This document shows positions 1 to 64,000 of a DNA stretch of 64,000 nucleotides, piece after piece. Position 1 is the stretch's first letter, and every line of letters starts with the position of its first letter. Below the pieces are notes generated by a model, which did no database searches, was not told where the DNA came from, and saw nothing but the letters and a program-made list of their open reading frames with translations. The DNA is taken from IMG/VR virus record IMGVR_UViG_2593339273_000007, positions 1 through 64,000 of that record; one strand, given 5' to 3'. Position numbers and translations under genes: made by a program. The stretch comes from a virus. Its lineage: Duplodnaviria > Caudoviricetes.

Positions 1-3000
1 TTATCTAACCTCCTCTTTACACTCTATCTTTCTGTCTGAATTTTCATTTTGCAGACCTCCTTTCTCCATCTTTTCTTTGAAGTATCCAAGCTTGTCCATT
101 ACGGATGCTTTTTCTCTTTTATCCAGATCTCCAAAACTTTGTACTTTGCTATCTCTAAAATCTGCATCGTACCTATCTGCTACTCCGTCCAAATCCATAT
201 CTTTTGAAAGCGGATCATAGAAATTACCATCGTCATCAATTTCAAGTCCAAGTGATGCTTTTAACTTTTCTTCATCCACATATACCAGCTCATTAAAATC
301 CCAAAAACCTATGTTCGTTTTGATTTGTATAAGTTCCTTCGTATCACTTGCATTAAGTGGATCGTAAGTATACTGAAAACTGTCAATTAAAGTATTGTCT
401 ACATAAGTGTTCATCTTGTAATTAATTAAATCAAGACTTGTCTGTATCTCATGCTTTTCATCCGGTGTAGTCGTATATGCCAAACCTATATCTGTCAAGT
501 CAGGAAACATTGTATCGAAATCTTCTATACTGTGTGCTTCATCATATTCTTTATTTAGAAAATGAATCAGTTCTTCTTTCACTTCTTCCAAAAGTGGATT
601 TTTCTCCTCTTTTAAATCTCCTTTTTGTCCCATATCAAGCAAATTATTTACCTCAGCAAGTCTTAACGTCTTTTCTTTTAAAAGCTCTGCCTGTGGAAAT
701 TTCTTTTTTATTTCAAGCTTCGCCGTTTCAAGTTGATTCTCGATATCTTTAAGTTTTCCAAGTGTCTGTTCCAATCTCTCAGGCATCCTATCAAGTACAT
801 TATCCATTCGGGTGATATTTCCGATTTCATCTGTTCCAAACTCCCCATAATGATTTTCTTCTCCATTCAGATTGAATTTATACTGATTGGAAAAGCTGTC
901 ATAATATGCGAACAAATCGAAATTTCTATATTCTCCGATTTTTACTTCCTCAGAACGAAAATCATCTAATTTTTTTATTCCCTTTATCCTGTTTATTAAG
1001 AACTCTCCGGCTTGCTTTTTATCGGTATATTTTTTCCCATTTAAAGTTAAAGATGTGAATTTTGATAGCGTTTCTTTATCTGCCATTCCCTCTGTTTCTT
1101 TTTCTTTATTATTTTCACCCATATTTTCCAAAGTAGTCTGATCATATTTTTCTAGTTTTTCCTCCCTATACGGTTCCACTTTTTCTATATCCTTTTTCAA
1201 ATTTTCTATTTTTTCTTTTAGACTTTCAATTTCTTTTGGATATACTTTTACAACCTTATCTTCCATTTTATATAGGTTGGATTTAAAATTGGACTCCAGC
1301 ATTTTAAGTTTACTTACCTCAACATCAAGGTCCATTTTCTCACGAATAAGCGGATTTCCTGTAGATAAAGCTTTAATCTCCGCATAATTTAATGTAGCTT
1401 CATCAATATCCTCCGCTACTCTTACAGGTGTCTTTGAATTCATTATTTGAGATATATAAGTTTGCTTGGTTTCAAGTGTTTGGAAAAGATACGCATCAAA
1501 GGTATTTTCCGTAATATAACGAAAGATATGAACATCATCATTTTCATTACCTTGCCTTACAATTCTTCCTTTCCGCTGCTCCAAATCAGCAGGTCTCCAG
1601 GGTACGTCGAGATCATGGGTAGCAATCAATTTATTTTGAGCATTTGTTCCTGCTCCCATTTTCTGAGTAGAACCGAGAAGCACACGAATTTCACCCTTTC
1701 GTACCTTATCGAAAATCTTATCTTTTTCTTTGTTATTCTTTGCGTTATGAATAAACTCTGTTTCATTTTTAGGAATCCCCATTTTTGTCAGCTTCTCCTT
1801 TATATCATCATAAATATTAAATTCACTTGATGGTGTTGACATATCACAAAAAACTAACTGTGTGGACTTCTCATCCCTATATTTATCCCAAATACTGAAT
1901 ATATTATTTACACAGGTATTTACTTTACTGTTCGGATCATCAGGAAGTAGTGGATTAATTAACCTTTGATCAAGTGCCATTTTCTTTCCGTCATTTGTAA
2001 TCAAAAGCATATTATCGACGGAGGAATCCACTTGTTTTCCTCTAACCTTATCTGCTCTCTCAGAAAAAGTTTCAAGAATTTGCTTTTGTTCTTCTGTCGG
2101 TTTGGTTTTTATCGTTTCATAATGAGCATTTGGAACGGGAAGATTTAATACATCAGCAGTCTTTATATCCATAAACTGCTTGACCATGTTCATCAGTTCC
2201 GGAAGGTTATAAAATTTTGCAAATCTTGTCTTACTTCGATATCCGTTCCCTTCAGGATTAAGTTCAATTGCTGTAACAGTTTCTCCAAATGTAGATGCCC
2301 AAGAGTCGAAATGTTGTAGGTGCATTTTTTTAAGTTCGTCATATTGGAGATAACGCTGCATGGTATAAAGCTCTGCCATAGAATTGCTCACAGGGGTTCC
2401 TGTCGCAAATACAATCCCCTTATTACCGGTAATTTCATCCATATATCTGCATTTCATTAACATATCACTTGATTTTTGAGAGTCTGTTGTGGTAATTCCT
2501 GCTACATTTCGCATTTTTGTAAATAGGTACAAATTTTTAAACGCCTGTACCTCATCTACAAATAGCTTATCGATCCCTAATTCTTCAAAGGTTACAACAT
2601 CATCTTTTTTATAATCATCATTTAATTTCTTTAGTTTTGCCTCCAAACCTTTCTTAGTCTTTTCCAATTGTTTTACGGTAAACTTCTGGTCTCTTTCCCT
2701 TTTATACTCACTGATAAAATCCACAATTTCATCAATCTGACTTTGCAGTTCATACTCCTGTCGTTCTTTGGAGATTGGAATTCTCTCGAATTGACTATGC
2801 CCTATAATTACCGCATCATAATCACCGGTTGCAATCCTTGAGCAAAATCTTTTTCTTTTATCCGGTGTAAAGTCTTTTTCTGTTGCACATAATACATTAG
2901 CTCCTGGATACAGTTCATTAAACTCTCTACCAAATTGCTCTACGATGTGGTTAGGAACAACAAACATCGACTTGTTACTCATTCCAAGTCTTTTAGACTC

Positions 3001-6000
3001 CATAGCAATTCCTATCATTTCAAAAGTCTTACCGGCACCGACTTCATGTGCAAGTAGAGTATTTCCTCCGAAAAGCCCCCTTGCAATCGCATCTCTTTGA
3101 TGAGGTCTAAGCTCTATTTCAGGATTCATTCCGTCAAAAGTTAAATTACTTCCATCATATTCTCTAAGCCTTGTTGAATTAAACCTTTCGTTATATTCTT
3201 TGACAAGCCTTGTTCTTCTGTCTATATCATCGAAAATCCAATTTTTAAATTCTTCTTTGATGATTTCCTGTTTGCTTCTTGCAAGCATAGTTTCTTTTTG
3301 GTTTAAGACAGAACTTTTCTTTCCGTTCTCATCAATAATTTGATCGTATACATTAGTATCTCTCAGGTTCAATGTATCTTCAATCAGTTTATAGGCATTT
3401 ACCTTGCTTGTTCCGTATGTGAAATTAGCAAGGTCATTTCCTTTATCTATACTTTTACCTTCTACTCTATATTCTCCTGTAAAGTTGGTATATTTGATAT
3501 CAATATTCCATCTGTTTGAAGCAGATGTCTTTAACAGATGAAACATAAAGCTCTTATAATCTTTCTCAGGTATCCAAGTTGCTCCCATTCTAACAGTTAT
3601 TTCACTTGCCTCAAGTTCTTTTGGCATTACTTCCAATAGTTTTTGTTTTTGATAATTAAGACTGGATAGTTCTTTTTTTAGAGTAGTATTATCCTGGTTC
3701 AATAGTTCTGTATCAGTATTTGAGGCTTGTTCATTTTGCTCAAGTTCATGTTCTACATTCTTGATATACGAATCTATTACTTCTATCTTTTCTCTAATAT
3801 TCCCGGATAAATATTCATCAGCAGTTACATAAGATCTTGAAAAGTCTCCCAAATCTACAGCTGAAGAAAAAGGAGTCGTATCACTTGGATCAAATCCATC
3901 TAAATTTAAAAATATTTCTCCCTTTAATCCTTCAATAATTTCTCCCCTCGTTTTTTCAGTGAGCTTTTCCATATAGTCAAAATTGACTTTCCCTTTTTGA
4001 GAAATAGATAGGATAAGTGCTTCTGTCAAATTATCTGTATGAGTGATTGCCACAGCTTTTTTTATGGTTCTTTTTGTAAAGATATCTGATTTACCTATAA
4101 AATTCCCTTCTTTATCCAGCTTTTCCAAAGTGGAAAGTAGAGAATAGTTCGCCTCTTCACGAAACAGTTTTTTATTCGCCTTACTGTTTAAAATTCCGTG
4201 TTTCTTGGAAAACTCATCATAAAGATAATTTAACTCCCCTTGCTTCTCCTTAATTTCCGTATCGGAATAATCTTCTTTTTGATAAGCAATTACCTGTCTT
4301 AATGCTTTTTCTATTCCAAGATATGCCCTTACTTTTTCCTCATCATTTTTATTTAAATCCAATTTTTGCATTACGGAATTTTCTCTAAAATATATCTTGT
4401 CATCAATTACTGCATAAGAATAATTTTTCACACTGTCATTAGCCGGAATGGTTTCCATTTCAAATTCACTGTTTAATTCTACCTTCTCATATCTCCCTTT
4501 AATGTTTTTAATGGCGTTATTTAGCTGTTCTTTCAGAGTACTATTTTCATCTGCAACACAGGCTAAGGTCGTTCCAAATTTGCTTGATACTTCCTCCATA
4601 TTCCCCAGTACCATATCTGGATTATCTATATAGTATTTGTTATATGTCAGTCCTCTTTCGTCAGTGCCAAGTTTTATCCATTCTTCATCAAGTTTTACCA
4701 GTCGATCTCTCTTTTTAAGAAAAATAATATCACTTGTTACTTCTGTTCCCGCTTCGCCTTTAAAAGTGTTATTAGGAAGCCTTATTGCACCTAAAAACTC
4801 CGCTCTTTCCGAAATATATCTTCTGATATCTTCACTTTTTTTATCTAATGTTCCACTTGAGGTTATAAAGGCTACTACTCCACCGGAGCGTACTTTGTCT
4901 AAAGTTTTGGCGAAAAAATAATCGTGAATAAGAAAATTATTTTTCTCATACTCACGATCGGCTATTTTATATTCTCCAAAAGGTACATTTCCTATTGCTA
5001 TATCGAATAAATTGTTTGAAAAAGTTGTTTCTTCAAAGCCTTTTATCTGTATGTTAGCATTAGGATACATCTTACTTGCTATCCTACCACTAATACTGTC
5101 AAGTTCCACACCATAAAATTTGCTACTTTGCATACTCTCCGGAAGATTTCCTATAAATCTGCCTGTTCCAATACTGGGTTCTAAAATATTCCCACTTTCA
5201 AATCCCATATGAGATAAGGCTTGATAGATACTGTCAATCACTATCTTTGGTGTATAAAAAGCAGTAAGAGTGCTTTCTCTTGCTGCATCATACTCAGATG
5301 GTGATAAGTTTTCTTTTAAGAATTCTCTTGCATCTTTCCATTGTCCCTGTTTTTCTTCATCAAACACATCAGAAAGTCCTCCCCAGCCTACATACCTACT
5401 TAGTATATCCTGTTCTTCCTTTGTTGCATGACTATGTCGTTCTTCTATTTTCTTTAAAACCTTGATTGCTTCCATATTATTTTTCAATCTTTCTGAAGGT
5501 GGCAAAATCTCATCTTCTCTTGTTATTTTGTAATTTACCGGAGGAATGCTTCCCATATATTCATCATCAGGGGCATATCTTTCTTCCCTATTCTCTTTCC
5601 AAGAAACATAACTTTCTAATTTCTTATCAATGGTTTCTTGTCTATGCTTCGTAATTTTTAGATTATTTCCATCTCCGTCAATTTTCCCAAGTCCGTTTAG
5701 ATAATCAAAAGAAAGTTTAAATTCTCTATGGTTATTCGGATTTCGTTCACTATATACTGTAAATTCCCTATTTTGATTATCCACATTTACAATAAACTGA
5801 TTGGCAACCACAGCCCCTTTATCATTTATTACATCTAAACTATGGTGTAAAAGTTCCGACTTATCTTCTCCTAAGTTAAGGTTGGTGTCAATAACAATGA
5901 GTTTTTCATTTAGCTCTTTTCTATCAGAGAAACTTACAATCGGAATTTGATGGTTATTCTTTGATGCAGGATTTAACCATATATCATTTTTTTCTAAAAT

Positions 6001-9000
6001 ATCATTATATTGAAAAGCACTGACTGTATATTCTTCTCCCTGATAGATTACTTTTGCCCCTATATTGACAGGTACACGTTCTTTCTCGCTTGAAATTTCT
6101 TCTTTTTCCTTTAAGTTATCCTTTTCTTTTAAAATATCCATTAAAGACATTTGCTTTGTTTCAATGCTTTCTTCACTTTTTTTCTCATCCAGCTTAAACT
6201 GTTCAAGATCTTCTTTTTTTGCATAAAGATTTGCGACCGGTCTTTGAGGTGTATATGAAATTTCCGTCAGCAGTTTTTCTGTATTTGAGACAAGTTGAAT
6301 CCTACTCATTCCAAACGGATTAAAATTATTTCCTGTAATTTCATACTCTTTATTTTGAAAGAGAACGGAAAGTCCTTTTTTGTTATAATCTTCAATATCT
6401 AACAAAATAAGATCTTCCTCATTGATACTTTGTTCTTGTAGTTTCTCTGTTATAGATACAATCTCCAAATCAAGTTCTCTTTCATTCCGAAAAGGAATAA
6501 TTTCACTGCCCGTTATAAAGCCGTTTAAATAACCCTCCGGATCATCTAACTTTATTGTTTTATATGTTCTATAGTCCTGAATTTCTGAAATGATATATTC
6601 TTTGCCTTGATATCTTACATTCATTCCCTCTTGATATACAGGCTCTTTTTTTTCTTCCTGTGCTTTTGCCTTTTCAATCTGTTCGTTGACATAGCCGGTA
6701 AGCATAATATTTCTATGATTATCATCAAGCAGATAAGGAAGATTTTTAAGCATTTCTTTATAACTGTCATAGGAAACTGCTAGATTGGAAGTTAATATAT
6801 ATCCGTTATATCTTAAATGTTGCCTTAACTCCTTATTTTTCATATCCAAAATAAGCTCCGCCTCATAGCCTTCTTTTCCATAAATCTTGTCTGTTATATG
6901 TTCCGGTGCTTTTAATTTCTCTTCAGATATACTGATTTCATCTAAGATAAATTCTTCGCTTTGTGGATGAAACTGATATTCGCCGACCTCCTTTACATCT
7001 TTAAAAATAAGAGTTGATAAGACTTCTTTCTTATCTCTAATTTCAAGCACCTTTGCTTTTTCTTCTTCCGGTAGATTTACATTAAAATGTATTTCATTTT
7101 CTCTATTGATATATGCAATGTTTTGATTAGCACCATCTATTTTTAAATTTCTGTTATATACATAAATGTCATTATAGTAATCAGGAAACTGTTCATTAAA
7201 ACTTGCCACTTCAAAATCGTATCCTGCTTTTTCTTCCGTTACCCTATCTGATGAAATTTCATAAAGTCCTTGATTTTCAAGATAAAAAACATCATTTAAA
7301 TCGGTCAAATTAACCTCTTTCATACCTATTGCAATCTCATCGAAAAGTTTATCTATTTTTGTACTTTCTTCAAAGGTGCTTCCACGATACAAGGGATAAA
7401 TTTTGCCCTCAAAGTTATTTTCTTTCGGATAAATACGAACTCCAGTTTCTTCTAAGGATATATCCTTTACTCTATCTTTTTCTACAACAGCATAGTAATT
7501 CCCAACCTTAACGGCAATTTTATCTTCATTCGGTATCTCAGCTATATTATCTTCTAACACTACCTTTTCTGCCTTTATTTTCTCCAAAAAATAATCAATA
7601 TTGCTTGAATACAGTAAACTGTCCGCATTGTTATAGACTACCCTATATTTTCCATCATTATTTTTGAAAAAAGTCAGTCGAATTAAGTCCGAAATATTTT
7701 CATCATCTTCAAAAGGATTATATTCATCAAGCCTTAAACCATCGGCATATACAAAGTTTCTAAAATATGGAAATAACTTTATATAATCATCTTTGCTCGA
7801 TACCACTGTCATAGATTCTTTTTCTAAAATATCTTTTATGACACTATCTATACTATCTATACCGTATTCTTTATTTTCTTTTTCCTGTTCAATTTGCTCA
7901 TAAAGATACTGAAAATCTCTTTGGTTTACCTCATTTCCATCCCCGATATCCATTCTGAAGTGTTCTTCTACTTTACCATCTATAATATGATCAAAATAGA
8001 ATTTAGAATAACCTACCCACTCGTCAGTCATTTCTCCATATTCATCTTCACCTACCGTTTTGTTATGAACTCTGATTTTTTCGTCAAGCTCTTTAATTTC
8101 ATCAAGTAATTCTTTTGTAACAAGTTCTCCGGCATAATTTTTTTCTATAAGACTCAAGCCTTCATTAAATTCTACAATCCAATAATCCTTGTTATTTTGG
8201 TTTAACGATATGTTGTTCTCTACACCCGTTGCAAAAGCATTATGTTCTATTTCTGCTTGCCTTTCATAGATTTGCTCAGCTTCCTCATAAGATACTTCTC
8301 TTTCATCTTGAATCATCAGGATTTCCTGTTCTCTGTGCAAATCTTGTTTATCTTCTTTAAAGTTTTGTTCCGTATAGGTATCTTCATCGAATAGCTCTTC
8401 CTCAATTTTTGTGTTTTCTTGCTCTTTATACAAATCTTCCTGAATATATTTACCGTTTTCAATAAGATTCTCTATTCTTTTAGCCGCCTGATTCCAGTTT
8501 AGAAAAATATCATTGCAATTTTCCTTTTCAAGCTTAATTCCTTTGGCATCGTGCCACTCATTACTTTCTCTTGCTCCTGACAAAGCATGAGTCTGTCCTC
8601 CTGTTCCGTACTCGTCTTTTAAAAAATTTGCTCGTTCTTCGGTAGTATGGGCTTCCCTAAAAAAGTTATATATTCTTTCTTTTCCGCCGGATACATTGCT
8701 ACCGCTGCTTAAATATCTATCAATTTCATCTTCTGTGATAAATCCCTGTATTGCTGGTAATTCTATAAGTGTTGAGGTAAATTCTTTTCTTGACAGTTCC
8801 AAATCATCTAATCGTTTTGATATATCATCTAAATCATGATTATGAAATCTTAAAACATTTGAGTTCTCCTTATACGCCTTAAAAAACTCTATATACTCCT
8901 CTTTTAAGTTCACTCTAAACTCTTTATCTTCCAATTTTTTTGTAAGATACTCTGTTTTTTCAGGATATCCGTTTCTTTGTTTTTCATTTAGAATTGGTAA

Positions 9001-11826
9001 AAACTGATTTTTTACCTCATCACTTAGATCTCCTTTTAAAAACCACAGCTTTTCAGAAAGTTCTGCTCTTTCAAAAGAAAAGGCTTCTGCTACCTCCACA
9101 TTTGTACTGTATTTTCCATAATCAATCAATTCTCCCATGCGTATTGCTGCATCTTTCCATGGTAAAATCTGCATAGGATTTTCTCTTGAGGAAACATCAT
9201 TGGATAAATGTATTCCGTCCTTTCCATACCAAGCACAAACCTTATTTCCATTCAGCTCATATCCGTTTCCACCTTGAAATGTTTTTTGAAGAAAATCAGC
9301 CAATTCTTCCGCACTCTTACCTTTGGAATATTCTGCAAGAACTTTTAAGCGTAAATTATCCTCATTTCCTCCATGAATTAAAACAGCATCAATTTCTTCT
9401 TGCTGCATTGGTAATTCAAATCTTCCCTGAATTCCTACGTTTTGAGCAAAAGAAAAAGAAGCCTTATCGACTTCTTTAGGATTATCTTCTATATGTTCTT
9501 GTTCTAATTTCTGTGTATTTTCTTTAAAATCCTCACCTATGCCCAAACGATCTGTTCCATCGCCATTCTTGTAAGTGTCATGTCCAGATTCTTCTTCAGT
9601 CCTGCGTACTTCAGAAAATCCTGATCCTGCAACTCTTGTGTCATCTCCCAAGCTTCTTTCATTCTCAGCTCCTCTATATTTAGGAAATTCTCCACCTGTT
9701 CCTGAATGTCCAACAGATGATCCATTAAGCTTTCTTCCATCAGCATAATCTGATATTCTTCCCCTTTTTCCTCTTTGAGATATTTCAGTCTCGCTTTGCC
9801 AAATCTGTTCAGTTTGCTTAAGTTCAGTTTCTCCGGCAGTTTCATATTCGGAATTAACACTTCCGATCCATCCTCCATCTTCTCCAGTCTGTAAGTCCCT
9901 TCCTGTCTCTCGAATGGACTCTCTTTTATGATCGGTGTATATCTCTCGCCCTCCAGAGTGTATTCCTTCTTCGCCAATACTACGGTTTCTTTCATCTTCT
10001 AAGCCTCCTTCTTTTATTTCTTTTTCTATACTTTCGGTACTTCCGTTAATTTCATCTGTAAGATTATTATAACGCTCCTTAAAGCTGTTTGTCTGCTCCC
10101 TTTTTTGAATTTCCGAGATTTTTTCTCTTTCTTCCACTTTTGAAATTTCTCTGCCTATATCCATAAGTATTCTTTTCACATTGTTTGAAGTATAGGCAAG
10201 CAATCTGTCAATGTCTTGCATACTTGAAACTTTTGAGAGCAGTTCTAATTTTTCCCTATCTCCTGAAAGACGAAGTCCCATTCTCTCATATACCGAAACC
10301 TTTGCAGATTCTTCCAAAAAGTGAAGAATCTTAACTTTACTGTTTTCTTTTAAAGTTTCATCACTTAAAGAATCCAGTACTTTATTGAATATCTGCCTTA
10401 TATATAGCGAAACAAGTGTATTGATCTTATCTTCGGTAGAAAATATAAGGTTACTGTTTTTTTCTTTAAAAGTATCAATCAGGGTATCTAAGGCAGTTAT
10501 ATGCTTTTCATTATGATACTTCCATAATTTCACTTCAGAAATATTATGATTTAAACTTACTGTCTGACTTACATCAAAAATATATTTTATCCTTTCCCTT
10601 TCAATATCTAAAACGGGAATCCCCTTTTCTCCCCTACTTACATTTCTTCCGATACTCTTCCAATAGTCATATTCCGCACAGGCTGTTGCCTTTTCATTTA
10701 CTGTATATATGCTAAGTTGATTAAAATACGGATATTTATAGTTGTTTCCCACTACCTTAAGATAGGTTTCATACCTATCTATATCTTTTTTAAATTCTTC
10801 TTTTGCAAAATCAAGAATTTGTTTGACTTCATCAAATTCATATCTTGGCACTGTATCTCCCTCCTTTTTTCTTTTATTTTCATGTCTTTTTTCTTCTGCT
10901 TTATCCTTTAACAGTTCCTCTTTTCTCCAATCGTAAAATTGATTGATAGAGCTTATCGCCTTATCTGCAATATAGTGGATATAGTCGGTATTGCCTCGTC
11001 TTTTATACCATTTTTCTCTTTTCAGTCCGCTATTTTCCATAAGAGATATGGCTTTTTGTGTATCGGAGGTATAATAAATTAGTCTCCCAAGCATAAAAAA
11101 ATCAGCCTCTGATCTACTGTTAAAATATCTTTCATAATTCCCATAATATATCCTTCTTAGATCTTCTCCAGTATATGAAAAATATCCTCTGTCAAATAGC
11201 TTTTCTACTATATCCTGATCATCTTTTAAAAAAGTAGTAATCTGATTTCTTTTATTTTCATTGTTAATTACGTCTATCTTGGGCATATATTTTTCATATA
11301 AGGGTTTTAACTCACTGTCAATATTTACTACTTTGTTTCTGTCTCTGTCTTTTATGATATTACCGGTAACTGTAAAAAATCTATCCTTATCATAGATTTC
11401 AAGATTTTTGTATCTTTTTCTTATTCCCGGTACCTCTCCAATCCCTATAAAATGGAGTCCCGTTTTTGATGGAGATATTTCGGCATAGGTGGAAATTCCT
11501 CTTAAAAAATCGGCTGTCATAGACTTTGCATGATAATCCATACTATATACAAAAATATCATCACTTACCTTATCGATATCTATTCCGATATATCCGTCTC
11601 CTAAGAAAAAGCCAAGACCGTCACCAATATTTCGATTAAGTGCTGCTATGCAATCTTCATAAGAATTCCATGTTATTTTATCATTGGATTTGGCAGGTTT
11701 TCCGTTTGGCATTAAGGGTAATTTGGTGTTCTTCCCGTCTCTTTGAATGATTTTATATAGACACCAGCGTTTCTCTTTTTTAAGATTATCAGGAATGTTT
11801 TCATAATTTTTTATGAGGTCATTCAT
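1..11826 (-). CDS. Giant polyvalent protein: AEP primase-polymerase + ArdC-like ssDNA-binding domain + N6-adenine methylase + SNF2-family helicase (DarB-like)
   Basis: GIDID and [10 protein letters not shown] prim-pol motifs; NQLSIY...[18 protein letters not shown]...FDVSQT (ArdC-N); LEPSIGTG and GNVPF (methylase); [18 protein letters not shown] and [11 protein letters not shown] (SF2 helicase). Confidence 0.9.
9537..9995 (-). CDS. tnpV: TnpV-family protein nested in the +1 frame of the giant gene
   Basis: PNMKLPE...[12 protein letters not shown]...[11 protein letters not shown]...[12 protein letters not shown]...MEQIVW fits the TnpV pattern; AAGGAGG RBS 8 nt before the ATG. Confidence 0.8.
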
Positions 11827-11840
11827 AGCTGCTACCTCTA

Positions 11841-11951
11841 CTATATTTCCACTCCCTTATCTTTTTTAGGTACTTTTGCATCCCTTACTTTTTCTTCCTT
11901 CTTGATTTTTTGTTGATTTTCCTGTGATTGTAATACTTCGTTCTTATCCAT
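11841..11951 (-). CDS. Small charged hypothetical protein (36 aa, MDKNEVLQ...DKGVEI)
   Basis: AGGAGG RBS before the ATG; fills the gap between the methylase and the giant gene; below the ORF-track cutoff. Confidence 0.5.
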
Positions 11952-11993
11952 ACTTATCCTCCTTCGTTTTTTCAATTGTTTTATTCCATCCTT

Positions 11994-12545
11994 TTATCGA
12001 ATCCACCTTAACTCCGTAATACCTTTGTATCCCACCTCCCATATAAACCATGCAAAGGCAATGGCACTGCTTTTGTATTTCTCAAATTCTCCGTTTTTGG
12101 CACAATTTAATCTTTTGGAAAATACATATACTCTTTTTGGTGGATACTTTCTAAATAACTCATATCTTGATTGACCCTCTAAAAATGCCAATCGAAAGAG
12201 CATTGCTATTTTTACGCCCTCTCCTGATATTTCAAGTGCGTGTCGTAAAAACTCACTTGCACAAAAATATGGCGGATTGGTTACTATATCCATTTTATTT
12301 TCTTTAAGTGCAAAAAAATCAACTTCTCTTTCTTCTCCATATCCCCTATAACAAATATCTGTCGCTTTTACCGTATATCCGTATTCTTCTAAAATTTTTC
12401 CGATATGTCCCATCCCGCAAGCCGGCTCATAGACTAAAGATTTAAACTGTTCTCTTTTTAAAAGTTCATAGGTTGCCCTTTTATCGGTAGCATAAAAATC
12501 CAATTTTTCTCTGTTTTTACTGAATTTTATTAGCGTATCAAACAT
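11994..12545 (-). CDS. Small orphan N6-adenine DNA methyltransferase
   Basis: YEPACGMG SAM-binding motif and NPPY catalytic motif. Confidence 0.85.
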   Translation of the reverse strand: MFDTLIKFSKNREKLDFYATDKRATYELLKREQFKSLVYEPACGMGHIGKILEEYGYTVKATDICYRGYGEEREVDFFALKENKMDIVTNPPYFCASEFLRHALEISGEGVKIAMLFRLAFLEGQSRYELFRKYPPKRVYVFSKRLNCAKNGEFEKYKSSAIAFAWFIWEVGYKGITELRWIR

Positions 12546-12548
12546 AGG

Positions 12549-14261
12549 CTACTCCTTATTATACTGAGCAATAACATCTTTAATTTCCGTTTCAATTCCG
12601 GACAAAAATTCCTTTTTAGAAGACTTGCCATGTGCAATGTCTGTCAATTCCATTTCCCACTTTGCTGTCGTTTCTGCCGATTTAAAGATATCTGCTACAA
12701 TCGTTACAAGGCTGATTCCTTTATTAGTGGCAATCAAATTTTTCTTATCTCTTTCAATAAAACCTTTGAAAATTAAATTTTCTATAATCCCTGCACGAGT
12801 TGCCGGTGTGCCAAGTCCTTTTCGTTCGACCTCTACCCCTTTTTCAAGTGCTTCATTTCCTGCCAATTCCATGCTTTTTAATAGGGTGTTTTCTGTAAAG
12901 TGTTTTGGAGGCTTAGTATATTTTTCTTTAATCTCTTTATTTTCAATGCTTAAAACATCTCCAATACTTACATCAGGAAGCTCCATATCCTCATTCTTCT
13001 TGGATTTGTATTCTTTAAGATATTTTGTAAAGCCTTCATATATAATGACTTTTCCTGAACTTGTAAATTCAAAGCCGTCAAAAATTGCTACAATCTTAGT
13101 AGTATTCTCGATTAAAGGATAACCTACACTTGCGTGTAGCTTATTAAAAATAAGTCCATACACTTTTGCTTCACTCTCCGGAATACTCGATAAATCTTCA
13201 CTCATTGAACTTACTGTCGGTATAATAGCATGATGATCCGTTACCTTGCTTGAATTAAAAATGACCTTAATACGCTGTGTATCAAAGTCATTTTGTCCCA
13301 ATATGTTGTTTATCATACTTGTAATCATATCTGTTGTAAGGTATCTGCTGTCCGTTCTCGGATAAGTAATAAGTTTTTTCTCATACAAACTTTGTGCATA
13401 ATCAAGGGTTTGCTTTGCACTATATCCAAAATACTTATTACACTCTCTTTGGAGCGTAGTTAAGTCATAGGGTAAGTCGGGCTTTGTGATTTTTTCTTTC
13501 TGAATGACATCGGTAATTTCAATCCTATCGCCTACTAAATTTAAGAGCTGCTCAGCTGCTATTTCATCATCAATTCTGTCTGTGGAAAGTATAAAACCGT
13601 CCATAGATAGCTCTACGGTATAGTATTTCTCTTTCTTGAAATTTGCTATCTCGTCATCTCGTTTTACAATCATGGCAAGAGTCGGTGTCTGCACTCTGCC
13701 AACAGAGTAATTCTGCTTGTAAAGGCAAGAATAAAGTCTACTAATATTCATTCCTACTAACCAATCTGCAATGGCTCTTGCCTGTGCCGATTCAAAGAGA
13801 TTATCATAGTCCTTTCCTTCTTTTAGATTATCAAAGCCCTCTTTAACGGCACTGTCTTCCATAGATGAAATCCAAAGACGTTTCATTTTCTTTTTACAAT
13901 GAGCCTCATTATATACCAGTCTAAAAATTGCTTCTCCTTCTCTTCCTGCATCACAAGCATTGATTACAAATTTCACGTCCTTATCATTCATCAGTTTTTT
14001 AAGGATAACAAACTGTTTTTTTGTAGGTTTCATTATTTCATATTTATATTCACTTGGAATAATCGGTAAATCTTCTATATTCCACTTTGCATACTTTTCA
14101 TCATATCTTTCAGGATTGGACATCTGAATCAAATGTCCAATGCACCAAGAAACTATATATCCGTTCCCCCCATAATATCCATCTTTCTTTTTTGTTGCTC
14201 CAAGCACCTTTGATATGCTTATTGCAACACTCGGTTTTTCACTTATCACCAGTGTTTGCAT
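12549..14261 (-). CDS. topB: DNA topoisomerase III (type IA)
   Basis: SEKPS, DAGREGE, GRVQTPTL, ITYPRTD and GLGTPATRA motifs. Confidence 0.96.
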   Translation of the reverse strand: MQTLVISEKPSVAISISKVLGATKKKDGYYGGNGYIVSWCIGHLIQMSNPERYDEKYAKWNIEDLPIIPSEYKYEIMKPTKKQFVILKKLMNDKDVKFVINACDAGREGEAIFRLVYNEAHCKKKMKRLWISSMEDSAVKEGFDNLKEGKDYDNLFESAQARAIADWLVGMNISRLYSCLYKQNYSVGRVQTPTLAMIVKRDDEIANFKKEKYYTVELSMDGFILSTDRIDDEIAAEQLLNLVGDRIEITDVIQKEKITKPDLPYDLTTLQRECNKYFGYSAKQTLDYAQSLYEKKLITYPRTDSRYLTTDMITSMINNILGQNDFDTQRIKVIFNSSKVTDHHAIIPTVSSMSEDLSSIPESEAKVYGLIFNKLHASVGYPLIENTTKIVAIFDGFEFTSSGKVIIYEGFTKYLKEYKSKKNEDMELPDVSIGDVLSIENKEIKEKYTKPPKHFTENTLLKSMELAGNEALEKGVEVERKGLGTPATRAGIIENLIFKGFIERDKKNLIATNKGISLVTIVADIFKSAETTAKWEMELTDIAHGKSSKKEFLSGIETEIKDVIAQYNKE

Positions 14262-14284
14262 AAATTCCTCCTTTTTTCTACATG

Positions 14285-14325
14285 AAAAAAGACAATCAGA
14301 GTTTGCATTTCTCCAATTGTCTTTT
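14285..14325 (-). terminator. Intrinsic terminator downstream of abiEii
   Basis: AAAAGACAAT...ATTGTCTTTT hairpin followed by a T-run on the minus strand. Confidence 0.6.
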
Positions 14326-14432
14326 AAAGTTTTATATATTTCATTTTCTATTTTTTAATCCATTTTCCTGTTTGGGAACTAACTTACAAAAAAATGTTTG
14401 ACGCCTTCTTTTCATTGTAAAACCGTTATATG

Positions 14433-15275
14433 CTAATTTTCATTCTTTATTTTTTCCACCATTTTTATTCCGCTGTCCAATACTTCTTCAAAAGTTATAT
14501 CTTTCGCATACAGATTTTTTCTCGAATAGGCTTGCCATCTTTTCAAAAAGGCTTCATTTATTTTCAATTTTTCCAGTAAGTCTATGATTTTACCTATGTC
14601 AAATTCTGTTTTTCTATAACTAAAAGTTTTTCTGCAAGCCTCTCTTAATATCTCTACATTTACATCTTTATCCTTTAATTTATAAATAATATAAAGATCG
14701 TAATAATCCTTACTTCTACTATTTAAAAATCCTCTTGCATAAATAGTTTGTATTTTTTCTGCAAGCATAGTTTCTATCGGATAAGCCTTGATTATTATTT
14801 CTTCTTCTCCAAAAGAACTCACATACTTATAATCTATCGGATGAGGTGTAATAACATCTCCTGTTGCAATGTCAAGTGGTACAATCTGTCTTATATTTTC
14901 CATTTTACATAAGATATTTGCACGAAATCCTCCATATTGATCTTCTTCTTTGATTGGCACAATGTTTTGCAATTCATAAAAGATATCGTCGGATTCTTCC
15001 GGTTTTAAAGTTTCGTTCAGCATTTGAACAATATTTTCTTCTGATAGTTGCATATTTCTCAAAAGAAAGTCTATATCTACAGTACTTCTTGAATCAATTC
15101 CAACTACACTTGATAACAAAAAGCCGCCCTTAAAAATAAATCGTTCACTATATTCGCTTCCTGCTAATTTTTTTAAAATACTTTCTAAAAAATAATATAA
15201 CATAACAGCATTAAACGAAAGACCGACTTCTTTACTAACTTTATGGCAAAGAGCCGTTAATTTAGCTTTATTCAT
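14433..15275 (-). CDS. abiEii: AbiEii type IV toxin (nucleotidyltransferase)
   Basis: FKGG...RSTVDIDF, LAEK and SRSKDYYDLY motifs; overlaps the antitoxin stop. Confidence 0.93.
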   Translation of the reverse strand: MNKAKLTALCHKVSKEVGLSFNAVMLYYFLESILKKLAGSEYSERFIFKGGFLLSSVVGIDSRSTVDIDFLLRNMQLSEENIVQMLNETLKPEESDDIFYELQNIVPIKEEDQYGGFRANILCKMENIRQIVPLDIATGDVITPHPIDYKYVSSFGEEEIIIKAYPIETMLAEKIQTIYARGFLNSRSKDYYDLYIIYKLKDKDVNVEILREACRKTFSYRKTEFDIGKIIDLLEKLKINEAFLKRWQAYSRKNLYAKDITFEEVLDSGIKMVEKIKNEN

Positions 15276-15870
15276 AAGCCACCTCCATAACCTCTCTTAC
15301 TTTATTTTCAATTCCCATTTTCATTGCAATGTCATAGAGGGAATGGATATCTCTTTCTTTATAAGAGGAATATGATTGAATAAGTTTTACATAAACCTCT
15401 ATATCCATTTCTTCTTTATGAGCAATAAAATCACAGAGTGTCCTCTCATATGAATATACCTTAACTTTATTGCCAAACATTGTAGGTTTTTGGGTTACCC
15501 CTAAGTCATAAATTGTTTTTTTTACATAATGAACATTGAAACCGTTCGGTTTTTCATTAAATTTATATCCGTTATAAACGGTTACATCGATACTCCAAGG
15601 AATTTTATCTGTTTGTCCAAGCAGGTAAAGTGCTGTTTCATAAGAAAATATCGCCTTTTTATACTGATGTTGAAAGAAATAATACTCATCGTAATCCCCA
15701 TCTTTCGTTATATAAATTCCTTTTCTTACTTTTGACAATCTCCCATCTTTCAATAGTCGACTGAGATATATCGTCGGTATATTATTTTCCTTACAGTATG
15801 CTGTTGTAATAATTCCACCTGATTGCTTCAGATATTTTTCAATTTTATTTTCATAATTCATCCCATCCAC
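15268..15870 (-). CDS. abiEi: AbiEi type IV antitoxin (wHTH); start may be a few codons downstream
   Basis: GIITT...RKGIY, FSYETAL and YSYERTLCD motifs; directly upstream of abiEii. Confidence 0.92.
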   Translation of the reverse strand: MDGMNYENKIEKYLKQSGGIITTAYCKENNIPTIYLSRLLKDGRLSKVRKGIYITKDGDYDEYYFFQHQYKKAIFSYETALYLLGQTDKIPWSIDVTVYNGYKFNEKPNGFNVHYVKKTIYDLGVTQKPTMFGNKVKVYSYERTLCDFIAHKEEMDIEVYVKLIQSYSSYKERDIHSLYDIAMKMGIENKVREVMEVAYE

Positions 15871-15877
15871 CCCCTTT

Positions 15878-15924
15878 GTTGCGTTTACACTTGCATTATA
15901 CCATTTTTTAAGTGTAAACGCAAC
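15878..15924 (-). promoter_or_regulatory. abiE promoter with a perfect 15-bp inverted-repeat operator
   Basis: GTTGCGTTTACACTT / AAGTGTAAACGCAAC overlapping TTGCGT-17-TATAAT (extended -10); AbiEi proteins autorepress through promoter inverted repeats. Confidence 0.8.
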
Positions 15925-15954
15925 ATCAGGGTTTACATTTCTCTTTTTATAACT

Positions 15955-17577
15955 TTATTCCTCATCTTCTTCATCATAAGAGTCGATTGCCATATCATCT
16001 ATGTTATGCTGTTCTTCTACTGTTTCTTCCAAATCTTCTGTATCGTCCTCTTTTTCATACTCATCTTCAAATTCATCATATTCTTCTTCATCTTCATCAT
16101 AATCATCATCTTCCTGCTTTTTCTTGTAGATTTTAAAGTAATATCCTGCTCCAACTACTGCAAGAACGATGATTCCTAAAAAAATATATGAGCCGCTACC
16201 TTTGCTTTCTTCTTTTTTCGGCTCTTCTTTTTTTACTTCGCTTTTCGGTACCGTTTCTTCCATTTTTTTGATTTCTTCTTTCGGGTTTTCCTTCTTCTCT
16301 ACCATATTCAGAAGATCATCTTCAGATACTTCAGTCAAAAGCATTACATTTTCACTTTGCTCATCGTGATTGATGATTAAATGAAATGTCTTTCCGGATT
16401 TTGTCTGGAAAGTAATAAATTGTCTTGCATCTGCTGAATACTTATCTGCTTCTTTGTTATCGCTGCTATCCCCATGATGAATTGGATAATCATTATTCGC
16501 ATTATCTTTATTTTCTGTAACAGTTCCTCTTGCCTTTAACGGAGCTGAAGCCACACCCTTATTGGTATTTACATTGCTACTTGCACCGTCCATTGATGAA
16601 TCCTGACTACTGTTATTAGCAGGAGCTTTCGGTGTCAGCTTATTGGGATAGCGAACTTCCTTTTCTTTCTCCTTTGATTCAGTTTTACCTGTATCTTTTG
16701 TAGTATTGCCGGAGCTTACTGCATCAGATGAACCTTTACCGGAACTCTGTGGTGTTTGAGAAGAAATACCTGAGCTTGTCTTAATCCCTGAAATAGGACT
16801 AATCGGTGTAACTGACTGTGATGTTACAGGAGCTTTGTTTGTTTCAGTTGCCTTTTTCTCAAGCTCTTTCACCTTTTCCGTCAGCTTATCTATTTCCTTT
16901 TTCATATCTTCTGATAAGTCTTTATTTCCCTTATCTTTCTTCATTTTTTCTTTCAGACTTTCAATCTCAGCTTCAAGGTCTTTGATTTTTTCTTTCTGTT
17001 TATCGCTTAGTTTGTCTTTATCCCTGATTTCACCATTTAACTTATCAAGTTTATCCTGAAGCTCTTTGGCCTCTTTTTCCATTTTGAAAATATCGTCCTT
17101 AGAAAGATCTGTCTGTGTTCCCTTATCTTCTGTTTTTTTATCTTCCGTCTGAGTGCTTTCGTCCTGTTTTGGCTTTTCCTCTTCTGCCTGAGTTTCTTTA
17201 TCCTTAACTGTAATTTTTTCTACTTTACGGATAATCTCATCTGTACCGTCTCCCTTTACTTTATAGAACAAAAATTCGTCAATAAATTTCATATTATCCT
17301 CTAACATTGGTAAATCTCCACTGTCAAGAACTTGCCCGGTTTCTTCTTCAATTATTTCTTCCTTATATACACTCTCATCCTTAAATATATATTTTATCTT
17401 AACCTCCACTTTAGTTTGAGCTAAAACTTCTGTGGGACTAATCAGTGTCGGGATTAAACTACCTTGTGCAAAAACAATCTGGTGATTGAAAAGCATTGTT
17501 CCAAGTAAAGCAAATATCAAAAAGATTACTCCGGACAATGTTATCGCCATTTTTTTATTCTTCCATTTGATTTTCAT
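15955..17577 (-). CDS. CD1107-like DUF4366 membrane-anchored conjugation protein
   Basis: Signal peptide, coiled coil, RQFITFQTKSGKTFHLII motif, C-terminal TM and acidic tail. Confidence 0.8.
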   Translation of the reverse strand: MKIKWKNKKMAITLSGVIFLIFALLGTMLFNHQIVFAQGSLIPTLISPTEVLAQTKVEVKIKYIFKDESVYKEEIIEEETGQVLDSGDLPMLEDNMKFIDEFLFYKVKGDGTDEIIRKVEKITVKDKETQAEEEKPKQDESTQTEDKKTEDKGTQTDLSKDDIFKMEKEAKELQDKLDKLNGEIRDKDKLSDKQKEKIKDLEAEIESLKEKMKKDKGNKDLSEDMKKEIDKLTEKVKELEKKATETNKAPVTSQSVTPISPISGIKTSSGISSQTPQSSGKGSSDAVSSGNTTKDTGKTESKEKEKEVRYPNKLTPKAPANNSSQDSSMDGASSNVNTNKGVASAPLKARGTVTENKDNANNDYPIHHGDSSDNKEADKYSADARQFITFQTKSGKTFHLIINHDEQSENVMLLTEVSEDDLLNMVEKKENPKEEIKKMEETVPKSEVKKEEPKKEESKGSGSYIFLGIIVLAVVGAGYYFKIYKKKQEDDDYDEDEEEYDEFEDEYEKEDDTEDLEETVEEQHNIDDMAIDSYDEEDEE

Positions 17578-17842
17578 GATTTTCCTCCATATTATTATGA
17601 TTTTCTGTATTTCTCATTTCCTGTAACTTCATTTTTTCTTGTTTTTCCTCTTTTTTATAACGTCTCATCATTTCTAAAAAATCGTCAATAGAAATGTCAA
17701 TACTTCGGTATTCCTTTAAAACCTCAATATTTTCCATCTCTTCCTGTTCTTCTTTTAACATCTCCTGTTTTAACTGGAGTTCTTCTATTTTTTCCTGAAT
17801 ATCTTTTTGCTTTTCTATATTTTTTCTATATTTTTTATTCAA
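17555..17842 (-). CDS. DUF4315-like coiled-coil conjugation protein
   Basis: Size, EMENIE motif and synteny between the hydrolase and DUF4366 genes. Confidence 0.65.
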   Translation of the reverse strand: MNKKYRKNIEKQKDIQEKIEELQLKQEMLKEEQEEMENIEVLKEYRSIDISIDDFLEMMRRYKKEEKQEKMKLQEMRNTENHNNMEENHENQMEE

Positions 17843-17854
17843 AATATTCCCTCC

Positions 17855-20284
17855 TTATTTTTGTACTGATGGTGGAAATCCAAACCCCACAGGATGATGT
17901 TTACAAAATGTTGCAATCCAATTATCTATGGTAGTTACTCTTATACGTCCTATATTATCCATTACCTTTCCATCTCCGATATAAACACCTACATGACCAT
18001 AGGTAGCACCTAAACTTCCACCGCTACTGCTGCTTTCCACTGCAACAAGCATTCCCACTTTTAGCTTTGACTTATCTGATGTAAAGGTGTAATTTCGGTA
18101 CATATCATTAGCGTTTCCTCCTATATATCCAAGTCCTGCATTTTGATATACCTGCGATACCCACATTGCACACCAACCCATTCCCGGAGATGGGGTAACA
18201 TAAGCGGCATTTACTATTTTCTTTTGCACTTCACTTGATGCCTCATATTCTTTTCCTCCGCCGATTCCACCATTTGAATTTATAAGGTCAGTATTTCCAA
18301 ATACTTGTCCCATATTCCCTTGTGCCAAAAACAAAGTTTCGTAGTGTGCCAAGTTATTAGTATAAGATTTAAATGTTTCTCTGATAATAGAATCCATCTC
18401 TCTTTTTTCTAAGGTTACGATGAGTTTTTTATACTCATACGGTTCTTCATGACTTTCAGTATGTTCATTGCCGTCAGCATCCATATAGCTTGATGTAACA
18501 GTTCTATATCTAATTTCGATCTCTTCCTTATAGGTTAAGGTATACATATTTTGAAACAGACTTTTAAGTTCACTTTCTACTTCAGAAATATTCTTTACGA
18601 TTCCATAACGAGCTGTGATATAAGACAAGAGTTCATGGACATTATGGCCGATATTCTCTTTTCCATTTATAATATATTCATCATATCCCGGATGATTTTC
18701 CTTTACACTGTCCATCTCTTCTTGCAAAGCCTGTTCTAAAGATGAAAACTTTTGATTGATTTCTTTGAGTACATCTTCTGATGATAAGTAGGTTGTCCCT
18801 ACGGTATTACTTACCATCCCCGTTCCCATATTCATCATCATACTTCCTGACTGAAAAAGCATAAAAAAGATTCCTACTAATAAAAATAGTAGAAATCCTA
18901 TCTTTTTCCCTCTACCCTTTACAAATTCAGCAAATCTTTTACTGCCCTCTATAAAAGATTTTTTTATTCTGTTTTTTACACTGTCTTTATACTTATTTTG
19001 AATCTGTCTTTTATACTGCCTTCTTTTAAAAAATTGTCTGAGCCTTGAGGTATTTTGGTAATCCGCACTTTTTTTCAACTCTTCCATATTTTTTTGAAAG
19101 AAGAGTTTCTTTTCTTTTTTTTGAATACTCTTTTCAAGTTTATTTATCTTCTTTTGTCCCTTTAATGCCTTCTTTTTCCCACGATGATAGGCATGTCTTG
19201 AAAGAGTTTCTATCTTTTCTACAGCCTTATGACTTCCCTCAACTGCTGCGTTATCTTCTTTTCCGCTTTCAAGATACCTCTTTAACATACCCGTTGCTAT
19301 TACTGCACTTTTAGCACTTTGTGTTTTTTTGTCAATTCTCTTATTTTTTAATTTCTTCTCTTGTCTTTGCTTTTTTTGCTGTAACTTGGAGATTTTCTTT
19401 TCCTTACTTTCAAATTTATCTGCCTTTTTTTGTGATGTGTTTTTATCAGCAGTTTTTCTTTTATCCTTTGCATCCTGAAATGAATTCTTTTTCGTATCCT
19501 TATTTCTGGTAAACTCCTTATCATCAAAGTTGCTCCTGGTATATTTATTCTGTTTTTCTACTTTTGGACTTTCATTGAAAAATCTTTCTTTGGCATACTG
19601 TTTATATTTCTTATTCTTGGATTTTGGATTTTTTATATAGTCATTATAATTTTTTTCCTTATCATTTTGCCTATTATCATACTTTTCATCATCTGCAAGA
19701 GGTCGATATGACACTTTACTATCCCTAAAATCCACATCGTACCTATCTATTACTCCATCATTATCCATATCCTTCGATAATGGATCATAGACTTCCTGTT
19801 CTTTTTTAAATTTATCCATCTGTCTTCGCATATTTTTCTTATCTTTAGAAATGACCACACAAGATTCTTGTATATCTTTTTTCTCACCAAAATTGCGAAA
19901 AGAATTACCTTTATAGTTCTTTAAACTTTGCCTTTTAAGCTTATTTTTAAAATCATTGTCATGACTTATATCTAAAGGTATCTTTTCATTTAAAAGATCT
20001 TGTTTTATATCATCTGAACCTTCATATTTTTTTAAGGAAATATCATCTGAAAAGTCTTCTTTCTTATATTGATTTAAAGTTTCTTGTTCTTTATAAATCT
20101 TCTTTTTTTCTCTCTTATTATCAAAAGACAAATTTTTATTTTCTTCATAATTTTCATTTAAGTTATAAGGATAATTTTCTACGGTTTCTGATATGCCTTT
20201 TCTTTTTTCATCAATATGTTTTTGATTTTCTTGATTTAATCTATTCTCTTTACTCCTTTTGTACCTCTTGCTTTTGTTCTTCAT
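17855..20284 (-). CDS. CD1108-like conjugative cell-wall hydrolase (C-terminal CHAP domain, VirB1 analogue)
   Basis: Charged N-terminus, TM segment, GWCAMWV...GNAND...YGHVGVY CHAP motifs. Confidence 0.85.
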   Translation of the reverse strand: MKNKSKRYKRSKENRLNQENQKHIDEKRKGISETVENYPYNLNENYEENKNLSFDNKREKKKIYKEQETLNQYKKEDFSDDISLKKYEGSDDIKQDLLNEKIPLDISHDNDFKNKLKRQSLKNYKGNSFRNFGEKKDIQESCVVISKDKKNMRRQMDKFKKEQEVYDPLSKDMDNDGVIDRYDVDFRDSKVSYRPLADDEKYDNRQNDKEKNYNDYIKNPKSKNKKYKQYAKERFFNESPKVEKQNKYTRSNFDDKEFTRNKDTKKNSFQDAKDKRKTADKNTSQKKADKFESKEKKISKLQQKKQRQEKKLKNKRIDKKTQSAKSAVIATGMLKRYLESGKEDNAAVEGSHKAVEKIETLSRHAYHRGKKKALKGQKKINKLEKSIQKKEKKLFFQKNMEELKKSADYQNTSRLRQFFKRRQYKRQIQNKYKDSVKNRIKKSFIEGSKRFAEFVKGRGKKIGFLLFLLVGIFFMLFQSGSMMMNMGTGMVSNTVGTTYLSSEDVLKEINQKFSSLEQALQEEMDSVKENHPGYDEYIINGKENIGHNVHELLSYITARYGIVKNISEVESELKSLFQNMYTLTYKEEIEIRYRTVTSSYMDADGNEHTESHEEPYEYKKLIVTLEKREMDSIIRETFKSYTNNLAHYETLFLAQGNMGQVFGNTDLINSNGGIGGGKEYEASSEVQKKIVNAAYVTPSPGMGWCAMWVSQVYQNAGLGYIGGNANDMYRNYTFTSDKSKLKVGMLVAVESSSSGGSLGATYGHVGVYIGDGKVMDNIGRIRVTTIDNWIATFCKHHPVGFGFPPSVQK

Positions 20285-21275
20285 TAAATTGTTTCACCTC
20301 ACTTTCAATTCTTTTCTTTGCAAGGCTTACGTATTCCTCATTTAATTCAATCCCGATATATTTTCTATCTTGCATAAGTGCTACAAATCCGACCGTTCCG
20401 CTTCCAATAAAAGGATCAAGGATTAATCCTCCTTTCGGTGAGCCTGCAATCATACAGATTTCAGCCAACTTAGGAGGAAAAGCAGCATAATGCTCCCCTC
20501 TAAAAGATATGGTATTGATGGTCCAAATATCTCGTTTATTACGAAACTGCGGAATATTATCTCCTTTATACTCTCCATATTTTCTTGCCTTATTTATCTT
20601 CTGCACGTTTATCCCTGCATCTTCATTTAAATATTTGTTATATTCACTTCTTCCTCTCATATATCTTTTCTTGCTGACTTCTTTCATCGGCTCTGCCATA
20701 GCATCAAAATCATAATAATATTTTGGTGATTTGGAAAGTAAAAAAATATGTTCATAAGAACGAGTAGGTCTATCCCTACAAGCCTCAGGCATGGCATTTT
20801 CTTTGTGCCAGATGATGTCCGAGCGAAGATACCATCCATCTTCTCTTAAAGCAAATGCCAATCTCCAAGGTATTCCCATTAAATCCTTTGACTTGTAACC
20901 TAACACTTTTTGTGTAATTGAAGGGTTTTGTCCATTTCTTCCTTTTGGATATTTAGGATCCATATACTCTCCCTTTCTACCACCCGAACCGGCATAGGAA
21001 TCGCCAATAACAATAAAGCAAGTACCATCTTTTCTAAGAACTCTCCTTACTTGTCTAAAAACTTGTACCAACCTGTCAAGATATTCTTCAACCGTAGCTT
21101 CTCTTCCTATTTGACCATCGCTTTTATAATCTCTAAGTCCATAGTAGGGTGGAGAGGTAATGCAGCAGTTTATACTTTCATCTGGAAAATTCTTTAATGT
21201 TTCAAGGGCATCTCTGCAAATAATTGTATTAATATGATTGTCTAAAAAACATATATCTTCTATTTTGTTTCTCAT
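20250..21275 (-). CDS. Beta-class N4-cytosine/N6-adenine DNA methyltransferase
   Basis: TSPPY near the N-terminus, LDPFIGSGT near the C-terminus. Confidence 0.92.
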   Translation of the reverse strand: MRNKIEDICFLDNHINTIICRDALETLKNFPDESINCCITSPPYYGLRDYKSDGQIGREATVEEYLDRLVQVFRQVRRVLRKDGTCFIVIGDSYAGSGGRKGEYMDPKYPKGRNGQNPSITQKVLGYKSKDLMGIPWRLAFALREDGWYLRSDIIWHKENAMPEACRDRPTRSYEHIFLLSKSPKYYYDFDAMAEPMKEVSKKRYMRGRSEYNKYLNEDAGINVQKINKARKYGEYKGDNIPQFRNKRDIWTINTISFRGEHYAAFPPKLAEICMIAGSPKGGLILDPFIGSGTVGFVALMQDRKYIGIELNEEYVSLAKKRIESEVKQFNEEQKQEVQKE

Positions 21276-21288
21276 GCCATTTGCCCTC

Positions 21289-23766
21289 CTATTTATTATT
21301 TTTTCCTGTTTCGCTCGGTTTGGTTGTTATTAGAGAATATAGTTTTGTATTTTTCGGAAACCGGTCTATAAAAGGAACAATCGTATTTCCATAAAAAACA
21401 AGTCCTTCTCCTTCTCCTGAATTTGTTACATAGGAAAGCTGATGCTTTGATATATTGAGTTTTTTCGCTAAAATATCTCGATCCGTTCCCGCTTGGTTAA
21501 GCATTAGAATAAAATCCGTATTATCGAAAATATTTTCAATCTCCGGACTTGCAAGAAGGTCCTTAATATTTTGAGTAAGTCCAGTCGGCATACCTCCCCA
21601 TTTTCTGAAACGCTTCCAAATTTCAATGGAATAATTGGCGGTTTGCGGTTCCTTCAACAAGAGATGAAATTCATCTACATAGTACCTTGTAGCCTTTTTA
21701 TTTGCTCTATTTATCGTTACTCTGTTCCACACCTGATCCTGCACAACTAACATCCCTATCTTTTTAAGCTGTTTTCCAAGTTCCTTAATGTCATAGCAAA
21801 CAACTCGGTTATTTGTATCTACATTTGTTCTATGGTTAAATACATTCAGGCTTCCTTTGACATAAATCTCCATTTCTACCGCAAGTTTCTTTCCTACCGT
21901 TTCTTCCTGTTTTTGAAGAAGATTATATAAATCTTCTAAAATCGGCATATTTTCAGGTATAGGATTTTCAAAGTAGGCTTTATATAAAATAGGTAAACAA
22001 CGGTCAATAACGGAGATTTCTTCTGCACTTAATTTCTTTTCTCCTACAACAAGTTCAAATAGGGATAGTATGAAGTCTGATTTTAAAGACAAAGGGTTAT
22101 CTTCATCCGCATAGTCAATATTGATGTCCAGCGGATTGACATAGTTTTTTGAAATGGGCGATATTTTAATCACCTGCCCTTTGAGTGCTTCTACAAGTGG
22201 TGCATATTCGGCTTCCGGATCTGCTATAATAATGTCATCATCGGTAATTAAAAAAGCATTGGTAATTTCTCTTTTAGCCGCAAAGGATTTACCGGAACCC
22301 GGTGTGCCTAAGATAAGTCCGTTCGGATTTTTTAATTTTTTACGATCTGCCATAATAATATTTCTGCTTAGTGCGTTCAGTCCGTAATATAGGCTTTCTC
22401 CCTTGATAAAAAGTTCTTCTGTTGTAAATGGTATAAAGATAGCTGCTGCACTTGTAGTAAGCCCTCGTTCTATCTCCACTTCATTGATCCCAAGAGGTAA
22501 ACTTGCAACAAGTCCCTGTTCCTGTCTGTAATTTAGGTTTTTCAAACTGCAATTATGTCTGTTTGCAATGGACTTTAATGCAAATACCGTATTATCAAGT
22601 TTACTTTTACTTTTACTCGTATTCATAAAAAGAATGGTTACCAAAAACATCTTTTCATCATGATTTTGAAGCTCTGCTAGCAGGTTCTTTGCTTCTGCCC
22701 CATAAGTTACAAGGTCACTTGGCAAGATGTCGATATCATAGCCTGCACGAATCGCTTTTTTGTTTTCCTCAAGCTTCATCTTATCCAAATCCGTTATTTT
22801 TCTTTTTACATGTTTAATAGCTTCCATCTGGTCGATTGCTCTGATATGAAAGGTAACAATCATATTTTCTTCCAATGCCAAAAACTCTGATAACATCTCA
22901 TCTTTAATATCTGAGGCTAAAAGTTGTAAAAAGTTTACTTCCGCAAAGACTTCTCCTGTCTTAAAATAAGTCGGCTTAGAAAAGTTAAAAGACGGAGGTA
23001 CAATATATTCCTTAGTCGTCAGTCCACTGTATTTCAAATCCTCAAAAGAAAAAACAAGTTTATCATTTGGATTTAAAATGTCGTGAATAACCTTTAAACG
23101 CTCCTCACCATCAAGCACATAGGCTTTCACTCCCATCTGCTTAAAATTGTTTAACACATCCATTTCCATTCGCTCTAACCTGCTTTTTGCTTGCTTTAAG
23201 TCCTCCGCTTCTATGGTAAAGGTAAGATACATACTCTTGGATAGTCCGTTATTCCCCTTGCTGCTTTGATTTAAAAGCATCTGTCTGTATTCATTTCTAA
23301 TTTCGTTAAAATCATCTATATTTTCTTTAATATCAATCAGTTTATTGATTTCCTCATTTTCACCGATACTGTTGATATAACTGAACTGTACTTCCACAGA
23401 GGAATCAAAGAAATTTAGAAAAGAAGAAAATTCCGAGAATATTCCCTCTTGGTCAGCTTCCTCCATTAATCGATAGTTAATGTCCAAAAATCGAATGGTT
23501 TTATTAAATTTATTCTTTTCAATTTGACAAATCCCGTCTTTTAACATTCGCTTATAGGGAATGGTATCTTGTACGGTTTCCTTTTTCTCCTCTTTCATAA
23601 AAAAAGAAAACCACCCGTTTTTCTTTGATGATTTCCCATTTGTTTTAGACTTTGTTTTTTTCTTCCCTGATTTTTTAAGTTCCGATAACTCTTTTTTATT
23701 TTTCCTAAGCTCCATCTCTTCTTTTTTAATTCGCTGTTGCTGTTTTTTTCTTTTGTCTTTGTTCAA
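21289..23766 (-). CDS. virB4: VirB4-like conjugation ATPase
   Basis: GTPGSGKS Walker A, YVDEFH Walker B, KRFRKWGG. Confidence 0.95.
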   Translation of the reverse strand: MNKDKRKKQQQRIKKEEMELRKNKKELSELKKSGKKKTKSKTNGKSSKKNGWFSFFMKEEKKETVQDTIPYKRMLKDGICQIEKNKFNKTIRFLDINYRLMEEADQEGIFSEFSSFLNFFDSSVEVQFSYINSIGENEEINKLIDIKENIDDFNEIRNEYRQMLLNQSSKGNNGLSKSMYLTFTIEAEDLKQAKSRLERMEMDVLNNFKQMGVKAYVLDGEERLKVIHDILNPNDKLVFSFEDLKYSGLTTKEYIVPPSFNFSKPTYFKTGEVFAEVNFLQLLASDIKDEMLSEFLALEENMIVTFHIRAIDQMEAIKHVKRKITDLDKMKLEENKKAIRAGYDIDILPSDLVTYGAEAKNLLAELQNHDEKMFLVTILFMNTSKSKSKLDNTVFALKSIANRHNCSLKNLNYRQEQGLVASLPLGINEVEIERGLTTSAAAIFIPFTTEELFIKGESLYYGLNALSRNIIMADRKKLKNPNGLILGTPGSGKSFAAKREITNAFLITDDDIIIADPEAEYAPLVEALKGQVIKISPISKNYVNPLDINIDYADEDNPLSLKSDFILSLFELVVGEKKLSAEEISVIDRCLPILYKAYFENPIPENMPILEDLYNLLQKQEETVGKKLAVEMEIYVKGSLNVFNHRTNVDTNNRVVCYDIKELGKQLKKIGMLVVQDQVWNRVTINRANKKATRYYVDEFHLLLKEPQTANYSIEIWKRFRKWGGMPTGLTQNIKDLLASPEIENIFDNTDFILMLNQAGTDRDILAKKLNISKHQLSYVTNSGEGEGLVFYGNTIVPFIDRFPKNTKLYSLITTKPSETGKNNK

Positions 23767-23792
23767 TTTTTTTCCTCCTTATACTTAAAAAC

Positions 23793-23819
23793 AAAAAACA
23801 GCAATAAATTGCTGTTTTT
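23793..23819 (-). terminator. Intrinsic terminator between the bacteriocin-like gene and virB4
   Basis: AAAAACAGCAAT-AA-ATTGCTGTTTTT perfect hairpin. Confidence 0.75.
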
Positions 23820-23853
23820 ATATTTTATATCTTTTCATGACATATTTATAAAA

Positions 23854-24387
23854 TTAGAAACAATTATCTTTAATTGCTGTTATCCCTAATAATTCGGACG
23901 CTAAATTCATGATAGCTGTTCCTACCTTTTCTCCTGCATCTGGTGGAACGACTCCTGTCTTAAAGAAACCCATTACCAATATCGCAGCTTTTCTTATCCC
24001 ACCGATAGTTTTTATATATTTTTTAATCTTCAAAATCTTAGTAGCCGCAAAAACTGTTGATCCTACAACCCATGCTATTGCACCAACACATTTTGCGATT
24101 TCCCAAGCACCATATGTTGTGTAACTACTACTCTTTAATTCAATTCCATTTTTTAATAAATAGTCATAGATACTATTAACATCATTTTTTAGTAATATAT
24201 CCTCAGGCATCTTTTCAATAACTTCAAATACCTTTTCAAGTTGTGCTATAGACAAATTCATCTCCGCATCATGTTCATTTTTTATCTCTCTATAGCTACT
24301 TTTTTCTGCTCTAACTGTATTTACACACGGTAAAACAGAACCTGTCAAAATCGAAAAAAGCAATACTGCTGATATTTTCTTTTTCAT
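23854..24387 (-). CDS. Secreted bacteriocin-like precursor
   Basis: Sec signal peptide, acidic pro-region, C-terminal ~85 aa hydrophobic/cationic region with two Cys. Confidence 0.55.
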   Translation of the reverse strand: MKKKISAVLLFSILTGSVLPCVNTVRAEKSSYREIKNEHDAEMNLSIAQLEKVFEVIEKMPEDILLKNDVNSIYDYLLKNGIELKSSSYTTYGAWEIAKCVGAIAWVVGSTVFAATKILKIKKYIKTIGGIRKAAILVMGFFKTGVVPPDAGEKVGTAIMNLASELLGITAIKDNCF

Positions 24388-24393
24388 TTAGAT

Positions 24394-24801
24394 TCATTCC
24401 TTCTTGTCTATTTTTTTATTAAAATATATGTTCAGACTAGAAATTGTAATGTATATTCCAAATGAAAAAAACATAAGCAAATTCATGCCATGAAAAGATA
24501 TTCCCATAAATTTTAATGTTGTTACTATCAAAAATATAAACGCACATAAATATTGAATGACAACATTAACCTTGGCTCTACTTTTATAAAAAATAAGCTC
24601 TGATCTTTCATCAAATCTATCCATTTCACTATCCTTAAATACATCATCTCTAGACAATTCATACCTTCTCTCTAAAAACACATATATAAAAAAGATACTT
24701 CCAAGAAAAAATTCTACATTAAATTTTCCATCTATAACATATATTAATAATCCTAATAACATCAATATTAAAGCAATCACTCCATAAAAAAGATTTCTCA
24801 T
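24394..24801 (-). CDS. Four-TM membrane protein (putative immunity, DUF2178-like)
   Basis: Two TM pairs around a DER motif; translationally coupled to the upstream HTH gene. Confidence 0.6.
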   Translation of the reverse strand: MRNLFYGVIALILMLLGLLIYVIDGKFNVEFFLGSIFFIYVFLERRYELSRDDVFKDSEMDRFDERSELIFYKSRAKVNVVIQYLCAFIFLIVTTLKFMGISFHGMNLLMFFSFGIYITISSLNIYFNKKIDKKE

Positions 24802-25011
24802 TTCAATTCCTCCAAATTTTCTTTTAACATAAATAACTCTTCAATAGTTAACTCAAAAAAATAAACTTAATTTATATGCTAACATAATAGATGGTTTATA
24901 CTGTCCTTTTTCCAAAGATATAATAGTTCTGGCAGTTACACCAACTTTATTAGCTAGTTCCTCCTGAGTAATCGTCTTCGCTTCTCTCATTTCTTTTAAT
25001 TTATTAATCAT
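24798..25011 (-). pseudogene. XRE-family HTH regulator frameshifted in a T7 run
   Basis: MINKLKEMREAKTITQEELANKVGVTARTIISLEKGQYKPSI...; one extra T at 24855-24861 gives TGA; removing it restores ...FFELTIEELF...LK* overlapping the next ATG (ATGA). Confidence 0.8.
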
Positions 25012-25040
25012 ATTACTCCTCAACAAATATTACACTCAAA

Positions 25041-25076
25041 ATATGAAGTTAATTTCACATGAAGTTAACTTCATAT
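25041..25076. promoter_or_regulatory. Tandem palindromic operator upstream of the XRE gene
   Basis: ATGAAGTTAATTTCAC followed by the perfect palindrome ATGAAGTTAACTTCAT, next to a minus-strand -10-like TATACT. Confidence 0.7.
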
Positions 25077-25285
25077 TAGTATAATACTACATTTAACTTT
25101 TTATACAAGAGACATTAGACATATTTTGAATTATATTTTATGAGTGTTTATTATATTTTTAATCATGCAACACCCATTGCATAATTACCTTGCTTGCTAG
25201 AATATGTTCCTTTTATCTTTTGTATATCCTTATATGTTTTTACTTCTGATTTTGGAATATATTAATTTGTAAAATAGCACTTGTT

Positions 25286-25651
25286 TTATCTCCTTCTTTT
25301 TATCCTATGCTTATTTCCTATATCCTGCCTTTTTGTTCTCTTCGTATGATAAATGCTTTTCGCTTTGTATATCCTAATCTTTTTACTTTTATGAAACTTC
25401 AAGATATATGCTAAATGTTTTTCAAAAGGCAGATTGTCCTTTTCATAAAGCGTTGCAAAAAGAACAGGTAGGACTGCTATACTCATTACAATCATAGAAA
25501 TATCTGTACTCAGATAATTTTTACAAAGCATATATACAGGAAAACCGATAAGCCCCGCTATGCTAAAACCTATGAGCTGTCTTTTTGTCATATTAAGTGC
25601 CACTTTAGTTTTTACTTTCGTCAAATCCTTCGGTATTTTTACATATACCAT
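25286..25651 (-). CDS. prgI: PrgI-family (VirB3-like) protein
   Basis: VKIPKDLTKVKTKVALNMTKRQLI motif and two TMs. Confidence 0.9.
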   Translation of the reverse strand: MVYVKIPKDLTKVKTKVALNMTKRQLIGFSIAGLIGFPVYMLCKNYLSTDISMIVMSIAVLPVLFATLYEKDNLPFEKHLAYILKFHKSKKIRIYKAKSIYHTKRTKRQDIGNKHRIKRRR

Positions 25652-25654
25652 AGC

Positions 25655-26176
25655 CTAACCTCTATTCTTTTTGCCGGTAATTTCTTCTCTCATTTCGGAT
25701 AACTTTTCCATATGCTCCCAAAGTGAGATAATTTCTTCTTTACAATTTTCCAGTTCTTCAACCAGTGCCTTTACTTCACCTATCCTATCAATATCTTTCT
25801 TTACTGTATCCAGTTTTTCATTCATGGAAAGAATTTCTTTATACATGGCACTTAGTACATCTACTACCAACACTCTAAATTCTTTTTGCTTTTCTTCTTC
25901 CGTTTTTGATTCGTATTCTAAATACTCATCTTCTAAACTATATATCTCTTCTTTTCTTTCATCATCATTTTCTGTATCAAATTCGTCTTTATCAAAAGAC
26001 TCTTCTATCTCACCAAAATCAAAGTCAAAGTCATCTTCCTTAAAATCAGATAATTTTTTCGTTTTCTTTTTCAGTAGTACTGCTATCATCGTCCCGATAG
26101 AAAGAACTGAACCTACTCCTATCAAAATTCCCGTTTTCTTATTCATTTTATTTATTTTCTTCATATTTACCTCCAA
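25655..26176 (-). CDS. Hypothetical membrane-anchored acidic coiled-coil protein
   Basis: N-terminal TM; lies within the tra operon. Confidence 0.6.
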   Translation of the reverse strand: MEVNMKKINKMNKKTGILIGVGSVLSIGTMIAVLLKKKTKKLSDFKEDDFDFDFGEIEESFDKDEFDTENDDERKEEIYSLEDEYLEYESKTEEEKQKEFRVLVVDVLSAMYKEILSMNEKLDTVKKDIDRIGEVKALVEELENCKEEIISLWEHMEKLSEMREEITGKKNRG

Positions 26177-26241
26177 TAATTGTATCCATCTTCTTTTTCC
26201 AATTTTCTAATCAACTTTTGTTCAAAATGAGCAAAAGTCCT

Positions 26242-27105
26242 TTAATGGCTGTTTAAAATCGCCTTTGCGATACTTCCGGATTTCATCATCATGACTCCTA
26301 AAATCAATCCATATGCAAGCACCTGTAAAATACTTGTATGAATATCCGTAAAATTTACAGTTTTGACCAAGACTGCATAAATTCCAAAAAATATCAGGAT
26401 AAAAAGTCCCTGAAGTCCCAGTGCAAACAAACTTTTTATATAGTTTGTTCCGATACTTCCCCATTCTTTATTTCCCATGGTAGAAAATGGAATTGCTGCA
26501 ATCGAACAGTAAATATATATTTCAATCATTCTTCCATATAGGATTACAGTGATTAAGATGGATAGAATCGTTAAAGAAAATTTAACCAATCCCGTCTCAA
26601 GTGCAATCCCGATAAGTGTTCCAAGTTCCTTTGTTTTAAGGGCTTCTACCATAGCATCAAAATTACCGGCAGTTATATTTGCACTTGTCCCCACAACACC
26701 TGCCGCCTTTGATATCATGAACTGTGCAACATCAAAGACCGCCATTGAAAAATCAAAAGCATGAGACACAAGCCATACGGCAATCCACATTTTGATGATG
26801 TATTTAAAAAATTCAAAGGTATCCGTGTCTTGCATGGAATTTTTCCTCATCACCACTTGAATCAGCTCTACGCAAAGTATTGCGGTTAAAATTATTGCTG
26901 CTATGGGCAAAACAACATTGGTATTGATTGATTTGATAAAGGCAAAGACCTCCGAGTTCCAAGAACTCGGAGTCTTTCCCACTTCTCCTGCAACGGTTCC
27001 CACTTTATCGTTAATATCTACAAGCATTGCAGAAAGATTATCTTTAATAATATCAATCATAATCTCCTTGAAAAACTCATTTATCTTTCCAAATAAATCA
27101 AACAT
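26242..27105 (-). CDS. virB6: VirB6/TrbL-like conjugal transfer membrane protein
   Basis: Polytopic membrane protein with YGRMIEIY motif; synteny. Confidence 0.9.
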   Translation of the reverse strand: MFDLFGKINEFFKEIMIDIIKDNLSAMLVDINDKVGTVAGEVGKTPSSWNSEVFAFIKSINTNVVLPIAAIILTAILCVELIQVVMRKNSMQDTDTFEFFKYIIKMWIAVWLVSHAFDFSMAVFDVAQFMISKAAGVVGTSANITAGNFDAMVEALKTKELGTLIGIALETGLVKFSLTILSILITVILYGRMIEIYIYCSIAAIPFSTMGNKEWGSIGTNYIKSLFALGLQGLFILIFFGIYAVLVKTVNFTDIHTSILQVLAYGLILGVMMMKSGSIAKAILNSH

Positions 27106-27106
27106 C

Positions 27107-27322
27107 TTACTTTAATACATTCGCAAGTAGCGGAATCAGTTTTAGCCCTATCAAAACAATTCCTCCACCGCTCATGAGTTGTTTTATGCCTTGTGATTTG
27201 GCTCCGGGATTATCTGATCCATATCCTTCAAGCAAGTTGATAACTCCCCATGCACCAAGTCCCGCACCGATTGCCATAACTAAAATTTTAAGCACATTTA
27301 CTGCTTGTACAAAAAAATCCAT
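27107..27322 (-). CDS. Maff2-family small membrane protein (VirB2-like)
   Basis: GAGLGAWGVINLLEGYGSDNPGAKSQGIKQLM signature. Confidence 0.9.
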   Translation of the reverse strand: MDFFVQAVNVLKILVMAIGAGLGAWGVINLLEGYGSDNPGAKSQGIKQLMSGGGIVLIGLKLIPLLANVLK

Positions 27323-27325
27323 AAT

Positions 27326-27673
27326 TTATTCCTCCTCATTTTCCTGTTCTTTTTTATTGTTTGTTTCTTTATCAATTTTATTGACATGCTTTACAATAAA
27401 GTTTCTGTAGGTTTTATCCCCTTTTTCTACTTCCTTGTAGTATCCAAATACATGAATAAAATCTCCCTTTTCAAAATCTTTTACAAGTTCAGTCTTTTCA
27501 CCGTAGACATTACAATTTATATACTCTTTCTTTTTTTCTCCCGTCTTTCCCATTTTTCTAAAGAGTGTAAAATTCGCTACTGTAACTTCTCCCTCTTTTC
27601 CCTGAATGGTTTTTATTTCTACATTACCTATTAAGTTTCCGTTGATATTTAGCATTTCTTTTTGCATATACAT
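27326..27673 (-). CDS. ssb: Single-stranded DNA-binding protein
   Basis: OB-fold pattern GNL...VANFTL...YINCNVYG...KGDFIHVFG. Confidence 0.85.
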   Translation of the reverse strand: MYMQKEMLNINGNLIGNVEIKTIQGKEGEVTVANFTLFRKMGKTGEKKKEYINCNVYGEKTELVKDFEKGDFIHVFGYYKEVEKGDKTYRNFIVKHVNKIDKETNNKKEQENEEE

Positions 27674-27702
27674 CCTCCATTTTCATTTCTTTTGATTGAA
27701 TC

Positions 27703-27740
27703 AAAAAAAGACCACAACTTTTCTATTTTGTCATGGTCTT
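27703..27740 (-). terminator. Intrinsic terminator downstream of the C5 methylase
   Basis: AAGACCA...TGGTCTT stem followed by a T-run on the minus strand. Confidence 0.55.
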
Positions 27741-27775
27741 ATCTATATTTTTTCATATTAAATTTTATCTTTTGT

Positions 27776-28867
27776 TTATTCTAACTTCTGTTCATTTTGA
27801 GCAGAAGTTAGAAATTCATCTTTTATTCCTGCCATAATATACTCCACGCAGGGCAGTGCTATCGCATTTCCAAGTGCTTTATATCTTGCACTGTCAAGTA
27901 TGATATTTCCATCTACCCCATACTTTGTATAGTTATCAGGTAGTCCCATCAGTCTTTCACATTCTATCGGCGTTAAATATCTAATAAATCCCTCCTCTTC
28001 TTTTCCGTCCTCCCAATACGCAAACATTGTAGGATTTGATGCTAATAGGGCCTAAAAAGGCTCATTTGGCTTTCCGAAGCTGTTTCTAAAAAGAGTTTTA
28101 TTTCTTCTTTTTGCTCCTCCTCGCATTTTTCTATCTTGAAAGGGTCTGATGTTTGGTATTTTCCTCCCTGCTTTATCAGAATGCCTTCGATTGGACTTGG
28201 TATCCTTATCTTCGATGCTTCTGATAATCTCAGTATTTTCGAGCAGGTTTTCGGGCTTATATAATATTTTGTGGGAACGAAATCCTCCAAAATCGCAGAC
28301 AATAAATATTCTCTTTCTTCTTTGTAAGAGCTTAGGCTCTCCGAAATATTGGGCGTCCAAGACTCTCCAAGAAAACTCAAATTCTCTCCCTCGCACCACT
28401 CCTGCATTTGCCCATTTAGACTCAGGCATTGGAAGGCAGGTGCTACTGAAGGATTCGAGGACGGTTCTAAAATCCAACCTATCTCCCGATACAAAAGCTC
28501 CCATGACGTTCTCCCAAATAGCGAAAGTTGGATACTCCCCATTTGTTACACACCTCATTTCTTTAATCAATCGTATCGCTTGATAAAAAAGAGATGATTT
28601 TTCTCCACGAAGTCCTGTTAAATCTCCCGCTTTTGAAAAATTTTGACAAGGAGAACCGAATGTGATGATATCCACCGGTTTTATATCTTTTGCCTTTAAT
28701 TCGGTTATGTCTCCTAAATGCTCTACATCAGGAAAATGTCTTTTGGATATAGATATTGCATTTTTATCAATTTCGCTTGCCCATACCGTTTTTATCCCTA
28801 CTTTTCTTGCCGCTAAAGGAAATACTCCTATTCCATCAAATAAACTTCCAAGTGTTATTTCTTTTAA
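27776..28867 (-). pseudogene. dcm: C5-cytosine DNA methyltransferase with a TTA at the expected start and one in-frame TAG (28052-28054)
   Basis: One reading frame: LGSLFDGIG (I), GSPCQ (IV), WENV (VI), QRRKRIF (VIII), then TAG, then RYLTPIECERL (IX) and LGNAI (X); GAGGTG RBS precedes TTA at 28867. Confidence 0.8.
28042..28542 (-). CDS. Alternative-frame protein inside the C5 methylase (candidate beta subunit, M.EcoHK31I-like arrangement)
   Basis: Own GAGGTG RBS and ATG; 166 open codons; LSAILED.VPTKYYISPKTC..ILR motif. Confidence 0.65.
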   Translation of the reverse strand: MGSIQLSLFGRTSWELLYREIGWILEPSSNPSVAPAFQCLSLNGQMQEWCEGENLSFLGESWTPNISESLSSYKEEREYLLSAILEDFVPTKYYISPKTCSKILRLSEASKIRIPSPIEGILIKQGGKYQTSDPFKIEKCEEEQKEEIKLFLETASESQMSLFRPY

Positions 28868-29034
28868 CTTACATCACCTCTTTTCTATTTTCATAATATC
28901 CTTATATATGCTCCCTTTTTCTAACTTCTGCTCATTATGAGCAAAAGTCGGAGGACTTCTTCCTTTTGCCTTCATTTCATCATTCCTCCCTTGCTCTTAG
29001 CATAAAAAACAAGATTTGTATTTATCTTAGGTCC

Positions 29035-29184
29035 TTACTTTTGACCGATATACATTTTGCGAATTTCTTCCTTCTTTTTTAGATGTTTTAACTTTTGATT
29101 TAACAACCTAATCCTATTTTTTATCTGTTGCAATTTCTTTTGTTCTTTTTCAATTCGTATTTCTGTTCTTTCAAGCTCAGTCAT
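29035..29184 (-). CDS. Small coiled-coil protein (49 aa; DUF3847-like, possibly truncated)
   Basis: AAAGGA RBS; MTELERTEIRIEKEQKKLQQIKNR... Confidence 0.4.
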   Translation of the reverse strand: MTELERTEIRIEKEQKKLQQIKNRIRLLNQKLKHLKKKEEIRKMYIGQK

Positions 29185-29245
29185 TCTTAAATATTCCTTT
29201 CCAAAATTTAATCCAATAGATACTTCTGCTCATTTTGAACAAAAG

Positions 29246-31060
29246 TTATCCCTCATCATAAATTTCCACTAAAGTTACTTGCATATTTTCTTTTAGATTA
29301 ACTTTGTCTTTTCTCTTTAAATATTTTTCTATATCAAAGGTATTTTTCTTATTGTAATCGGAAAGCTGTTTGTAGTTCTTATGCTTGGTTATATCAAACT
29401 TATCACTGAAAAAAGGTCTTGCTCCTCTTATTTCCAAGATACACTTTCCTCCGTCCATCACTTTCAGTTCATCTCTGCTCATCAGTTCCTTTCCAAGCTT
29501 TTGATAGTTTAGTCCAAACGATTTTTGATTTGATCTTGTTTCCGATGTGTTGTAAAGGTCTATGGTTTCTTTTCCCAAGTTTTCGGACAGCTCCTTGATA
29601 GTCGTTCCTTCTTTTCCGCCTAAAAATAGCTCGCTATCACAATTGCCTAGAATCGTGTCGGCATGGTCTTTATAGATTGCTTTTAATTGACTTTTTGCTT
29701 GAAGGATAATACTTGCCGATATTTCTCTGGAACGAATGGTTGCAATGAGTTTTTCGAACTTCGGTATTTGTCCAATATTGCTAAATTCATCAAGTAGACA
29801 TCTCACATGAACAGGTAATCTTCCACCATATACATCATCTGCCTTATCACATAAGAGATTAAATAGCTGAGTATACATCATTGCCACTACAAAGTTAAAG
29901 GTGTCATCGGTATCGGATATGATAATAAAGAGGGCTGTCTTTTTATCCCCTATGGTGTCAAGTCCCATTTCATCATATTCCATAAGGTTTCTAAGTTCCT
30001 CTATATCAAATGCCGCAAGTCTTGCCCCACATGATATAAGAATCGACTTGGCAGTTTTTCCGGCGGCCAATTTGTATTTTCTATATTGCTTGACAGCAAA
30101 ATGATTCGGCTTTTCTTTTTCAAGTGCATCAAAGATATAATCTACTGCATTTTTAAAGTTTTCATCTTCTTCTCTCACTTCGCTGGCATCAATAAAGGCA
30201 AGTAGACTTTCAAAATTTTGTTCTTCCTCCGGTGCTTCATAGTATAGATAGCCTATTAAGGCTGTATAATACAAGCGTTCCGCTTTACACCAAAAATCTT
30301 CCGTAGATTTTTCTCCTTCGCCTTTTGTATTTGCCATAATCGTCTGTACAAGTTTTAGTATGTCCTTTTCACTCCTTAGATAGGCAAAGGGATTATAGTG
30401 CATGGATTTTTTGAAATTTATGGTGTTTAGCACTTTAATATCATATCCGTTTTTCTCTAGCATCTTTCCGCACTCAACAAGAACGGTACCTTTAGGATCG
30501 GTTACAACATAGGATGAGTGCATTTGCATCAAATTGGGCTTTAAGAAAAATCGGGTCTTTCCACTCCCGGATCCTCCTACTACAAGCACATTTTTATTAC
30601 GAGCAAATTTAGGATTTTTAGGTCTTGAGTTCATTGTAAGGCTTTCCGTATTAGTTAAAAGTATGTTGTTTTCAAATTTTTCATCCAAATATGGCTCAAT
30701 GTCTTTAGAACTTCCCCATCTTGCTGAGCCATATTCTACTCCTTGGCGAAATTTTTTTGCATTTTTCTTTTTTTGATAAACAATAAGCCAAATAACTGCT
30801 GAAAAACAAATACCTGCAAATAAGTCATCTATATGAAATGATGGCAGATAAGACAGTGTTCCTATATCAGATAAAGCTACTATCATCTTATCTACATAAT
30901 CACCACCTACATAACTGTTTATATGCTTTGAAAATATATTCGCCAGATAAAAGAAAAAGAGATAAGGTAAGTTTTTAATTACAAACTTTTTCTTATCTCT
31001 TATGTGAAATATATTTTTTATATCTTTTAGTATTTCTTTTACAATCTTCGTCTTTACCAC
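29246..31060 (-). CDS. virD4: VirD4-like type IV coupling protein
   Basis: GGSGSGKT, TDPKG, LLDEF and RSREIS motifs; N-terminal TMs. Confidence 0.96.
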   Translation of the reverse strand: MVKTKIVKEILKDIKNIFHIRDKKKFVIKNLPYLFFFYLANIFSKHINSYVGGDYVDKMIVALSDIGTLSYLPSFHIDDLFAGICFSAVIWLIVYQKKKNAKKFRQGVEYGSARWGSSKDIEPYLDEKFENNILLTNTESLTMNSRPKNPKFARNKNVLVVGGSGSGKTRFFLKPNLMQMHSSYVVTDPKGTVLVECGKMLEKNGYDIKVLNTINFKKSMHYNPFAYLRSEKDILKLVQTIMANTKGEGEKSTEDFWCKAERLYYTALIGYLYYEAPEEEQNFESLLAFIDASEVREEDENFKNAVDYIFDALEKEKPNHFAVKQYRKYKLAAGKTAKSILISCGARLAAFDIEELRNLMEYDEMGLDTIGDKKTALFIIISDTDDTFNFVVAMMYTQLFNLLCDKADDVYGGRLPVHVRCLLDEFSNIGQIPKFEKLIATIRSREISASIILQAKSQLKAIYKDHADTILGNCDSELFLGGKEGTTIKELSENLGKETIDLYNTSETRSNQKSFGLNYQKLGKELMSRDELKVMDGGKCILEIRGARPFFSDKFDITKHKNYKQLSDYNKKNTFDIEKYLKRKDKVNLKENMQVTLVEIYDEG

Positions 31061-31066
31061 TCCTTC

Positions 31067-31552
31067 CTACAAACTCTGCTCCTTATGTTTTTCTTTGATT
31101 TTATCTTTTTGATGTGTATTTTTAACTTTTTCTCTAAAATGATTTAACTTATCTATTACAGATTCTTTCTTTTTATCTTTCCCTGCAAATTTTGCAACCG
31201 CTTCTTTAAATGCCTGTTCCATTACCTTTTCATCTTTTGCCTGAAAGAAAATTATATTGTTTCCCGTAGTGAGATCTTTTTTGATACTGAATTTCACGCC
31301 ATTTTTATTTAGTTCTCTTTTTAGGTTTTTTAAGTCCACATCATTTAATTCTAAGGTTTCCACTTTGCCTTTTTTTACTAAATCTTTTACTGTAGTAGGC
31401 TTTTGTTTGCCGATGAAATCCTTTAATCCGTTTTTCTCTTTTTCTGCCTTGTTAAGTATCATTTTCATCAGTTTTACAACTTCTCTTGCCGTTAGATGAA
31501 TTGCCCTTTTTTTTACCGCAATCACTTGTCTTGTTACTTCTTCATTGATCAA
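31067..31552 (-). CDS. pcfB: PcfB-family (DUF3801) protein
   Basis: GVKFSIKKD...IFFQAKD motif; immediately upstream of virD4. Confidence 0.85.
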   Translation of the reverse strand: MINEEVTRQVIAVKKRAIHLTAREVVKLMKMILNKAEKEKNGLKDFIGKQKPTTVKDLVKKGKVETLELNDVDLKNLKRELNKNGVKFSIKKDLTTGNNIIFFQAKDEKVMEQAFKEAVAKFAGKDKKKESVIDKLNHFREKVKNTHQKDKIKEKHKEQSL

Positions 31553-31556
31553 TATA

Positions 31557-32411
31557 TCACCTACTTTCCATCAAAATTAAATTAGCTGTCATTGCCTTTT
31601 CCCTCATGGTTTTTATTCTATGATTTTCCCCATTGAAGATAATAGGTGTTGCCATTTCGAGAAGTCTGGAATAGATTCTCTTTTCTTTTAAATCTGTTGT
31701 GTTCATCAGATGAGAGATTGATAAATTTGTTGTAACAATAATAGGCTTATTTGCCCTATATCTGCTGTCTATGATGTTAAAGATATGTTCTAGGGCAAAA
31801 GATGTATCTCTTTGTATTCCAAAATCATCTATAATCAAAAGTCTATTACTGTTTAGATTTTTGATATACATATTTTTATCTATCTGTAGATTCATCATAT
31901 CGTTTAATATCACTCCGAAGTTTGTCATTCTAACAGAGATTCCTTTTTCTATCAGGGCATTTGCAATAGAGGATGCCAAATATGTTTTTCCGGTTCCTAC
32001 CGCCCCTGTCAATATAAGTCCTATATTTTCTTTTTCCATATCCTCAAAATGCTTTACATAATTTAAGCCTGCCTGTTTATGCTCCAAACTTCCATCTTCT
32101 TGTTCAAAAGTTTGTTTATACATAAGATCATCATCAAATGCCATACTTTTGAGTCTATTTATACGCATACTATGTTCAAATTCTTCCATTTCTTTTCGTT
32201 CTTTTTCCATCTCTTTGCTTCTACAATCACAATTTTTAGGTATTTTTCTTAAGACACCACCGACATTTGCCATCTGTTGCTTGGCTGTATGGCATTTTCC
32301 ACAATAGACAAGTCCATCTTCACTATTTACATAATCTCCATTTTCCTCATTTAGCATATTCTTTTCCATATTTTCAAATACCTTATCGAAAAGTTCTCTT
32401 GTAGTTTCCAT
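31557..32411 (-). CDS. DnaC/IstB-like helicase-loader ATPase
   Basis: CGKC...CDC Zn motif, GAVGTGKT, IIDDFG, TTNL. Confidence 0.9.
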   Translation of the reverse strand: METTRELFDKVFENMEKNMLNEENGDYVNSEDGLVYCGKCHTAKQQMANVGGVLRKIPKNCDCRSKEMEKERKEMEEFEHSMRINRLKSMAFDDDLMYKQTFEQEDGSLEHKQAGLNYVKHFEDMEKENIGLILTGAVGTGKTYLASSIANALIEKGISVRMTNFGVILNDMMNLQIDKNMYIKNLNSNRLLIIDDFGIQRDTSFALEHIFNIIDSRYRANKPIIVTTNLSISHLMNTTDLKEKRIYSRLLEMATPIIFNGENHRIKTMREKAMTANLILMESR

Positions 32412-32456
32412 TCTCGATCCTCTCTTTCACTAAATTTTATTTTTTAAGCCTTTCAA

Positions 32457-33467
32457 TCATTTTCCCTTTAAAAAATCTTGCCATATTCTTTCATCATCAG
32501 CATAATTCTCCAGATTTCCTGTGTTTGTTGACTGTTTATTGTAATAAATAATGTTTATAGGAGCATTGTAGATAATAGATAGTAGATATGCTCTAAAATG
32601 TGTAATCTTAGATGTATTTTCTTTTAGAACTAACAATATATACTCTATATGCTCTTTTTTGATTTCTAATAACCTTCCCCTAATTTTTTCATAACTTATC
32701 CAAGTCTGATTTATTTTCAAATCTCTTTTACCTTCAACTGCATCCACCATAATTTCTACGACAAAATCTATATTTTCTTTTGTAGGGCTATCTCTATCCA
32801 TAAAATCTAAATATGAAATATTTTGCTTGATTATTTTTTCTACTTGACCTCCTTCCTCTTTTTTCAATTTTCTCTTACATCCTGTTTTATCTATGGAGGT
32901 GGTCTTACTAATATCAGGTTCACTCTTTTTAGTTTTATTTATATTAGTCTTATTACAGTTTGTTTTTGAAACTTCTTGAGGTTTGTTTTCTAAATTTCTT
33001 GAAGTTTGTTTTTCAAACTTCTGTAAGTTTACTTTTGAAACTTCTTGAAATTTAACATTTAAACTTCTATCTTCACTAGTTTCTTCTTCTGCTGTCCTAT
33101 TTTCTTCTTTTGTTTCTACAAGAAAACTTTTGACATAGATTATGTTCGGTTTTCCAAGCCCTCTTCTTTTCTTTTCTATCAGTCCGAAATCTTGTATTTC
33201 TTTCATAATATTGATTGCCTTGTTTCTGCCTATATTCATAGTTTCTTCTATTTCATCTATGGTAAATATGATGAATACTTTATTTTCTTCATCTAACCAC
33301 CCATTTTTCATAGATAAGCTCATTCTATCGAGCAAAATAGCATACAAAACTTTTGCATCGCTACTTAATGTTTTAAAAATGCTGTCTGTATATAAAATTT
33401 TAGGTATTTTAAAGAAGGAGTATTGATCTGCTTCTTTTCCGTAATAATAGCTAAATTTAATATTCAT
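32457..33467 (-). CDS. repA: RepA_N replication initiator
   Basis: FFKIPKIL...LSSDAKVLYAILLDRMSLS..NGWLDE...GLGKPNIIYVK. Confidence 0.92.
   Translation of the reverse strand: MNIKFSYYYGKEADQYSFFKIPKILYTDSIFKTLSSDAKVLYAILLDRMSLSMKNGWLDEENKVFIIFTIDEIEETMNIGRNKAINIMKEIQDFGLIEKKRRGLGKPNIIYVKSFLVETKEENRTAEEETSEDRSLNVKFQEVSKVNLQKFEKQTSRNLENKPQEVSKTNCNKTNINKTKKSEPDISKTTSIDKTGCKRKLKKEEGGQVEKIIKQNISYLDFMDRDSPTKENIDFVVEIMVDAVEGKRDLKINQTWISYEKIRGRLLEIKKEHIEYILLVLKENTSKITHFRAYLLSIIYNAPINIIYYNKQSTNTGNLENYADDERIWQDFLKGK
32958..33072. repeat. Five 23-bp iteron-like tandem repeats inside repA (putative oriV)
   Basis: Units such as GTTTGTTTTTGAAACTTCTTGAG at 32958, 32981, 33004, 33027 and 33050; period is not a multiple of 3. 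Confidence 0.8.
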
Positions 33468-33505
33468 AACTTCCTCCTTCCTGTATTTTTATTTGTTTTA
33501 GCAAC

Positions 33506-33538
33506 AAAAAAAGAGATAACTTCTTTGCTATCTCTTTG
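33506..33538 (-). terminator. Intrinsic terminator downstream of the Bro-N gene
   Basis: AAAGAGATA...TATCTCTTT hairpin with T-run. Confidence 0.6.
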
Positions 33539-33565
33539 AAAATATCTTAATTTTAGTTGTTATCT

Positions 33566-34435
33566 TTACTCTGTTTTATCTTCAGAATTTGTATTTTCTA
33601 TTATAGGGTCTTTTACAACATCTTCTATAAGTTTTGACATATCTACTGCATTTTTAGAAGTGATAACTGGTTTTCCGGTTTCTTTCTCAATTTCCTTTCT
33701 TGCATTGCCCGCTATACTGCCTCCTCTTTTTGCAACTTTTCTATTTTCTTCTAATCCTTTAGGATTGGTCGTTTTGGTAAGTTCTGTTGTCGTGGCTTCT
33801 GCAAGCATATTGAGAACTACTTCAAGAGTAGTCATATTATCCCTTAAATTCTCCTTTTTCAGTCCTTTTAGATTTTTGTATCCTCTTGTTGTCATTCCGG
33901 ACCATGCTTTAGTGATTTCATCGGTAAGGATTGCATATTCAATTCCTTTTTCAATCCCATGATCCTCCCAAGCATCCGTAAGTTCCTTTCTTACTTGAAT
34001 AGCTTGTAATCTTTGATTTATCCACTCTCTTGAATAGCCCTTCTTCAAATATGTTTCTAAGGCTCTGTCAATAGTAAGTTCCGGATCAACAATTTCATCA
34101 ATTCGCTCTTTTCCTACTTCCGCAAGCCATAATTTGAAAGGCTCTGCCTTTGGGGATGGAATGGACTGAATAATACGGAAAATATCTTTCATATTTCCCG
34201 CCAATATTTTTCTTTTTTTGCCACTTGATGATTTCATTTCTACCTGGGGACAATTTGTCCCTATGTAGAAAGCTAACTGTTCATCACGTTTTCTCATCTT
34301 CTTGAGATAATCTGTTGGATTTTTACTTTCTGACAAGACTCCAACTACATCGACTACTGAAAAATACCATTCTTCTTTTTCTTCATCCCAAAAAGAGCGT
34401 ATTTCTTTATTTTCATATAGTTTTATTTCATCCAT
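33566..34435 (-). CDS. Bro-N domain DNA-binding protein
   Basis: IRSFWDEEKEEWYFSVVDVV, IQSIPSPKAEPFKLWLA and NLRDNMT motifs. Confidence 0.88.
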   Translation of the reverse strand: MDEIKLYENKEIRSFWDEEKEEWYFSVVDVVGVLSESKNPTDYLKKMRKRDEQLAFYIGTNCPQVEMKSSSGKKRKILAGNMKDIFRIIQSIPSPKAEPFKLWLAEVGKERIDEIVDPELTIDRALETYLKKGYSREWINQRLQAIQVRKELTDAWEDHGIEKGIEYAILTDEITKAWSGMTTRGYKNLKGLKKENLRDNMTTLEVVLNMLAEATTTELTKTTNPKGLEENRKVAKRGGSIAGNARKEIEKETGKPVITSKNAVDMSKLIEDVVKDPIIENTNSEDKTE

Positions 34436-34534
34436 TACATCTACCTCTTTTATATATTATCCTGTTAAATAAGCTCTTTTTTTACCTCTTTAGCACCTTA
34501 TATTATACCCTAAATTTGTAATCTTGTCTTTCTG

Positions 34535-35499
34535 CTAACGGAGATACTCTTTAAAGTAAATTTCCAGTGCTTTTTCTATAATCCCTTCTGCTTCTTCTTT
34601 CGCTTTATCTTGAAAGAATTTTTGATAAATACTCTGAGATAACTTGATATTCTGATACTCTTTCATCTTCGGTTTTTTCAAGTTCAGCAAGTATGTTGTA
34701 ATCATCTCCTTATTCAGTTCTTCTTGTCTGTTCATCAAATGAGGTGCTTTAGTATCGCTTGATTTTAAGGTTAATTCCAATTCTTCATACTGCTGATACA
34801 GATAATCCTGTATCTCTTTTGGAAGATAGGATAAATCTACTGCCATTGTCAGTCCTATTTTTTCGTTATCAACATCTTGTTTCCAAGAATCAGACAATTC
34901 ATTTAATCTTAAATATCTTGCAATAGATGCCCCCGAAAGATGATATTCTTTTCCGAGTGATTTTCTGCTGTCTGTTTTATCTTCCGCTTTGCTTTCCTTT
35001 TCTATAATACCCCTATCTAAATTGTTTATCTCTTTTTGTAAATCGTTCCTCTTGCCCTGACTTGCTATTTTTTCATATCGCACTTTAAGGACAAGAGCTT
35101 TTTCGGTTGGTAGCAGGTCGGAAAAGGATCGTTGCATCAGATTGGTTTCTATCACATAGGTATAGGCTTCTTCTTCGGAAAGATGTTCTTTGACGATACA
35201 GGGAACGGTTTTTAGATTGGCAAGTCTGGCTGCATTCACTCTGTTATGTCCGGAGAGTATTTCATAAGCTCCATCTTCTTTTTTGAGTACGATAATTGGA
35301 TTAAGTATTCCGTTTTCTCTTATACTATCTACCATATCCTCCAGTCTCTTGCCGGTGTATAGGGTAAATGGATGGTCGTGGTAAGCTTCCAACAAGTCAA
35401 TTTCTATATCCTGTATATCCCCCTGTTCCAAGACACCTACATCATCCAGTAAAATATCGACCGCATCGGTTATTTCTCTTTTCACAAGTTTTTTACTCA
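34535..35499 (-). CDS. parB: ParB-family partition protein (start probably MSKKL at 35499)
   Basis: GILNPIIV...YEILSGHNR...ETNLMQR, HTH. Confidence 0.92.
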
Positions 35500-36269
35500 T
35501 AGCAGATCTCCTTTGCCAAATTGTCATATGCAATATCTACGCTGCTGCCTTTTGCATATTTTTTTATACTTTGACCGCTGTATATGGATTCACCCACTTT
35601 GACTGTTTTGGGGATTTTGGTTTGAAATACCTCTACCTTTCCCTGATACATTTCTTCCACCTGCTGAGTAAGGAGTTTTGAAAGATTTGTCCTGTTATCG
35701 CACATGGTAAGCAAGATGCCTTTTACCTTTAGACTTGCGTTGACCCTCTTTTTAATTTTTTGAATGGTTTTTAAAAGTTCACTGATTCCGACGATTGCAA
35801 ACAACTGTGTATCTGCTGTAATAAGCACACTATCCGATGCACAAAGTGCATTGATGGTCAAGATATTCAGCGATGGAGAAGTGTCTATCAGGATGTAGTC
35901 ATACTGCTCTCGTATAGGTTCAAGGATGCTTGATAGGATTCGTTCACTTCCGGTTTCTGCTTTCATCTGCGTTTCTGTAACGGATAGATAAATGCTTGAT
36001 GGAATAAAGTCTATGCCATCATAGGATAGGATATATCCCTTCGCCAAGTAGTTTTCTTCCTCTAATTCTGCCATTAACAGATGTCCTATGGTTTCTGTAA
36101 GTTCATTGGCATTTTCTATGCCAAAGCATCTTGTGAGATTAGCTTGCGGATCAAGGTCAATGACGAATACTTTTTTGCCGAGTTCTTTTAATGAATACGC
36201 AAGATTTAATGTTGTCGTTGTTTTTCCAACTCCACCTTTTCGATTGGCAACGGTGATAATTTCTGCCAT
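35493..36269 (-). CDS. parA: ParA/Soj ATPase
   Basis: NRKGGVGKTTT, DLDPQANLT and IDTSP motifs. Confidence 0.95.
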   Translation of the reverse strand: MAEIITVANRKGGVGKTTTTLNLAYSLKELGKKVFVIDLDPQANLTRCFGIENANELTETIGHLLMAELEEENYLAKGYILSYDGIDFIPSSIYLSVTETQMKAETGSERILSSILEPIREQYDYILIDTSPSLNILTINALCASDSVLITADTQLFAIVGISELLKTIQKIKKRVNASLKVKGILLTMCDNRTNLSKLLTQQVEEMYQGKVEVFQTKIPKTVKVGESIYSGQSIKKYAKGSSVDIAYDNLAKEICYE

Positions 36270-36605
36270 AGTATGCCCCCTTCTTCTCTATACAGAGATT
36301 TCATTTTATGCTATACTTTTATACAAATTTTGAGTATAAAAAATGATGACAGTCTATCCATCATCAAAGTTTAAAAGTTTTGTGGAAGCCTTTAACCCTT
36401 GATTTTTCTTGGATTTATTGTACTGTCATCATTATAGCATTATCCCCACACCCACTTTCGCCACAAAGTACTACACATTGACCTTTTGATATAGTTCCTT
36501 TTACATTATCTAATGTCTTTTCTTTTTTTCCTTCATAAGCAAAGTCTATTTTAAAATCCAAAATATCTTCACTTCTATCAGTTATACGACTCATAAATTC
36601 AACCC

Positions 36606-37328
36606 TTATTTTATAAATTCATTAAAAATCTTTTTCCAACCTGCTCCAATAAATTCCCCCAGCATTTTTACATATTCAATAGTTTCATCCTTGCTATATC
36701 CTTTTTTGATAATTAAGGCATAGATATTGAATTGTTGACTCATTAAAAGTTCCACTAAATCCAATTTCATCTCACTTATATCTGAGTCAATGTTTTCCTT
36801 TATAAATGTCTTTGTTTGAAATATTTTATTTTTCATCATTTCATCAAACATAGCCTCAACGGAGCTTCCTTTGCTGCAACATAGCAAAAGTTTACATTCC
36901 TCATAATATTCAAACAGAAGATCTATATACCTTGCAGTTTCTTTCTCTATATTCTTCAAAAAATCTTCAAAATTTTTATCTGTGCGATAATTCATATATG
37001 ATGCTCTATTATCTTTCACCTCTCTATTCAAAGCTTCTAAAAAATCTTCAATCAGACTATAAAAAAGTTCATCCTTTCCTTTGTATCTCGTATATATAGC
37101 CCCGGTTGTAACTCCTGCTTTTTTAGCAATATTACTTATTGCGGTAGCTTGAAATCCATTTTTCAAAAATTCTATTTTAGCAGCTTCTATAATTGGTTTA
37201 TCCAGTTCATGATTTTTATTAGCCATGTTCATTCCTCCTCGTGTTAAAAATACCATGTTTTTATAATCAATAATATCATAATCGATAATTATATTATTGA
37301 TTATACAGCAGTTAGTGTAATCTAACAA
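36606..37328 (-). CDS. TetR/AcrR-family regulator (true start probably MNMANKN at about 37232-37226)
   Basis: IIEAAKIEFLKNGF...IAKKAGVTTGAIYTRYKGKDELF HTH; GAGGAGG RBS. Confidence 0.9.
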   Translation of the reverse strand: MLDYTNCCIINNIIIDYDIIDYKNMVFLTRGGMNMANKNHELDKPIIEAAKIEFLKNGFQATAISNIAKKAGVTTGAIYTRYKGKDELFYSLIEDFLEALNREVKDNRASYMNYRTDKNFEDFLKNIEKETARYIDLLFEYYEECKLLLCCSKGSSVEAMFDEMMKNKIFQTKTFIKENIDSDISEMKLDLVELLMSQQFNIYALIIKKGYSKDETIEYVKMLGEFIGAGWKKIFNEFIK

Positions 37329-37422
37329 GTCCTGAGTAAAGGTTTCGTATATTTTTCACGCTAACTTCACTGGTATTCCCTCTCTTTTTAAAACCTTTAA
37401 TTTTTCCTGTTTTTCTATTCTC

Positions 37423-37494
37423 TCATTTGTAAACTTCTTCACTGACAGGTATAGCTTTCCCTTTGACATAGATGTAATATTCTTTTTTATCCAT
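37423..37494 (-). pseudogene. 23-codon remnant of an ICE sigma-factor-like regulator
   Basis: AGGAGG RBS followed by MDKKEYYIYVKGKAIPVSEEVYK*, resembling the N-terminus of ICE sigma70-region-4 proteins (recalled). Confidence 0.5.
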
Positions 37495-37539
37495 TGTGCG
37501 TTCCTCCTTTTTCTGCTCTCTGATTTTGGTTTTTGAGAA

Positions 37540-37612
37540 TAAAAAAGGAGGACTTCTACACTTTGGCGTAAAAAGTCCTCCGATTACAACAAGGAAATTG
37601 TCCTTTGTTGTA
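37540..37612 (-). terminator. Double hairpin and terminator downstream of the adhesin gene
   Basis: TACAACAA...TTGTTGTA hairpin, then GGAGGACTT...AAGTCCTCC followed by T6. Confidence 0.7.
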
Positions 37613-37699
37613 TGGTCTTTATTCAGTTTTCGGTCTTGATTACTTAAAAATCTTTGTTATTGTTTTCACTTCTTTGTCTCCATTCCCATAATACAAATT

Positions 37700-40600
37700 T
37701 TACTTTGCGTGTTTTCTTTTTCTAATACCTAACAGAATAAGTAAACTTCCTGAAGCGAACATCAACCAAGCATATAGGGATAGGTTTGCTCCATCTCCTG
37801 TTTTAGGTAAGCTATTGTTTGTACTTGTGTTTGGTACTTTCGGTTTTTCAGTATTTGGTGGTGTTGGTGGAGTTTCTTTCTCATTAGTGATAGTAAGCCC
37901 ATCTTTCATGCTTCCTCCATAGACTACCTTATACTGCTTGCCATCAAATTTAATGGCATTACCATCTTCTCCTACTTCTTTAACTGTGTATTTGTAGTAG
38001 TCTGTACTTCCAAGTCCATTTGCCACTGCAAGATTTTTGAATACTCCGCTCCAGTTATTACCTGCATTTAATTCAAGTGTTTTTCCTGTAGGATTACCAT
38101 CTTTATATAGTTCTACGGTAATTTTTTCCGTTGGAGCTGTAATGGTGTTTCCTTTATGGTCTTTCCACAGCTTTGTTACCTTGACTTCCCTAATTGGAGG
38201 TTCCATAGGTGTCCATGGTTTTTCCTTTTGATTAGTGATGGTAAAGCCGTCTTTCATGCTTCCGCTATAACTTACCTTAAACCACTTACCATCAAGTTTA
38301 ATGGAACCTGTTGTTTCTCCGATTTCCTTTACTGTATATTGGTAATAATTGGTGCTTCCAAGTCCATCTGCTACTTCAAGGTTCTTAAACTCTCCTGTCC
38401 AGTTATTATCCTTTGTTAGTTCAAGTTTCTTTCCTGTGGCTACTCCATCTTTGTATAGTTCTACTTCAACTTTTTCAACAGGAGCAGTTAAAACATTTCC
38501 ATTATCATTTTTCCATTCCTTAGTAACCTTGATAGTTCTTGTTGGTGGCTCCATTGGTGTCCATGGCGTCTTTTCTTTGTTGGTAATGGTAAAACCATCT
38601 GCCATAGTTCCGTCATAACTTACTCCGAACCACTTACCATCAAACTGAATAGCAGAACCAATTTCCCCTACTTCTTTGACAGTATATTTATAGTAGTTGG
38701 TACTTCCAAGTCCGTCTGCCACTTCAAGGTTCTTAAACTCTCCTGTCCAGTTATTATCTTTTGTCAGTTCAAGTTTCTTGCCTGTAGCGTCTCCGTCCTT
38801 ATATAGTTCTACTTCTATCTTTGTATCAGGTATATTGTTTCCTGCAAGAAGGTCCCATGCCTTTGTTACCTTGATAGTTCTTGTTGGTGGTATCATCGGT
38901 GTCCATGGCGTCTTTTCTTTGTTGGTAATGGTAAAACCATCTGCCATAGTTCCGTCATAGCTTACTCCGAACCATTTATCATTGAATTGAATAGCTGATC
39001 CAACTTCCCCTACTTCTTTAACGGTATACTTATGAATGGTAGGATTTTCTATTGACTCATAGACTTTCAGTTTTTCAAAAGTTACCGTCCAGTTATTATC
39101 CTTTGTAAGCTCTTTTATATCTCCTGTGGCAATTCCGTCTTTATATAGTTCTACTTTAATCTTATCAACAGGAGCTTCATTCAAATTACTTCCTGAAATG
39201 TCTTTCCACTCTTTAGTTACCTTAATATCTCTTGTAGGTGGTATCATCGGTGTCCAAGGGGAAAGTTTTTTGTTGGTAACTGTTAGTCCATCTTGTGTGT
39301 TGCCTCCGTAGCTAACCTTATACCAATCTCCATTAAGCTGAATGGAATTAGCTGTTTCTCCTACTTCTTTTACTGTGTAGTTATATTCATTTCCTTGTGC
39401 ATCTGTTTTATCAAGGTCGGTCCAAGTATATGTGGTTGTTCCGTTTGTTAATTCAATCGGACTCCCCTCATTTTGTCCGTTCTTTAGAAGCTGTAATTTG
39501 ATTGTCGGATGATTTCCTGTTACACCTTCCCATTCTTTGGTTACTTTTACCTCTGTTTTATCTTGTGTATTCTTAATAATCCATAAGTTGTCAGATTCCT
39601 GTTCATAGGTAGCTGCATAACCTTGCGGAACATTCTTCTCTACCACCTTATATTTAATAAGCGTACCGTCCGCTGTATACTTATCAAGTCCCGTAAAGGT
39701 GTGCTTCCAACCTTCACTTTTCTTGAGTTCATATTCTTTTATTACATCGTTGCTACCTTCAGCTCTAAGCTCTACAAGTACAGAATCTCTTTCTGCTCCT
39801 ATCCATTTCTTTTTTACAGAAACTTCTGTTTTTTCAACATTGGTATTGGTGATAACCCACTTGCCTGTTGGATCTTTTTCGTAAGAAACTTTATATCCAT
39901 TTGGAACATTTTTCTCTACTACCTTGTATTTAATAAGCGTGCCGTCCGGTGCGTATTTATCAAGTCCTGTAAAGATATGTTCCCAATTTTCATTTGCCTT
40001 AAGCTCATATTCTGCTACTACATCATTACTACCTTCGGCTTTAACCTGTACGACTACAGAATCACCTGCTGGTCCTACCCATTTCTTTTCTACAGGAATA
40101 TCTACCTTTTCATTATTGGTATTTGTTATGATAAAGCCATCTCCTATTGAACCTGAAATAGATGGAGTATACCCCTGCAAGACATCTTTTTCCTCTGCAA
40201 TGTATTTAATTTCTTCACCTGTTTTAGCATTGTATTTTCTAAGGTTTGTAAAAGTATATTCCCAATCAGGAGCAGACAGTTTATGTTCAGCAACCGGTAC
40301 TCCATCTGCTTTCAAAACAACTGTAACTTCAGAACCTACCGGTCCTATCCATTTCTTTTGGACTTTAATGTCTATTTTCTCCGGTTCGTTTGTGATTGTT
40401 TTTATCTCAAGATTATCAGATGTAACGACCACTGTATATTTCGTGTTGTCAACCAAATAATGATCCGGTGCGGCTATTTCTTCTATTTCATACTCTCCCG
40501 GAATCAATTGCATAGTAACAGCTTCTCCATTTGAATCGGTTATGACCTCAAATGTTGCTCCTGAGGCTTTTCTTGTGATTTTAAATTTAGCATTTTTTAA

Positions 40601-41662
40601 TTTAATTTCTTCATTATCTTCAGCAACTTTAACGATTTTAATCTTGCTCGTTAAATTTCCTTGTCCGCCACCGCCACTTTCTGCATCTTGAAACTGACTT
40701 TGTACAATTTTCCCTGTTTCTGTGCTTGTAAGTTCAGCTGTATTTTTTAATTTAAGTCCTTGTCTATATGTTGAACGATAATGCAGCATATAGGCTTTCC
40801 CATCAAGATTTCCCATGCTATAAGTGAAACTTCTTTTATCTGAAGATAATGTGACTTGATTACTTACATTTACAGGATTTTTTTCAACAGGTTTACCATC
40901 TTCAAAGACTATTTCATATAAAACAAACTCACCTGCCACATACTCAATGCCTTCTGGACTTCCCGGATCTTCCACTTCCAATGTATCTTTGATAATAACA
41001 TTGTTCAAATCACCTTGCTTTGCGTTTATTCGGATTCTCCATCTGACCAGACTGTCACTTGTTAATGTTTGCCCTGAAACTTTATAAAGAATCTCATTTC
41101 CATATTGTGGTGGCACATATGGTTTTAATGTAATATGCGGATTAAAAGAACCGACAGCAATTTCGTATTCACCCTCCTGCTCGACAGGATATGATGTTGT
41201 ATTCCATCTTGCTGTTAAGTGCATATCTCCAGTTATATTGAACTTATCATTGACATAGCTTGTAAAGGTTACTTTAATTTTACCGCCACCGGGTTCTTGC
41301 GGTGTAATAACAGCCCTTGCCATCAACTCCCCTGAAGGAGCATTTATATCAAAATTACAGTATGATGACTCTGGTGGAAATTTAAACTGATCCGGTAAGT
41401 CTATTTCAAAGTAATCTCCTTCGTGTAGTTCATTTCCATGACTTGAAGCATCCCACTTATAGTTCAACTTAAATAATGAGTTGGAAAAATACCCATCAGG
41501 TGGTACAACACCTTCTGAATTTGTGATACTAAAATCTGTAATGTTAACTTGAACTTCCTTGTTCTCCGCAAATACAGTTTCAATTGGTATAAACATACCT
41601 AAAAGCATAACAAAAACTAAGAAGAATGAAGTTAGCTTTTGTATGTTACCTCTTTTTTTCAT
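37700..41662 (-). CDS. LPXTG-anchored Cna-B repeat adhesin
   Basis: Signal peptide, N-terminal Ig/collagen-binding-like domains, about 8 Cna-B repeats (V.K.W...Y.V.E...ITN), LPKTG, TM and basic tail. Confidence 0.93.
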   Translation of the reverse strand: MKKRGNIQKLTSFFLVFVMLLGMFIPIETVFAENKEVQVNITDFSITNSEGVVPPDGYFSNSLFKLNYKWDASSHGNELHEGDYFEIDLPDQFKFPPESSYCNFDINAPSGELMARAVITPQEPGGGKIKVTFTSYVNDKFNITGDMHLTARWNTTSYPVEQEGEYEIAVGSFNPHITLKPYVPPQYGNEILYKVSGQTLTSDSLVRWRIRINAKQGDLNNVIIKDTLEVEDPGSPEGIEYVAGEFVLYEIVFEDGKPVEKNPVNVSNQVTLSSDKRSFTYSMGNLDGKAYMLHYRSTYRQGLKLKNTAELTSTETGKIVQSQFQDAESGGGGQGNLTSKIKIVKVAEDNEEIKLKNAKFKITRKASGATFEVITDSNGEAVTMQLIPGEYEIEEIAAPDHYLVDNTKYTVVVTSDNLEIKTITNEPEKIDIKVQKKWIGPVGSEVTVVLKADGVPVAEHKLSAPDWEYTFTNLRKYNAKTGEEIKYIAEEKDVLQGYTPSISGSIGDGFIITNTNNEKVDIPVEKKWVGPAGDSVVVQVKAEGSNDVVAEYELKANENWEHIFTGLDKYAPDGTLIKYKVVEKNVPNGYKVSYEKDPTGKWVITNTNVEKTEVSVKKKWIGAERDSVLVELRAEGSNDVIKEYELKKSEGWKHTFTGLDKYTADGTLIKYKVVEKNVPQGYAATYEQESDNLWIIKNTQDKTEVKVTKEWEGVTGNHPTIKLQLLKNGQNEGSPIELTNGTTTYTWTDLDKTDAQGNEYNYTVKEVGETANSIQLNGDWYKVSYGGNTQDGLTVTNKKLSPWTPMIPPTRDIKVTKEWKDISGSNLNEAPVDKIKVELYKDGIATGDIKELTKDNNWTVTFEKLKVYESIENPTIHKYTVKEVGEVGSAIQFNDKWFGVSYDGTMADGFTITNKEKTPWTPMIPPTRTIKVTKAWDLLAGNNIPDTKIEVELYKDGDATGKKLELTKDNNWTGEFKNLEVADGLGSTNYYKYTVKEVGEIGSAIQFDGKWFGVSYDGTMADGFTITNKEKTPWTPMEPPTRTIKVTKEWKNDNGNVLTAPVEKVEVELYKDGVATGKKLELTKDNNWTGEFKNLEVADGLGSTNYYQYTVKEIGETTGSIKLDGKWFKVSYSGSMKDGFTITNQKEKPWTPMEPPIREVKVTKLWKDHKGNTITAPTEKITVELYKDGNPTGKTLELNAGNNWSGVFKNLAVANGLGSTDYYKYTVKEVGEDGNAIKFDGKQYKVVYGGSMKDGLTITNEKETPPTPPNTEKPKVPNTSTNNSLPKTGDGANLSLYAWLMFASGSLLILLGIRKRKHAK
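37880..40390. repeat. Coding tandem repeats of Cna-B domains (about 348-bp units in the C-terminal part)
   Basis: Near-identical blocks at 38349 and 38697; PWTPMxPP linkers. Confidence 0.85.
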
Positions 41663-41937
41663 CTGTTTTCTATCTCCTTCCTTTGTTTATTGCTTCAATC
41701 TCTGGAAATAAACTTAGACTTTAAATGTCAATAATGTTAGACTTTGCGTGCCATTTTCTGGTATAATGATTAAAATAGGTTTGTTGTGTGATTCACTATG
41801 GATTTGACGACTTTTGGTAGATGTTAGGCAGCACTTAATTTATAGGTTTTTGTCTGTAAATTAAAGTCTACTTTTTTTGACGATTTACTACAATTATATT
41901 TTGATTACGACTTTTGAACCTTATCACAGGTTCTTTT

Positions 41938-42543
41938 TCATTTTTCTCTTGTATATCCTCTTTCCTTCAGCCAGTTGGAAAAGGTAGTATGGCTTACACC
42001 AAGTTCTTTGGCTCCGGCTCTTAAGCCTATTTCTTTTTTGCTCCATTTATTAGCCATATTCTCAAATTCTTTAGGAATATCTTTTTTACTTCTGCCGAAT
42101 TTTACTCCTCTTTTCTTGGCTTCTCTTATCCCTTCCATCTGTCTTTGATGGGTATTTTCTCTTTCTATCTGAGCTACATAGGATAATATCTGTAAGACAA
42201 TATCGGCTATAAACTTTCCGGTTATATCACTTACCTTTGTTCTTGTATCAAGAAGAGGAAAATCAAGTACGATGATTTCAGCATTTTTCTCTTTGGTAAT
42301 TAGATTCCATTCCTTAATAATTTCATCATAGTTTCTTCCCAGTCTGTCTATGGATTTAATATATAGCTCATCTCCCGATTTTAGTTTTCTGATGAGCTTT
42401 TTATATTTCCTGCGGTTAAAGTCTTTCCCGCTTGCCTTGTCGATATAAATTTTATTCATTTCTACTCCCTCTTTCAAAATAGCAGTTAATTGCCTGTCTA
42501 TATTTTGTTCCTTTGTCGATACTCTAATATATCCGTATTTCAT
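41938..42543 (-). CDS. Small serine recombinase (resolvase/invertase)
   Basis: YIRVST, DRLGRN, C-terminal HTH. Confidence 0.94.
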   Translation of the reverse strand: MKYGYIRVSTKEQNIDRQLTAILKEGVEMNKIYIDKASGKDFNRRKYKKLIRKLKSGDELYIKSIDRLGRNYDEIIKEWNLITKEKNAEIIVLDFPLLDTRTKVSDITGKFIADIVLQILSYVAQIERENTHQRQMEGIREAKKRGVKFGRSKKDIPKEFENMANKWSKKEIGLRAGAKELGVSHTTFSNWLKERGYTREK

Positions 42544-42725
42544 ATATATCCCTCCGTTTCTTTATTCATAAATTAGATATTATACGGATACCTTAAGAAA
42601 GACCTTTTTATTTTTGAAAAAGAAAAAGAAGCCTTTTGGATTTTGTTATCCATTGAGCTTCTTTGATTCTTACTCTGTAAGTTTATGAGGGTTATTCTGC
42701 TTTAACAATCTTAATTTTTACTTCC

Positions 42726-42983
42726 TTGACAACAGTTCTATAGTCACACACCCTAAAAACACCTTAAAAACAATAGTCCTGTTGTTACACCAAGCAAAAA
42801 AAGTAGTTCTATTGCTACGACCTCTGATTTCCCAGTGGTCAGAACTATTGTCAAACGCTCTAAAATCATAGTATAAACTCGTTGTCCAAACTTCTGTATT
42901 TTTCTCTAAACCTTTTGATTTCAAGGCTTTTCTATGCTTTTTTTCCTTACTTTCTTGACAGAAGAACTATAGTCTCCACATGA
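42726..42983. repeat. 258-bp element end, copy 1, including an rlmD/rumA-like att sequence
   Basis: Colinear with 44894-45151; minus strand CATGTGGAGACTATAGTTCTTCTGTCAAGAAAGTAA. Confidence 0.9.
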
Positions 42984-43223
42984 GATTATTAGGCTATTTT
43001 GGAAAATTAAATATCTCTGCAAAACCCATTGATTTTATCATAACTATAACATTTCTATTGTTTCAATCATATAATTTTTGATTAGGCTATTTTACATAAT
43101 ATAGAAATTATTAATCTTTTTCAGAGATTTATCGCTCGAAATATCTACCCAGCATCAACTGACATTTTTTAATTTGCATATAGTCGCAACTTTAAAATAA
43201 TAATATACTTATTTTCACTAAAC

Positions 43224-43844
43224 CTATTTTAATTTATCTGCAGCCGGATCCACTTCATACCAATGTTCTGAATTTCTTTTACACTGTAATGCAGCCACTC
43301 TTTTTGTAACTTCACGCTTTATTTTTCCATCTGAATTTAATACATCTATCCACTCTACTGGTTTATTGAAGTATTTCATTTTTCCACCACATATAGGACA
43401 TTTTTCAATATGAATTTTTTCTATTGTAATCTTCCTTCCAAGTCCACTTATCGCATAATTAAAGAATAAGGGGTGTCTAGTTTCTTTTTTTGTGATACTC
43501 CTTAACCAGAATATCAGCACCAAAACTAGCATTGTTACAGCAAAAATTACGGCATATATATTATTGTTTGTGTTAACTTGATTACTCTTGTTGGTCAATA
43601 AATTAATTACAGGTTCAAATGTTTTATACATTGGAAAAACCCCTATCAATGAAATGAAAAATCCCATCCATGAAAGTAATGCCATTGTTATAGGACTTCT
43701 CCAAACAGGATCTGGTGTATATTTCGCAATCCTATCTTCTTCATGTTCACTAAATTTGTTATTTCCTGTCACGATATTAGTAGGTCCATTAAAAACATTT
43801 CCTGAAAAATTATTAATATTTGACTTAGAATATTTATCTCCCAT
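43224..43844 (-). CDS. Two-TM protein with C-terminal Zn-ribbon (start probably MGDKY at 43844)
   Basis: AGGAGG RBS; two hydrophobic segments; CPICGG...C...H. Confidence 0.75.
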   Translation of the reverse strand: MGDKYSKSNINNFSGNVFNGPTNIVTGNNKFSEHEEDRIAKYTPDPVWRSPITMALLSWMGFFISLIGVFPMYKTFEPVINLLTNKSNQVNTNNNIYAVIFAVTMLVLVLIFWLRSITKKETRHPLFFNYAISGLGRKITIEKIHIEKCPICGGKMKYFNKPVEWIDVLNSDGKIKREVTKRVAALQCKRNSEHWYEVDPAADKLK

Positions 43845-43857
43845 ATGTATCCTCCTA

Positions 43858-44820
43858 TTATTTTCCTCTCTTCGAGCTATATTTTTTATTCTTTCTACGC
43901 ACTGTTCCATCTTCTAAAACTTCCACATTGCTGCGGGACTCCATCTCAAGTTGAACTGCTTCAAATTGCTCTTTTGATATTATTCCCTCATGGTGTTCCT
44001 TATTCAAATACTGATTCTCGGAGCCGCCGGAATCAGCAATTGCCACATCTCCTGTATACTTCTGCCTTGTTAATGTGGATTCAATTCCTTTTTTGCTCCA
44101 GCGTTCTTTTCCTTTTGGCGATTTAATACCGTTTGTTTCCAATCTCTTTATAATTCCACCTATGCTACACCCCTCCAGATACCAATTAAAAATATCTCTG
44201 ACGACTTTAGCTTGTTCGTCATCAATAACTAGCATTCCATATTTATCTTTTTTGTATCCATAGCAAGGACGATTATATAATCCTGATGTACCGTTCTCTG
44301 CTTTCCTCTTCAGCCCCCAACGTATATTTTCACTTCTCCATTCATTCTCAGACTGTTCACAAGCTTCAATCACACTTATAAGCAATTCATCGCCTATTGC
44401 TTCTGTGTCAATCTTATCTCGTTCAAAAATAATTCTTTTGCCCGCTGCACGAATCTTTCGTATGGCTTCCAGACATTCCTGTGTGTCACGTCCAAAACGA
44501 CTAATACTTTTTGTAAGTATAATATCGATATTTCCTTTTTCACATTCACTTATCATTCTATTGAATTCTATTCTTGATGTTCCTGTTTTAGCAGAAGCAA
44601 CATCTAAAAAAATATCTGCTACAAACCAAGTCCTATGAGCTACCGCCAATCTAGTGAGTCCTGATACTTGTGTAGACAAACTTTCCATTTGTTCCTTACG
44701 GTTTGTACTCACACGAGCGTAGATACCAACAGCATAATCCTTAATCACTCTACGAGGTTGTATCACTGTTATATTTTCATGAATTCTATTTAGTTCATCC
44801 ACACTCGAGTCCCCTTTCAA
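43858..44820 (-). CDS. Short large-serine-recombinase-family protein (catalytic + recombinase domain, no Zn-ribbon/coiled coil); start probably GTG 44802
   Basis: YARVST, KSISRFGR, SENIRWG, CYGY and YTGD motifs; ends at about 315-320 aa. Confidence 0.9.
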   Translation of the reverse strand: MKGDSSVDELNRIHENITVIQPRRVIKDYAVGIYARVSTNRKEQMESLSTQVSGLTRLAVAHRTWFVADIFLDVASAKTGTSRIEFNRMISECEKGNIDIILTKSISRFGRDTQECLEAIRKIRAAGKRIIFERDKIDTEAIGDELLISVIEACEQSENEWRSENIRWGLKRKAENGTSGLYNRPCYGYKKDKYGMLVIDDEQAKVVRDIFNWYLEGCSIGGIIKRLETNGIKSPKGKERWSKKGIESTLTRQKYTGDVAIADSGGSENQYLNKEHHEGIISKEQFEAVQLEMESRSNVEVLEDGTVRRKNKKYSSKRGK

Positions 44821-44893
44821 ATTTAGTATAATTAAATTGCTAATTTAGCATAATGATTATTAGTCTATTATCGTAATTCTTAATCAAAAAAAT

Positions 44894-45151
44894 TTGACAA
44901 CAGTTCTATAGTCACACACCCTAAAAACACCTCAAAAACAATAGTACCGTTGTTACACCAAGCAAAAAAAGCAGTTCTGTTGCCACACCCCTCTATTTTC
45001 CAGTGGTCAGAACTATTGTCAAATGCTCTAAAATCACAATGTAACCCCTCTGTCCAAACCTCTGCATTTTTCTCTAAACCTTTTGATTTCAAGGCTTTTA
45101 TACAACTTTTCTTCTTACTTCCTTGACAGAAGAACTATGGTCTCCACATGA
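44894..45151. repeat. 258-bp element end, copy 2; attachment junction with the prophage
   Basis: Colinear with 42726-42983; supplies HVETIVLLSRK* to the phage tail gene. Confidence 0.9.
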
Positions 45152-46128
45152 ACACTATATTTACCACCTGACCATGTATGTTTATCTTTATCAATATAGA
45201 ACTCTCCAACTAATCCTGTAAAGCTATCCTTAACCTGTACCTTGTAGCCACATTTACAATCTATATTGCCAAATCCTGAAATACTACAAGTTTTTTCAGG
45301 ACCCTTTAATTCATTTTTAATTTCATCATCAGATAAAGCCTTATCCTTTCCTTGTTCAATAACCTTAGTTATATAATGATATAATTTTTTTAGCTGTGGA
45401 TCGATTTTTTCTTTTACCTTGTTTCCTTTTTCATCAACAACCAATACCCTACTTACCATATCATTCATCGATATTTTATAGCTAGCTGATTCTATATTGC
45501 TTGACTCCTCAAACATAAGCTTCAATTTAACTATACCTTTTTCAACGACGTTAAACTTATCCAAATCAACTTCAATCATGTATTTTTTATGAGCTTTATC
45601 TTTCTTAGAATGCTCTGTATACGCACTCATTATAACATCATATCTAGTAGCACCAATAAACAGCTTTGTAATTTTAGTTTCAGCAGGTGCAAGCTTACCA
45701 TAAGCTAAAGCATGTTGACCGTCTTTTCCCTTAAACACCGCTTTTGCAATATCACAAGCTGTTGTGTTTACAAAATTATAACTTACTTGATCCTTACTCA
45801 ATAAGAAGCCTATATCAAAAGCCGTCATAGATAGACGATTATCTGTATTTGATTTATCAATATCTATTATAGTTCCTCTGAATATCTCTTTTCCACCTAC
45901 ATAAAAACAACAAGTAGAGCCTTCTACTATACCTATTTGTTGTATTTTTGAGTCATTTACTGCTTGGATAAATGAAAACTCCAAACACCTAGATGGGGAT
46001 TTAATATCCCCACTCCAGGTAACAGATGATAGTACGCTAGATAGTTTATAAAATTTACCTTGTCTAATGTGAACTATTAGTTCTATGTCTTCATTTTTAT
46101 ACTTCATTAAGGTATCACCAACTTCCAA
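45115..46128 (-). CDS. XkdQ/YqbQ-like baseplate hub protein with an ICE-derived C-terminus
   Basis: VTWSGD...R.LEFS, IFRG.I, G.FYIDKDKHTW; follows the LysM gene; last 11 aa come from the att repeat. Confidence 0.85.
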   Translation of the reverse strand: MEVGDTLMKYKNEDIELIVHIRQGKFYKLSSVLSSVTWSGDIKSPSRCLEFSFIQAVNDSKIQQIGIVEGSTCCFYVGGKEIFRGTIIDIDKSNTDNRLSMTAFDIGFLLSKDQVSYNFVNTTACDIAKAVFKGKDGQHALAYGKLAPAETKITKLFIGATRYDVIMSAYTEHSKKDKAHKKYMIEVDLDKFNVVEKGIVKLKLMFEESSNIESASYKISMNDMVSRVLVVDEKGNKVKEKIDPQLKKLYHYITKVIEQGKDKALSDDEIKNELKGPEKTCSISGFGNIDCKCGYKVQVKDSFTGLVGEFYIDKDKHTWSGGKYSVHVETIVLLSRK

Positions 46129-46787
46129 CCACTATATATTACATTAGATTTTTTTAATTGTGGGTACTTCTTTAAATTCTCTGCATTTGATGTTATCTTT
46201 TTATATTTAGAGCCATTACCGTAATATTTCTGTGCAATCATAAATAGATATTCACCATGCTTTACAGTATGTATTTTAGAGCTTTTACTTAACTCATTTT
46301 TTTCTAGGTTTCTCGAATACACTTTATTTGGAACTGTATTTGATGGATTTGAACTCTTTGAGGTGTTCGGAGGTGTCCATTCTGGAATAATGATATCTTC
46401 ATCTTCCTTTAACTCTAATGTGAAATATACATCCCCACTTCCATCTTTTTCAAGAAACTCAAAATGGCTTATTCTTACAGGTATGTTAATAGGTGTCGAT
46501 GTCACAATATATCTAAGTCTTTCCCCATCTCTACACCATTTTTCTAGCTTATTAACGTAACTATATGGGTCTGTTGTAGGTCCATCTATAAATTGATAAT
46601 TAGCACCCTCATGTGGGAAAAAACTGGATAAACTAATCGAGGAAGGCTCATATCCATTAAAGATATTTACCTTCCCTTTTTTTACTATATTTTCCCCTGA
46701 GATATCAGCATTGATATTTTTCCCTATCTCTGACGGTATAACCGGAAATCTTAAATTTTCAGTATTTGAATTTAGATATACTTCCAA
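46107..46787 (-). CDS. XkdP-like LysM tail protein
   Basis: LSSFFP and GDVYFTLELKE motifs; C-terminal LysM HTVKHGEYLFMIAQKYYG. Confidence 0.9.
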   Translation of the reverse strand: MEVYLNSNTENLRFPVIPSEIGKNINADISGENIVKKGKVNIFNGYEPSSISLSSFFPHEGANYQFIDGPTTDPYSYVNKLEKWCRDGERLRYIVTSTPINIPVRISHFEFLEKDGSGDVYFTLELKEDEDIIIPEWTPPNTSKSSNPSNTVPNKVYSRNLEKNELSKSSKIHTVKHGEYLFMIAQKYYGNGSKYKKITSNAENLKKYPQLKKSNVIYSGWKLVIP

Positions 46788-46790
46788 GTT

Positions 46791-48740
46791 TTATACACCC
46801 CCTGCTTTAGCCAATTTCATTCTTTTTACAAGTCTACTAACTAATAAATCAATATCGGCTTCTTCTCTTACTGTAATATCATTTATATTTATCACAATAC
46901 GTTCTTGATCTCTATTTTCATACTCATTTGCCTCTCGTTTTGTCAGTAATTTTTCCCCTTGATGAGCTCTAATTGGGTAGTTGTCATAGGGTATTCTTGA
47001 CTGTCCCATAGCTCTTCTCGCATATGAGGGTACTCCACTGTTGTCTACACCTATGCCACCGCTACTACTGCCTGTTTGGAAACCATCTAAGCCATTAAGC
47101 CCCTCAAAGTTGGTATTTCTCATATGATTGATAGTTTTATCCCACCATTGCATAACATCTTTTAATGCGCCAACGATACCGCTGATAGCATTATTAATCC
47201 CAGTTAATAGTGGTAATATTACTTTATCAGCAAGTTTAAGTTTCACCTGCATTAATTGCCATTTTTTCTCCCAATCAGATGCCAATAATTTTATTGCATT
47301 TTTTATAAAATCAGGATTTTCTTTCAAAAATTTAAACACATCTTCAGCTACACCTTTGAAAAATTGGAATACATCCCCCATTCCTTCAAATGCACCATTT
47401 ACCTGTTGACCAAACATATTTATGGCTTCTTGTGCTTCCGGAGAATTAGTAATAATATGATTATAAACATCATCCAGCATATCCGTTATTGGCTTCGCTG
47501 CCGTTTTTAGCTTACTAAAATCGATACCCCCAAAATTAGTAATATCTAATAACTTCCATAGTCCGTCAATAGCTTTTTCTGCATCTGTAAACAAACCGCT
47601 AAAGAAATCCTTAACTATTTGACTGTCGAAAATCTTTTGCATTCTTTCATACATAGGTGTATATACTTTTGATTCTAGTAAGTTATTTGCTATTACCCAA
47701 GCATCTTTGAAGTTCATAGGTATATTTTGGAATTCTTTATTTACCTGTTCTGAATTTTTAAGAATTGCACGTTTAACTAAATCAGCAGTAAGAAGACCCT
47801 CTTTCCCGGCTTCCTTAATGCCCATTCCAACTTCTTTTTCAATCATTTTCGCCATTAGTGGAGCTGACTCCCTTATCGTTCTAAGTTCATCACCTTGGAG
47901 TGTACCACTTGCCAAACCTTGATTTAACTGATACATTGCTGAACTTGCTTCTTCTCCTGATGAACCACCTTTTCTAAATGATTGCATAGCAGTTTGGTAG
48001 AATTTAGCAGCTTCTTGAGGTTTACCGCCAAACACATCAGGTGACATCTGCATAAGCTTAGTCATACCATTTCTAACATCAGATAAATTTGATCGTGAAT
48101 TTCTAGCTACACCCTGGACTAGACTATCATATCCACCAATACTCATACCACCTCTATCAAGTGAACTTGCCCTAGCTTTGTAATCCGAATAATTATTATA
48201 TCCGTCAATTGTAACTTTTATGACCTTATCTTTAAGGCTATTAAGACCTTGCTGAATCTTCTGTATTCCCCATTGGGTCATATCGTTTAATTTCACTTTA
48301 ATATCGTTATATGCACTTTTAGCAAGTTTCCCAATCCCAAGGCTTATCAATCCTATTCCAGCCAACACGGGATGTTTTCCTAAAAGTTTAAGTGGGATAC
48401 TTCCAAGTGGTCCTAGCTTATTAAGCTTACCACCGATGGCATCCAACCCTTTAGATGCTAAATCTTTTACTTCAATAGGTATCTTATTCGATTTTTTTAT
48501 CATATCACCAAAAGATTTGTACTTCTTTGATACTTCATCAACTTGTTTTTTAGCATCCTTACCATCCACTTTTAATTTTTTATTACCTTTCAAGCTCTTA
48601 TCAAATTCCTTATTGGCTTTTTCAATTTCTTTCGTTTCCTTTTTAAATTTTCTAAGCTCCGCTTGCATCCGCTTTAATTCTTTAGTCATTAAATCTTCAG
48701 CTTTAAACCTAGCTTTCAATTCTGTTGTATTTGTTGCCAT
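46791..48740 (-). CDS. Tape measure protein
   Basis: AMYQLNQGLASGTLQGDELRTIRE tape-measure motif; position after the chaperones. Confidence 0.92.
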   Translation of the reverse strand: MATNTTELKARFKAEDLMTKELKRMQAELRKFKKETKEIEKANKEFDKSLKGNKKLKVDGKDAKKQVDEVSKKYKSFGDMIKKSNKIPIEVKDLASKGLDAIGGKLNKLGPLGSIPLKLLGKHPVLAGIGLISLGIGKLAKSAYNDIKVKLNDMTQWGIQKIQQGLNSLKDKVIKVTIDGYNNYSDYKARASSLDRGGMSIGGYDSLVQGVARNSRSNLSDVRNGMTKLMQMSPDVFGGKPQEAAKFYQTAMQSFRKGGSSGEEASSAMYQLNQGLASGTLQGDELRTIRESAPLMAKMIEKEVGMGIKEAGKEGLLTADLVKRAILKNSEQVNKEFQNIPMNFKDAWVIANNLLESKVYTPMYERMQKIFDSQIVKDFFSGLFTDAEKAIDGLWKLLDITNFGGIDFSKLKTAAKPITDMLDDVYNHIITNSPEAQEAINMFGQQVNGAFEGMGDVFQFFKGVAEDVFKFLKENPDFIKNAIKLLASDWEKKWQLMQVKLKLADKVILPLLTGINNAISGIVGALKDVMQWWDKTINHMRNTNFEGLNGLDGFQTGSSSGGIGVDNSGVPSYARRAMGQSRIPYDNYPIRAHQGEKLLTKREANEYENRDQERIVININDITVREEADIDLLVSRLVKRMKLAKAGGV

Positions 48741-48743
48741 CTA

Positions 48744-48938
48744 CTACCCCCTTTCTCCCACCATAAAAGGGCAAAGTTGATATTTTTTCTCGTCTAATCT
48801 ATCTTCTATTTCTTTGAATAGAAATGCCTTCATCATTCTATATTCACCAATATCTGATTTCTTTTTTTTATATAATTCAGATGGAGTCAGTCTTGCGTAC
48901 TTCCAGAAATAGTAAAAAGTACGCAATTCATCATCCAC
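48744..48938 (-). CDS. Tail assembly chaperone extension (gpT-like, reached by -1 frameshift)
   Basis: Open in the -1 frame from the A AAA AAC slippery site at 48947-48953. Confidence 0.75.
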   Translation of the reverse strand: MDDELRTFYYFWKYARLTPSELYKKKKSDIGEYRMMKAFLFKEIEDRLDEKKYQLCPFMVGERG

Positions 48939-48943
48939 CTCAA

Positions 48944-49381
48944 TTAGTTTTTTATTTCATCTTCCTTTGGTATATTATTAATTAAATTATCATATGCAGC
49001 ATATAATAAATCTATTTCGTCTGGGGTAAGCAAAACTAATACGAGATCAGTTGGTGTCCCTACCTTAAACTTGCTTATAAGTTCTTTATTTTTAAATAGT
49101 GCTTCACCATTATAGAATACAGAATAAACTAAAGTCAGCAACTTTCTCATCCTATTATTTTCAGCCATTTCTAGCTTCCCTTTGTCTGCCATCTTAAGCT
49201 TGTAACCATACTCTTCAAGCTCTGCTTCTTGCTCCAAACTCATCCTACGCATTTCAATGATAAAAGGTTGATTAAACATTCTAGACAAGCTATCTATTTC
49301 TATTTCCTCTTTTTTAACTAAAAAATCATCTCTATCTTTACTAAGCAATAAATCAATCAAATTAACATTTTTTTCACTCAT
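48944..49381 (-). CDS. XkdN-like tail assembly chaperone
   Basis: Between tube and tape measure; LL.PDEI motif; ends EIKN*. Confidence 0.85.
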   Translation of the reverse strand: MSEKNVNLIDLLLSKDRDDFLVKKEEIEIDSLSRMFNQPFIIEMRRMSLEQEAELEEYGYKLKMADKGKLEMAENNRMRKLLTLVYSVFYNGEALFKNKELISKFKVGTPTDLVLVLLTPDEIDLLYAAYDNLINNIPKEDEIKN

Positions 49382-49392
49382 TTTTTATCTCC

Positions 49393-49839
49393 TTATATCA
49401 AATCTATTGGGTCAAAATCATCAAATGTAAATGGGGCTTCTATTTTTCCAACCTCTCCATTTTTAAAGTCAGCAAGGGTTAAGTCATCAAATTGCACTCC
49501 CATATATCTAATTCTTTCAGCTCCCACATTATCAGGGTCATCAAGCTTAGATATAATTTCAAAACTAATTGTTTTTTGCTCTTTCATTCTAACACCAATC
49601 AACTTTGTCATTCTTGATGAAACCTTAGTCATAGTGCAAGACCCTTTACCCTCTGCTCCTGTTGTTTTATGGGCGTCTATCATTTGTCTTGGTCTTGGTA
49701 TTGCCGTCTTTTTAAAATCTATTTTAGCTTGAAACCCTTCAAGTTCTGCAACATATTCCCCATCTAACCACAGCTCACCGAAAGTACCACTTATACCATC
49801 AGTACCTAGTATCTGTTTTACTTGTTCTTTATCTGCCAT
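49393..49839 (-). CDS. XkdM-like tail tube protein (start probably MADKE)
   Basis: ISGTFGELWLDG, SKLDDPD..GAERI and EAPFTF motifs. Confidence 0.92.
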   Translation of the reverse strand: MADKEQVKQILGTDGISGTFGELWLDGEYVAELEGFQAKIDFKKTAIPRPRQMIDAHKTTGAEGKGSCTMTKVSSRMTKLIGVRMKEQKTISFEIISKLDDPDNVGAERIRYMGVQFDDLTLADFKNGEVGKIEAPFTFDDFDPIDLI

Positions 49840-49852
49840 ATTTAAGCACCTC

Positions 49853-50953
49853 CTAAACATTTATATTTATATAAAAATCTTCCATAGCATCCACGCCCTT
49901 AAGCGTTATCACTATAAAAACTTTTGAACCAGTATTAAATTCTTTAAGCTCCTGTTCACTCAAAGATTTTACATCAACACCCTTTTCAATCAAATATTTT
50001 TTTTGTGCTTCCATATCAATATTTACAGAAAATCCATTTGCTATCATTTCACTTCTGTTCAAATCCTCTAAAAATCCTTTTATTTCAGATATCAGCAAAC
50101 ATTTATTATCATAGCTATTAGATACCTTACCTACATAAAAATCGGTAATGGACTTTTTAACAGCGTTATTAATCATCTTATACGTTCGTACTAGCTTTAT
50201 TTTCTTGAAAGTTTCTCCTTCATTTCCATCAACGCCAGTTAGAGATGTAACACCTCTGGCTATTCTTACTTTACCGCCTTTTTTTACGAGTACCAACTTA
50301 CCAGCATTTATTAAAGAGTTCAATTCTTCATTAGTTTTTTTAGGTATATTAGTGATGAACGGCACATTGCAATATGTTATGGATTGTGTAAAAGGTGTAC
50401 CTGCACACGCACCAACGATAAAAGGCAATAGTTTATTGGCAGTGTAGGTAACTGAACCTTCCTTTATATTATCTGTCGCAAACTCAATCACACTACTTGA
50501 ATTACTTGGATTATTTGTTGCTATTACAACATCCGCCCAATGTCCTATTTCCTTAAGTTTGTTAATGAATGCTATTAGCTTTGGATTTTCAACCTCGTCT
50601 GTAGCATCAGGCATACACATATAATTGAATTCAACATTTTCTAATACCTCAAGTGCGTTATCTAATGTATCATCACTACCTATTGAATATACAATAACCT
50701 TTGATGGTGTGTACGCTCTTTCCTCAAGCACCCCACCTACTCTCACATCCTGAATATTACCTTTGAATGCGTGCTCTATATACATAAGATTATCAGATTT
50801 ATACTTTTCAGTTACTTGATCAAATGACACGTATTCTTTCAAACCCTTAACAGTTGAGTCCTTTAATATCAAAAGAGCCACACTAGTACTAGCACCTTCT
50901 AATGCTCTTCTTTTTTCTTCTTTGAAACTAATTTTTAACTCAGTTAGCCCCAT
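49853..50953 (-). CDS. Tail sheath protein
   Basis: IARGVTSLT, FKKIK, GKVSNSYDNK and DAMED motifs. Confidence 0.92.
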   Translation of the reverse strand: MGLTELKISFKEEKRRALEGASTSVALLILKDSTVKGLKEYVSFDQVTEKYKSDNLMYIEHAFKGNIQDVRVGGVLEERAYTPSKVIVYSIGSDDTLDNALEVLENVEFNYMCMPDATDEVENPKLIAFINKLKEIGHWADVVIATNNPSNSSSVIEFATDNIKEGSVTYTANKLLPFIVGACAGTPFTQSITYCNVPFITNIPKKTNEELNSLINAGKLVLVKKGGKVRIARGVTSLTGVDGNEGETFKKIKLVRTYKMINNAVKKSITDFYVGKVSNSYDNKCLLISEIKGFLEDLNRSEMIANGFSVNIDMEAQKKYLIEKGVDVKSLSEQELKEFNTGSKVFIVITLKGVDAMEDFYININV

Positions 50954-51443
50954 TTTTTACCTCACTTTCTATTTTTAATACGTCACTACTACGCATTCTT
51001 ATAACTTCAATCACATTACTATCATTTTTATCAAAATATACCTGTTCATGATAACTTGTTTTAATGCTAAAATTCAAAGTATACCCCACTTCATCTTTTA
51101 GTATCAAAGTGTCAATATCGGATATATGAATATATCTTCTACCAACCTTTATACTTCTTACAAATTGAGTTTCTAACAATTCTTTGATTTCATTTAAATC
51201 GGATTTTTTAACTCTACCGTGTGGGAAGTATCGTATGTCAATTACAAGTGATTTTTTATTAAAGTGTAAATTTACTGATTTTGAATTTTCTATATGAACA
51301 TCAATAAAAAAACAGCTACCTTTATTTAAATATAATTGTAATTGGTCGTCATCATCTGTTATTTTACATTTATAGTCAGTATCCTTTATGGTCTCATAAA
51401 TCATAGATGATACTGATTTAATCAATTCATTTATCTTAATCAT
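50940..51443 (-). CDS. Tail terminator/completion protein
   Basis: CFFI...IDIRYFP pattern; position before the sheath gene. Confidence 0.7.
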   Translation of the reverse strand: MIKINELIKSVSSMIYETIKDTDYKCKITDDDDQLQLYLNKGSCFFIDVHIENSKSVNLHFNKKSLVIDIRYFPHGRVKKSDLNEIKELLETQFVRSIKVGRRYIHISDIDTLILKDEVGYTLNFSIKTSYHEQVYFDKNDSNVIEVIRMRSSDVLKIESEVKNGAN

Positions 51444-51904
51444 TATTTACCACCCGTAATCTCATCCAATATTCTTTTACCTTCTTTTTCTAATGTTTCT
51501 TTTCCTACCTTCATAGCATTTCTAAGCATAAATTTACCTGGAACAAATAGTATTTTTCCATCATCACCAACTACACTCTTACGTCTACGCTTAGATGGTT
51601 TAAGTCCCATACCTGCCCTAGTCCTATGACCGTATTCAACATCCCAAGCATAGTATTCCCCCTTAGACTGTACATCGTTATATATTTCAACCGAATCTCC
51701 TAAATCTCTTATTTTCCATCCACGTCTTAGATTTCCTGCCGTTTTAGCTTTAGGATTTTTATTCACCGGAGTATTTTCAACCACGTCTTCAAGTATTTCA
51801 GTAGCAACAGTCATTTTTAATTTATCAAATTCTTCAGGTATTTTCTTTTCAATATTTTCAAGTCGTTTTATTAACTCATCCATTCCCTCAAATTCAAAAC
51901 TCAT
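51443..51904 (-). CDS. HK97 gp10-like neck protein (start probably MSFEF at 51904)
   Basis: NTPV...GNLRRGW...YAWDVEYGHR...VPGKFML. Confidence 0.88.
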   Translation of the reverse strand: MSFEFEGMDELIKRLENIEKKIPEEFDKLKMTVATEILEDVVENTPVNKNPKAKTAGNLRRGWKIRDLGDSVEIYNDVQSKGEYYAWDVEYGHRTRAGMGLKPSKRRRKSVVGDDGKILFVPGKFMLRNAMKVGKETLEKEGKRILDEITGGK

Positions 51905-52236
51905 TATACTCTCTCCTTCAGCGTTACCGGAATCTCTAAATGTGACGCCCACTTAAAAGGTATACCTGCCACACAATCATATACACGACCTAAATGAGTT
52001 ATAACAAGTTTATCACCCTCTATAACATCTTCTTCAGGTCGTGTATACACTGTATAATCAATAACTATTTCATTATCGTGATATCCTGTGGTCGCCTTAT
52101 CTAGTTCACAAAGCACATTAGATTTAATAGTTTGTGGCTTCATTGTAGTTAAGTGTGAATCATCTTCTATTTCCATGTGTCTAATTATATCCATTCTATC
52201 ATGGTAGGTACTTGCCAATATGTCTGATTCTCTCAC
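51904..52236 (-). CDS. Head closure/head-tail adaptor
   Basis: Synteny; GDKLVIT...SHLEIPV pattern. Confidence 0.7.
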   Translation of the reverse strand: MRESDILASTYHDRMDIIRHMEIEDDSHLTTMKPQTIKSNVLCELDKATTGYHDNEIVIDYTVYTRPEEDVIEGDKLVITHLGRVYDCVAGIPFKWASHLEIPVTLKERV

Positions 52237-52608
52237 TTAGTTACCTCCATTCATTCTGATAGTTCCGACTTTCTTAAACCTTATTAAATGCGTTTTATAT
52301 TTACTTATCAAATCATCCACACTTGTTATTTTAGTGTTAGTACTAACATTATATTCTATTTTCGTATTCCCTCTAGTTATGGATTTAATCCCACCTGTAT
52401 TTTGAGTATCTTGACCACTAGAAGATAGTGATTTATTATACTCAGCCAGCATCTCCACAATAACAAGTTCTAATTCGGTTGGTATATCTTCCCTATTACA
52501 ATAGTTTTTTATCTTTTGAATTAGGATATCGAGAACGAGAGATATAGTTATCTCGTTCTCGATAGTTCCTACTAATATCTTGAGTTTTTCAATTATTCTC
52601 TCGTTCAT
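52237..52608 (-). CDS. Head-tail connector (gp6/gp15-like)
   Basis: IKNYCNREDIP.EL and IKSITRGNTKIEY motifs. Confidence 0.85.
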   Translation of the reverse strand: MNERIIEKLKILVGTIENEITISLVLDILIQKIKNYCNREDIPTELELVIVEMLAEYNKSLSSSGQDTQNTGGIKSITRGNTKIEYNVSTNTKITSVDDLISKYKTHLIRFKKVGTIRMNGGN

Positions 52609-52619
52609 CTAAATCACCC

Positions 52620-53465
52620 CTAAACAGCTTTTATCTGACAAGTAAAATTAACCAATGCCTTTGGTTCAATAACTTTTGTACCATAAACAAATAACCCTTT
52701 TACCGCATCAGCAAAAGTTTTTTCTGGTCTGTATGGCTCTATCTTTGTTATCTGACCTGCATAGCTAATTGCTTGGTCTGTTCCAGCCATTATTGAATAC
52801 TTCTTAGTTGATACAGGCACGTTATTAGACATTCTAAGGTTAAACCCTGCTACATCAGCACCATCCACTACACCATTTTCTAGCACTTTGAAATCCTTAG
52901 TGAATCTTGGGTCTTTTGATAACATCCCTAAATACCAAGCTGGTATAATGGCAAATCTGCCGGCTCTTGTTACATTATTTTCATCTAGTTTAACAGCCAA
53001 ATCAACTAACTGATCATAAGCGTTCGCTACTTCAATATCAACAGGTGCTGACGAAGTACCAACTTTTATTCCTGCATCTTTTACAAAACTCGCTATATGT
53101 TGATCTATTACATCACCAATCGCATATGATGCTCTATCCATAGCTTTATCAACTAACTTAATATTCGCTTGAGCTGCGTCGATATCGTCAACTTTAAAGT
53201 TAAAATATTTCGCTTGGTCTATAACTAGTTCCTGTTGAGTTGAAGTTATTTCTTCTGGGTCTGCAAGCTTCTTTGCTGCACCATCACCAGTTAAATAATC
53301 TTTTATTGAGATAGGTCCAATCTGATTAATTTTAACCTTATCACCCAAATTTTTGATTTCCCCTTCGTAGTCATGATTTACCACATTAGCATACACTAAT
53401 TTTTTATCTAAGTTTGCAAGTAGCCTAGCACTCCACAGTGTAGGTATAAAATTCTTTACTGTCAT
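52620..53465 (-). CDS. Major capsid protein
   Basis: FIPTLWSARLL, YEGEI..GD.VKI and FADAVKGL.VYG motifs; follows the scaffold gene. Confidence 0.9.
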   Translation of the reverse strand: MTVKNFIPTLWSARLLANLDKKLVYANVVNHDYEGEIKNLGDKVKINQIGPISIKDYLTGDGAAKKLADPEEITSTQQELVIDQAKYFNFKVDDIDAAQANIKLVDKAMDRASYAIGDVIDQHIASFVKDAGIKVGTSSAPVDIEVANAYDQLVDLAVKLDENNVTRAGRFAIIPAWYLGMLSKDPRFTKDFKVLENGVVDGADVAGFNLRMSNNVPVSTKKYSIMAGTDQAISYAGQITKIEPYRPEKTFADAVKGLFVYGTKVIEPKALVNFTCQIKAV

Positions 53466-53486
53466 ATTAATTCACCATTACCTTTC

Positions 53487-54116
53487 TTATAACTTCATGC
53501 CTTTGATTGAATCCCAATTTGCATTGATTTCATCAATAGACATACCCTTTAGCTTATCCACAGATATCGTAGTATTCTTGTCAGTAGTCTTGGGTGTTTT
53601 TCCTTTTAACCTCTCAGTAACAGCCTTTTCTACTGCACTATCAAACTTTTCTTTAAACAGCTTGATATTTTCATTTGTAGATTCAGCATTTTCACCCATT
53701 AAAAAAGAACTAAATTCAACATCAAGCCCTTGTTTACCAAGTTCTTTTACTGTCTCTAGTTCCAATTGGTCTCTCTGAAATTTTGCCCTCTCTGATTCAA
53801 ACTTTTCCTTTTCTTTCTCAAACTGTGCCTTTGCTCTTTCATCTGCTGTCATCTTAGCAAGCTTCTCAGCTTCTGACTTTTCCTTTTCTAGTTTCTCCTG
53901 GTACTCTTTTTCCCATTTAGCTCTAGACGATTCCATCGCCTGTGTAACCCTTTTATCAGATTCAGATTGAATTAATTTCTGTAGTTCCTCATCTGTGTAA
54001 GTTTTACTCTCTGGCTTGTTTTCTTCTGGTGGATTCTCACCACCATTACCAGCTCCTGTATCTTCTGCCAGTAGCTGTAAATTCATTCTTAATAGTCCCT
54101 GTAAGTTATTTTTCAT
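53487..54116 (-). CDS. Capsid scaffolding protein (DUF4355)
   Basis: MNLQLLAE, EAEKLAKMTADERA and V.ERLKGKTP motifs. Confidence 0.9.
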   Translation of the reverse strand: MKNNLQGLLRMNLQLLAEDTGAGNGGENPPEENKPESKTYTDEELQKLIQSESDKRVTQAMESSRAKWEKEYQEKLEKEKSEAEKLAKMTADERAKAQFEKEKEKFESERAKFQRDQLELETVKELGKQGLDVEFSSFLMGENAESTNENIKLFKEKFDSAVEKAVTERLKGKTPKTTDKNTTISVDKLKGMSIDEINANWDSIKGMKL

Positions 54117-54185
54117 CCCTTATAGTTACTCCTTTCATTGTAATAAAATAAGACCTTTTAACGTCGTGTCTAGGACGATTGTATT

Positions 54186-54220
54186 AAAAAAAGCACCTCA
54201 ACATTTACTGTTAAAGTGCT
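54186..54220 (-). terminator. Intrinsic terminator after the YjcQ-like gene
   Basis: AAGCAC...GTGCTT stem followed by T7 on the minus strand. Confidence 0.65.
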
Positions 54221-54531
54221 TATATAAATGGTGTGATGTCTTTAACATCTTTCAAACCATTCTTAATCTTTTGCATTGTAGAATTTTCTTGTAAAAACTC
54301 CATACCCTTGATTGTTAATCTAGGCTCTATTGCTTTAAATCCATATCCACCGCAATAATTAACTCTTGCAAAGCCATCAATTAAATCATCATCAATCATT
54401 GACTGAAGTATTTTATTGCGTCTTTCTTCGCTTATTTTTAATGCTTCTAGAAATGTTCCATCAAATATATTGCTATCCATAGATTCTTCAATTCCTACAA
54501 GAATTTTATAAACTATTTTGAGATTGTCCAC
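54220..54531 (-). CDS. YjcQ-like protein
   Basis: IVYKIL...LTIKGMEFLQENSTMQK motif. Confidence 0.85.
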   Translation of the reverse strand: MDNLKIVYKILVGIEESMDSNIFDGTFLEALKISEERRNKILQSMIDDDLIDGFARVNYCGGYGFKAIEPRLTIKGMEFLQENSTMQKIKNGLKDVKDITPFI

Positions 54532-54695
54532 TATATCACCTCTTCAATATCATCTAGTTTTACATCTATATCTTCCCAAGTATATTCATCATTACCAACA
54601 GTAACTAAAAAGACTTCATAATCTCCATATATCTCCATTACGTCACCTTCTCTACCGTCTTTTAATCTAACTCTATCATACTGTTTTATTTTCAT
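54531..54695 (-). CDS. Small acidic protein (54 aa), putative MuF toxin immunity
   Basis: GAGGTG RBS; MKIKQYDRVRLKDGREGDVMEIY...IEEVI*; directly after the MuF gene; missing from the ORF track. Confidence 0.7.
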   Translation of the reverse strand: MKIKQYDRVRLKDGREGDVMEIYGDYEVFLVTVGNDEYTWEDIDVKLDDIEEVI

Positions 54696-54696
54696 A

Positions 54697-56259
54697 TTAC
54701 TTCACCTCTTCAATTATCACAGTAGTTAAGTGTGTTTTATCCTTATCTACACCCCAACCTACTTTTACATTAGTTGGTATCCCGTCTTTATTGTACATGA
54801 TAATTTTTTGTTCATACCTAGTTACATGACCATTGCTACCTTTATTTACAACTGGATTTTCTTTAGCCTTTTTAAGTATATCTTTTTCGAACTCTTTATA
54901 ATTATCTATGTTGTAGCCCAGCCTTTTTTCAATTAACTTTCCTTTATTCAAGCCACTTACGTTGTTGCCACCAAATAGATATTTTTCAAATTTATTTTTG
55001 TCAATTGTTGCGGTGTCAACGTTAGGCAACTTCAGTTCAGGATTATTTTTAAGCTTCATTCTCCTAGTGTAATCAACACTTCTTAACCTTCTATCTCTTT
55101 CACTTTCATTATACTTTAAATCTTGGTAATTATCAAAACTTTTAGGAACTTGTACGCCTACATTTTTATACATTTCAAACTGTTTTTTATCACTATGTCT
55201 GTTCTTCCACTTCTTTTCTTCAATCAAATATTCAGGATTACTTTCAACATACTTCTTATACCACTCTTTATAATTTAAAGACTTATCTACCTTTACCTCA
55301 TTACCATCTTTATCCCTTGCTGTTCTAGTTCCTTCTAACTTTCCTGTATATGGTGCTGTTGCACTTCGGCATCTGGGGTGCATTGGTGGATAGTTAACAC
55401 CTGCTTGAGCTTCAGATACTAGATATATTTCGTGGTCTAATTCCCTACAAGTATCAGATGTTCTAAAGTCAAGAGTAGCTATATAAATGTATTTTTGAAC
55501 ATTCATAGCTTCGTATGCTTTTTTAGTTCCGAGTCCACTGAAATATGCTTGTTCAGTGTGAATTAGTGTGGCTGCTGCTTTTTTACTAACATCTATTTTT
55601 TTAGTGATCTTATCTATTGCATCCTCAGTGTCTACACCTTGAATAGCTGACTGTATTATTATTTCCTCCAAAGTATCCTTTAACAAAGTTCTGTTTTTCC
55701 ATATCCTCTCACTAAAATTTTTGCCACTCCAGGGTTTAGCAAACTCTTTTAATATTTCAGCTTTAGATAATACATTTAGATTTTTAACAGTCACTTCACT
55801 GGCCACACTAACATCAAATAAAGTTTTAAAATAATTTGATTTAGTAGATTCATATAATAATCCCTCTACTTTTTCATCAGTAAATTTAAAAACACCATCT
55901 ATATGCTTTTGTATCTCAAAGAATGATTGTTCAAGTCGTGAAATTCGGCTTCTAGCTGACAGCGTATTGAGTTCTAACAGAATATTAGGGTTATCTATCA
56001 TTTCCATATATTCAGCAAGCTCTCGTTTGAATTTAGTGTATTCTTTACCAGTTAAAAGTTTTATAGCTAAATCATAATCTATCTCATTATTTTCAGAAAA
56101 CCTATAAAATATCATTGCTATTTCTTTTTCTATCTTTTTCAAACAATTCTCAAATTGCTCATTAACCAACCTAATTACTTCATCAGAATCCCTCAAATCT
56201 TCGAGTTGCCTTTCTTTAGCTCTTTTAATCCAGTAGTCCGATATTTTAACTTTCGGCAT
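54697..56259 (-). CDS. MuF/SPP1 gp7 minor capsid protein with a C-terminal toxin-like extension
   Basis: ATLDFRTSDTC and NYPPMHPRCRS MuF motifs plus an extra C-terminal ~115-aa domain. Confidence 0.88.
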   Translation of the reverse strand: MPKVKISDYWIKRAKERQLEDLRDSDEVIRLVNEQFENCLKKIEKEIAMIFYRFSENNEIDYDLAIKLLTGKEYTKFKRELAEYMEMIDNPNILLELNTLSARSRISRLEQSFFEIQKHIDGVFKFTDEKVEGLLYESTKSNYFKTLFDVSVASEVTVKNLNVLSKAEILKEFAKPWSGKNFSERIWKNRTLLKDTLEEIIIQSAIQGVDTEDAIDKITKKIDVSKKAAATLIHTEQAYFSGLGTKKAYEAMNVQKYIYIATLDFRTSDTCRELDHEIYLVSEAQAGVNYPPMHPRCRSATAPYTGKLEGTRTARDKDGNEVKVDKSLNYKEWYKKYVESNPEYLIEEKKWKNRHSDKKQFEMYKNVGVQVPKSFDNYQDLKYNESERDRRLRSVDYTRRMKLKNNPELKLPNVDTATIDKNKFEKYLFGGNNVSGLNKGKLIEKRLGYNIDNYKEFEKDILKKAKENPVVNKGSNGHVTRYEQKIIMYNKDGIPTNVKVGWGVDKDKTHLTTVIIEEVK

Positions 56260-57553
56260 TTACATCAACCCCTATATTGTAAGGTTCTTCAACTGTCAAA
56301 TCCTCTTCCTTTTTCTTTTTCTCAATCTCTTCAACGGCATTTTCAACAAATGGCAACTGATTAATTAATGTCTCATTGCTGAGATAAGGAGATAAATTTT
56401 TGATTGTTTGAGACAGTTCATATACATTTTGTGGCAGCGTATTTGAAAACTTAATCTGAATATCAGTGAATAAATCTATATCTTTTTCAAGGCTAAGGGT
56501 ATTACAAATAAGCTCTATTCGTCTTTGTAGACCTTTTTTAAACTTACGTTCTTTATTCGACCTTATCTGTTCCATTGCAAGGATTTTATATCTTATAGAT
56601 ACACCACTAAGATTATTACCAAAGCTTTCATCTTGCATATCTGGAGTGTATGAAAATTTATGTATGTCTCGCCTTAATCTATCCTTGTAGTTCTCAACCC
56701 AGCTATCATTTACATCTTTAATTAGCCATTTAGCATCTCCCTCACTATCAAGTAATAAAACCCTTTCTTTTCTTAATTCATCAATATCATCTGAATTTGT
56801 ACCATTCATATTTACCAAAACTAAAAACGCATCGGTAAACTGATCCATATCGTTTAATGTGTTTGACTGTGATTTATTATATGCATCTATCAAGTGTATC
56901 GCCTGTTCAAAATCTCCCTGCTCTTCTTTGTTGTTAACATACTCTACAACTGGAACATCATTAAATGTATGCTCAGCTACATCTTCAAGTTTTAAATCGG
57001 TATCTTTCCCTTTATAAATCCAACAGGCATCTTTATCATAAACTTCAACGAATGTGACTTTATCATTACCATCACCCACATCATAATACCTAATTGCAAA
57101 TTTAATACTTGGGGATATTGTCATATCATATATTACAAACATATTTGATGGGTCAATCTCATTAAATCTTATCTTGGCATTTTCATCACGATATAATAAT
57201 TCATATGCTTTTCCTTTGATGCTACAAATTTTGGCAAGCTCTAAATTTTCTTCCTGTTCATCTGAATAATCAAATATACCCTGTAATTCATCAATTAACT
57301 TATTATTTCCTTTGCTTGAATAACTTATCGGTTGGCCTACAAAATAACCTACAAGCATATCAGTAATGTACTTAGGATATGGATTAACTATCTTATTATT
57401 AGGCAAACCATCATCACGTTTGACATTTAAAATATCGTGCTTACCCTCGTAATAATTTTGTAGCTTGAGATATCTAGCACATTCAACTTTATGCTTTTTA
57501 ATAAACTTTTGTATATCGTCTATACTCAATTCGTCTTTATCTGTTCTAAACAA
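56246..57553 (-). CDS. SPP1-type portal protein
   Basis: YYEGKHDIL, GYFVGQP, IDAYN..QS and SGVSIRYK motifs. Confidence 0.95.
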   Translation of the reverse strand: MFRTDKDELSIDDIQKFIKKHKVECARYLKLQNYYEGKHDILNVKRDDGLPNNKIVNPYPKYITDMLVGYFVGQPISYSSKGNNKLIDELQGIFDYSDEQEENLELAKICSIKGKAYELLYRDENAKIRFNEIDPSNMFVIYDMTISPSIKFAIRYYDVGDGNDKVTFVEVYDKDACWIYKGKDTDLKLEDVAEHTFNDVPVVEYVNNKEEQGDFEQAIHLIDAYNKSQSNTLNDMDQFTDAFLVLVNMNGTNSDDIDELRKERVLLLDSEGDAKWLIKDVNDSWVENYKDRLRRDIHKFSYTPDMQDESFGNNLSGVSIRYKILAMEQIRSNKERKFKKGLQRRIELICNTLSLEKDIDLFTDIQIKFSNTLPQNVYELSQTIKNLSPYLSNETLINQLPFVENAVEEIEKKKKEEDLTVEEPYNIGVDVNAES

Positions 57554-57565
57554 TGTAACACCTCC

Positions 57566-58981
57566 TTACAATCCTAACTTAGATTTATTCATAGTCTTGA
57601 ACTTCTTATTATTTTTAACTATTGATTCTGCAATACCTGTTAGGCAGTCTGCACAGTCATCGTGTTTATTCTTTCCTTCTCGCTGATATTTAATTACATC
57701 TTTTGCAAACTCAGGCCATTTATTCCTCCAAGTAGATGGAACGTAAATATGTTGATTTACCCATGAACTGTTTGACAATATCCTAGCTTTCTTATTTTCT
57801 GATTGATGAAACCACTTAACAACTGTTTTATTAGTTGCTAGTTTATCTCTCATGATTCTTTCAACATTTCTTGCGTAACTTCTACCACCATTATTCGATT
57901 CAATAAAAGATACATTAATATTATCTCTTGCCATCATTTCAGCTTGTTTCACTTCTGTAGTTTCCATTGACTCTTTTGTGTATAAAACATCTATAATATA
58001 TGCTTCATCATCAAAAGTTATTCCAAAATCAATGCTACATAAATAATCATCTCCAGTGTCAGCTGTATCCGTATAATTACATCGATATTTAAACTCTGGC
58101 AATTTGTCATATGTCTTGAGATTGTATAATTGACCTTTTAAATCTATTGGCTCCTGCTGGTAGTTTGCACTAGCTATATCTTCCCCCATTGCCTTAGTTT
58201 TTAGTTCATAGGTTTTTTTTGAAAGTATTTCATTACAAAGCATTGTTCCATCATCCTGCATGGCTTTCATGTTAATGTGTTTTATATTAAACCCTAAATC
58301 AGGCAGTTCAGCTAATGCCTTACCTGCTAAATCATCACTAGCCCATCTTGTCATTATAATTATGATTTTTCCATTTTCCTCAAGCCTAGATAACATCGTA
58401 TTGGTAAACCAATCCCAATGTTTTTCTTTTACAGACTCATTATAGGCTTCCTCAGCGTTTTTAATGAGGTCATCAATAATTAATATGCTTGCACCAAACC
58501 CAGTGGCTGTACCGGTTGGTGATGTTGCCAGATAATTATTATATCCACCTTCAAGCGACCACAAATTCATGGATCCATCGCCCTTTTTTATTCGTCTATC
58601 CGGAAATATATCTGAATACACAACTTTAGTACTATCAGCCTTTTCTTCCTGTATTGAATTTCTGACATTCTTAGAAAATACAGTAGACAATGTTTCGTTG
58701 TATGACCCTGTCATTATTTTCTCCTCTGGGTGCTCCCCAAGTATCCACTCGACAAAACAGCCAGCTGTTCTAGACTTACCATGTCTAGGCGGCTCATTGA
58801 TTATCAAAACATCATAATCATTTTGCTCATAAAAGTCTTGTAGTTCATTGCAGAGGTCAACTAGGAATTTTCTATTCGGTTTATAGAAATCCGGAGCTTT
58901 AAGATTACAATAAAAAAAGAACTCACGTCTTGCAAGTTCTATCTTTGCCCTTTGTCTTATTAAGTGCTTATCCATCATCAA
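57566..58981 (-). CDS. terL: Terminase large subunit
   Basis: PPRHGKS, IIDD, MTRW and HDD motifs. Confidence 0.95.
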   Translation of the reverse strand: MMMDKHLIRQRAKIELARREFFFYCNLKAPDFYKPNRKFLVDLCNELQDFYEQNDYDVLIINEPPRHGKSRTAGCFVEWILGEHPEEKIMTGSYNETLSTVFSKNVRNSIQEEKADSTKVVYSDIFPDRRIKKGDGSMNLWSLEGGYNNYLATSPTGTATGFGASILIIDDLIKNAEEAYNESVKEKHWDWFTNTMLSRLEENGKIIIIMTRWASDDLAGKALAELPDLGFNIKHINMKAMQDDGTMLCNEILSKKTYELKTKAMGEDIASANYQQEPIDLKGQLYNLKTYDKLPEFKYRCNYTDTADTGDDYLCSIDFGITFDDEAYIIDVLYTKESMETTEVKQAEMMARDNINVSFIESNNGGRSYARNVERIMRDKLATNKTVVKWFHQSENKKARILSNSSWVNQHIYVPSTWRNKWPEFAKDVIKYQREGKNKHDDCADCLTGIAESIVKNNKKFKTMNKSKLGL

Positions 58982-59438
58982 TACCAGCTATTTTTAATAG
59001 CTCTTCCTTAGTCATTTCTTTGAATTGGTCATTTTGATTCATATCCACTTTAGCCTCTAAGTCTTTTCTATCTCTCCAAATATCAGGTCTTCTATTCTTC
59101 AACCAGAAAATCTGAGCTGTAGTATCTGGCTGCACCTCTTTCACAACTTCTTTAGTAATAACCATCTTTGTTCCAACTAGTTCTCTTGTTGTTTCAGTAT
59201 AACTATATCCTAATGCCCTTTTTAGTAAAGCATTCTCAACTTGCCTATCAACAACTTCTTTTCCCTTTTTTAGGGCCTCCGAAATCTCCGAATACTTCTT
59301 TTTCCAGTCATAAAGAGTAGATGTTCTAACCCCCATATTCTTTGCAATTTGTTCGTCTGTTAGACCATCTCTTGCCCAACCTTCAAGCTTTAGCAAGCCT
59401 TCAGGCTCTAGCCATTCTTGATATTTACCTTTAGCCAT
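58968..59438 (-). CDS. terS: Terminase small subunit (start probably MAKGK)
   Basis: GWARDGLTDEQIA HTH, VENALLKRALG and PDTTAQIFWLKNR motifs. Confidence 0.88.
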   Translation of the reverse strand: MAKGKYQEWLEPEGLLKLEGWARDGLTDEQIAKNMGVRTSTLYDWKKKYSEISEALKKGKEVVDRQVENALLKRALGYSYTETTRELVGTKMVITKEVVKEVQPDTTAQIFWLKNRRPDIWRDRKDLEAKVDMNQNDQFKEMTKEELLKIAGIDDG

Positions 59439-59495
59439 CAGACTCACCACCTTTCTCAACTTTTGCACGTTTTAATCAATCTTTTTATTTGCACG

Positions 59496-59523
59496 AAAAA
59501 AGGACCTCTCTGGGTCCTTTTTT
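59496..59523 (-). terminator. Intrinsic terminator after the two-gene moron
   Basis: AAAAAAGGACC-N6-GGTCCTTTTTT. Confidence 0.8.
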
Positions 59524-59554
59524 TCTTATAAGTTATTAGTCATCATTACTATAT

Positions 59555-60085
59555 CTAATGTAATTTTTCTATATCATCCTTCATATTTTCCAACTCGTCT
59601 TTAGTGAACGGACACCTATCATCATACACAATCTTTATTATACTCTTTATTTTACTTGATGACTTAATAAATAGGCTGACTCCTACTATGGTTAATACTA
59701 TAAGTACATAGGTCGCAATTTTAAAAATCACAATATTTTTTAGAATGCCTAAAATCAATATCAAATATAGCGCCGAGGAAAGAGAGATTGATACTACTGA
59801 AAATTTAAAGTTAATAGATACTAACCTTTCTCTTTCGGCAATTATTCCGCTCCCTCTTAATTCTTGAATTATACTTTCAGATGTAACACTCAGTATTTTA
59901 CTTTCATTATTCGTACTAAACCCACATAATATTGAATTGATAGTTATAAAAAAAAGAAATATATTACCAAAATCATTAATCCTCACTATTGTATTTTTAA
60001 TGAAAAGAAAGCACATACATACCAACACAATTAGCACAATTAGATACTTAAATATTTTTTTCATTTTCAGCCCTCCCCCCATCAA
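59555..60085 (-). CDS. Four-TM membrane protein (moron gene B)
   Basis: Four hydrophobic segments; coupled to the upstream 316-aa gene. Confidence 0.75.
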   Translation of the reverse strand: MMGGGLKMKKIFKYLIVLIVLVCMCFLFIKNTIVRINDFGNIFLFFITINSILCGFSTNNESKILSVTSESIIQELRGSGIIAERERLVSINFKFSVVSISLSSALYLILILGILKNIVIFKIATYVLIVLTIVGVSLFIKSSSKIKSIIKIVYDDRCPFTKDELENMKDDIEKLH

Positions 60086-60093
60086 AGAGAATA

Positions 60094-61044
60094 CTATTTT
60101 TTCATTTTACTAAATATTTCCTTCTTTTCATTGTATGCTGTTTTCAAAGCTGATAGATATTCTGTTTTTAATTCTTCCAAATCATGAGAATGTTTCCTTC
60201 CATTCTCATATCTGTATAGTTTTACATCAATCGTGTATTTATAATACAAGGACATTAAATCATATTCTTGTTTCTTTTCATTTTTAGTGCTACCTTTTAT
60301 TTTAGCTTTGTTTAGTTTTTTGGCTTTTACACCTTCCTTAAGAGAATCTATTGCATTCCTTACAACATCTTTATTATCTAATATAAATTTATCTCTATCA
60401 GCTTTTAAATATATACCCACCTTATTTTTATTCTCTTGCATTTGAAGTAGCGTCTTATCATCTAAATTTAATATATGCTTCAAGAAAGAGCTATCTATAT
60501 CAGCAGATTCAAACTCTATAGATTTTATTTTTGAATAGTCATTTTTATAAAACGCATTTAACCCATATTCATTAGGTATTGGAAATGAAGATACTACTCC
60601 TTCACCCTCAAAAATATTCACTATATCATTAAAACTAAAATGTTTCGCCCCTCCTTTAGTATTCGTAATGCATAAAATGTTACTTGAATACACAAAATAA
60701 AAATAATTAACTAACTGAATTCCTCTCTTTATCTCCTCTTCTGCCGTCAAAACATCCTCAAGTGAACCACTTTCATAATCTCTTTTACCTATTGTTCCAG
60801 CTTTGCTCGGTCTGCCTAACCTTCCAAAGAAAAAAGTTTTATTGTGTTCCAAAACATCAAGAACAATTCTTTTTTCATCATCTTCTTCGTTCTTATCGTA
60901 CAAGTTTATGCTGATATACTCACTCTTTGATTTACCATGTTTCTTTCCATGTTTCTCTATAATGTTTTTATGTTTTAAATAAAGACTTTCTTTTTCATTT
61001 TCTCTAATTTTAACATCATAAAAATACACCGTCTTAACCGCCAT
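60094..61044 (-). CDS. Soluble 316-aa hypothetical protein (moron gene A, DUF4747/DUF6731-like)
   Basis: Long ORF with RBS; KTVYFY...FFFGRL...NYFYF pattern; AT-rich. Confidence 0.7.
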   Translation of the reverse strand: MAVKTVYFYDVKIRENEKESLYLKHKNIIEKHGKKHGKSKSEYISINLYDKNEEDDEKRIVLDVLEHNKTFFFGRLGRPSKAGTIGKRDYESGSLEDVLTAEEEIKRGIQLVNYFYFVYSSNILCITNTKGGAKHFSFNDIVNIFEGEGVVSSFPIPNEYGLNAFYKNDYSKIKSIEFESADIDSSFLKHILNLDDKTLLQMQENKNKVGIYLKADRDKFILDNKDVVRNAIDSLKEGVKAKKLNKAKIKGSTKNEKKQEYDLMSLYYKYTIDVKLYRYENGRKHSHDLEELKTEYLSALKTAYNEKKEIFSKMKK

Positions 61045-61081
61045 TAACTATTTTCCCCCTAATATAATCATTCTTACCCTA

Positions 61082-61110
61082 ACTATACCAGAGGAAAATA
61101 TTTTCCACAA
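61082..61110 (-). promoter_or_regulatory. Sigma70-type promoter of the moron
   Basis: TTGTGG-17 bp-TATAGT with TG extension. Confidence 0.6.
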
Positions 61111-61145
61111 TATATTATTGTCAAATTTTCTAGAAAAATTCAACG

Positions 61146-61180
61146 AAAAAAGAACATCCTGCCCAAGATGTCCTTTTTTT
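61146..61180 (-). terminator. Intrinsic terminator upstream of the moron
   Basis: AAAAAAGAACATC...GATGTCCTTTTTT hairpin. Confidence 0.65.
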
Positions 61181-61303
61181 GAATAAATTATTTTAGGGAG
61201 GTCATGAAGCCCGTCTACTTAAGTCAAAGAAGGTGGTAATTAGTGATTCACAATGACTACCACCCTCAACTTCCACAATACCATAATATCACATTTCTAT
61301 GGC

Positions 61304-61723
61304 TCATTGTGGCTCATCTTTTAATAATTCACCAAATTTTTGTAATGCCCTCCCATGAAATCTTTTCACTTGCGCATATGAATACCCCATCTCATAAGCT
61401 ATTTTAATCAAATTATACCCCTTAAGATATTTTCTGTCTAAAATTTCTATGTATCTATCATCCATCATCAAATCTAGTTTAGATACAATATTTCTCTTAA
61501 TATCAATCTGCTTATCAATCAAAATATCCAACTCTTTCTCATAATCATAGATTTTTGCAATAATGCTAGATAAACTATCTCCACATATTGATGTCTGAAC
61601 TCTTTCAGATAAGACAGCACTACACTTTTCAGCCTTAGAACGTTCCTCAATAATTTGGTCAATTTTTAATTTTATCTTATACTCGTAAGCTTGAACTTGC
61701 ATCAAATATTGTTTAGCTGTCAT
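61304..61723 (-). CDS. RinA/ArpU-like late transcriptional activator
   Basis: MTAKQYL...IL..KY...IAYEMGYS...H.RAL sigma-region-4-like HTH; last gene before packaging. Confidence 0.85.
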   Translation of the reverse strand: MTAKQYLMQVQAYEYKIKLKIDQIIEERSKAEKCSAVLSERVQTSICGDSLSSIIAKIYDYEKELDILIDKQIDIKRNIVSKLDLMMDDRYIEILDRKYLKGYNLIKIAYEMGYSYAQVKRFHGRALQKFGELLKDEPQ

Positions 61724-61949
61724 ATTCTACCTCTCCAAAATTGATTATTCTCACATGCTCATTATCTAAATTATGATCATAATGATGCAGTATTATTGGC
61801 TTTAAAAAACTCAATTCAGAATCAACATAAATAACAACTTCTGTCTTACAAAATCGTTTCATATGAAATGTTATCGCCACACCTTTTTTTGCTAGGTAAC
61901 AGCTATCAATCATTTTTATCAATTTTTCTTTTTCGTTCAACCAAATCAC
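61713..61949 (-). CDS. Hypothetical phage protein
   Basis: Overlaps both neighbours in the operon. Confidence 0.55.
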   Translation of the reverse strand: MIWLNEKEKLIKMIDSCYLAKKGVAITFHMKRFCKTEVVIYVDSELSFLKPIILHHYDHNLDNEHVRIINFGEVEYDS

Positions 61950-62350
61950 CTTCCTATTTTTTCAACTCTAATATAAATACCTGGAATATCAGCCCAAAAC
62001 TTTTCGCATATTAAACTTGCAATTTGAGCATCATCGCACCAAAAACCAACGCTTGTCATACAATCCTGCAATAACTTCTGTGCGTTATCTAGATCAGGCT
62101 TAGTGTCTTTGTACTGACCATCTACCTTACTATTTCTCATAGGGTAACACCATTTTACATATAGCCTTAACGATCCTCTAAGCTTTCTAGACGGTTTAAA
62201 TTTACCTAAGTGACCAATCAGCTTATTTCTTGCCTGCTTAAGTTCAGGCGGCTCGTAGAAGGTTTTATTTTTAAAATTAACTTGCTTTTCTTGATGAGTA
62301 ACTGTTGGTGGATTCATTGACATAAAAAACTCTATCATAACATTCTCCAT
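61946..62350 (-). CDS. rusA: RusA-family Holliday junction resolvase
   Basis: TKPDLDN..K.L.D and DDAQI motifs. Confidence 0.92.
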   Translation of the reverse strand: MENVMIEFFMSMNPPTVTHQEKQVNFKNKTFYEPPELKQARNKLIGHLGKFKPSRKLRGSLRLYVKWCYPMRNSKVDGQYKDTKPDLDNAQKLLQDCMTSVGFWCDDAQIASLICEKFWADIPGIYIRVEKIGR

Positions 62351-62448
62351 TCTTTTCTACCATCCTTTTATAAATGATATTGATTATCTATTAATATTTT
62401 TCATAACGGCATTTTTGCTTTAGTCATTAGGCGACCGTGAATAGTTAT

Positions 62449-62668
62449 GTTGGGCGAATGCTTACGCCCAACTAATCTTTCACAGTCTATGACATTTTGT
62501 GTCACGCGACAGAAAAATATATATATTATATATATGTTTTTGCCGTCGCACTGCGACAATAACTGAAAATCAGTTTTTGTCACGGGTTTTTGACGCACTG
62601 CGACAATAACTGAAATTTATGTTTTTGACGCACTGCGACACGCATGACAAAATCAGTTTTTGTCGCAC
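62449..62668. repeat. Putative phage replication origin: hairpin, AT tract and three CGCACTGCGACA iterons
   Basis: GTTGGGCG/CGCCCAAC hairpin, (AT)n tract at 62513-62540, iterons at 62547, 62594 and 62629, AAAATCAGTTTTTGTC twice. Confidence 0.7.
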
Positions 62669-64000
62669 GTAGTATCTTCTGATTTTCTATGAAGTATACT
62701 ATGTTTACCTGGACCTTTTTCCTCAGAATCAAATCCACCATGTTCTTTTATTCTTCTCCAAGCAGTTCGCTCTGATACTCCCATTTCTTTAGCTAAATCC
62801 TGAATAGTTATATCTTTTCCATCCATCTCCAAGCTTGCGAATGCGATTTCTAATGTATTTTGCCTTTCTTCCTTCTTCTTCTCCTTAGGTTTTCTAGATT
62901 CTATTCCTTTCTGCCATGGAGCTTTTTCCGATTCAGGCATCACATCTTTCAAAACACCAGATTCATCAATCTTATGGATTGGATAGTCAAACCATACATT
63001 TACAGGATCAAATCCGGCAAACTCTCTAAGTGTACCTTCAATTCTCCATGCAGTCTTTTGCGCTGCCAATCTCATAACACCATCCAATCTTCCCTCTAAT
63101 TCTATAAACTTACTTTGAGATAATGATTTTCTAGCATGGGATAACATTTGTGCCTTGCTTAAGGTATCATCAATACCAACATTTTCCTCAAAATAATCCT
63201 CATTTAGATTTTGAATAGCCAAAGCTAAATAATTTGCTGCAGCCTTTTCCTTTTCATGTTTAATAAGCTCATCAGATAAAGATAGTTCTGTTAAATCTAT
63301 AAGGGCGTCTGGATCCCTAGCAAATACACCCGATCCGCTAGCTCTGTCCATAGAACGCTTACCACCTTGATATCCTTTTGAATGATGATGGCAGTATATA
63401 ACAGCACTCCCTAAATCTGTACAAACCTTATCGAATTGATTACAAAAATGAGCCATTTGATCAGCACTATTTTCATCCCCAGTAATAACCTTATATATAG
63501 GATCTATTATTATAGCTATATAATCCTTTTTCTGTGCCCTTCTTATTAACTTTGGAGCCAACTTATCCATTGGCACAGACTTACCTCTTAGATTCCAAAT
63601 ATCGATGTTTTTAAGATTGTTTGGCATGATCTCCATTGCATTATACACATCTTTAAATCTATGAAAGCAACTTGCCCTATCAAGCTCCAAATTCACGTAC
63701 ATCACTTTCCCCTTAGCACACTGCCATCCTAGCCACTTATTGCCTTCTGCTATAGCAATACATAGTTCAATTAATGCATAACTTTTACCAGCTTTTGACG
63801 GTCCTGCCATAAGCATTTTATGTCCCTGTCGAAGAACTCCATTGATCAAAGGTGGAGCCAAATCAGGTAAATCATTAAAGAATGCATCTAAGCTTTCAGG
63901 GTCTGGCAAATCATCATTAACACCCTCTATCCACTCGAACCATTCATTCCAATCCTTTTTTCCAATATTGGTATCAATTAAGAATTGTTTTTTACCATTT
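62653..64000 (-). CDS. Phage AAA_25/RepA-like helicase (primase-helicase C-terminal part; 5' end beyond the window)
   Basis: GPSKAGKS, YVNLE, IIDP, HHHSKG and SGSGVFARDPD motifs; frame stays open to the window edge. Confidence 0.9.
   Translation of the reverse strand, partial: NGKKQFLIDTNIGKKDWNEWFEWIEGVNDDLPDPESLDAFFNDLPDLAPPLINGVLRQGHKMLMAGPSKAGKSYALIELCIAIAEGNKWLGWQCAKGKVMYVNLELDRASCFHRFKDVYNAMEIMPNNLKNIDIWNLRGKSVPMDKLAPKLIRRAQKKDYIAIIIDPIYKVITGDENSADQMAHFCNQFDKVCTDLGSAVIYCHHHSKGYQGGKRSMDRASGSGVFARDPDALIDLTELSLSDELIKHEKEKAAANYLALAIQNLNEDYFEENVGIDDTLSKAQMLSHARKSLSQSKFIELEGRLDGVMRLAAQKTAWRIEGTLREFAGFDPVNVWFDYPIHKIDESGVLKDVMPESEKAPWQKGIESRKPKEKKKEERQNTLEIAFASLEMDGKDITIQDLAKEMGVSERTAWRRIKEHGGFDSEEKGPGKHSILHRKSEDTTCDKN

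Follow-up and report, generated by a model that had tools for sequence, protein, structure and literature searches.

Complete same-strand genes embedded in another frame of a host gene, with both genes functional, are exemplified by Rz/Rz1 of phage lambda and by comS within srfAB of Bacillus subtilis. The embedded genes of these pairs are lineage-restricted and short (comS has <50 codons). To our knowledge, bacteria rarely have same-strand overlaps that are long, conserved and demonstrably selected in both frames, and pipelines for annotation tend to avoid such overlaps. Among mobile elements, ardD is described as located within tniA of Tn5053, antisense to tniA (PMC3533173). TnpV (PF14198) of the Tn4451/Tn4453 type stands alone; an Xis-like accessory role in Tn4451 excision, with a TnpX-type large serine recombinase, is postulated only (PMC3158075). 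Polyvalent proteins are very large, multidomain proteins of conjugation modules, with SNF2-type helicases among their domains (Iyer et al., 2017; PMC5512222).

We describe here a tnpV-family gene nested in a giant gene, found in a window of 64,000 nucleotides (the whole stretch of DNA that was analysed, positions 1 to 64,000 of virus record IMGVR_UViG_2593339273_000007). One same-strand stretch of this DNA very probably encodes both a giant conjugative-element protein and an independently initiated TnpV, with the host linker doing no more than avoiding stop codons. Like the Tn4451/Tn4453 TnpV, the window TnpV matches the family profile, is borne on a mobile element, and is small with a helical C-terminal part. 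It differs in lying out of frame within a giant gene, in scoring 54-55 bits against 87-157 for canonical members, and in having ~45 extra N-terminal residues. The host resembles the polyvalent proteins in its size, multiple domains, conjugation-module setting and SNF2-type helicase, and its relatives also carry Eco57I-type methylase, YodL and DUF6908 domains, as polyvalent proteins do. Unlike in the main text of that account, a segment of the polyvalent protein is here the out-of-frame reading of another conserved gene; a search of the same main text by term gave no mention of TnpV, overlapping, disordered or low complexity (PMC5512222). As with ardD and tniA, a mobile-element accessory gene lies inside another gene; unlike that pair as described, tnpV and its host share a strand. 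Compared with Rz/Rz1 and comS, the embedded gene comes from a widespread Pfam family that also exists stand-alone, and the sequence constraint falls on the embedded frame, not on the host frame.

The Giant Host Gene and Its Element

The features of the locus, by window coordinates, are:

1..11826, minus strand: giant host ORF of 3,941 aa with an ATG start and its stop at window 1-3 (ORF listing and translation)
10609..11115, minus strand: N-terminal host module (Pfam: NrS1-1_pol-like_HBD at aa 238-299; weak ArdC-N-like match at aa 345-406)
10004..10010, minus strand: Shine-Dalgarno sequence AAGGAGG, read directly, within host codons E-G-G
9538..9996, minus strand: host-frame reading of the tnpV DNA, host aa 611-763, a stop-free G/S/R/E/D-rich linker
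9537..9995, minus strand: tnpV-family gene (PF14198 match, conserved nesting, codon periodicity, low dN/dS, predicted fold)
1549..3117, minus strand: ResIII/SNF2/Helicase_C module, host aa 2904-3426 (Pfam; NCBIfam partial matches to SNF2-type helicases)

The giant protein thus runs from a primase-polymerase-like/ArdC-N-like N-terminal module through the linker and a long middle part to ResIII/SNF2/Helicase_C near its C-terminus. The NrS-1 polymerase HBD and the ResIII/SNF2/Helicase_C matches score above the Pfam cut-offs and represent unrelated domains within one 3,941-aa polypeptide; the ArdcN match (aa 345-406) reaches 17.1 bits, below its cut-off of 22.6. An earlier note on this DNA spoke of a helicase/methylase gene, and Pfam supports the helicase part of that name through ResIII/SNF2/Helicase_C; a methylase domain found no Pfam match in the giant protein at E<=0.01. 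The methylase label stems from NCBI, where near-identical homologues are named as such (identical-family proteins are 'Adenine-specific DNA methylase, N12 class'), and from Eco57I-type matches in related hosts.

Genes neighbouring tnpV encode a T4SS coupling protein, a TrbL/VirB6-like protein, a CHAP hydrolase, a topoisomerase, RepA_N, ParB, a MobA/VirD2 relaxase and NikA. Together with near-identical copies in unrelated genera, these neighbours place TnpV on a mobile element. The ORFs scanned around tnpV, a subset of those in the window, did not include a large serine recombinase.

The Nested Gene and Its Start Site

By the ORF list and its translation, the nested ORF occupies 9537..9995 on the minus strand and consists of 152 codons plus a stop, beginning with ATG. 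Since this ATG sits at nt offset 1831 of the giant ORF, the nested ORF is in the +1 frame relative to it; host residues 611-763 are overlapped. Coordinates and sequence thus agree with the earlier note, which had reported a same-strand +1-frame ORF of 152 codons with AAGGAGG 8 nt before its ATG. The nested stretch, at 153 codons, exceeds chance: no other same-strand alternative-frame open stretch of the 11.8-kb gene is longer than 64 codons. The assignment to the TnpV family made in the same note is also borne out, by a Pfam match (PF14198) of 54.4 bits and E 1.4e-14 against a gathering threshold of 27 bits, in which nested-ORF residues 45-149 align to profile positions 7-110 of 111. A whole-genome profile search scored the window TnpV at 55.3 bits.

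In minus-strand reading, the 8 nt CTTAGAAG separate AAGGAGG (10010..10004) from the ATG (9995..9993). The AGGAGG core is unchanged in 52/52 unique sequences, one host-synonymous position included, and the tnpV ATG is invariant while the upstream sequence varies, with positions -60..-20 at ~40-70% consensus only. In the window, a TAG two codons ahead of the ATG closes the TnpV frame; across loci, the closing stop lies 1-12 codons (in L046, as many as 20) before the conserved MKET ATG, so that the frame measures 153-172 codons from stop to stop. The region 5' of the ATG is A-rich. In consensus scans near tnpV, promoter-like sites (11 found vs 10.9 in shuffles) and terminator-like sites or hairpins (2 found vs 1.3 expected) were at chance level; a weak terminator-like hairpin lies at 9477..9455, ~60 nt past the tnpV stop.

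Conservation of the Nesting

The window TnpV belongs to a subfamily in which tnpV is nested, with both frames open, at 6/6 genome loci (Peptostreptococcus, Fusobacterium, a Lachnospiraceae MAG, Johnsonella, a Peptostreptococcaceae MAG and Tissierella). All six carry giant-ORF homologues of 3,630-4,008 codons. Both frames are likewise open in 54/62 metagenome loci, the host being offset by +2 from the TnpV frame every time, and the nesting is kept down to 58-68% TnpV identity. An alignment of 51 unique 459-nt overlaps, from which L014, whose contig does not extend to the flanks, and L027, whose start is one codon off, were left out, contains zero indels; indels in the host flanks among homologues are multiples of three.

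There are exceptions. A single TnpV-synonymous C-to-T change puts a stop in the host frame at L052: either a broken host frame is at least tolerated, or the ~3x contig contains an error. At L025 and L061, 1-nt indels break both frames. Several long contigs of one data set look error-prone, as their host ORFs are truncated or long ORFs are almost absent. When 72,556 plasmid records were searched by tblastn with P0001, the subfamily was not found among them.

Selection in the Two Frames

Among the 51 sequences, variable sites at TnpV codon positions 1/2/3 number 85/65/133 of 152. In a separate count at host codon positions 1/2/3, variable sites in the overlap number 71/39/23 and so track the TnpV wobble position, as compared with 135/115/265 and 782/476/1871 in the two host flanks. 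For pairs below 80% nucleotide identity, amino acid identity is 0.633 in the TnpV frame vs 0.429 in the host frame. NG86 estimates of dN/dS are 0.09-0.32 in the TnpV frame, 1.2-2.1 in the host frame of the overlap and 0.09-0.23 in the host flanks, and dS in TnpV is similar to dS in the flanks. On this pattern of substitution, purifying selection in the overlap is attributable to the embedded TnpV frame. Amino-acid-level constraint on the host frame in the overlap was not detected, its dN/dS being above 1.

The host frame is, by contrast, depleted of stops. When TnpV was recoded synonymously with the codon usage of the giant ORF, a mean of 9.2-13.5 host-frame stops arose and 0/5000 recodings were open for each of six sequences; the window giant-ORF usage was applied in all six resampling tests and is approximate for the other loci. 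Synonymous permutation within the gene gave P from 0.0032 to <0.0002 in this subfamily. The window copy has 29 at-risk sites and an analytic P = 8.8e-8 for an open host frame, and the third frame has 15-25 stops across the overlap. Chance openness of the host frame is therefore excluded for this subfamily, given 0/5000 open recodings and P = 8.8e-8. By these tests, the host frame in the overlap is under selection, as stop avoidance only. On canonical nested TnpVs the within-gene permutation is weak, with P(open) of 0.0003-0.74 and values <0.02 in only 4/13. Sequence comparison of dozens of related elements thus indicates that selection maintains the two reading frames.

Predicted Structures

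AlphaFold2 predicts the TnpV frame with a mean pLDDT of 91.3 (16-row alignment). For the host-frame segment (261 aa, 15-row alignment), pLDDT is 42.5, with values <50 across residues 27-226. Since TnpV folds confidently and the host-frame reading does not, TnpV is the constrained protein, and the host linker, probably disordered, is free to vary. A Foldseek search of the TnpV model vs the PDB gave zero matches at E<=0.001, and the best Z from VIA-align, run against 48,161 chains, was 5.7, to generic helical segments. Both structure searches were uninformative, so the fold gives no functional claim for TnpV.

These results together sustain the earlier note in part. Its proposal that the overlap is conserved dual coding, not chance or assembly error, agrees with the tests of openness, periodicity, recoding, Shine-Dalgarno conservation and dN/dS: +1-frame openness and the Shine-Dalgarno sequence are conserved across genome and metagenome loci, and dN/dS is 0.09-0.32 in the TnpV frame vs 1.2-2.1 in the host frame. 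Its remark that the host frame looks atypical and disordered fits the G/S/R/E/D-rich composition and the pLDDT of 42.5.

Other TnpV Lineages

In a phylum-wide genome sample, 18/33 TnpV loci lie inside large or giant methylase/SNF2 ORFs with an unchanged frame offset. This count joins 14/25 loci of a first sample to 4/8 of a second, centred on Johnsonella, which is not independent, because it redrew the genomes of the first; it added only second and third copies. L090, L093, L094, L095 and L099 were dropped from the first sample for being fragmentary, interrupted by stops or very weakly matched. The second lost L145, which repeats L005, and the stop-containing fragment L146. The 14 full-length hosts of other nested TnpVs have 789-2,992 codons. 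Three large hosts that were scanned contain an Eco57I-type methylase with ResIII/SNF2/Helicase_C, the Eco57I-type domain being present in 3/4 scanned hosts overall. Hosts of canonical nested TnpVs share the N-terminal motif region of the window host, and here too the linker comes next. A canonical nested TnpV query retrieved nested copies on Bacillus and Cohnella plasmids.

From these data it seems likely that a large part of the TnpV family, in several deep lineages (the window's phylum, Fusobacterium, Bacillus/Cohnella plasmids), is embedded out of frame in giant methylase/SNF2 polyvalent genes, whose conserved-looking G/S/R/E/D/P-rich linker behind the N-terminal module would be no feature of the protein itself but a shadow of TnpV under stop avoidance only. 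The arrangement would then be among the most widespread and longest same-strand overlaps of bacteria, probably with a single origin by read-through of a pre-existing tnpV.

An unfused ancestral arrangement (N-terminal gene, tnpV, helicase gene) was looked for in two stand-alone tnpV loci and not found; the neighbours are unrelated, namely Xre HTH, AAA/DUF4143 and restriction-modification genes at one locus and a two-component system at the other.

Proposed Arrangement and Alternatives

In the proposed arrangement, translation of the giant protein would begin at its own start at 11826, and the ribosome would read the tnpV DNA one base out of register, between the N-terminal module and the remainder. 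This reading would yield a linker of ~150 aa, free to drift in sequence and probably disordered, for which the lack of a stop codon would be the only detectable constraint. Stops would be avoided by keeping T out of TnpV wobble positions wherever AA, AG or GA comes next. TnpV (152 aa) would arise by independent internal initiation at the invariant AGGAGG-N8-ATG and would be the sequence-constrained, folded product. Both products are probably translated, and the arrangement would tie TnpV synthesis to the transfer-module mRNA that bears the giant gene.

Many loci are >85% identical, so that openness among them is partly inherited, and the TnpV frame might be a recently captured, untranslated relic kept open by close kinship or by constraints on the host protein. 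This is very unlikely, because the nesting persists to 58-68% TnpV identity and in other TnpV lineages, variability follows pos3 >> pos1 > pos2 in the TnpV frame at a dN/dS of 0.09-0.32 with the host frame above 1, the Shine-Dalgarno core and ATG are invariant amid varying upstream sequence, and the TnpV fold is predicted with confidence. Three-base periodicity, a dN/dS that is low in just one frame, and a Pfam protein match are signatures of coding, and they make it least probable of all that the conserved DNA is a cis-acting element (such as a site for recombination or transfer, or a structured RNA) instead of a second protein; the weak hairpin at 9477..9455 would suit such an element, but the hairpin count is at chance (2 vs 1.3 expected).

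The giant ORF could also be three genes, with tnpV lying between an N-terminal gene and a methylase/helicase gene and the host frame open by chance or through assembly error. Certain GenBank annotations do divide it, as where a 2,439-aa 'helicase' of Fusobacterium necrophorum has an accession number adjacent to that of a TnpV record, and L052 has its host-frame stop inside the overlap, both as expected of separate genes. We nevertheless consider this division highly unlikely, since the host frame is open in 6/6 genome and 54/62 metagenome loci from independent assemblies and in 18/33 other TnpV loci, always at the same offset, chance openness is excluded in the subfamily (0/5000; P = 8.8e-8), and flank indels come in multiples of three. 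The upstream part is without a terminating stop, so that ribosomes starting at 11826 would have to read through. Programmed frameshifting, by which TnpV would be made as a fusion to the N-terminal module and not as a free protein, is compatible with the shared strand, the adjacent frames and the A-rich stretch before the ATG; it is exceedingly unlikely given that a stop closes the TnpV frame 1-12 codons (up to 20 in L046) ahead of the ATG and that the invariant Shine-Dalgarno sequence at canonical spacing favours initiation.

Origin and Significance

Under the preferred reading, of a stop-avoiding host linker over an independently initiated TnpV, ancestry and direction can be argued, because the recognised family of the embedded gene also exists alone. 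The TnpV frame is constrained and well-folding and the host linker is neither, which suggests that the giant gene was extended or fused through a pre-existing tnpV. Events probably ran in the opposite sense to the earlier note, which had the giant gene overprinted by TnpV.

The locus provides a rare, well-supported case of two proteins from one bacterial DNA stretch, in which the constraints are cleanly separable into amino acid sequence in one frame and stop avoidance in the other. The tnpV overlap explains a low-complexity segment of giant conjugative-element proteins in gut and oral bacteria. It also links the poorly understood TnpV to a transfer-associated polyvalent protein, which offers a concrete handle for testing the role of TnpV. 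NCBI records place the subfamily's element in many streptococci, Fusobacterium, Filifactor and others, so the biology concerns a very promiscuous element.

In the literature searched, the overlap of tnpV with the giant gene is not described. The earlier note had expected the nested gene to be invisible to standard annotation, but NCBI 'TnpV protein' records exist for the exact subfamily in many species. One 63,447-bp contig of Johnsonella ignava has records for both the 3,711-aa host protein and its nested TnpV. Elsewhere, records annotate one gene of the pair only, be it the one or the other, or truncate the host, and this inconsistency serves as a warning for annotation.

The nested gene and its host

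The overlap is built from three features.

1-11826, minus strand: giant host ORF, 3,941 aa
9537-9995, minus strand: nested tnpV-family ORF, 152 aa
10010-10004, minus strand: AAGGAGG, 8 nt upstream of the nested ATG

These coordinates confirm the observation of the earlier note, a 152-codon +1-frame ORF within the giant ORF with AAGGAGG 8 nt before its ATG. The nested ATG falls at nucleotide offset 1831 of the giant ORF, and the overlap covers host residues 611-763. At 153 codons, tnpV far exceeds the runner-up (64 codons) among same-strand alternative-frame open stretches of the 11.8-kb gene. A profile search bears out the TnpV identity suspected in that note: with 54.4 bits, the nested protein clears the cut-off of 27 for Pfam TnpV (PF14198), at E = 1.4e-14 and across profile positions 7-110 of 111, and no NCBIfam model matches it. 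Pfam domains of the giant protein are an NrS-1-polymerase HBD and ResIII/SNF2/Helicase_C, with an ArdC-N stretch below threshold.

The TnpV frame is predicted to fold into a small beta N-terminal part and a helical bundle (pLDDT 91.3; shallow alignment, 16 rows). The host frame, described earlier as disordered-looking, is indeed predicted with low confidence (pLDDT 42.5 for a 261-aa segment, below 50 over residues 27-226; shallow alignment, 15 rows). Structure searches with the predicted TnpV were uninformative on function. About 60 nt past the tnpV stop is a weak terminator-like hairpin (9455-9477, minus strand), within host codons of a conserved motif; hairpin counts around tnpV are at chance level, and the motif at this hairpin is kept at the protein level in other hosts.

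Conservation of the overlap

Six relatives sharing 79-93% TnpV identity came from a search that took one genome per species: a Peptostreptococcus MAG, Fusobacterium necrophorum, a Lachnospiraceae MAG, Johnsonella ignava, a Peptostreptococcaceae MAG and Tissierella praeacuta. In each of the six, an ORF of 3,630-4,008 codons encloses an open TnpV frame. When metagenomes were scanned with an alignment of 16 proteins (A1), 62 loci came back, and in 54, two of them partial matches, an alternative-frame ORF spans the TnpV match at a constant offset, down to 58% TnpV identity. Most homologues keep both frames open, and the Shine-Dalgarno (SD) core is kept as well: AGGAGG is identical in 52/52 unique sequences, a host-synonymous site included, while positions -60 to -20 are only 40-70% conserved. 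The 59 complete overlaps, two of which were set aside, reduce to 51 unique sequences, without a single indel across the 459-nt overlap.

The eight exceptions are of several kinds. In L052 (6001-6459) a single TnpV wobble position has changed from C to T, which is silent for TnpV but creates a host stop and divides the giant ORF in two; coverage of this contig is only about 3x, and the stop may be an error. L025 and L061 carry 1-nt indels breaking both frames, L063 and L066 lie on contigs with almost no long ORFs, the TnpV frame of L067 is not open, and TnpV is reduced to an N-terminal fragment in L068 and L069. Loci L029, L030, L034, L049, L053, L061, L063 and L066 all lie on very long contigs from a single metagenome data set. 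Their truncated host ORFs, 1-nt indels or near lack of long ORFs suggest indel-rich assemblies rather than biology.

Selection on the two frames

Openness of the host frame is not expected from the TnpV sequence. When the TnpV protein was re-encoded with the giant ORF's own codon usage (5000 recodings for each of six sequences), the mean number of host-frame stops was 9.2-13.5 and 0/5000 recodings were open for every sequence; shuffling synonymous codons within the gene gave P(open) of 0.0032 to <0.0002. At 29 wobble sites of the window copy a T would create a host stop, and T occupies none of them (analytic P = 8.8e-8). The third frame of the overlap contains 15-25 stops. The host peptide owes its abundance of G, E, D, R and S to the rare codons CTG, GCG, CCG and TCG at the at-risk wobble sites.

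Variable sites at host codon positions 1/2/3 in seven sequences
Upstream flank: 135/115/265
Overlap: 71/39/23
Downstream flank: 782/476/1871

The periodicity of variation changes register exactly at the overlap, since the maximum there sits on the TnpV wobble position. Variable sites among the 51 sequences number 85/65/133 of 152 at TnpV codon positions 1/2/3, and in pairs below 80% nucleotide identity amino acid identity is 0.633 for TnpV versus 0.429 for the host frame. The dual-frame comparison proposed earlier gave the same picture: Nei-Gojobori dN/dS is 0.09-0.32 in the TnpV frame versus 1.2-2.1 in the host frame of the overlap, with 0.09-0.23 in the host flanks, and TnpV dS is similar to that of the flanks. 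TnpV therefore behaves as an ordinary protein-coding gene, and the host amino acid sequence is unconstrained in the overlap.

Nesting across the TnpV family

Of 401 genomes drawn from across the window's phylum, 30 contain PF14198 matches; five of the 30 loci were dropped as fragmentary or very weak. Among the 25 examined, 14 (the window's own among them) sit inside a long ORF at a constant frame offset, and 11 are stand-alone, with 3-10 stops in each alternative frame. Four of eight further copies are also nested; these come from the same genomes, drawn again by a second search, so the sample is not independent. Nested copies include canonical, higher-scoring TnpVs (87-149 bits), for which the within-gene permutation test is weak by itself (P <0.02 in 4/13). 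The 14 hosts fetched at full length have 789-2,992 codons, with TnpV beginning about 150-310 residues in; three of four scanned carry an Eco57I-type methylase and ResIII/SNF2/Helicase_C with YodL or DUF6908. Hosts of nested canonical TnpVs share a low-complexity stretch, '...GTDLHAE.GLSD...RPDE.GG.DEQHP...', which is therefore the out-of-frame shadow of TnpV motifs.

On the TnpV tree (32 rows, 126 columns, unrooted, long branches) the nested/stand-alone label needs 2 changes versus a shuffled mean of 8.7, with 0/500 shuffles as low; a single origin of nesting would be compatible with this tree. Plasmid-borne nested copies occur in Cohnella and the Bacillus cereus group. The Johnsonella genome has a second copy (L132, G401:C15:24797-25117), a TnpV closer to the canonical type (73.6 bits); a long ORF encloses it too, at the same offset. 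On the B. cereus plasmid NZ_CP091446.1 an unannotated TnpV-like ORF (L115, 8980-9318) is open within an annotated 2,373-aa 'LPD25 domain-containing protein', and similar matches lie under SNF2-type genes on three more plasmids (Bacillus thuringiensis, Bacillus wiedmannii and Virgibacillus).

Proposed expression and probable origin

Open frames, TnpV-frame periodicity and host stop avoidance provide strong comparative support for the dual coding of TnpV and the giant protein put forward in the earlier note. Ribosomes starting at 11826 would read the tnpV DNA out of register as a flexible linker joining an N-terminal module to the methylase/helicase body, and separate ribosomes would initiate internally at AGGAGG-N8-ATG to make TnpV. 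Frameshifting could instead produce a host-TnpV fusion; this is unlikely because a stop closes the TnpV frame 1-12 codons (20 in one locus) upstream of the conserved ATG. As for the origin of the overlap, the giant gene most likely came to read through a pre-existing tnpV, since the TnpV frame is constrained and foldable and the host frame is drifting and of low confidence. No unfused intermediate, with parts of the giant gene flanking tnpV, was found at the two stand-alone loci examined. Lambda Rz/Rz1 and comS/srfAB are analogous same-strand nested genes; the TnpV arrangement would be a new, unusually widespread form.

Annotation and literature

The expectation that the gene would be invisible to standard annotation did not hold. 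NCBI labels members of the window's lower-scoring subfamily 'TnpV protein' in Fusobacterium, Filifactor, Helcococcus, Tissierella, Staphylococcus pseudintermedius and several Streptococcus species, and in J. ignava TnpV and a 3,711-aa host protein are both recorded on one 63,447-bp contig. A GenBank record of F. necrophorum lists a 2,439-aa 'helicase' whose accession number neighbours that of a TnpV record. In the table of the Cohnella plasmid TnpV appears alone, though a 2,086-codon ORF spans it, and the B. cereus plasmid lists the host alone. In full-text literature searches no paper reported a nested or overlapping position for TnpV, and a term search of the polyvalent-protein paper (PMC5512222) found the word TnpV absent. 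One passage gives excision as the postulated role of TnpV of Tn4451, from similarity to lambda Xis (PMC3158075), and another places tnpV beside tet(O) (PMC11913394).

Neighbourhood of the giant gene

The giant gene belongs to a conjugative element, as indicated by its neighbours: a topoisomerase, AbiEii/AbiEi, a CD1107-like protein, a CHAP hydrolase, an N6/N4 methylase, a T4SS coupling protein, a TrbL/VirB6-like protein, RepA_N and ParB. NikA and MobA/VirD2 relaxase genes lie directly outside the window. The AbiEii toxin/AbiEi antitoxin pair (14433-15870, minus strand) sits in the conjugation module between the topoisomerase and CD1107-like genes. A contractile-tailed prophage-like block (43000-62000) with tail sheath, tape-measure, Mu F-like, SPP1-type portal and large terminase genes adjoins the element, and between the two is a 1,320-aa surface adhesin-like protein (37700-41662, minus strand) with eight Cna_B repeats and collagen-binding, SpaA and Big_8 domains. 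Past the 3' end of the giant gene (L149, G000:C21:156000-166900), two ORFs without a Pfam match are followed by oppositely oriented genes for a NikA-like protein and a MobA/VirD2 relaxase and then by an NRPS cluster, whose presence suggests that the element ends nearby.

Follow-up and report, generated by a model that had tools for sequence, protein, structure and literature searches.

A prophage tail-protein gene closed in frame by the rlmD-like end of a serine-recombinase island

In the stretch of DNA analyzed here (64,000 nt, referred to as the window; G000:C21:166865-230864), the gene for an XkdQ-like prophage tail protein is joined in frame to a mimic of the 3′ end of rlmD, a methyltransferase gene targeted by a family of serine-recombinase elements, and the mimic is supplied by an island of this family. 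The joint lies between positions 45151 and 45150, at a codon boundary, and the final phage codon, GTT at 45151, encodes valine. In the ORF listing, the minus-strand ORF 45115-46128 has 337 codons and the C-terminus DKHTWSGGKYSVHVETIVLLSRK, which is parsed as DKHTWSGGKYSV-HVETIVLLSRK and a stop codon, so that HTWSGGKYSV is followed directly by HVETIVLLSRK, as the original prediction had read it. Contigs of four public runs (X1-X4) were compared with positions 43000-47500 of the window. In run X1, the probable source, a single 8463-nt contig of an independent build extends from 45070 to beyond 47500 with 0 differences, connecting 82 nt of repeat sequence specific to the copy at the joint to more than 2.3 kb of phage sequence, and the depth is equal on either side of the joint (457 versus 451). 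All sampled words of the joint are present in one of the 20 listed runs, X1 only (the sampled-word content of runs X5-X20 is below 0.6), and the runs thus offer no independent confirmation of the joint. The fusion of a phage tail protein to the tail of a methyltransferase (RlmD) is real, and any protein called from this ORF should be annotated as such a chimera. The features of the region are collected in Table 1.

Table 1. Features of the prophage end and of the adjoining elements (window positions)
Feature	Position	Strand	Remarks
Conjugative element E2, part in the window	1..36466	-	Pfam; colinear at ~93% identity with G022:C1:96940-175778; near junction at ~36466
ABC ATPase gene of E3, 5′ fragment	36415..36594	-	first 59 codons, cut in the Walker A codons (GESGCG, then DNAIMMTVQ and a stop); near the E2 junction
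E3 cargo: 1320-aa Cna_B/collagen-binding surface protein and TetR regulator	36606..41662	-	Pfam
E3 small serine recombinase, resolvase type, 201 aa	41938..42543	-	Pfam Resolvase, E = 7e-30
Repeat copy A, left end of island E3	42726..42983	-	reads SHVETIVLLSRK and a stop; stop codons upstream
Start of island E3 (copy A)	42983		E3 follows E1 and contains E2
Module E1, 2.2 kb	42984..45150	-	copy B, short recombinase, orf228, right arm ending in CCTAATAATCT; from comparison with G168 and metagenomes
orf228, membrane protein	43224..43910	-	C-terminal Cys-rich motif; conserved partner of the short recombinase
Short serine recombinase, 320 aa	43858..44820	-	Pfam Resolvase and Recombinase domains; no zinc ribbon or coiled coil
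Repeat copy B, left end of module E1	44894..45151	-	repeat families D5, D9
Grafted HVETIVLLSRK (11 codons) and stop	45115..45150	-	mimics the rlmD 3′ end; comes from the island, at the start of repeat copy B
XkdQ-like tail protein gene, portion of phage origin (326 codons)	45151..46128	-	YQBQ/XkdQ domain complete, C-terminal lysin half missing
Remaining prophage late genes	46107..58981	-	LysM XkdP-like, tape measure, XkdN-like, tube, sheath, major head protein, portal, large terminase; PHROGs, Pfam

On the phage side, residues 36-329 of the ORF product match positions 1-292 of the 294-position Pfam YQBQ profile (E = 8.8e-40), and phrog_400 is matched with E = 8e-97, yet only at positions 14-334 of 654. 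The closest named relative is found in locus L010 of Peptostreptococcus anaerobius VPI 4330, where residues 1-329 of a 671-aa homologue share 77% amino acid identity with the window protein. The L010 gene reads HTWSGGKYTV-DLELNFDNIMDEK at the equivalent of the joint, runs on to 671 aa with YQBQ, Glucosaminidase and CHAP domains, and precedes XkdR/S/T/U-like genes, genes for fibre, holin and endolysin, and the host gene miaB. Intact relatives in general read KY(S/T)V-DLELNFDNIM before the glucosaminidase and CHAP part, in agreement with the earlier claim that a secondary site inside the phage gene was used. Matches were obtained in 41 of 50,697 phage records, whose annotation of the gene is cell wall hydrolase or C40 peptidase; of the 25 listed, 22 align as far as query residue 329, one as far as 328 and two as far as 317, and none extends past residue 329 into the grafted tail. 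In phiCDHM11, the gene extends 810 nt beyond the match and precedes baseplate, fibre, holin and amidase genes. The intact allele was also recovered in all three bovine gut metagenome runs compared (X2-X4, from another study than X1), in which phage-side contigs of ~96-98% identity cease to match exactly at 45151 and then translate as DLELNFDNIM. Since intact alleles run on past the joint and the downstream genes do not follow here, the window gene has lost ~335-345 codons and everything downstream, and it is an XkdQ-lysin fusion without its enzymatic half. The late genes that remain are in the order of phiCDHM11, and the tail order of PBSX-like phages and C. difficile myophages is followed through XkdQ, with the XkdR/S/T/U baseplate part absent.

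The grafted codons form the outer end of a 258-nt repeat (family D5), whose two copies in the window, A and B, are 88% identical, a similarity far beyond chance. The sequence CATGTGGAGAC(T/C)ATAGTTCTTCTGTCAAG(A/G)AAGTAA (minus-strand sense) stands at both 42948-42983 and 45115-45150; the recurrence of the last 11 codons near 42948 that had been noted earlier is thus part of this longer repeat. BLAST of both copies against all 37 contigs of the 2.28-Mb assembly returned just these two places (E = 4e-90), and the remaining matches were all ≤46 nt with E ≥ 0.037. On the far side of copy B, ORF 44880-45092 contains the relic of an older, degenerate tail (TIELLS). A motif search of the six-frame translation located HVE(T/C)-type tails at four places in the genome. 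Two of them close real rlmD-type genes, on contigs C13 (455 aa, ending in PHVETIALIQRAKL) and C7 (ending in HSVHVECVALLTRNCNDFKY), and the other two are copies A and B, neither of which has an rlmD body: copy B stands behind the phage gene and copy A behind stop codons. The identification of HVETxxLLS as the C-terminus of RlmD holds for these two host genes and for the rlmD genes of genomes G149, G203 and G155. Both host rlmD genes lie outside the window contig, and the element is not integrated in rlmD in this genome.

The origin of the grafted end became apparent when positions 43858-45151 were searched against 401 genomes of the order. Matches at E ≤ 0.001 were obtained in 49 of them, mostly as weak recombinase similarity, and strong matches occur in G149 (two loci), G203, G168, G054, G246 and G093. 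In G149, which belongs to another family, a complete 448-aa rlmD ending in FPQCNN|VETIALLSRK is closed by the same 258-nt end (94% identity), with the recombinase behind it; the repeat begins at its second base behind rlmD, within 2 nt of the position of the joint. That an entire rlmD in G149 ends in this repeat shows that the graft is genuine and derives from an element of the rlmD/rumA-targeting serine-recombinase type, as had been proposed. At the HVE site of G149, rlmD thus receives a new 3′ end from the element, and such tails stand on rlmD in G203 and G155 as well. Altogether, 10 HVE-type tails were found in nine fetched loci; three close rlmD ORFs (G149, G203 and G155) and seven are internal to arrays, which fits tandem accretion. 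The G149 element could be followed for 3 kb beyond its short recombinase, to the contig end after an IS110-type transposase, and was set aside as a guide to the remainder of the element. The most complete arrangement is that of G168, from the same genus as the host, in which rlmD is followed by an ICE ending in a 600-aa zinc-ribbon recombinase, an HVEC tail in the 3′ end of that recombinase gene, a short recombinase, an orf228 homologue, the same right arm (ending in CCTAATAATCT) and another HVEC tail. The far attachment site has the same anatomy in G168 and G246, with the HVEC tail inside the 3′ end of a 600-aa recombinase gene. A single full-length integrase with Resolvase, Recombinase and zinc ribbon parts is present in G168 and absent from the host genome, where the best match to the 600-aa enzyme is the 320-aa short form (34% identity).

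Colinearity of module E1, the unit at the joint, with G168 extends from 44779 to 42955, and the sequences diverge to the right of this stretch. Homologues of its short recombinase comprise a 314-aa protein in G168 (78% amino acid identity) and degraded forms in G149 and G054. The product of orf228 has no Pfam match and shares 75% amino acid identity with a 206/212-aa ORF beside the short recombinase of G168. In runs X2 and X3, E1 contigs are 99.8% identical to the window (4 differences in 2151 nt), and the match ends at 45150, where unrelated sequence begins. It is conceivable, if rather improbable, that E1 is a self-sufficient minimal integrative element, with the recombinase and orf228 acting at rlmD-like sites and phage tail-lysin genes of the ATAGTGTT-NAT type as recurrent secondary targets; such modules would then disarm prophages. 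A zinc ribbon and a coiled coil are thought to be necessary for large serine integrases.

The DNA next to the joint had been described as an ICE, and it is in reality four nested or stacked elements. The ICE, which is shared with genome G022 of the same genus, is not joined to the tail gene: it begins at ~36466, 8.7 kb from the joint and inside the ABC ATPase gene of E3, and the 2.2-kb module and 6.5 kb of E3 lie in between. A paralogue of the E3 resolvase, 86% identical, is located on contig C17. The ABC ATPase fragment gives a weak ABC_tran match (E = 0.0037, below the Pfam cut-off), and beyond E2 the island resumes with the remainder of the ABC gene, further ABC genes and a sigma-like gene. 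Homology of E3 with G168 ends at C21:88754, at the position where G168 has its 600-aa integrase; therefore, E3 has lost its integrase end. When the 247 nt that lie upstream of copy A and two short spacers were compared with the genome by BLAST, no meaningful second copy of the other arm of the array emerged, the sole real matches being the regions upstream of paralogous resolvases at C21:54.2 kb and on C17. Contig C21 is a patchwork of truncated elements, with a second prophage remnant at C21:65-88 kb and a decayed adhesin/TetR copy at C21:49-54 kb. Overall, the array consists of at least four stacked or nested elements that abut a truncated, dead prophage.

Element E2 is ~108 kb long and has three serine recombinases. 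Within the window it encodes ParA/ParB, RepA_N and DnaC-like proteins, a T4 coupling protein (T4SS-DNA_transf, E = 4e-58), a VirB4-like ATPase (weak, with AAA_10 and TraC_F_IV below cut-offs), PrgI, TrbL-like (TrbL_2) and CHAP hydrolase proteins, a topoisomerase, an AbiE pair, methylases and a 3941-aa ORF. The part outside the window contains a relaxase-like ORF (C21:163264-164676, 48% identical to that of G168 and assigned from its N-terminal motif only), an NRPS cluster, ABC transporters and the recombinase genes. The ICE gene set of coupling protein, VirB4-type ATPase, relaxase and integrase module is thereby represented. The three recombinase genes are in tandem at C21:96857-132171 and encode a 576-aa protein, a split middle protein and a 524-aa protein; the middle gene is divided by an element of 30.3 kb (C21:99876-130206) that has a G+C content of 50-55% and encodes a recombinase itself, and the halves of the gene are contiguous in G022. 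The G022 copy of E2 (G022:C1:96940-177941) is ~93% identical and colinear with C21:203330 down to C21:96862. The element has discrete ends, as identical end sequences are found in G000 and G022 in different ABC ATPase genes. In both genomes, the ends of E2 split the Walker A codons G-x-S-G-x-G and K-S-T-L-L of these genes. The true far end lies at C21:~95560, 1.2 kb beyond a palindrome (GGCGAGA..TCTCGCC) that follows the third recombinase gene; the palindrome was considered as an attachment site and rejected, having no partner on C21. For the delimitation of ICEs, this use of Walker A codons in two ABC ATPase genes by a three-recombinase ICE may be the more useful observation. No report of an insertion of the E2 type into Walker A codons was found in word searches of the open-access literature, which is weak evidence of absence.

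No baseplate, fibre or lysis genes follow the XkdQ-like gene in the window. This part of the earlier description stands, and the part that had them replaced by an ICE does not, as the adjoining DNA is E1 and then E3. Among the contigs of the assembly, profile matches to Baseplate_J occur on C32 and C36 only and those to YQBQ on C21, C32 and C36; therefore, the other two prophages each own an XkdQ. When the ORFs of C32 and C36 and 19 ORFs of L010 were used in tblastn against the assembly, no third baseplate, fibre or lysis set was detected, and permissive tblastn and blastn searches for the lysin tail returned just the gene of C32 itself and an unrelated NlpC/P60 domain in a GC-rich element. 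The reciprocal junction and the xkdQ tail are absent throughout the assembly, which is rated 100% complete in 37 contigs, with a 1537-base contig outside the search, so that absence of the phage remainder means absence from this assembly. The end of contig C25 that adjoins miaB, the gene after the intact prophage in L010, carries no phage remnant. In the closest relative, G102 (91% nucleotide identity), synteny departs from C21 at 47.5 kb and is taken up again midway along contig C26, beside an IS110-type gene; this alignment shows a rearranged region and says nothing on the phage remainder. The prophage is without about 9-10 kb of essential late genes and is permanently defective. The question of whether the insertion made it too large to package is moot for that reason. 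Reversal upon excision had also been proposed, with the xkdQ 3′ tail and the baseplate genes expected to resume at the other end of the element, and neither was found in the assembly. As the distal phage genes are absent, together with a full-length rlmD-type integrase (the sole recombinase of this lineage being the 320-aa form without a zinc ribbon), excision could not restore the phage.

The joint probably arose by recombinase-mediated integration of E1, or of E1 and E3 together, at a secondary site, followed by loss of the far end. The breakpoint coincides within 0-2 nt with the element boundary, for which G149, copy A and the metagenome contigs each give the position. Moreover, the rlmD genes of host contig C7 and of G168 have, just before CATGTGGAG, the very octamer, ATAGTGTT, with which the phage sequence reaches the joint, and the codon phase is the same at the phage and rlmD sites (SV|xxE). 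This 8-mer occurs 123 times in 4,554,814 genome positions (2.7e-5 per position). The metagenome phage allele matches the C7 site at 13 of 17 central bases, and outside the 8-mer, agreement of the left arm with the rlmD arm is no more than moderate (11 of 24; P = 0.037 against random genome positions). A break at the element end next to an 8-mer shared with the rlmD site points to secondary-site integration by a recombinase and subsequent loss. At the joint itself, the intact allele of the metagenomes and L010 has G (GAT) and the recombinant has C (CAT); therefore, the canonical identical 2-bp overlap fits only if the phage of this strain had C or if the core lies elsewhere, and the core dinucleotide is not fixed by the four junctions compared. 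In the missing reciprocal junction lies the reason why integration cannot be told from other rearrangements made by a recombinase.

We infer a recombinase as the maker of the joint, and with it the enzyme responsible and the order of events, which may have been as follows. An rlmD/rumA-targeting serine-recombinase island, moving either as module E1 alone or as an array with island E3, would have recombined at its own attachment-site core with a look-alike in the XkdQ-lysin gene of a PBSX-like, contractile-tailed prophage. The exchange would set HVETIVLLSRK and its stop codon in frame behind codon 326 and cut off the rest of the gene, ~345 codons that include the glucosaminidase and CHAP domains. 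E2 is a passenger, lying 8.7 kb off inside the ABC ATPase gene of E3 and carrying its own three-recombinase module. A later loss would have removed the distal integrase end of the island along with the remainder of the tail-lysin gene and the baseplate, fibre and lysis genes, leaving a permanently defective prophage and an immobile island array.

A recombinase could also have produced the joint by an intramolecular deletion, in which an array at a chromosomal rlmD downstream of the prophage recombined its left junction with the phage look-alike, and a circle with the distal phage genes, the intervening host DNA and the rlmD body was lost. Such a single step accounts for both the missing reciprocal junction and the missing distal genes, and agrees equally well with the 8-nt look-alike and with the location of the breakpoint at the element core. 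However, both rlmD-type genes (C7 and C13) are kept in the host genome and the same number is present in five of five same-genus genomes searched, so that a third copy would be required, and the truncation of the far end of E3 at C21:88754 is left unexplained. Large serine integrases are known to recombine attP with attB, or attL with attR, and are not known to recombine attL with a pseudo-attB, as the deletion would need. We regard this route as unlikely, and still less likely is an illegitimate, recombinase-independent deletion or rearrangement that ended by chance at the first base of the island. Non-specific breaks clearly happen on C21, in view of its patchwork of truncated elements and the cut in E3, but a random break would rarely fall both within 0-2 nt of an element end seen in three other contexts and beside an 8-mer shared with the natural target at 2.7e-5 per position.

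A misjoining of contigs at the 258-nt repeat is suggested by the presence of two 88%-identical repeats 2.2 kb apart, within which the X1 contigs break. The joint is, however, at the edge of the repeat and not within it, the contig of the separate build spans it with 0 differences at even depth, and no alternative phage-side joint was reported in X1, which makes an assembly artefact very improbable. That HVETIVLLSRK is the native end of the phage protein has the open frame itself in its favor and nothing else. It is refuted by the L010 gene, the metagenome contigs and the phage-record alignments: L010, the prophage on C32 and the metagenome contigs all continue differently, none of the 25 listed records (of 41) aligns past residue 329, and the tail is part of a repeat that also stands behind rlmD. 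We give this reading practically no credence, and integration of the island at a secondary site with later loss is retained as the preferred explanation.

The joint offers a view, at single-nucleotide level, of a site-specific island leaving its normal target for a phage gene that resembles it, and the two parents of the joint, namely the uninterrupted phage allele and the island in a different setting, can each be retrieved from public metagenomes. There is no switch: the phage is dead, the array is stranded and the consequence is ordinary prophage decay. No report of an rlmD-type element in a phage tail gene was found in word searches of that literature either, which likewise is weak evidence of absence.

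Everything seen fits the known behavior of rumA-type serine-recombinase elements. In streptococci, according to the sections of PMC4701971 (Ambroset et al. 2016) that deal with them, ICEs and IMEs with a single serine integrase insert at rumA and swap its 3′ end, the integrase gene contains attR, and secondary sites have been described, sstT being one; ICE_Spy2096_rumA and IME_SpnAP200_rumA are examples of rumA (rlmD) elements given in the corresponding part of PMC5704250. The elements described here share with the former account the target in the 3′ part of a 23S rRNA U-methyltransferase gene, the replaced C-terminus, the far attachment site inside the integrase gene (seen in relatives G168 and G246) and the occasional use of secondary sites that disrupt other genes (PMC4701971, same sections). 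They differ from the streptococcal elements in the host order, Peptostreptococcales by the named relative, in the position of the joint in a prophage structural gene, in the loss of the full-length integrase and in the unit at the joint, a 2.2-kb module whose 320-aa recombinase is without a zinc ribbon. The reading frame is kept here, whereas a frame change is described for streptococci in the part of PMC4701971 concerned. Tandem accretion of integrative elements into CIME-ICE/IME arrays is reviewed in PMC5704250, and the window array shares with the cases outlined in that section the head-to-tail order of like-ended elements, each starting with a copy of the target-gene end, and decayed members without an integrase; those cases involve tyrosine integrases at tRNA or 3′-end targets, whereas the array here is of the serine/rlmD type and has a phage gene at its head. 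For E2, the relevant passages of PMC4701971 describe triplet-serine-recombinase ICEs that target mutT, traG and hsdM; E2 resembles them in its complete conjugation module, in the disruption of a protein-coding gene and in the large serine recombinase genes, three in tandem, at one of its ends. Its target is another one, the Walker A codons of ABC ATPase genes, and the gene hit in G000 is not the one hit in G022. Compared with C. difficile myophages (phiCDHM11 gp15, a 'C40 family peptidase', and phiCD119 XkdQ) and with XkdQ/YqbQ of PBSX, the phage gene has the same XkdQ/YQBQ domain (48% amino acid identity), and the order of sheath, tube, chaperone, tape measure, LysM protein and XkdQ-like genes is that of the C. 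difficile phages, whereas the window copy stops at the end of the XkdQ domain, without the hydrolase half and everything downstream. In reversible gene interruption, as by the skin element in sigK or the phage in comK, both gene halves and a working recombinase are kept. These systems share with the original prediction an in-frame element and a gene restorable upon excision, but in the present genome the second gene half and the cognate integrase are absent. In summary, a known kind of element, of the rumA-type serine-recombinase class, is found at a further secondary site, which is a tidy but ordinary case.

The conjugative element E2, which carries three serine recombinases, is found in two species, each time in a different ABC ATPase gene, whose Walker A codons it splits between GxSGxG and KSTLL. 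The element-side sequence is identical at both ends when the copies in G000 (the genome carrying the window) and the same-genus genome G022 are compared. Together, the two Walker A insertions and the identical element-side ends suggest that E2 site-specifically targets the coding sequence for a conserved protein motif. In G000, the middle recombinase gene of E2 is interrupted by a 30.3-kb element with conjugation-type genes, a large serine recombinase of its own and inverted ends (GTAACGCTATCT(T/C)AC), which is absent from the G022 copy. Both copies of E2 contain an NRPS-like cluster of low G+C content (26–28%; G000:C21:144922-161819, outside the window), whose ORFs include two of 1644 and 2071 aa. 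The RepA_N gene of E2 (window 32457-33467) contains four overlapping 43-nt copies with 23-nt spacing at 32957-33068, which are possibly iterons. Short repeats, both inverted and direct (AACTTTTGTTCAAAATGAGCAAAAGT and its variants), flank a partial C5 DNA methylase ORF and an SSB-like ORF at window 26213-29247; they resemble repeated terminators or a rearranged cassette of small size.

Coordinates of the features described
Feature	Location	Remarks
E2 junction/ABC ATPase fragment	window 36415-36594	joint ~36466
E2 other end in G000	G000:C21:95543-95601	
E2 ends in G022	G022:C1:96823-96940 and 177883-177941	
30.3-kb element	G000:C21:99876-130206	50–55% G+C; outside window
Large serine recombinase of 30.3-kb element	C21:128383-130146	
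Partial C5 DNA methylase ORF	window 28052-28675	profile 62-208 of 324
rlmD-tail motif copies in 258-nt repeats	window 42705-42745, 42934-42974, 44880-44913, 45102-45142	
Host rlmD and facing tyrosine-recombinase gene	G000:C7:1700-3301 and 336-1637	
Recombinase/membrane-protein pair	window 43224-44820; L025:14956-16570	L025 from G168

At the far side of each of the two 258-nt repeats, 229 nt from the first copy of the rRNA methylase (rlmD) tail, lies a second, degenerate copy of this motif (..TIELLSRK or ..TIELLSNFFD, followed by a stop), which is probably a relic of an older accretion step. The host rlmD, located on the 3.5-kb contig C7, is the orthologue of the target gene in the same-genus genome G168. 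Downstream of HVE it departs from the tails seen in relatives (CVALLTRNCNDFKY, then a stop), and it faces a tyrosine-recombinase gene. Yet another element seems to occupy the canonical site.

A 314–320-aa serine recombinase, devoid of both zinc ribbon and coiled coil, forms a conserved pair with a 206–228-aa membrane protein that carries a Cys-rich motif at its C-terminus and lacks any family match. Among the 401 genomes searched, the pair was found in five besides G000. Intact versions occur in G000 and G168, degraded ones in G149 and G054.

Elsewhere on C21, the contig that holds the window, the adhesin, TetR and ABC module of the island E3 recurs in decayed form (G000:C21:49000-54300); this second copy has fragmented genes and includes a 56-nt match to the window's resolvase upstream region (42544-42725). 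A second truncated prophage (G000:C21:65000-88700), with genes for an exonuclease, DNA polymerase, primase, SNF2 helicase, HNH protein and methylases and a split terminase, adjoins E3 at its cut end. This prophage and that of the window are oriented alike but represent different phages.
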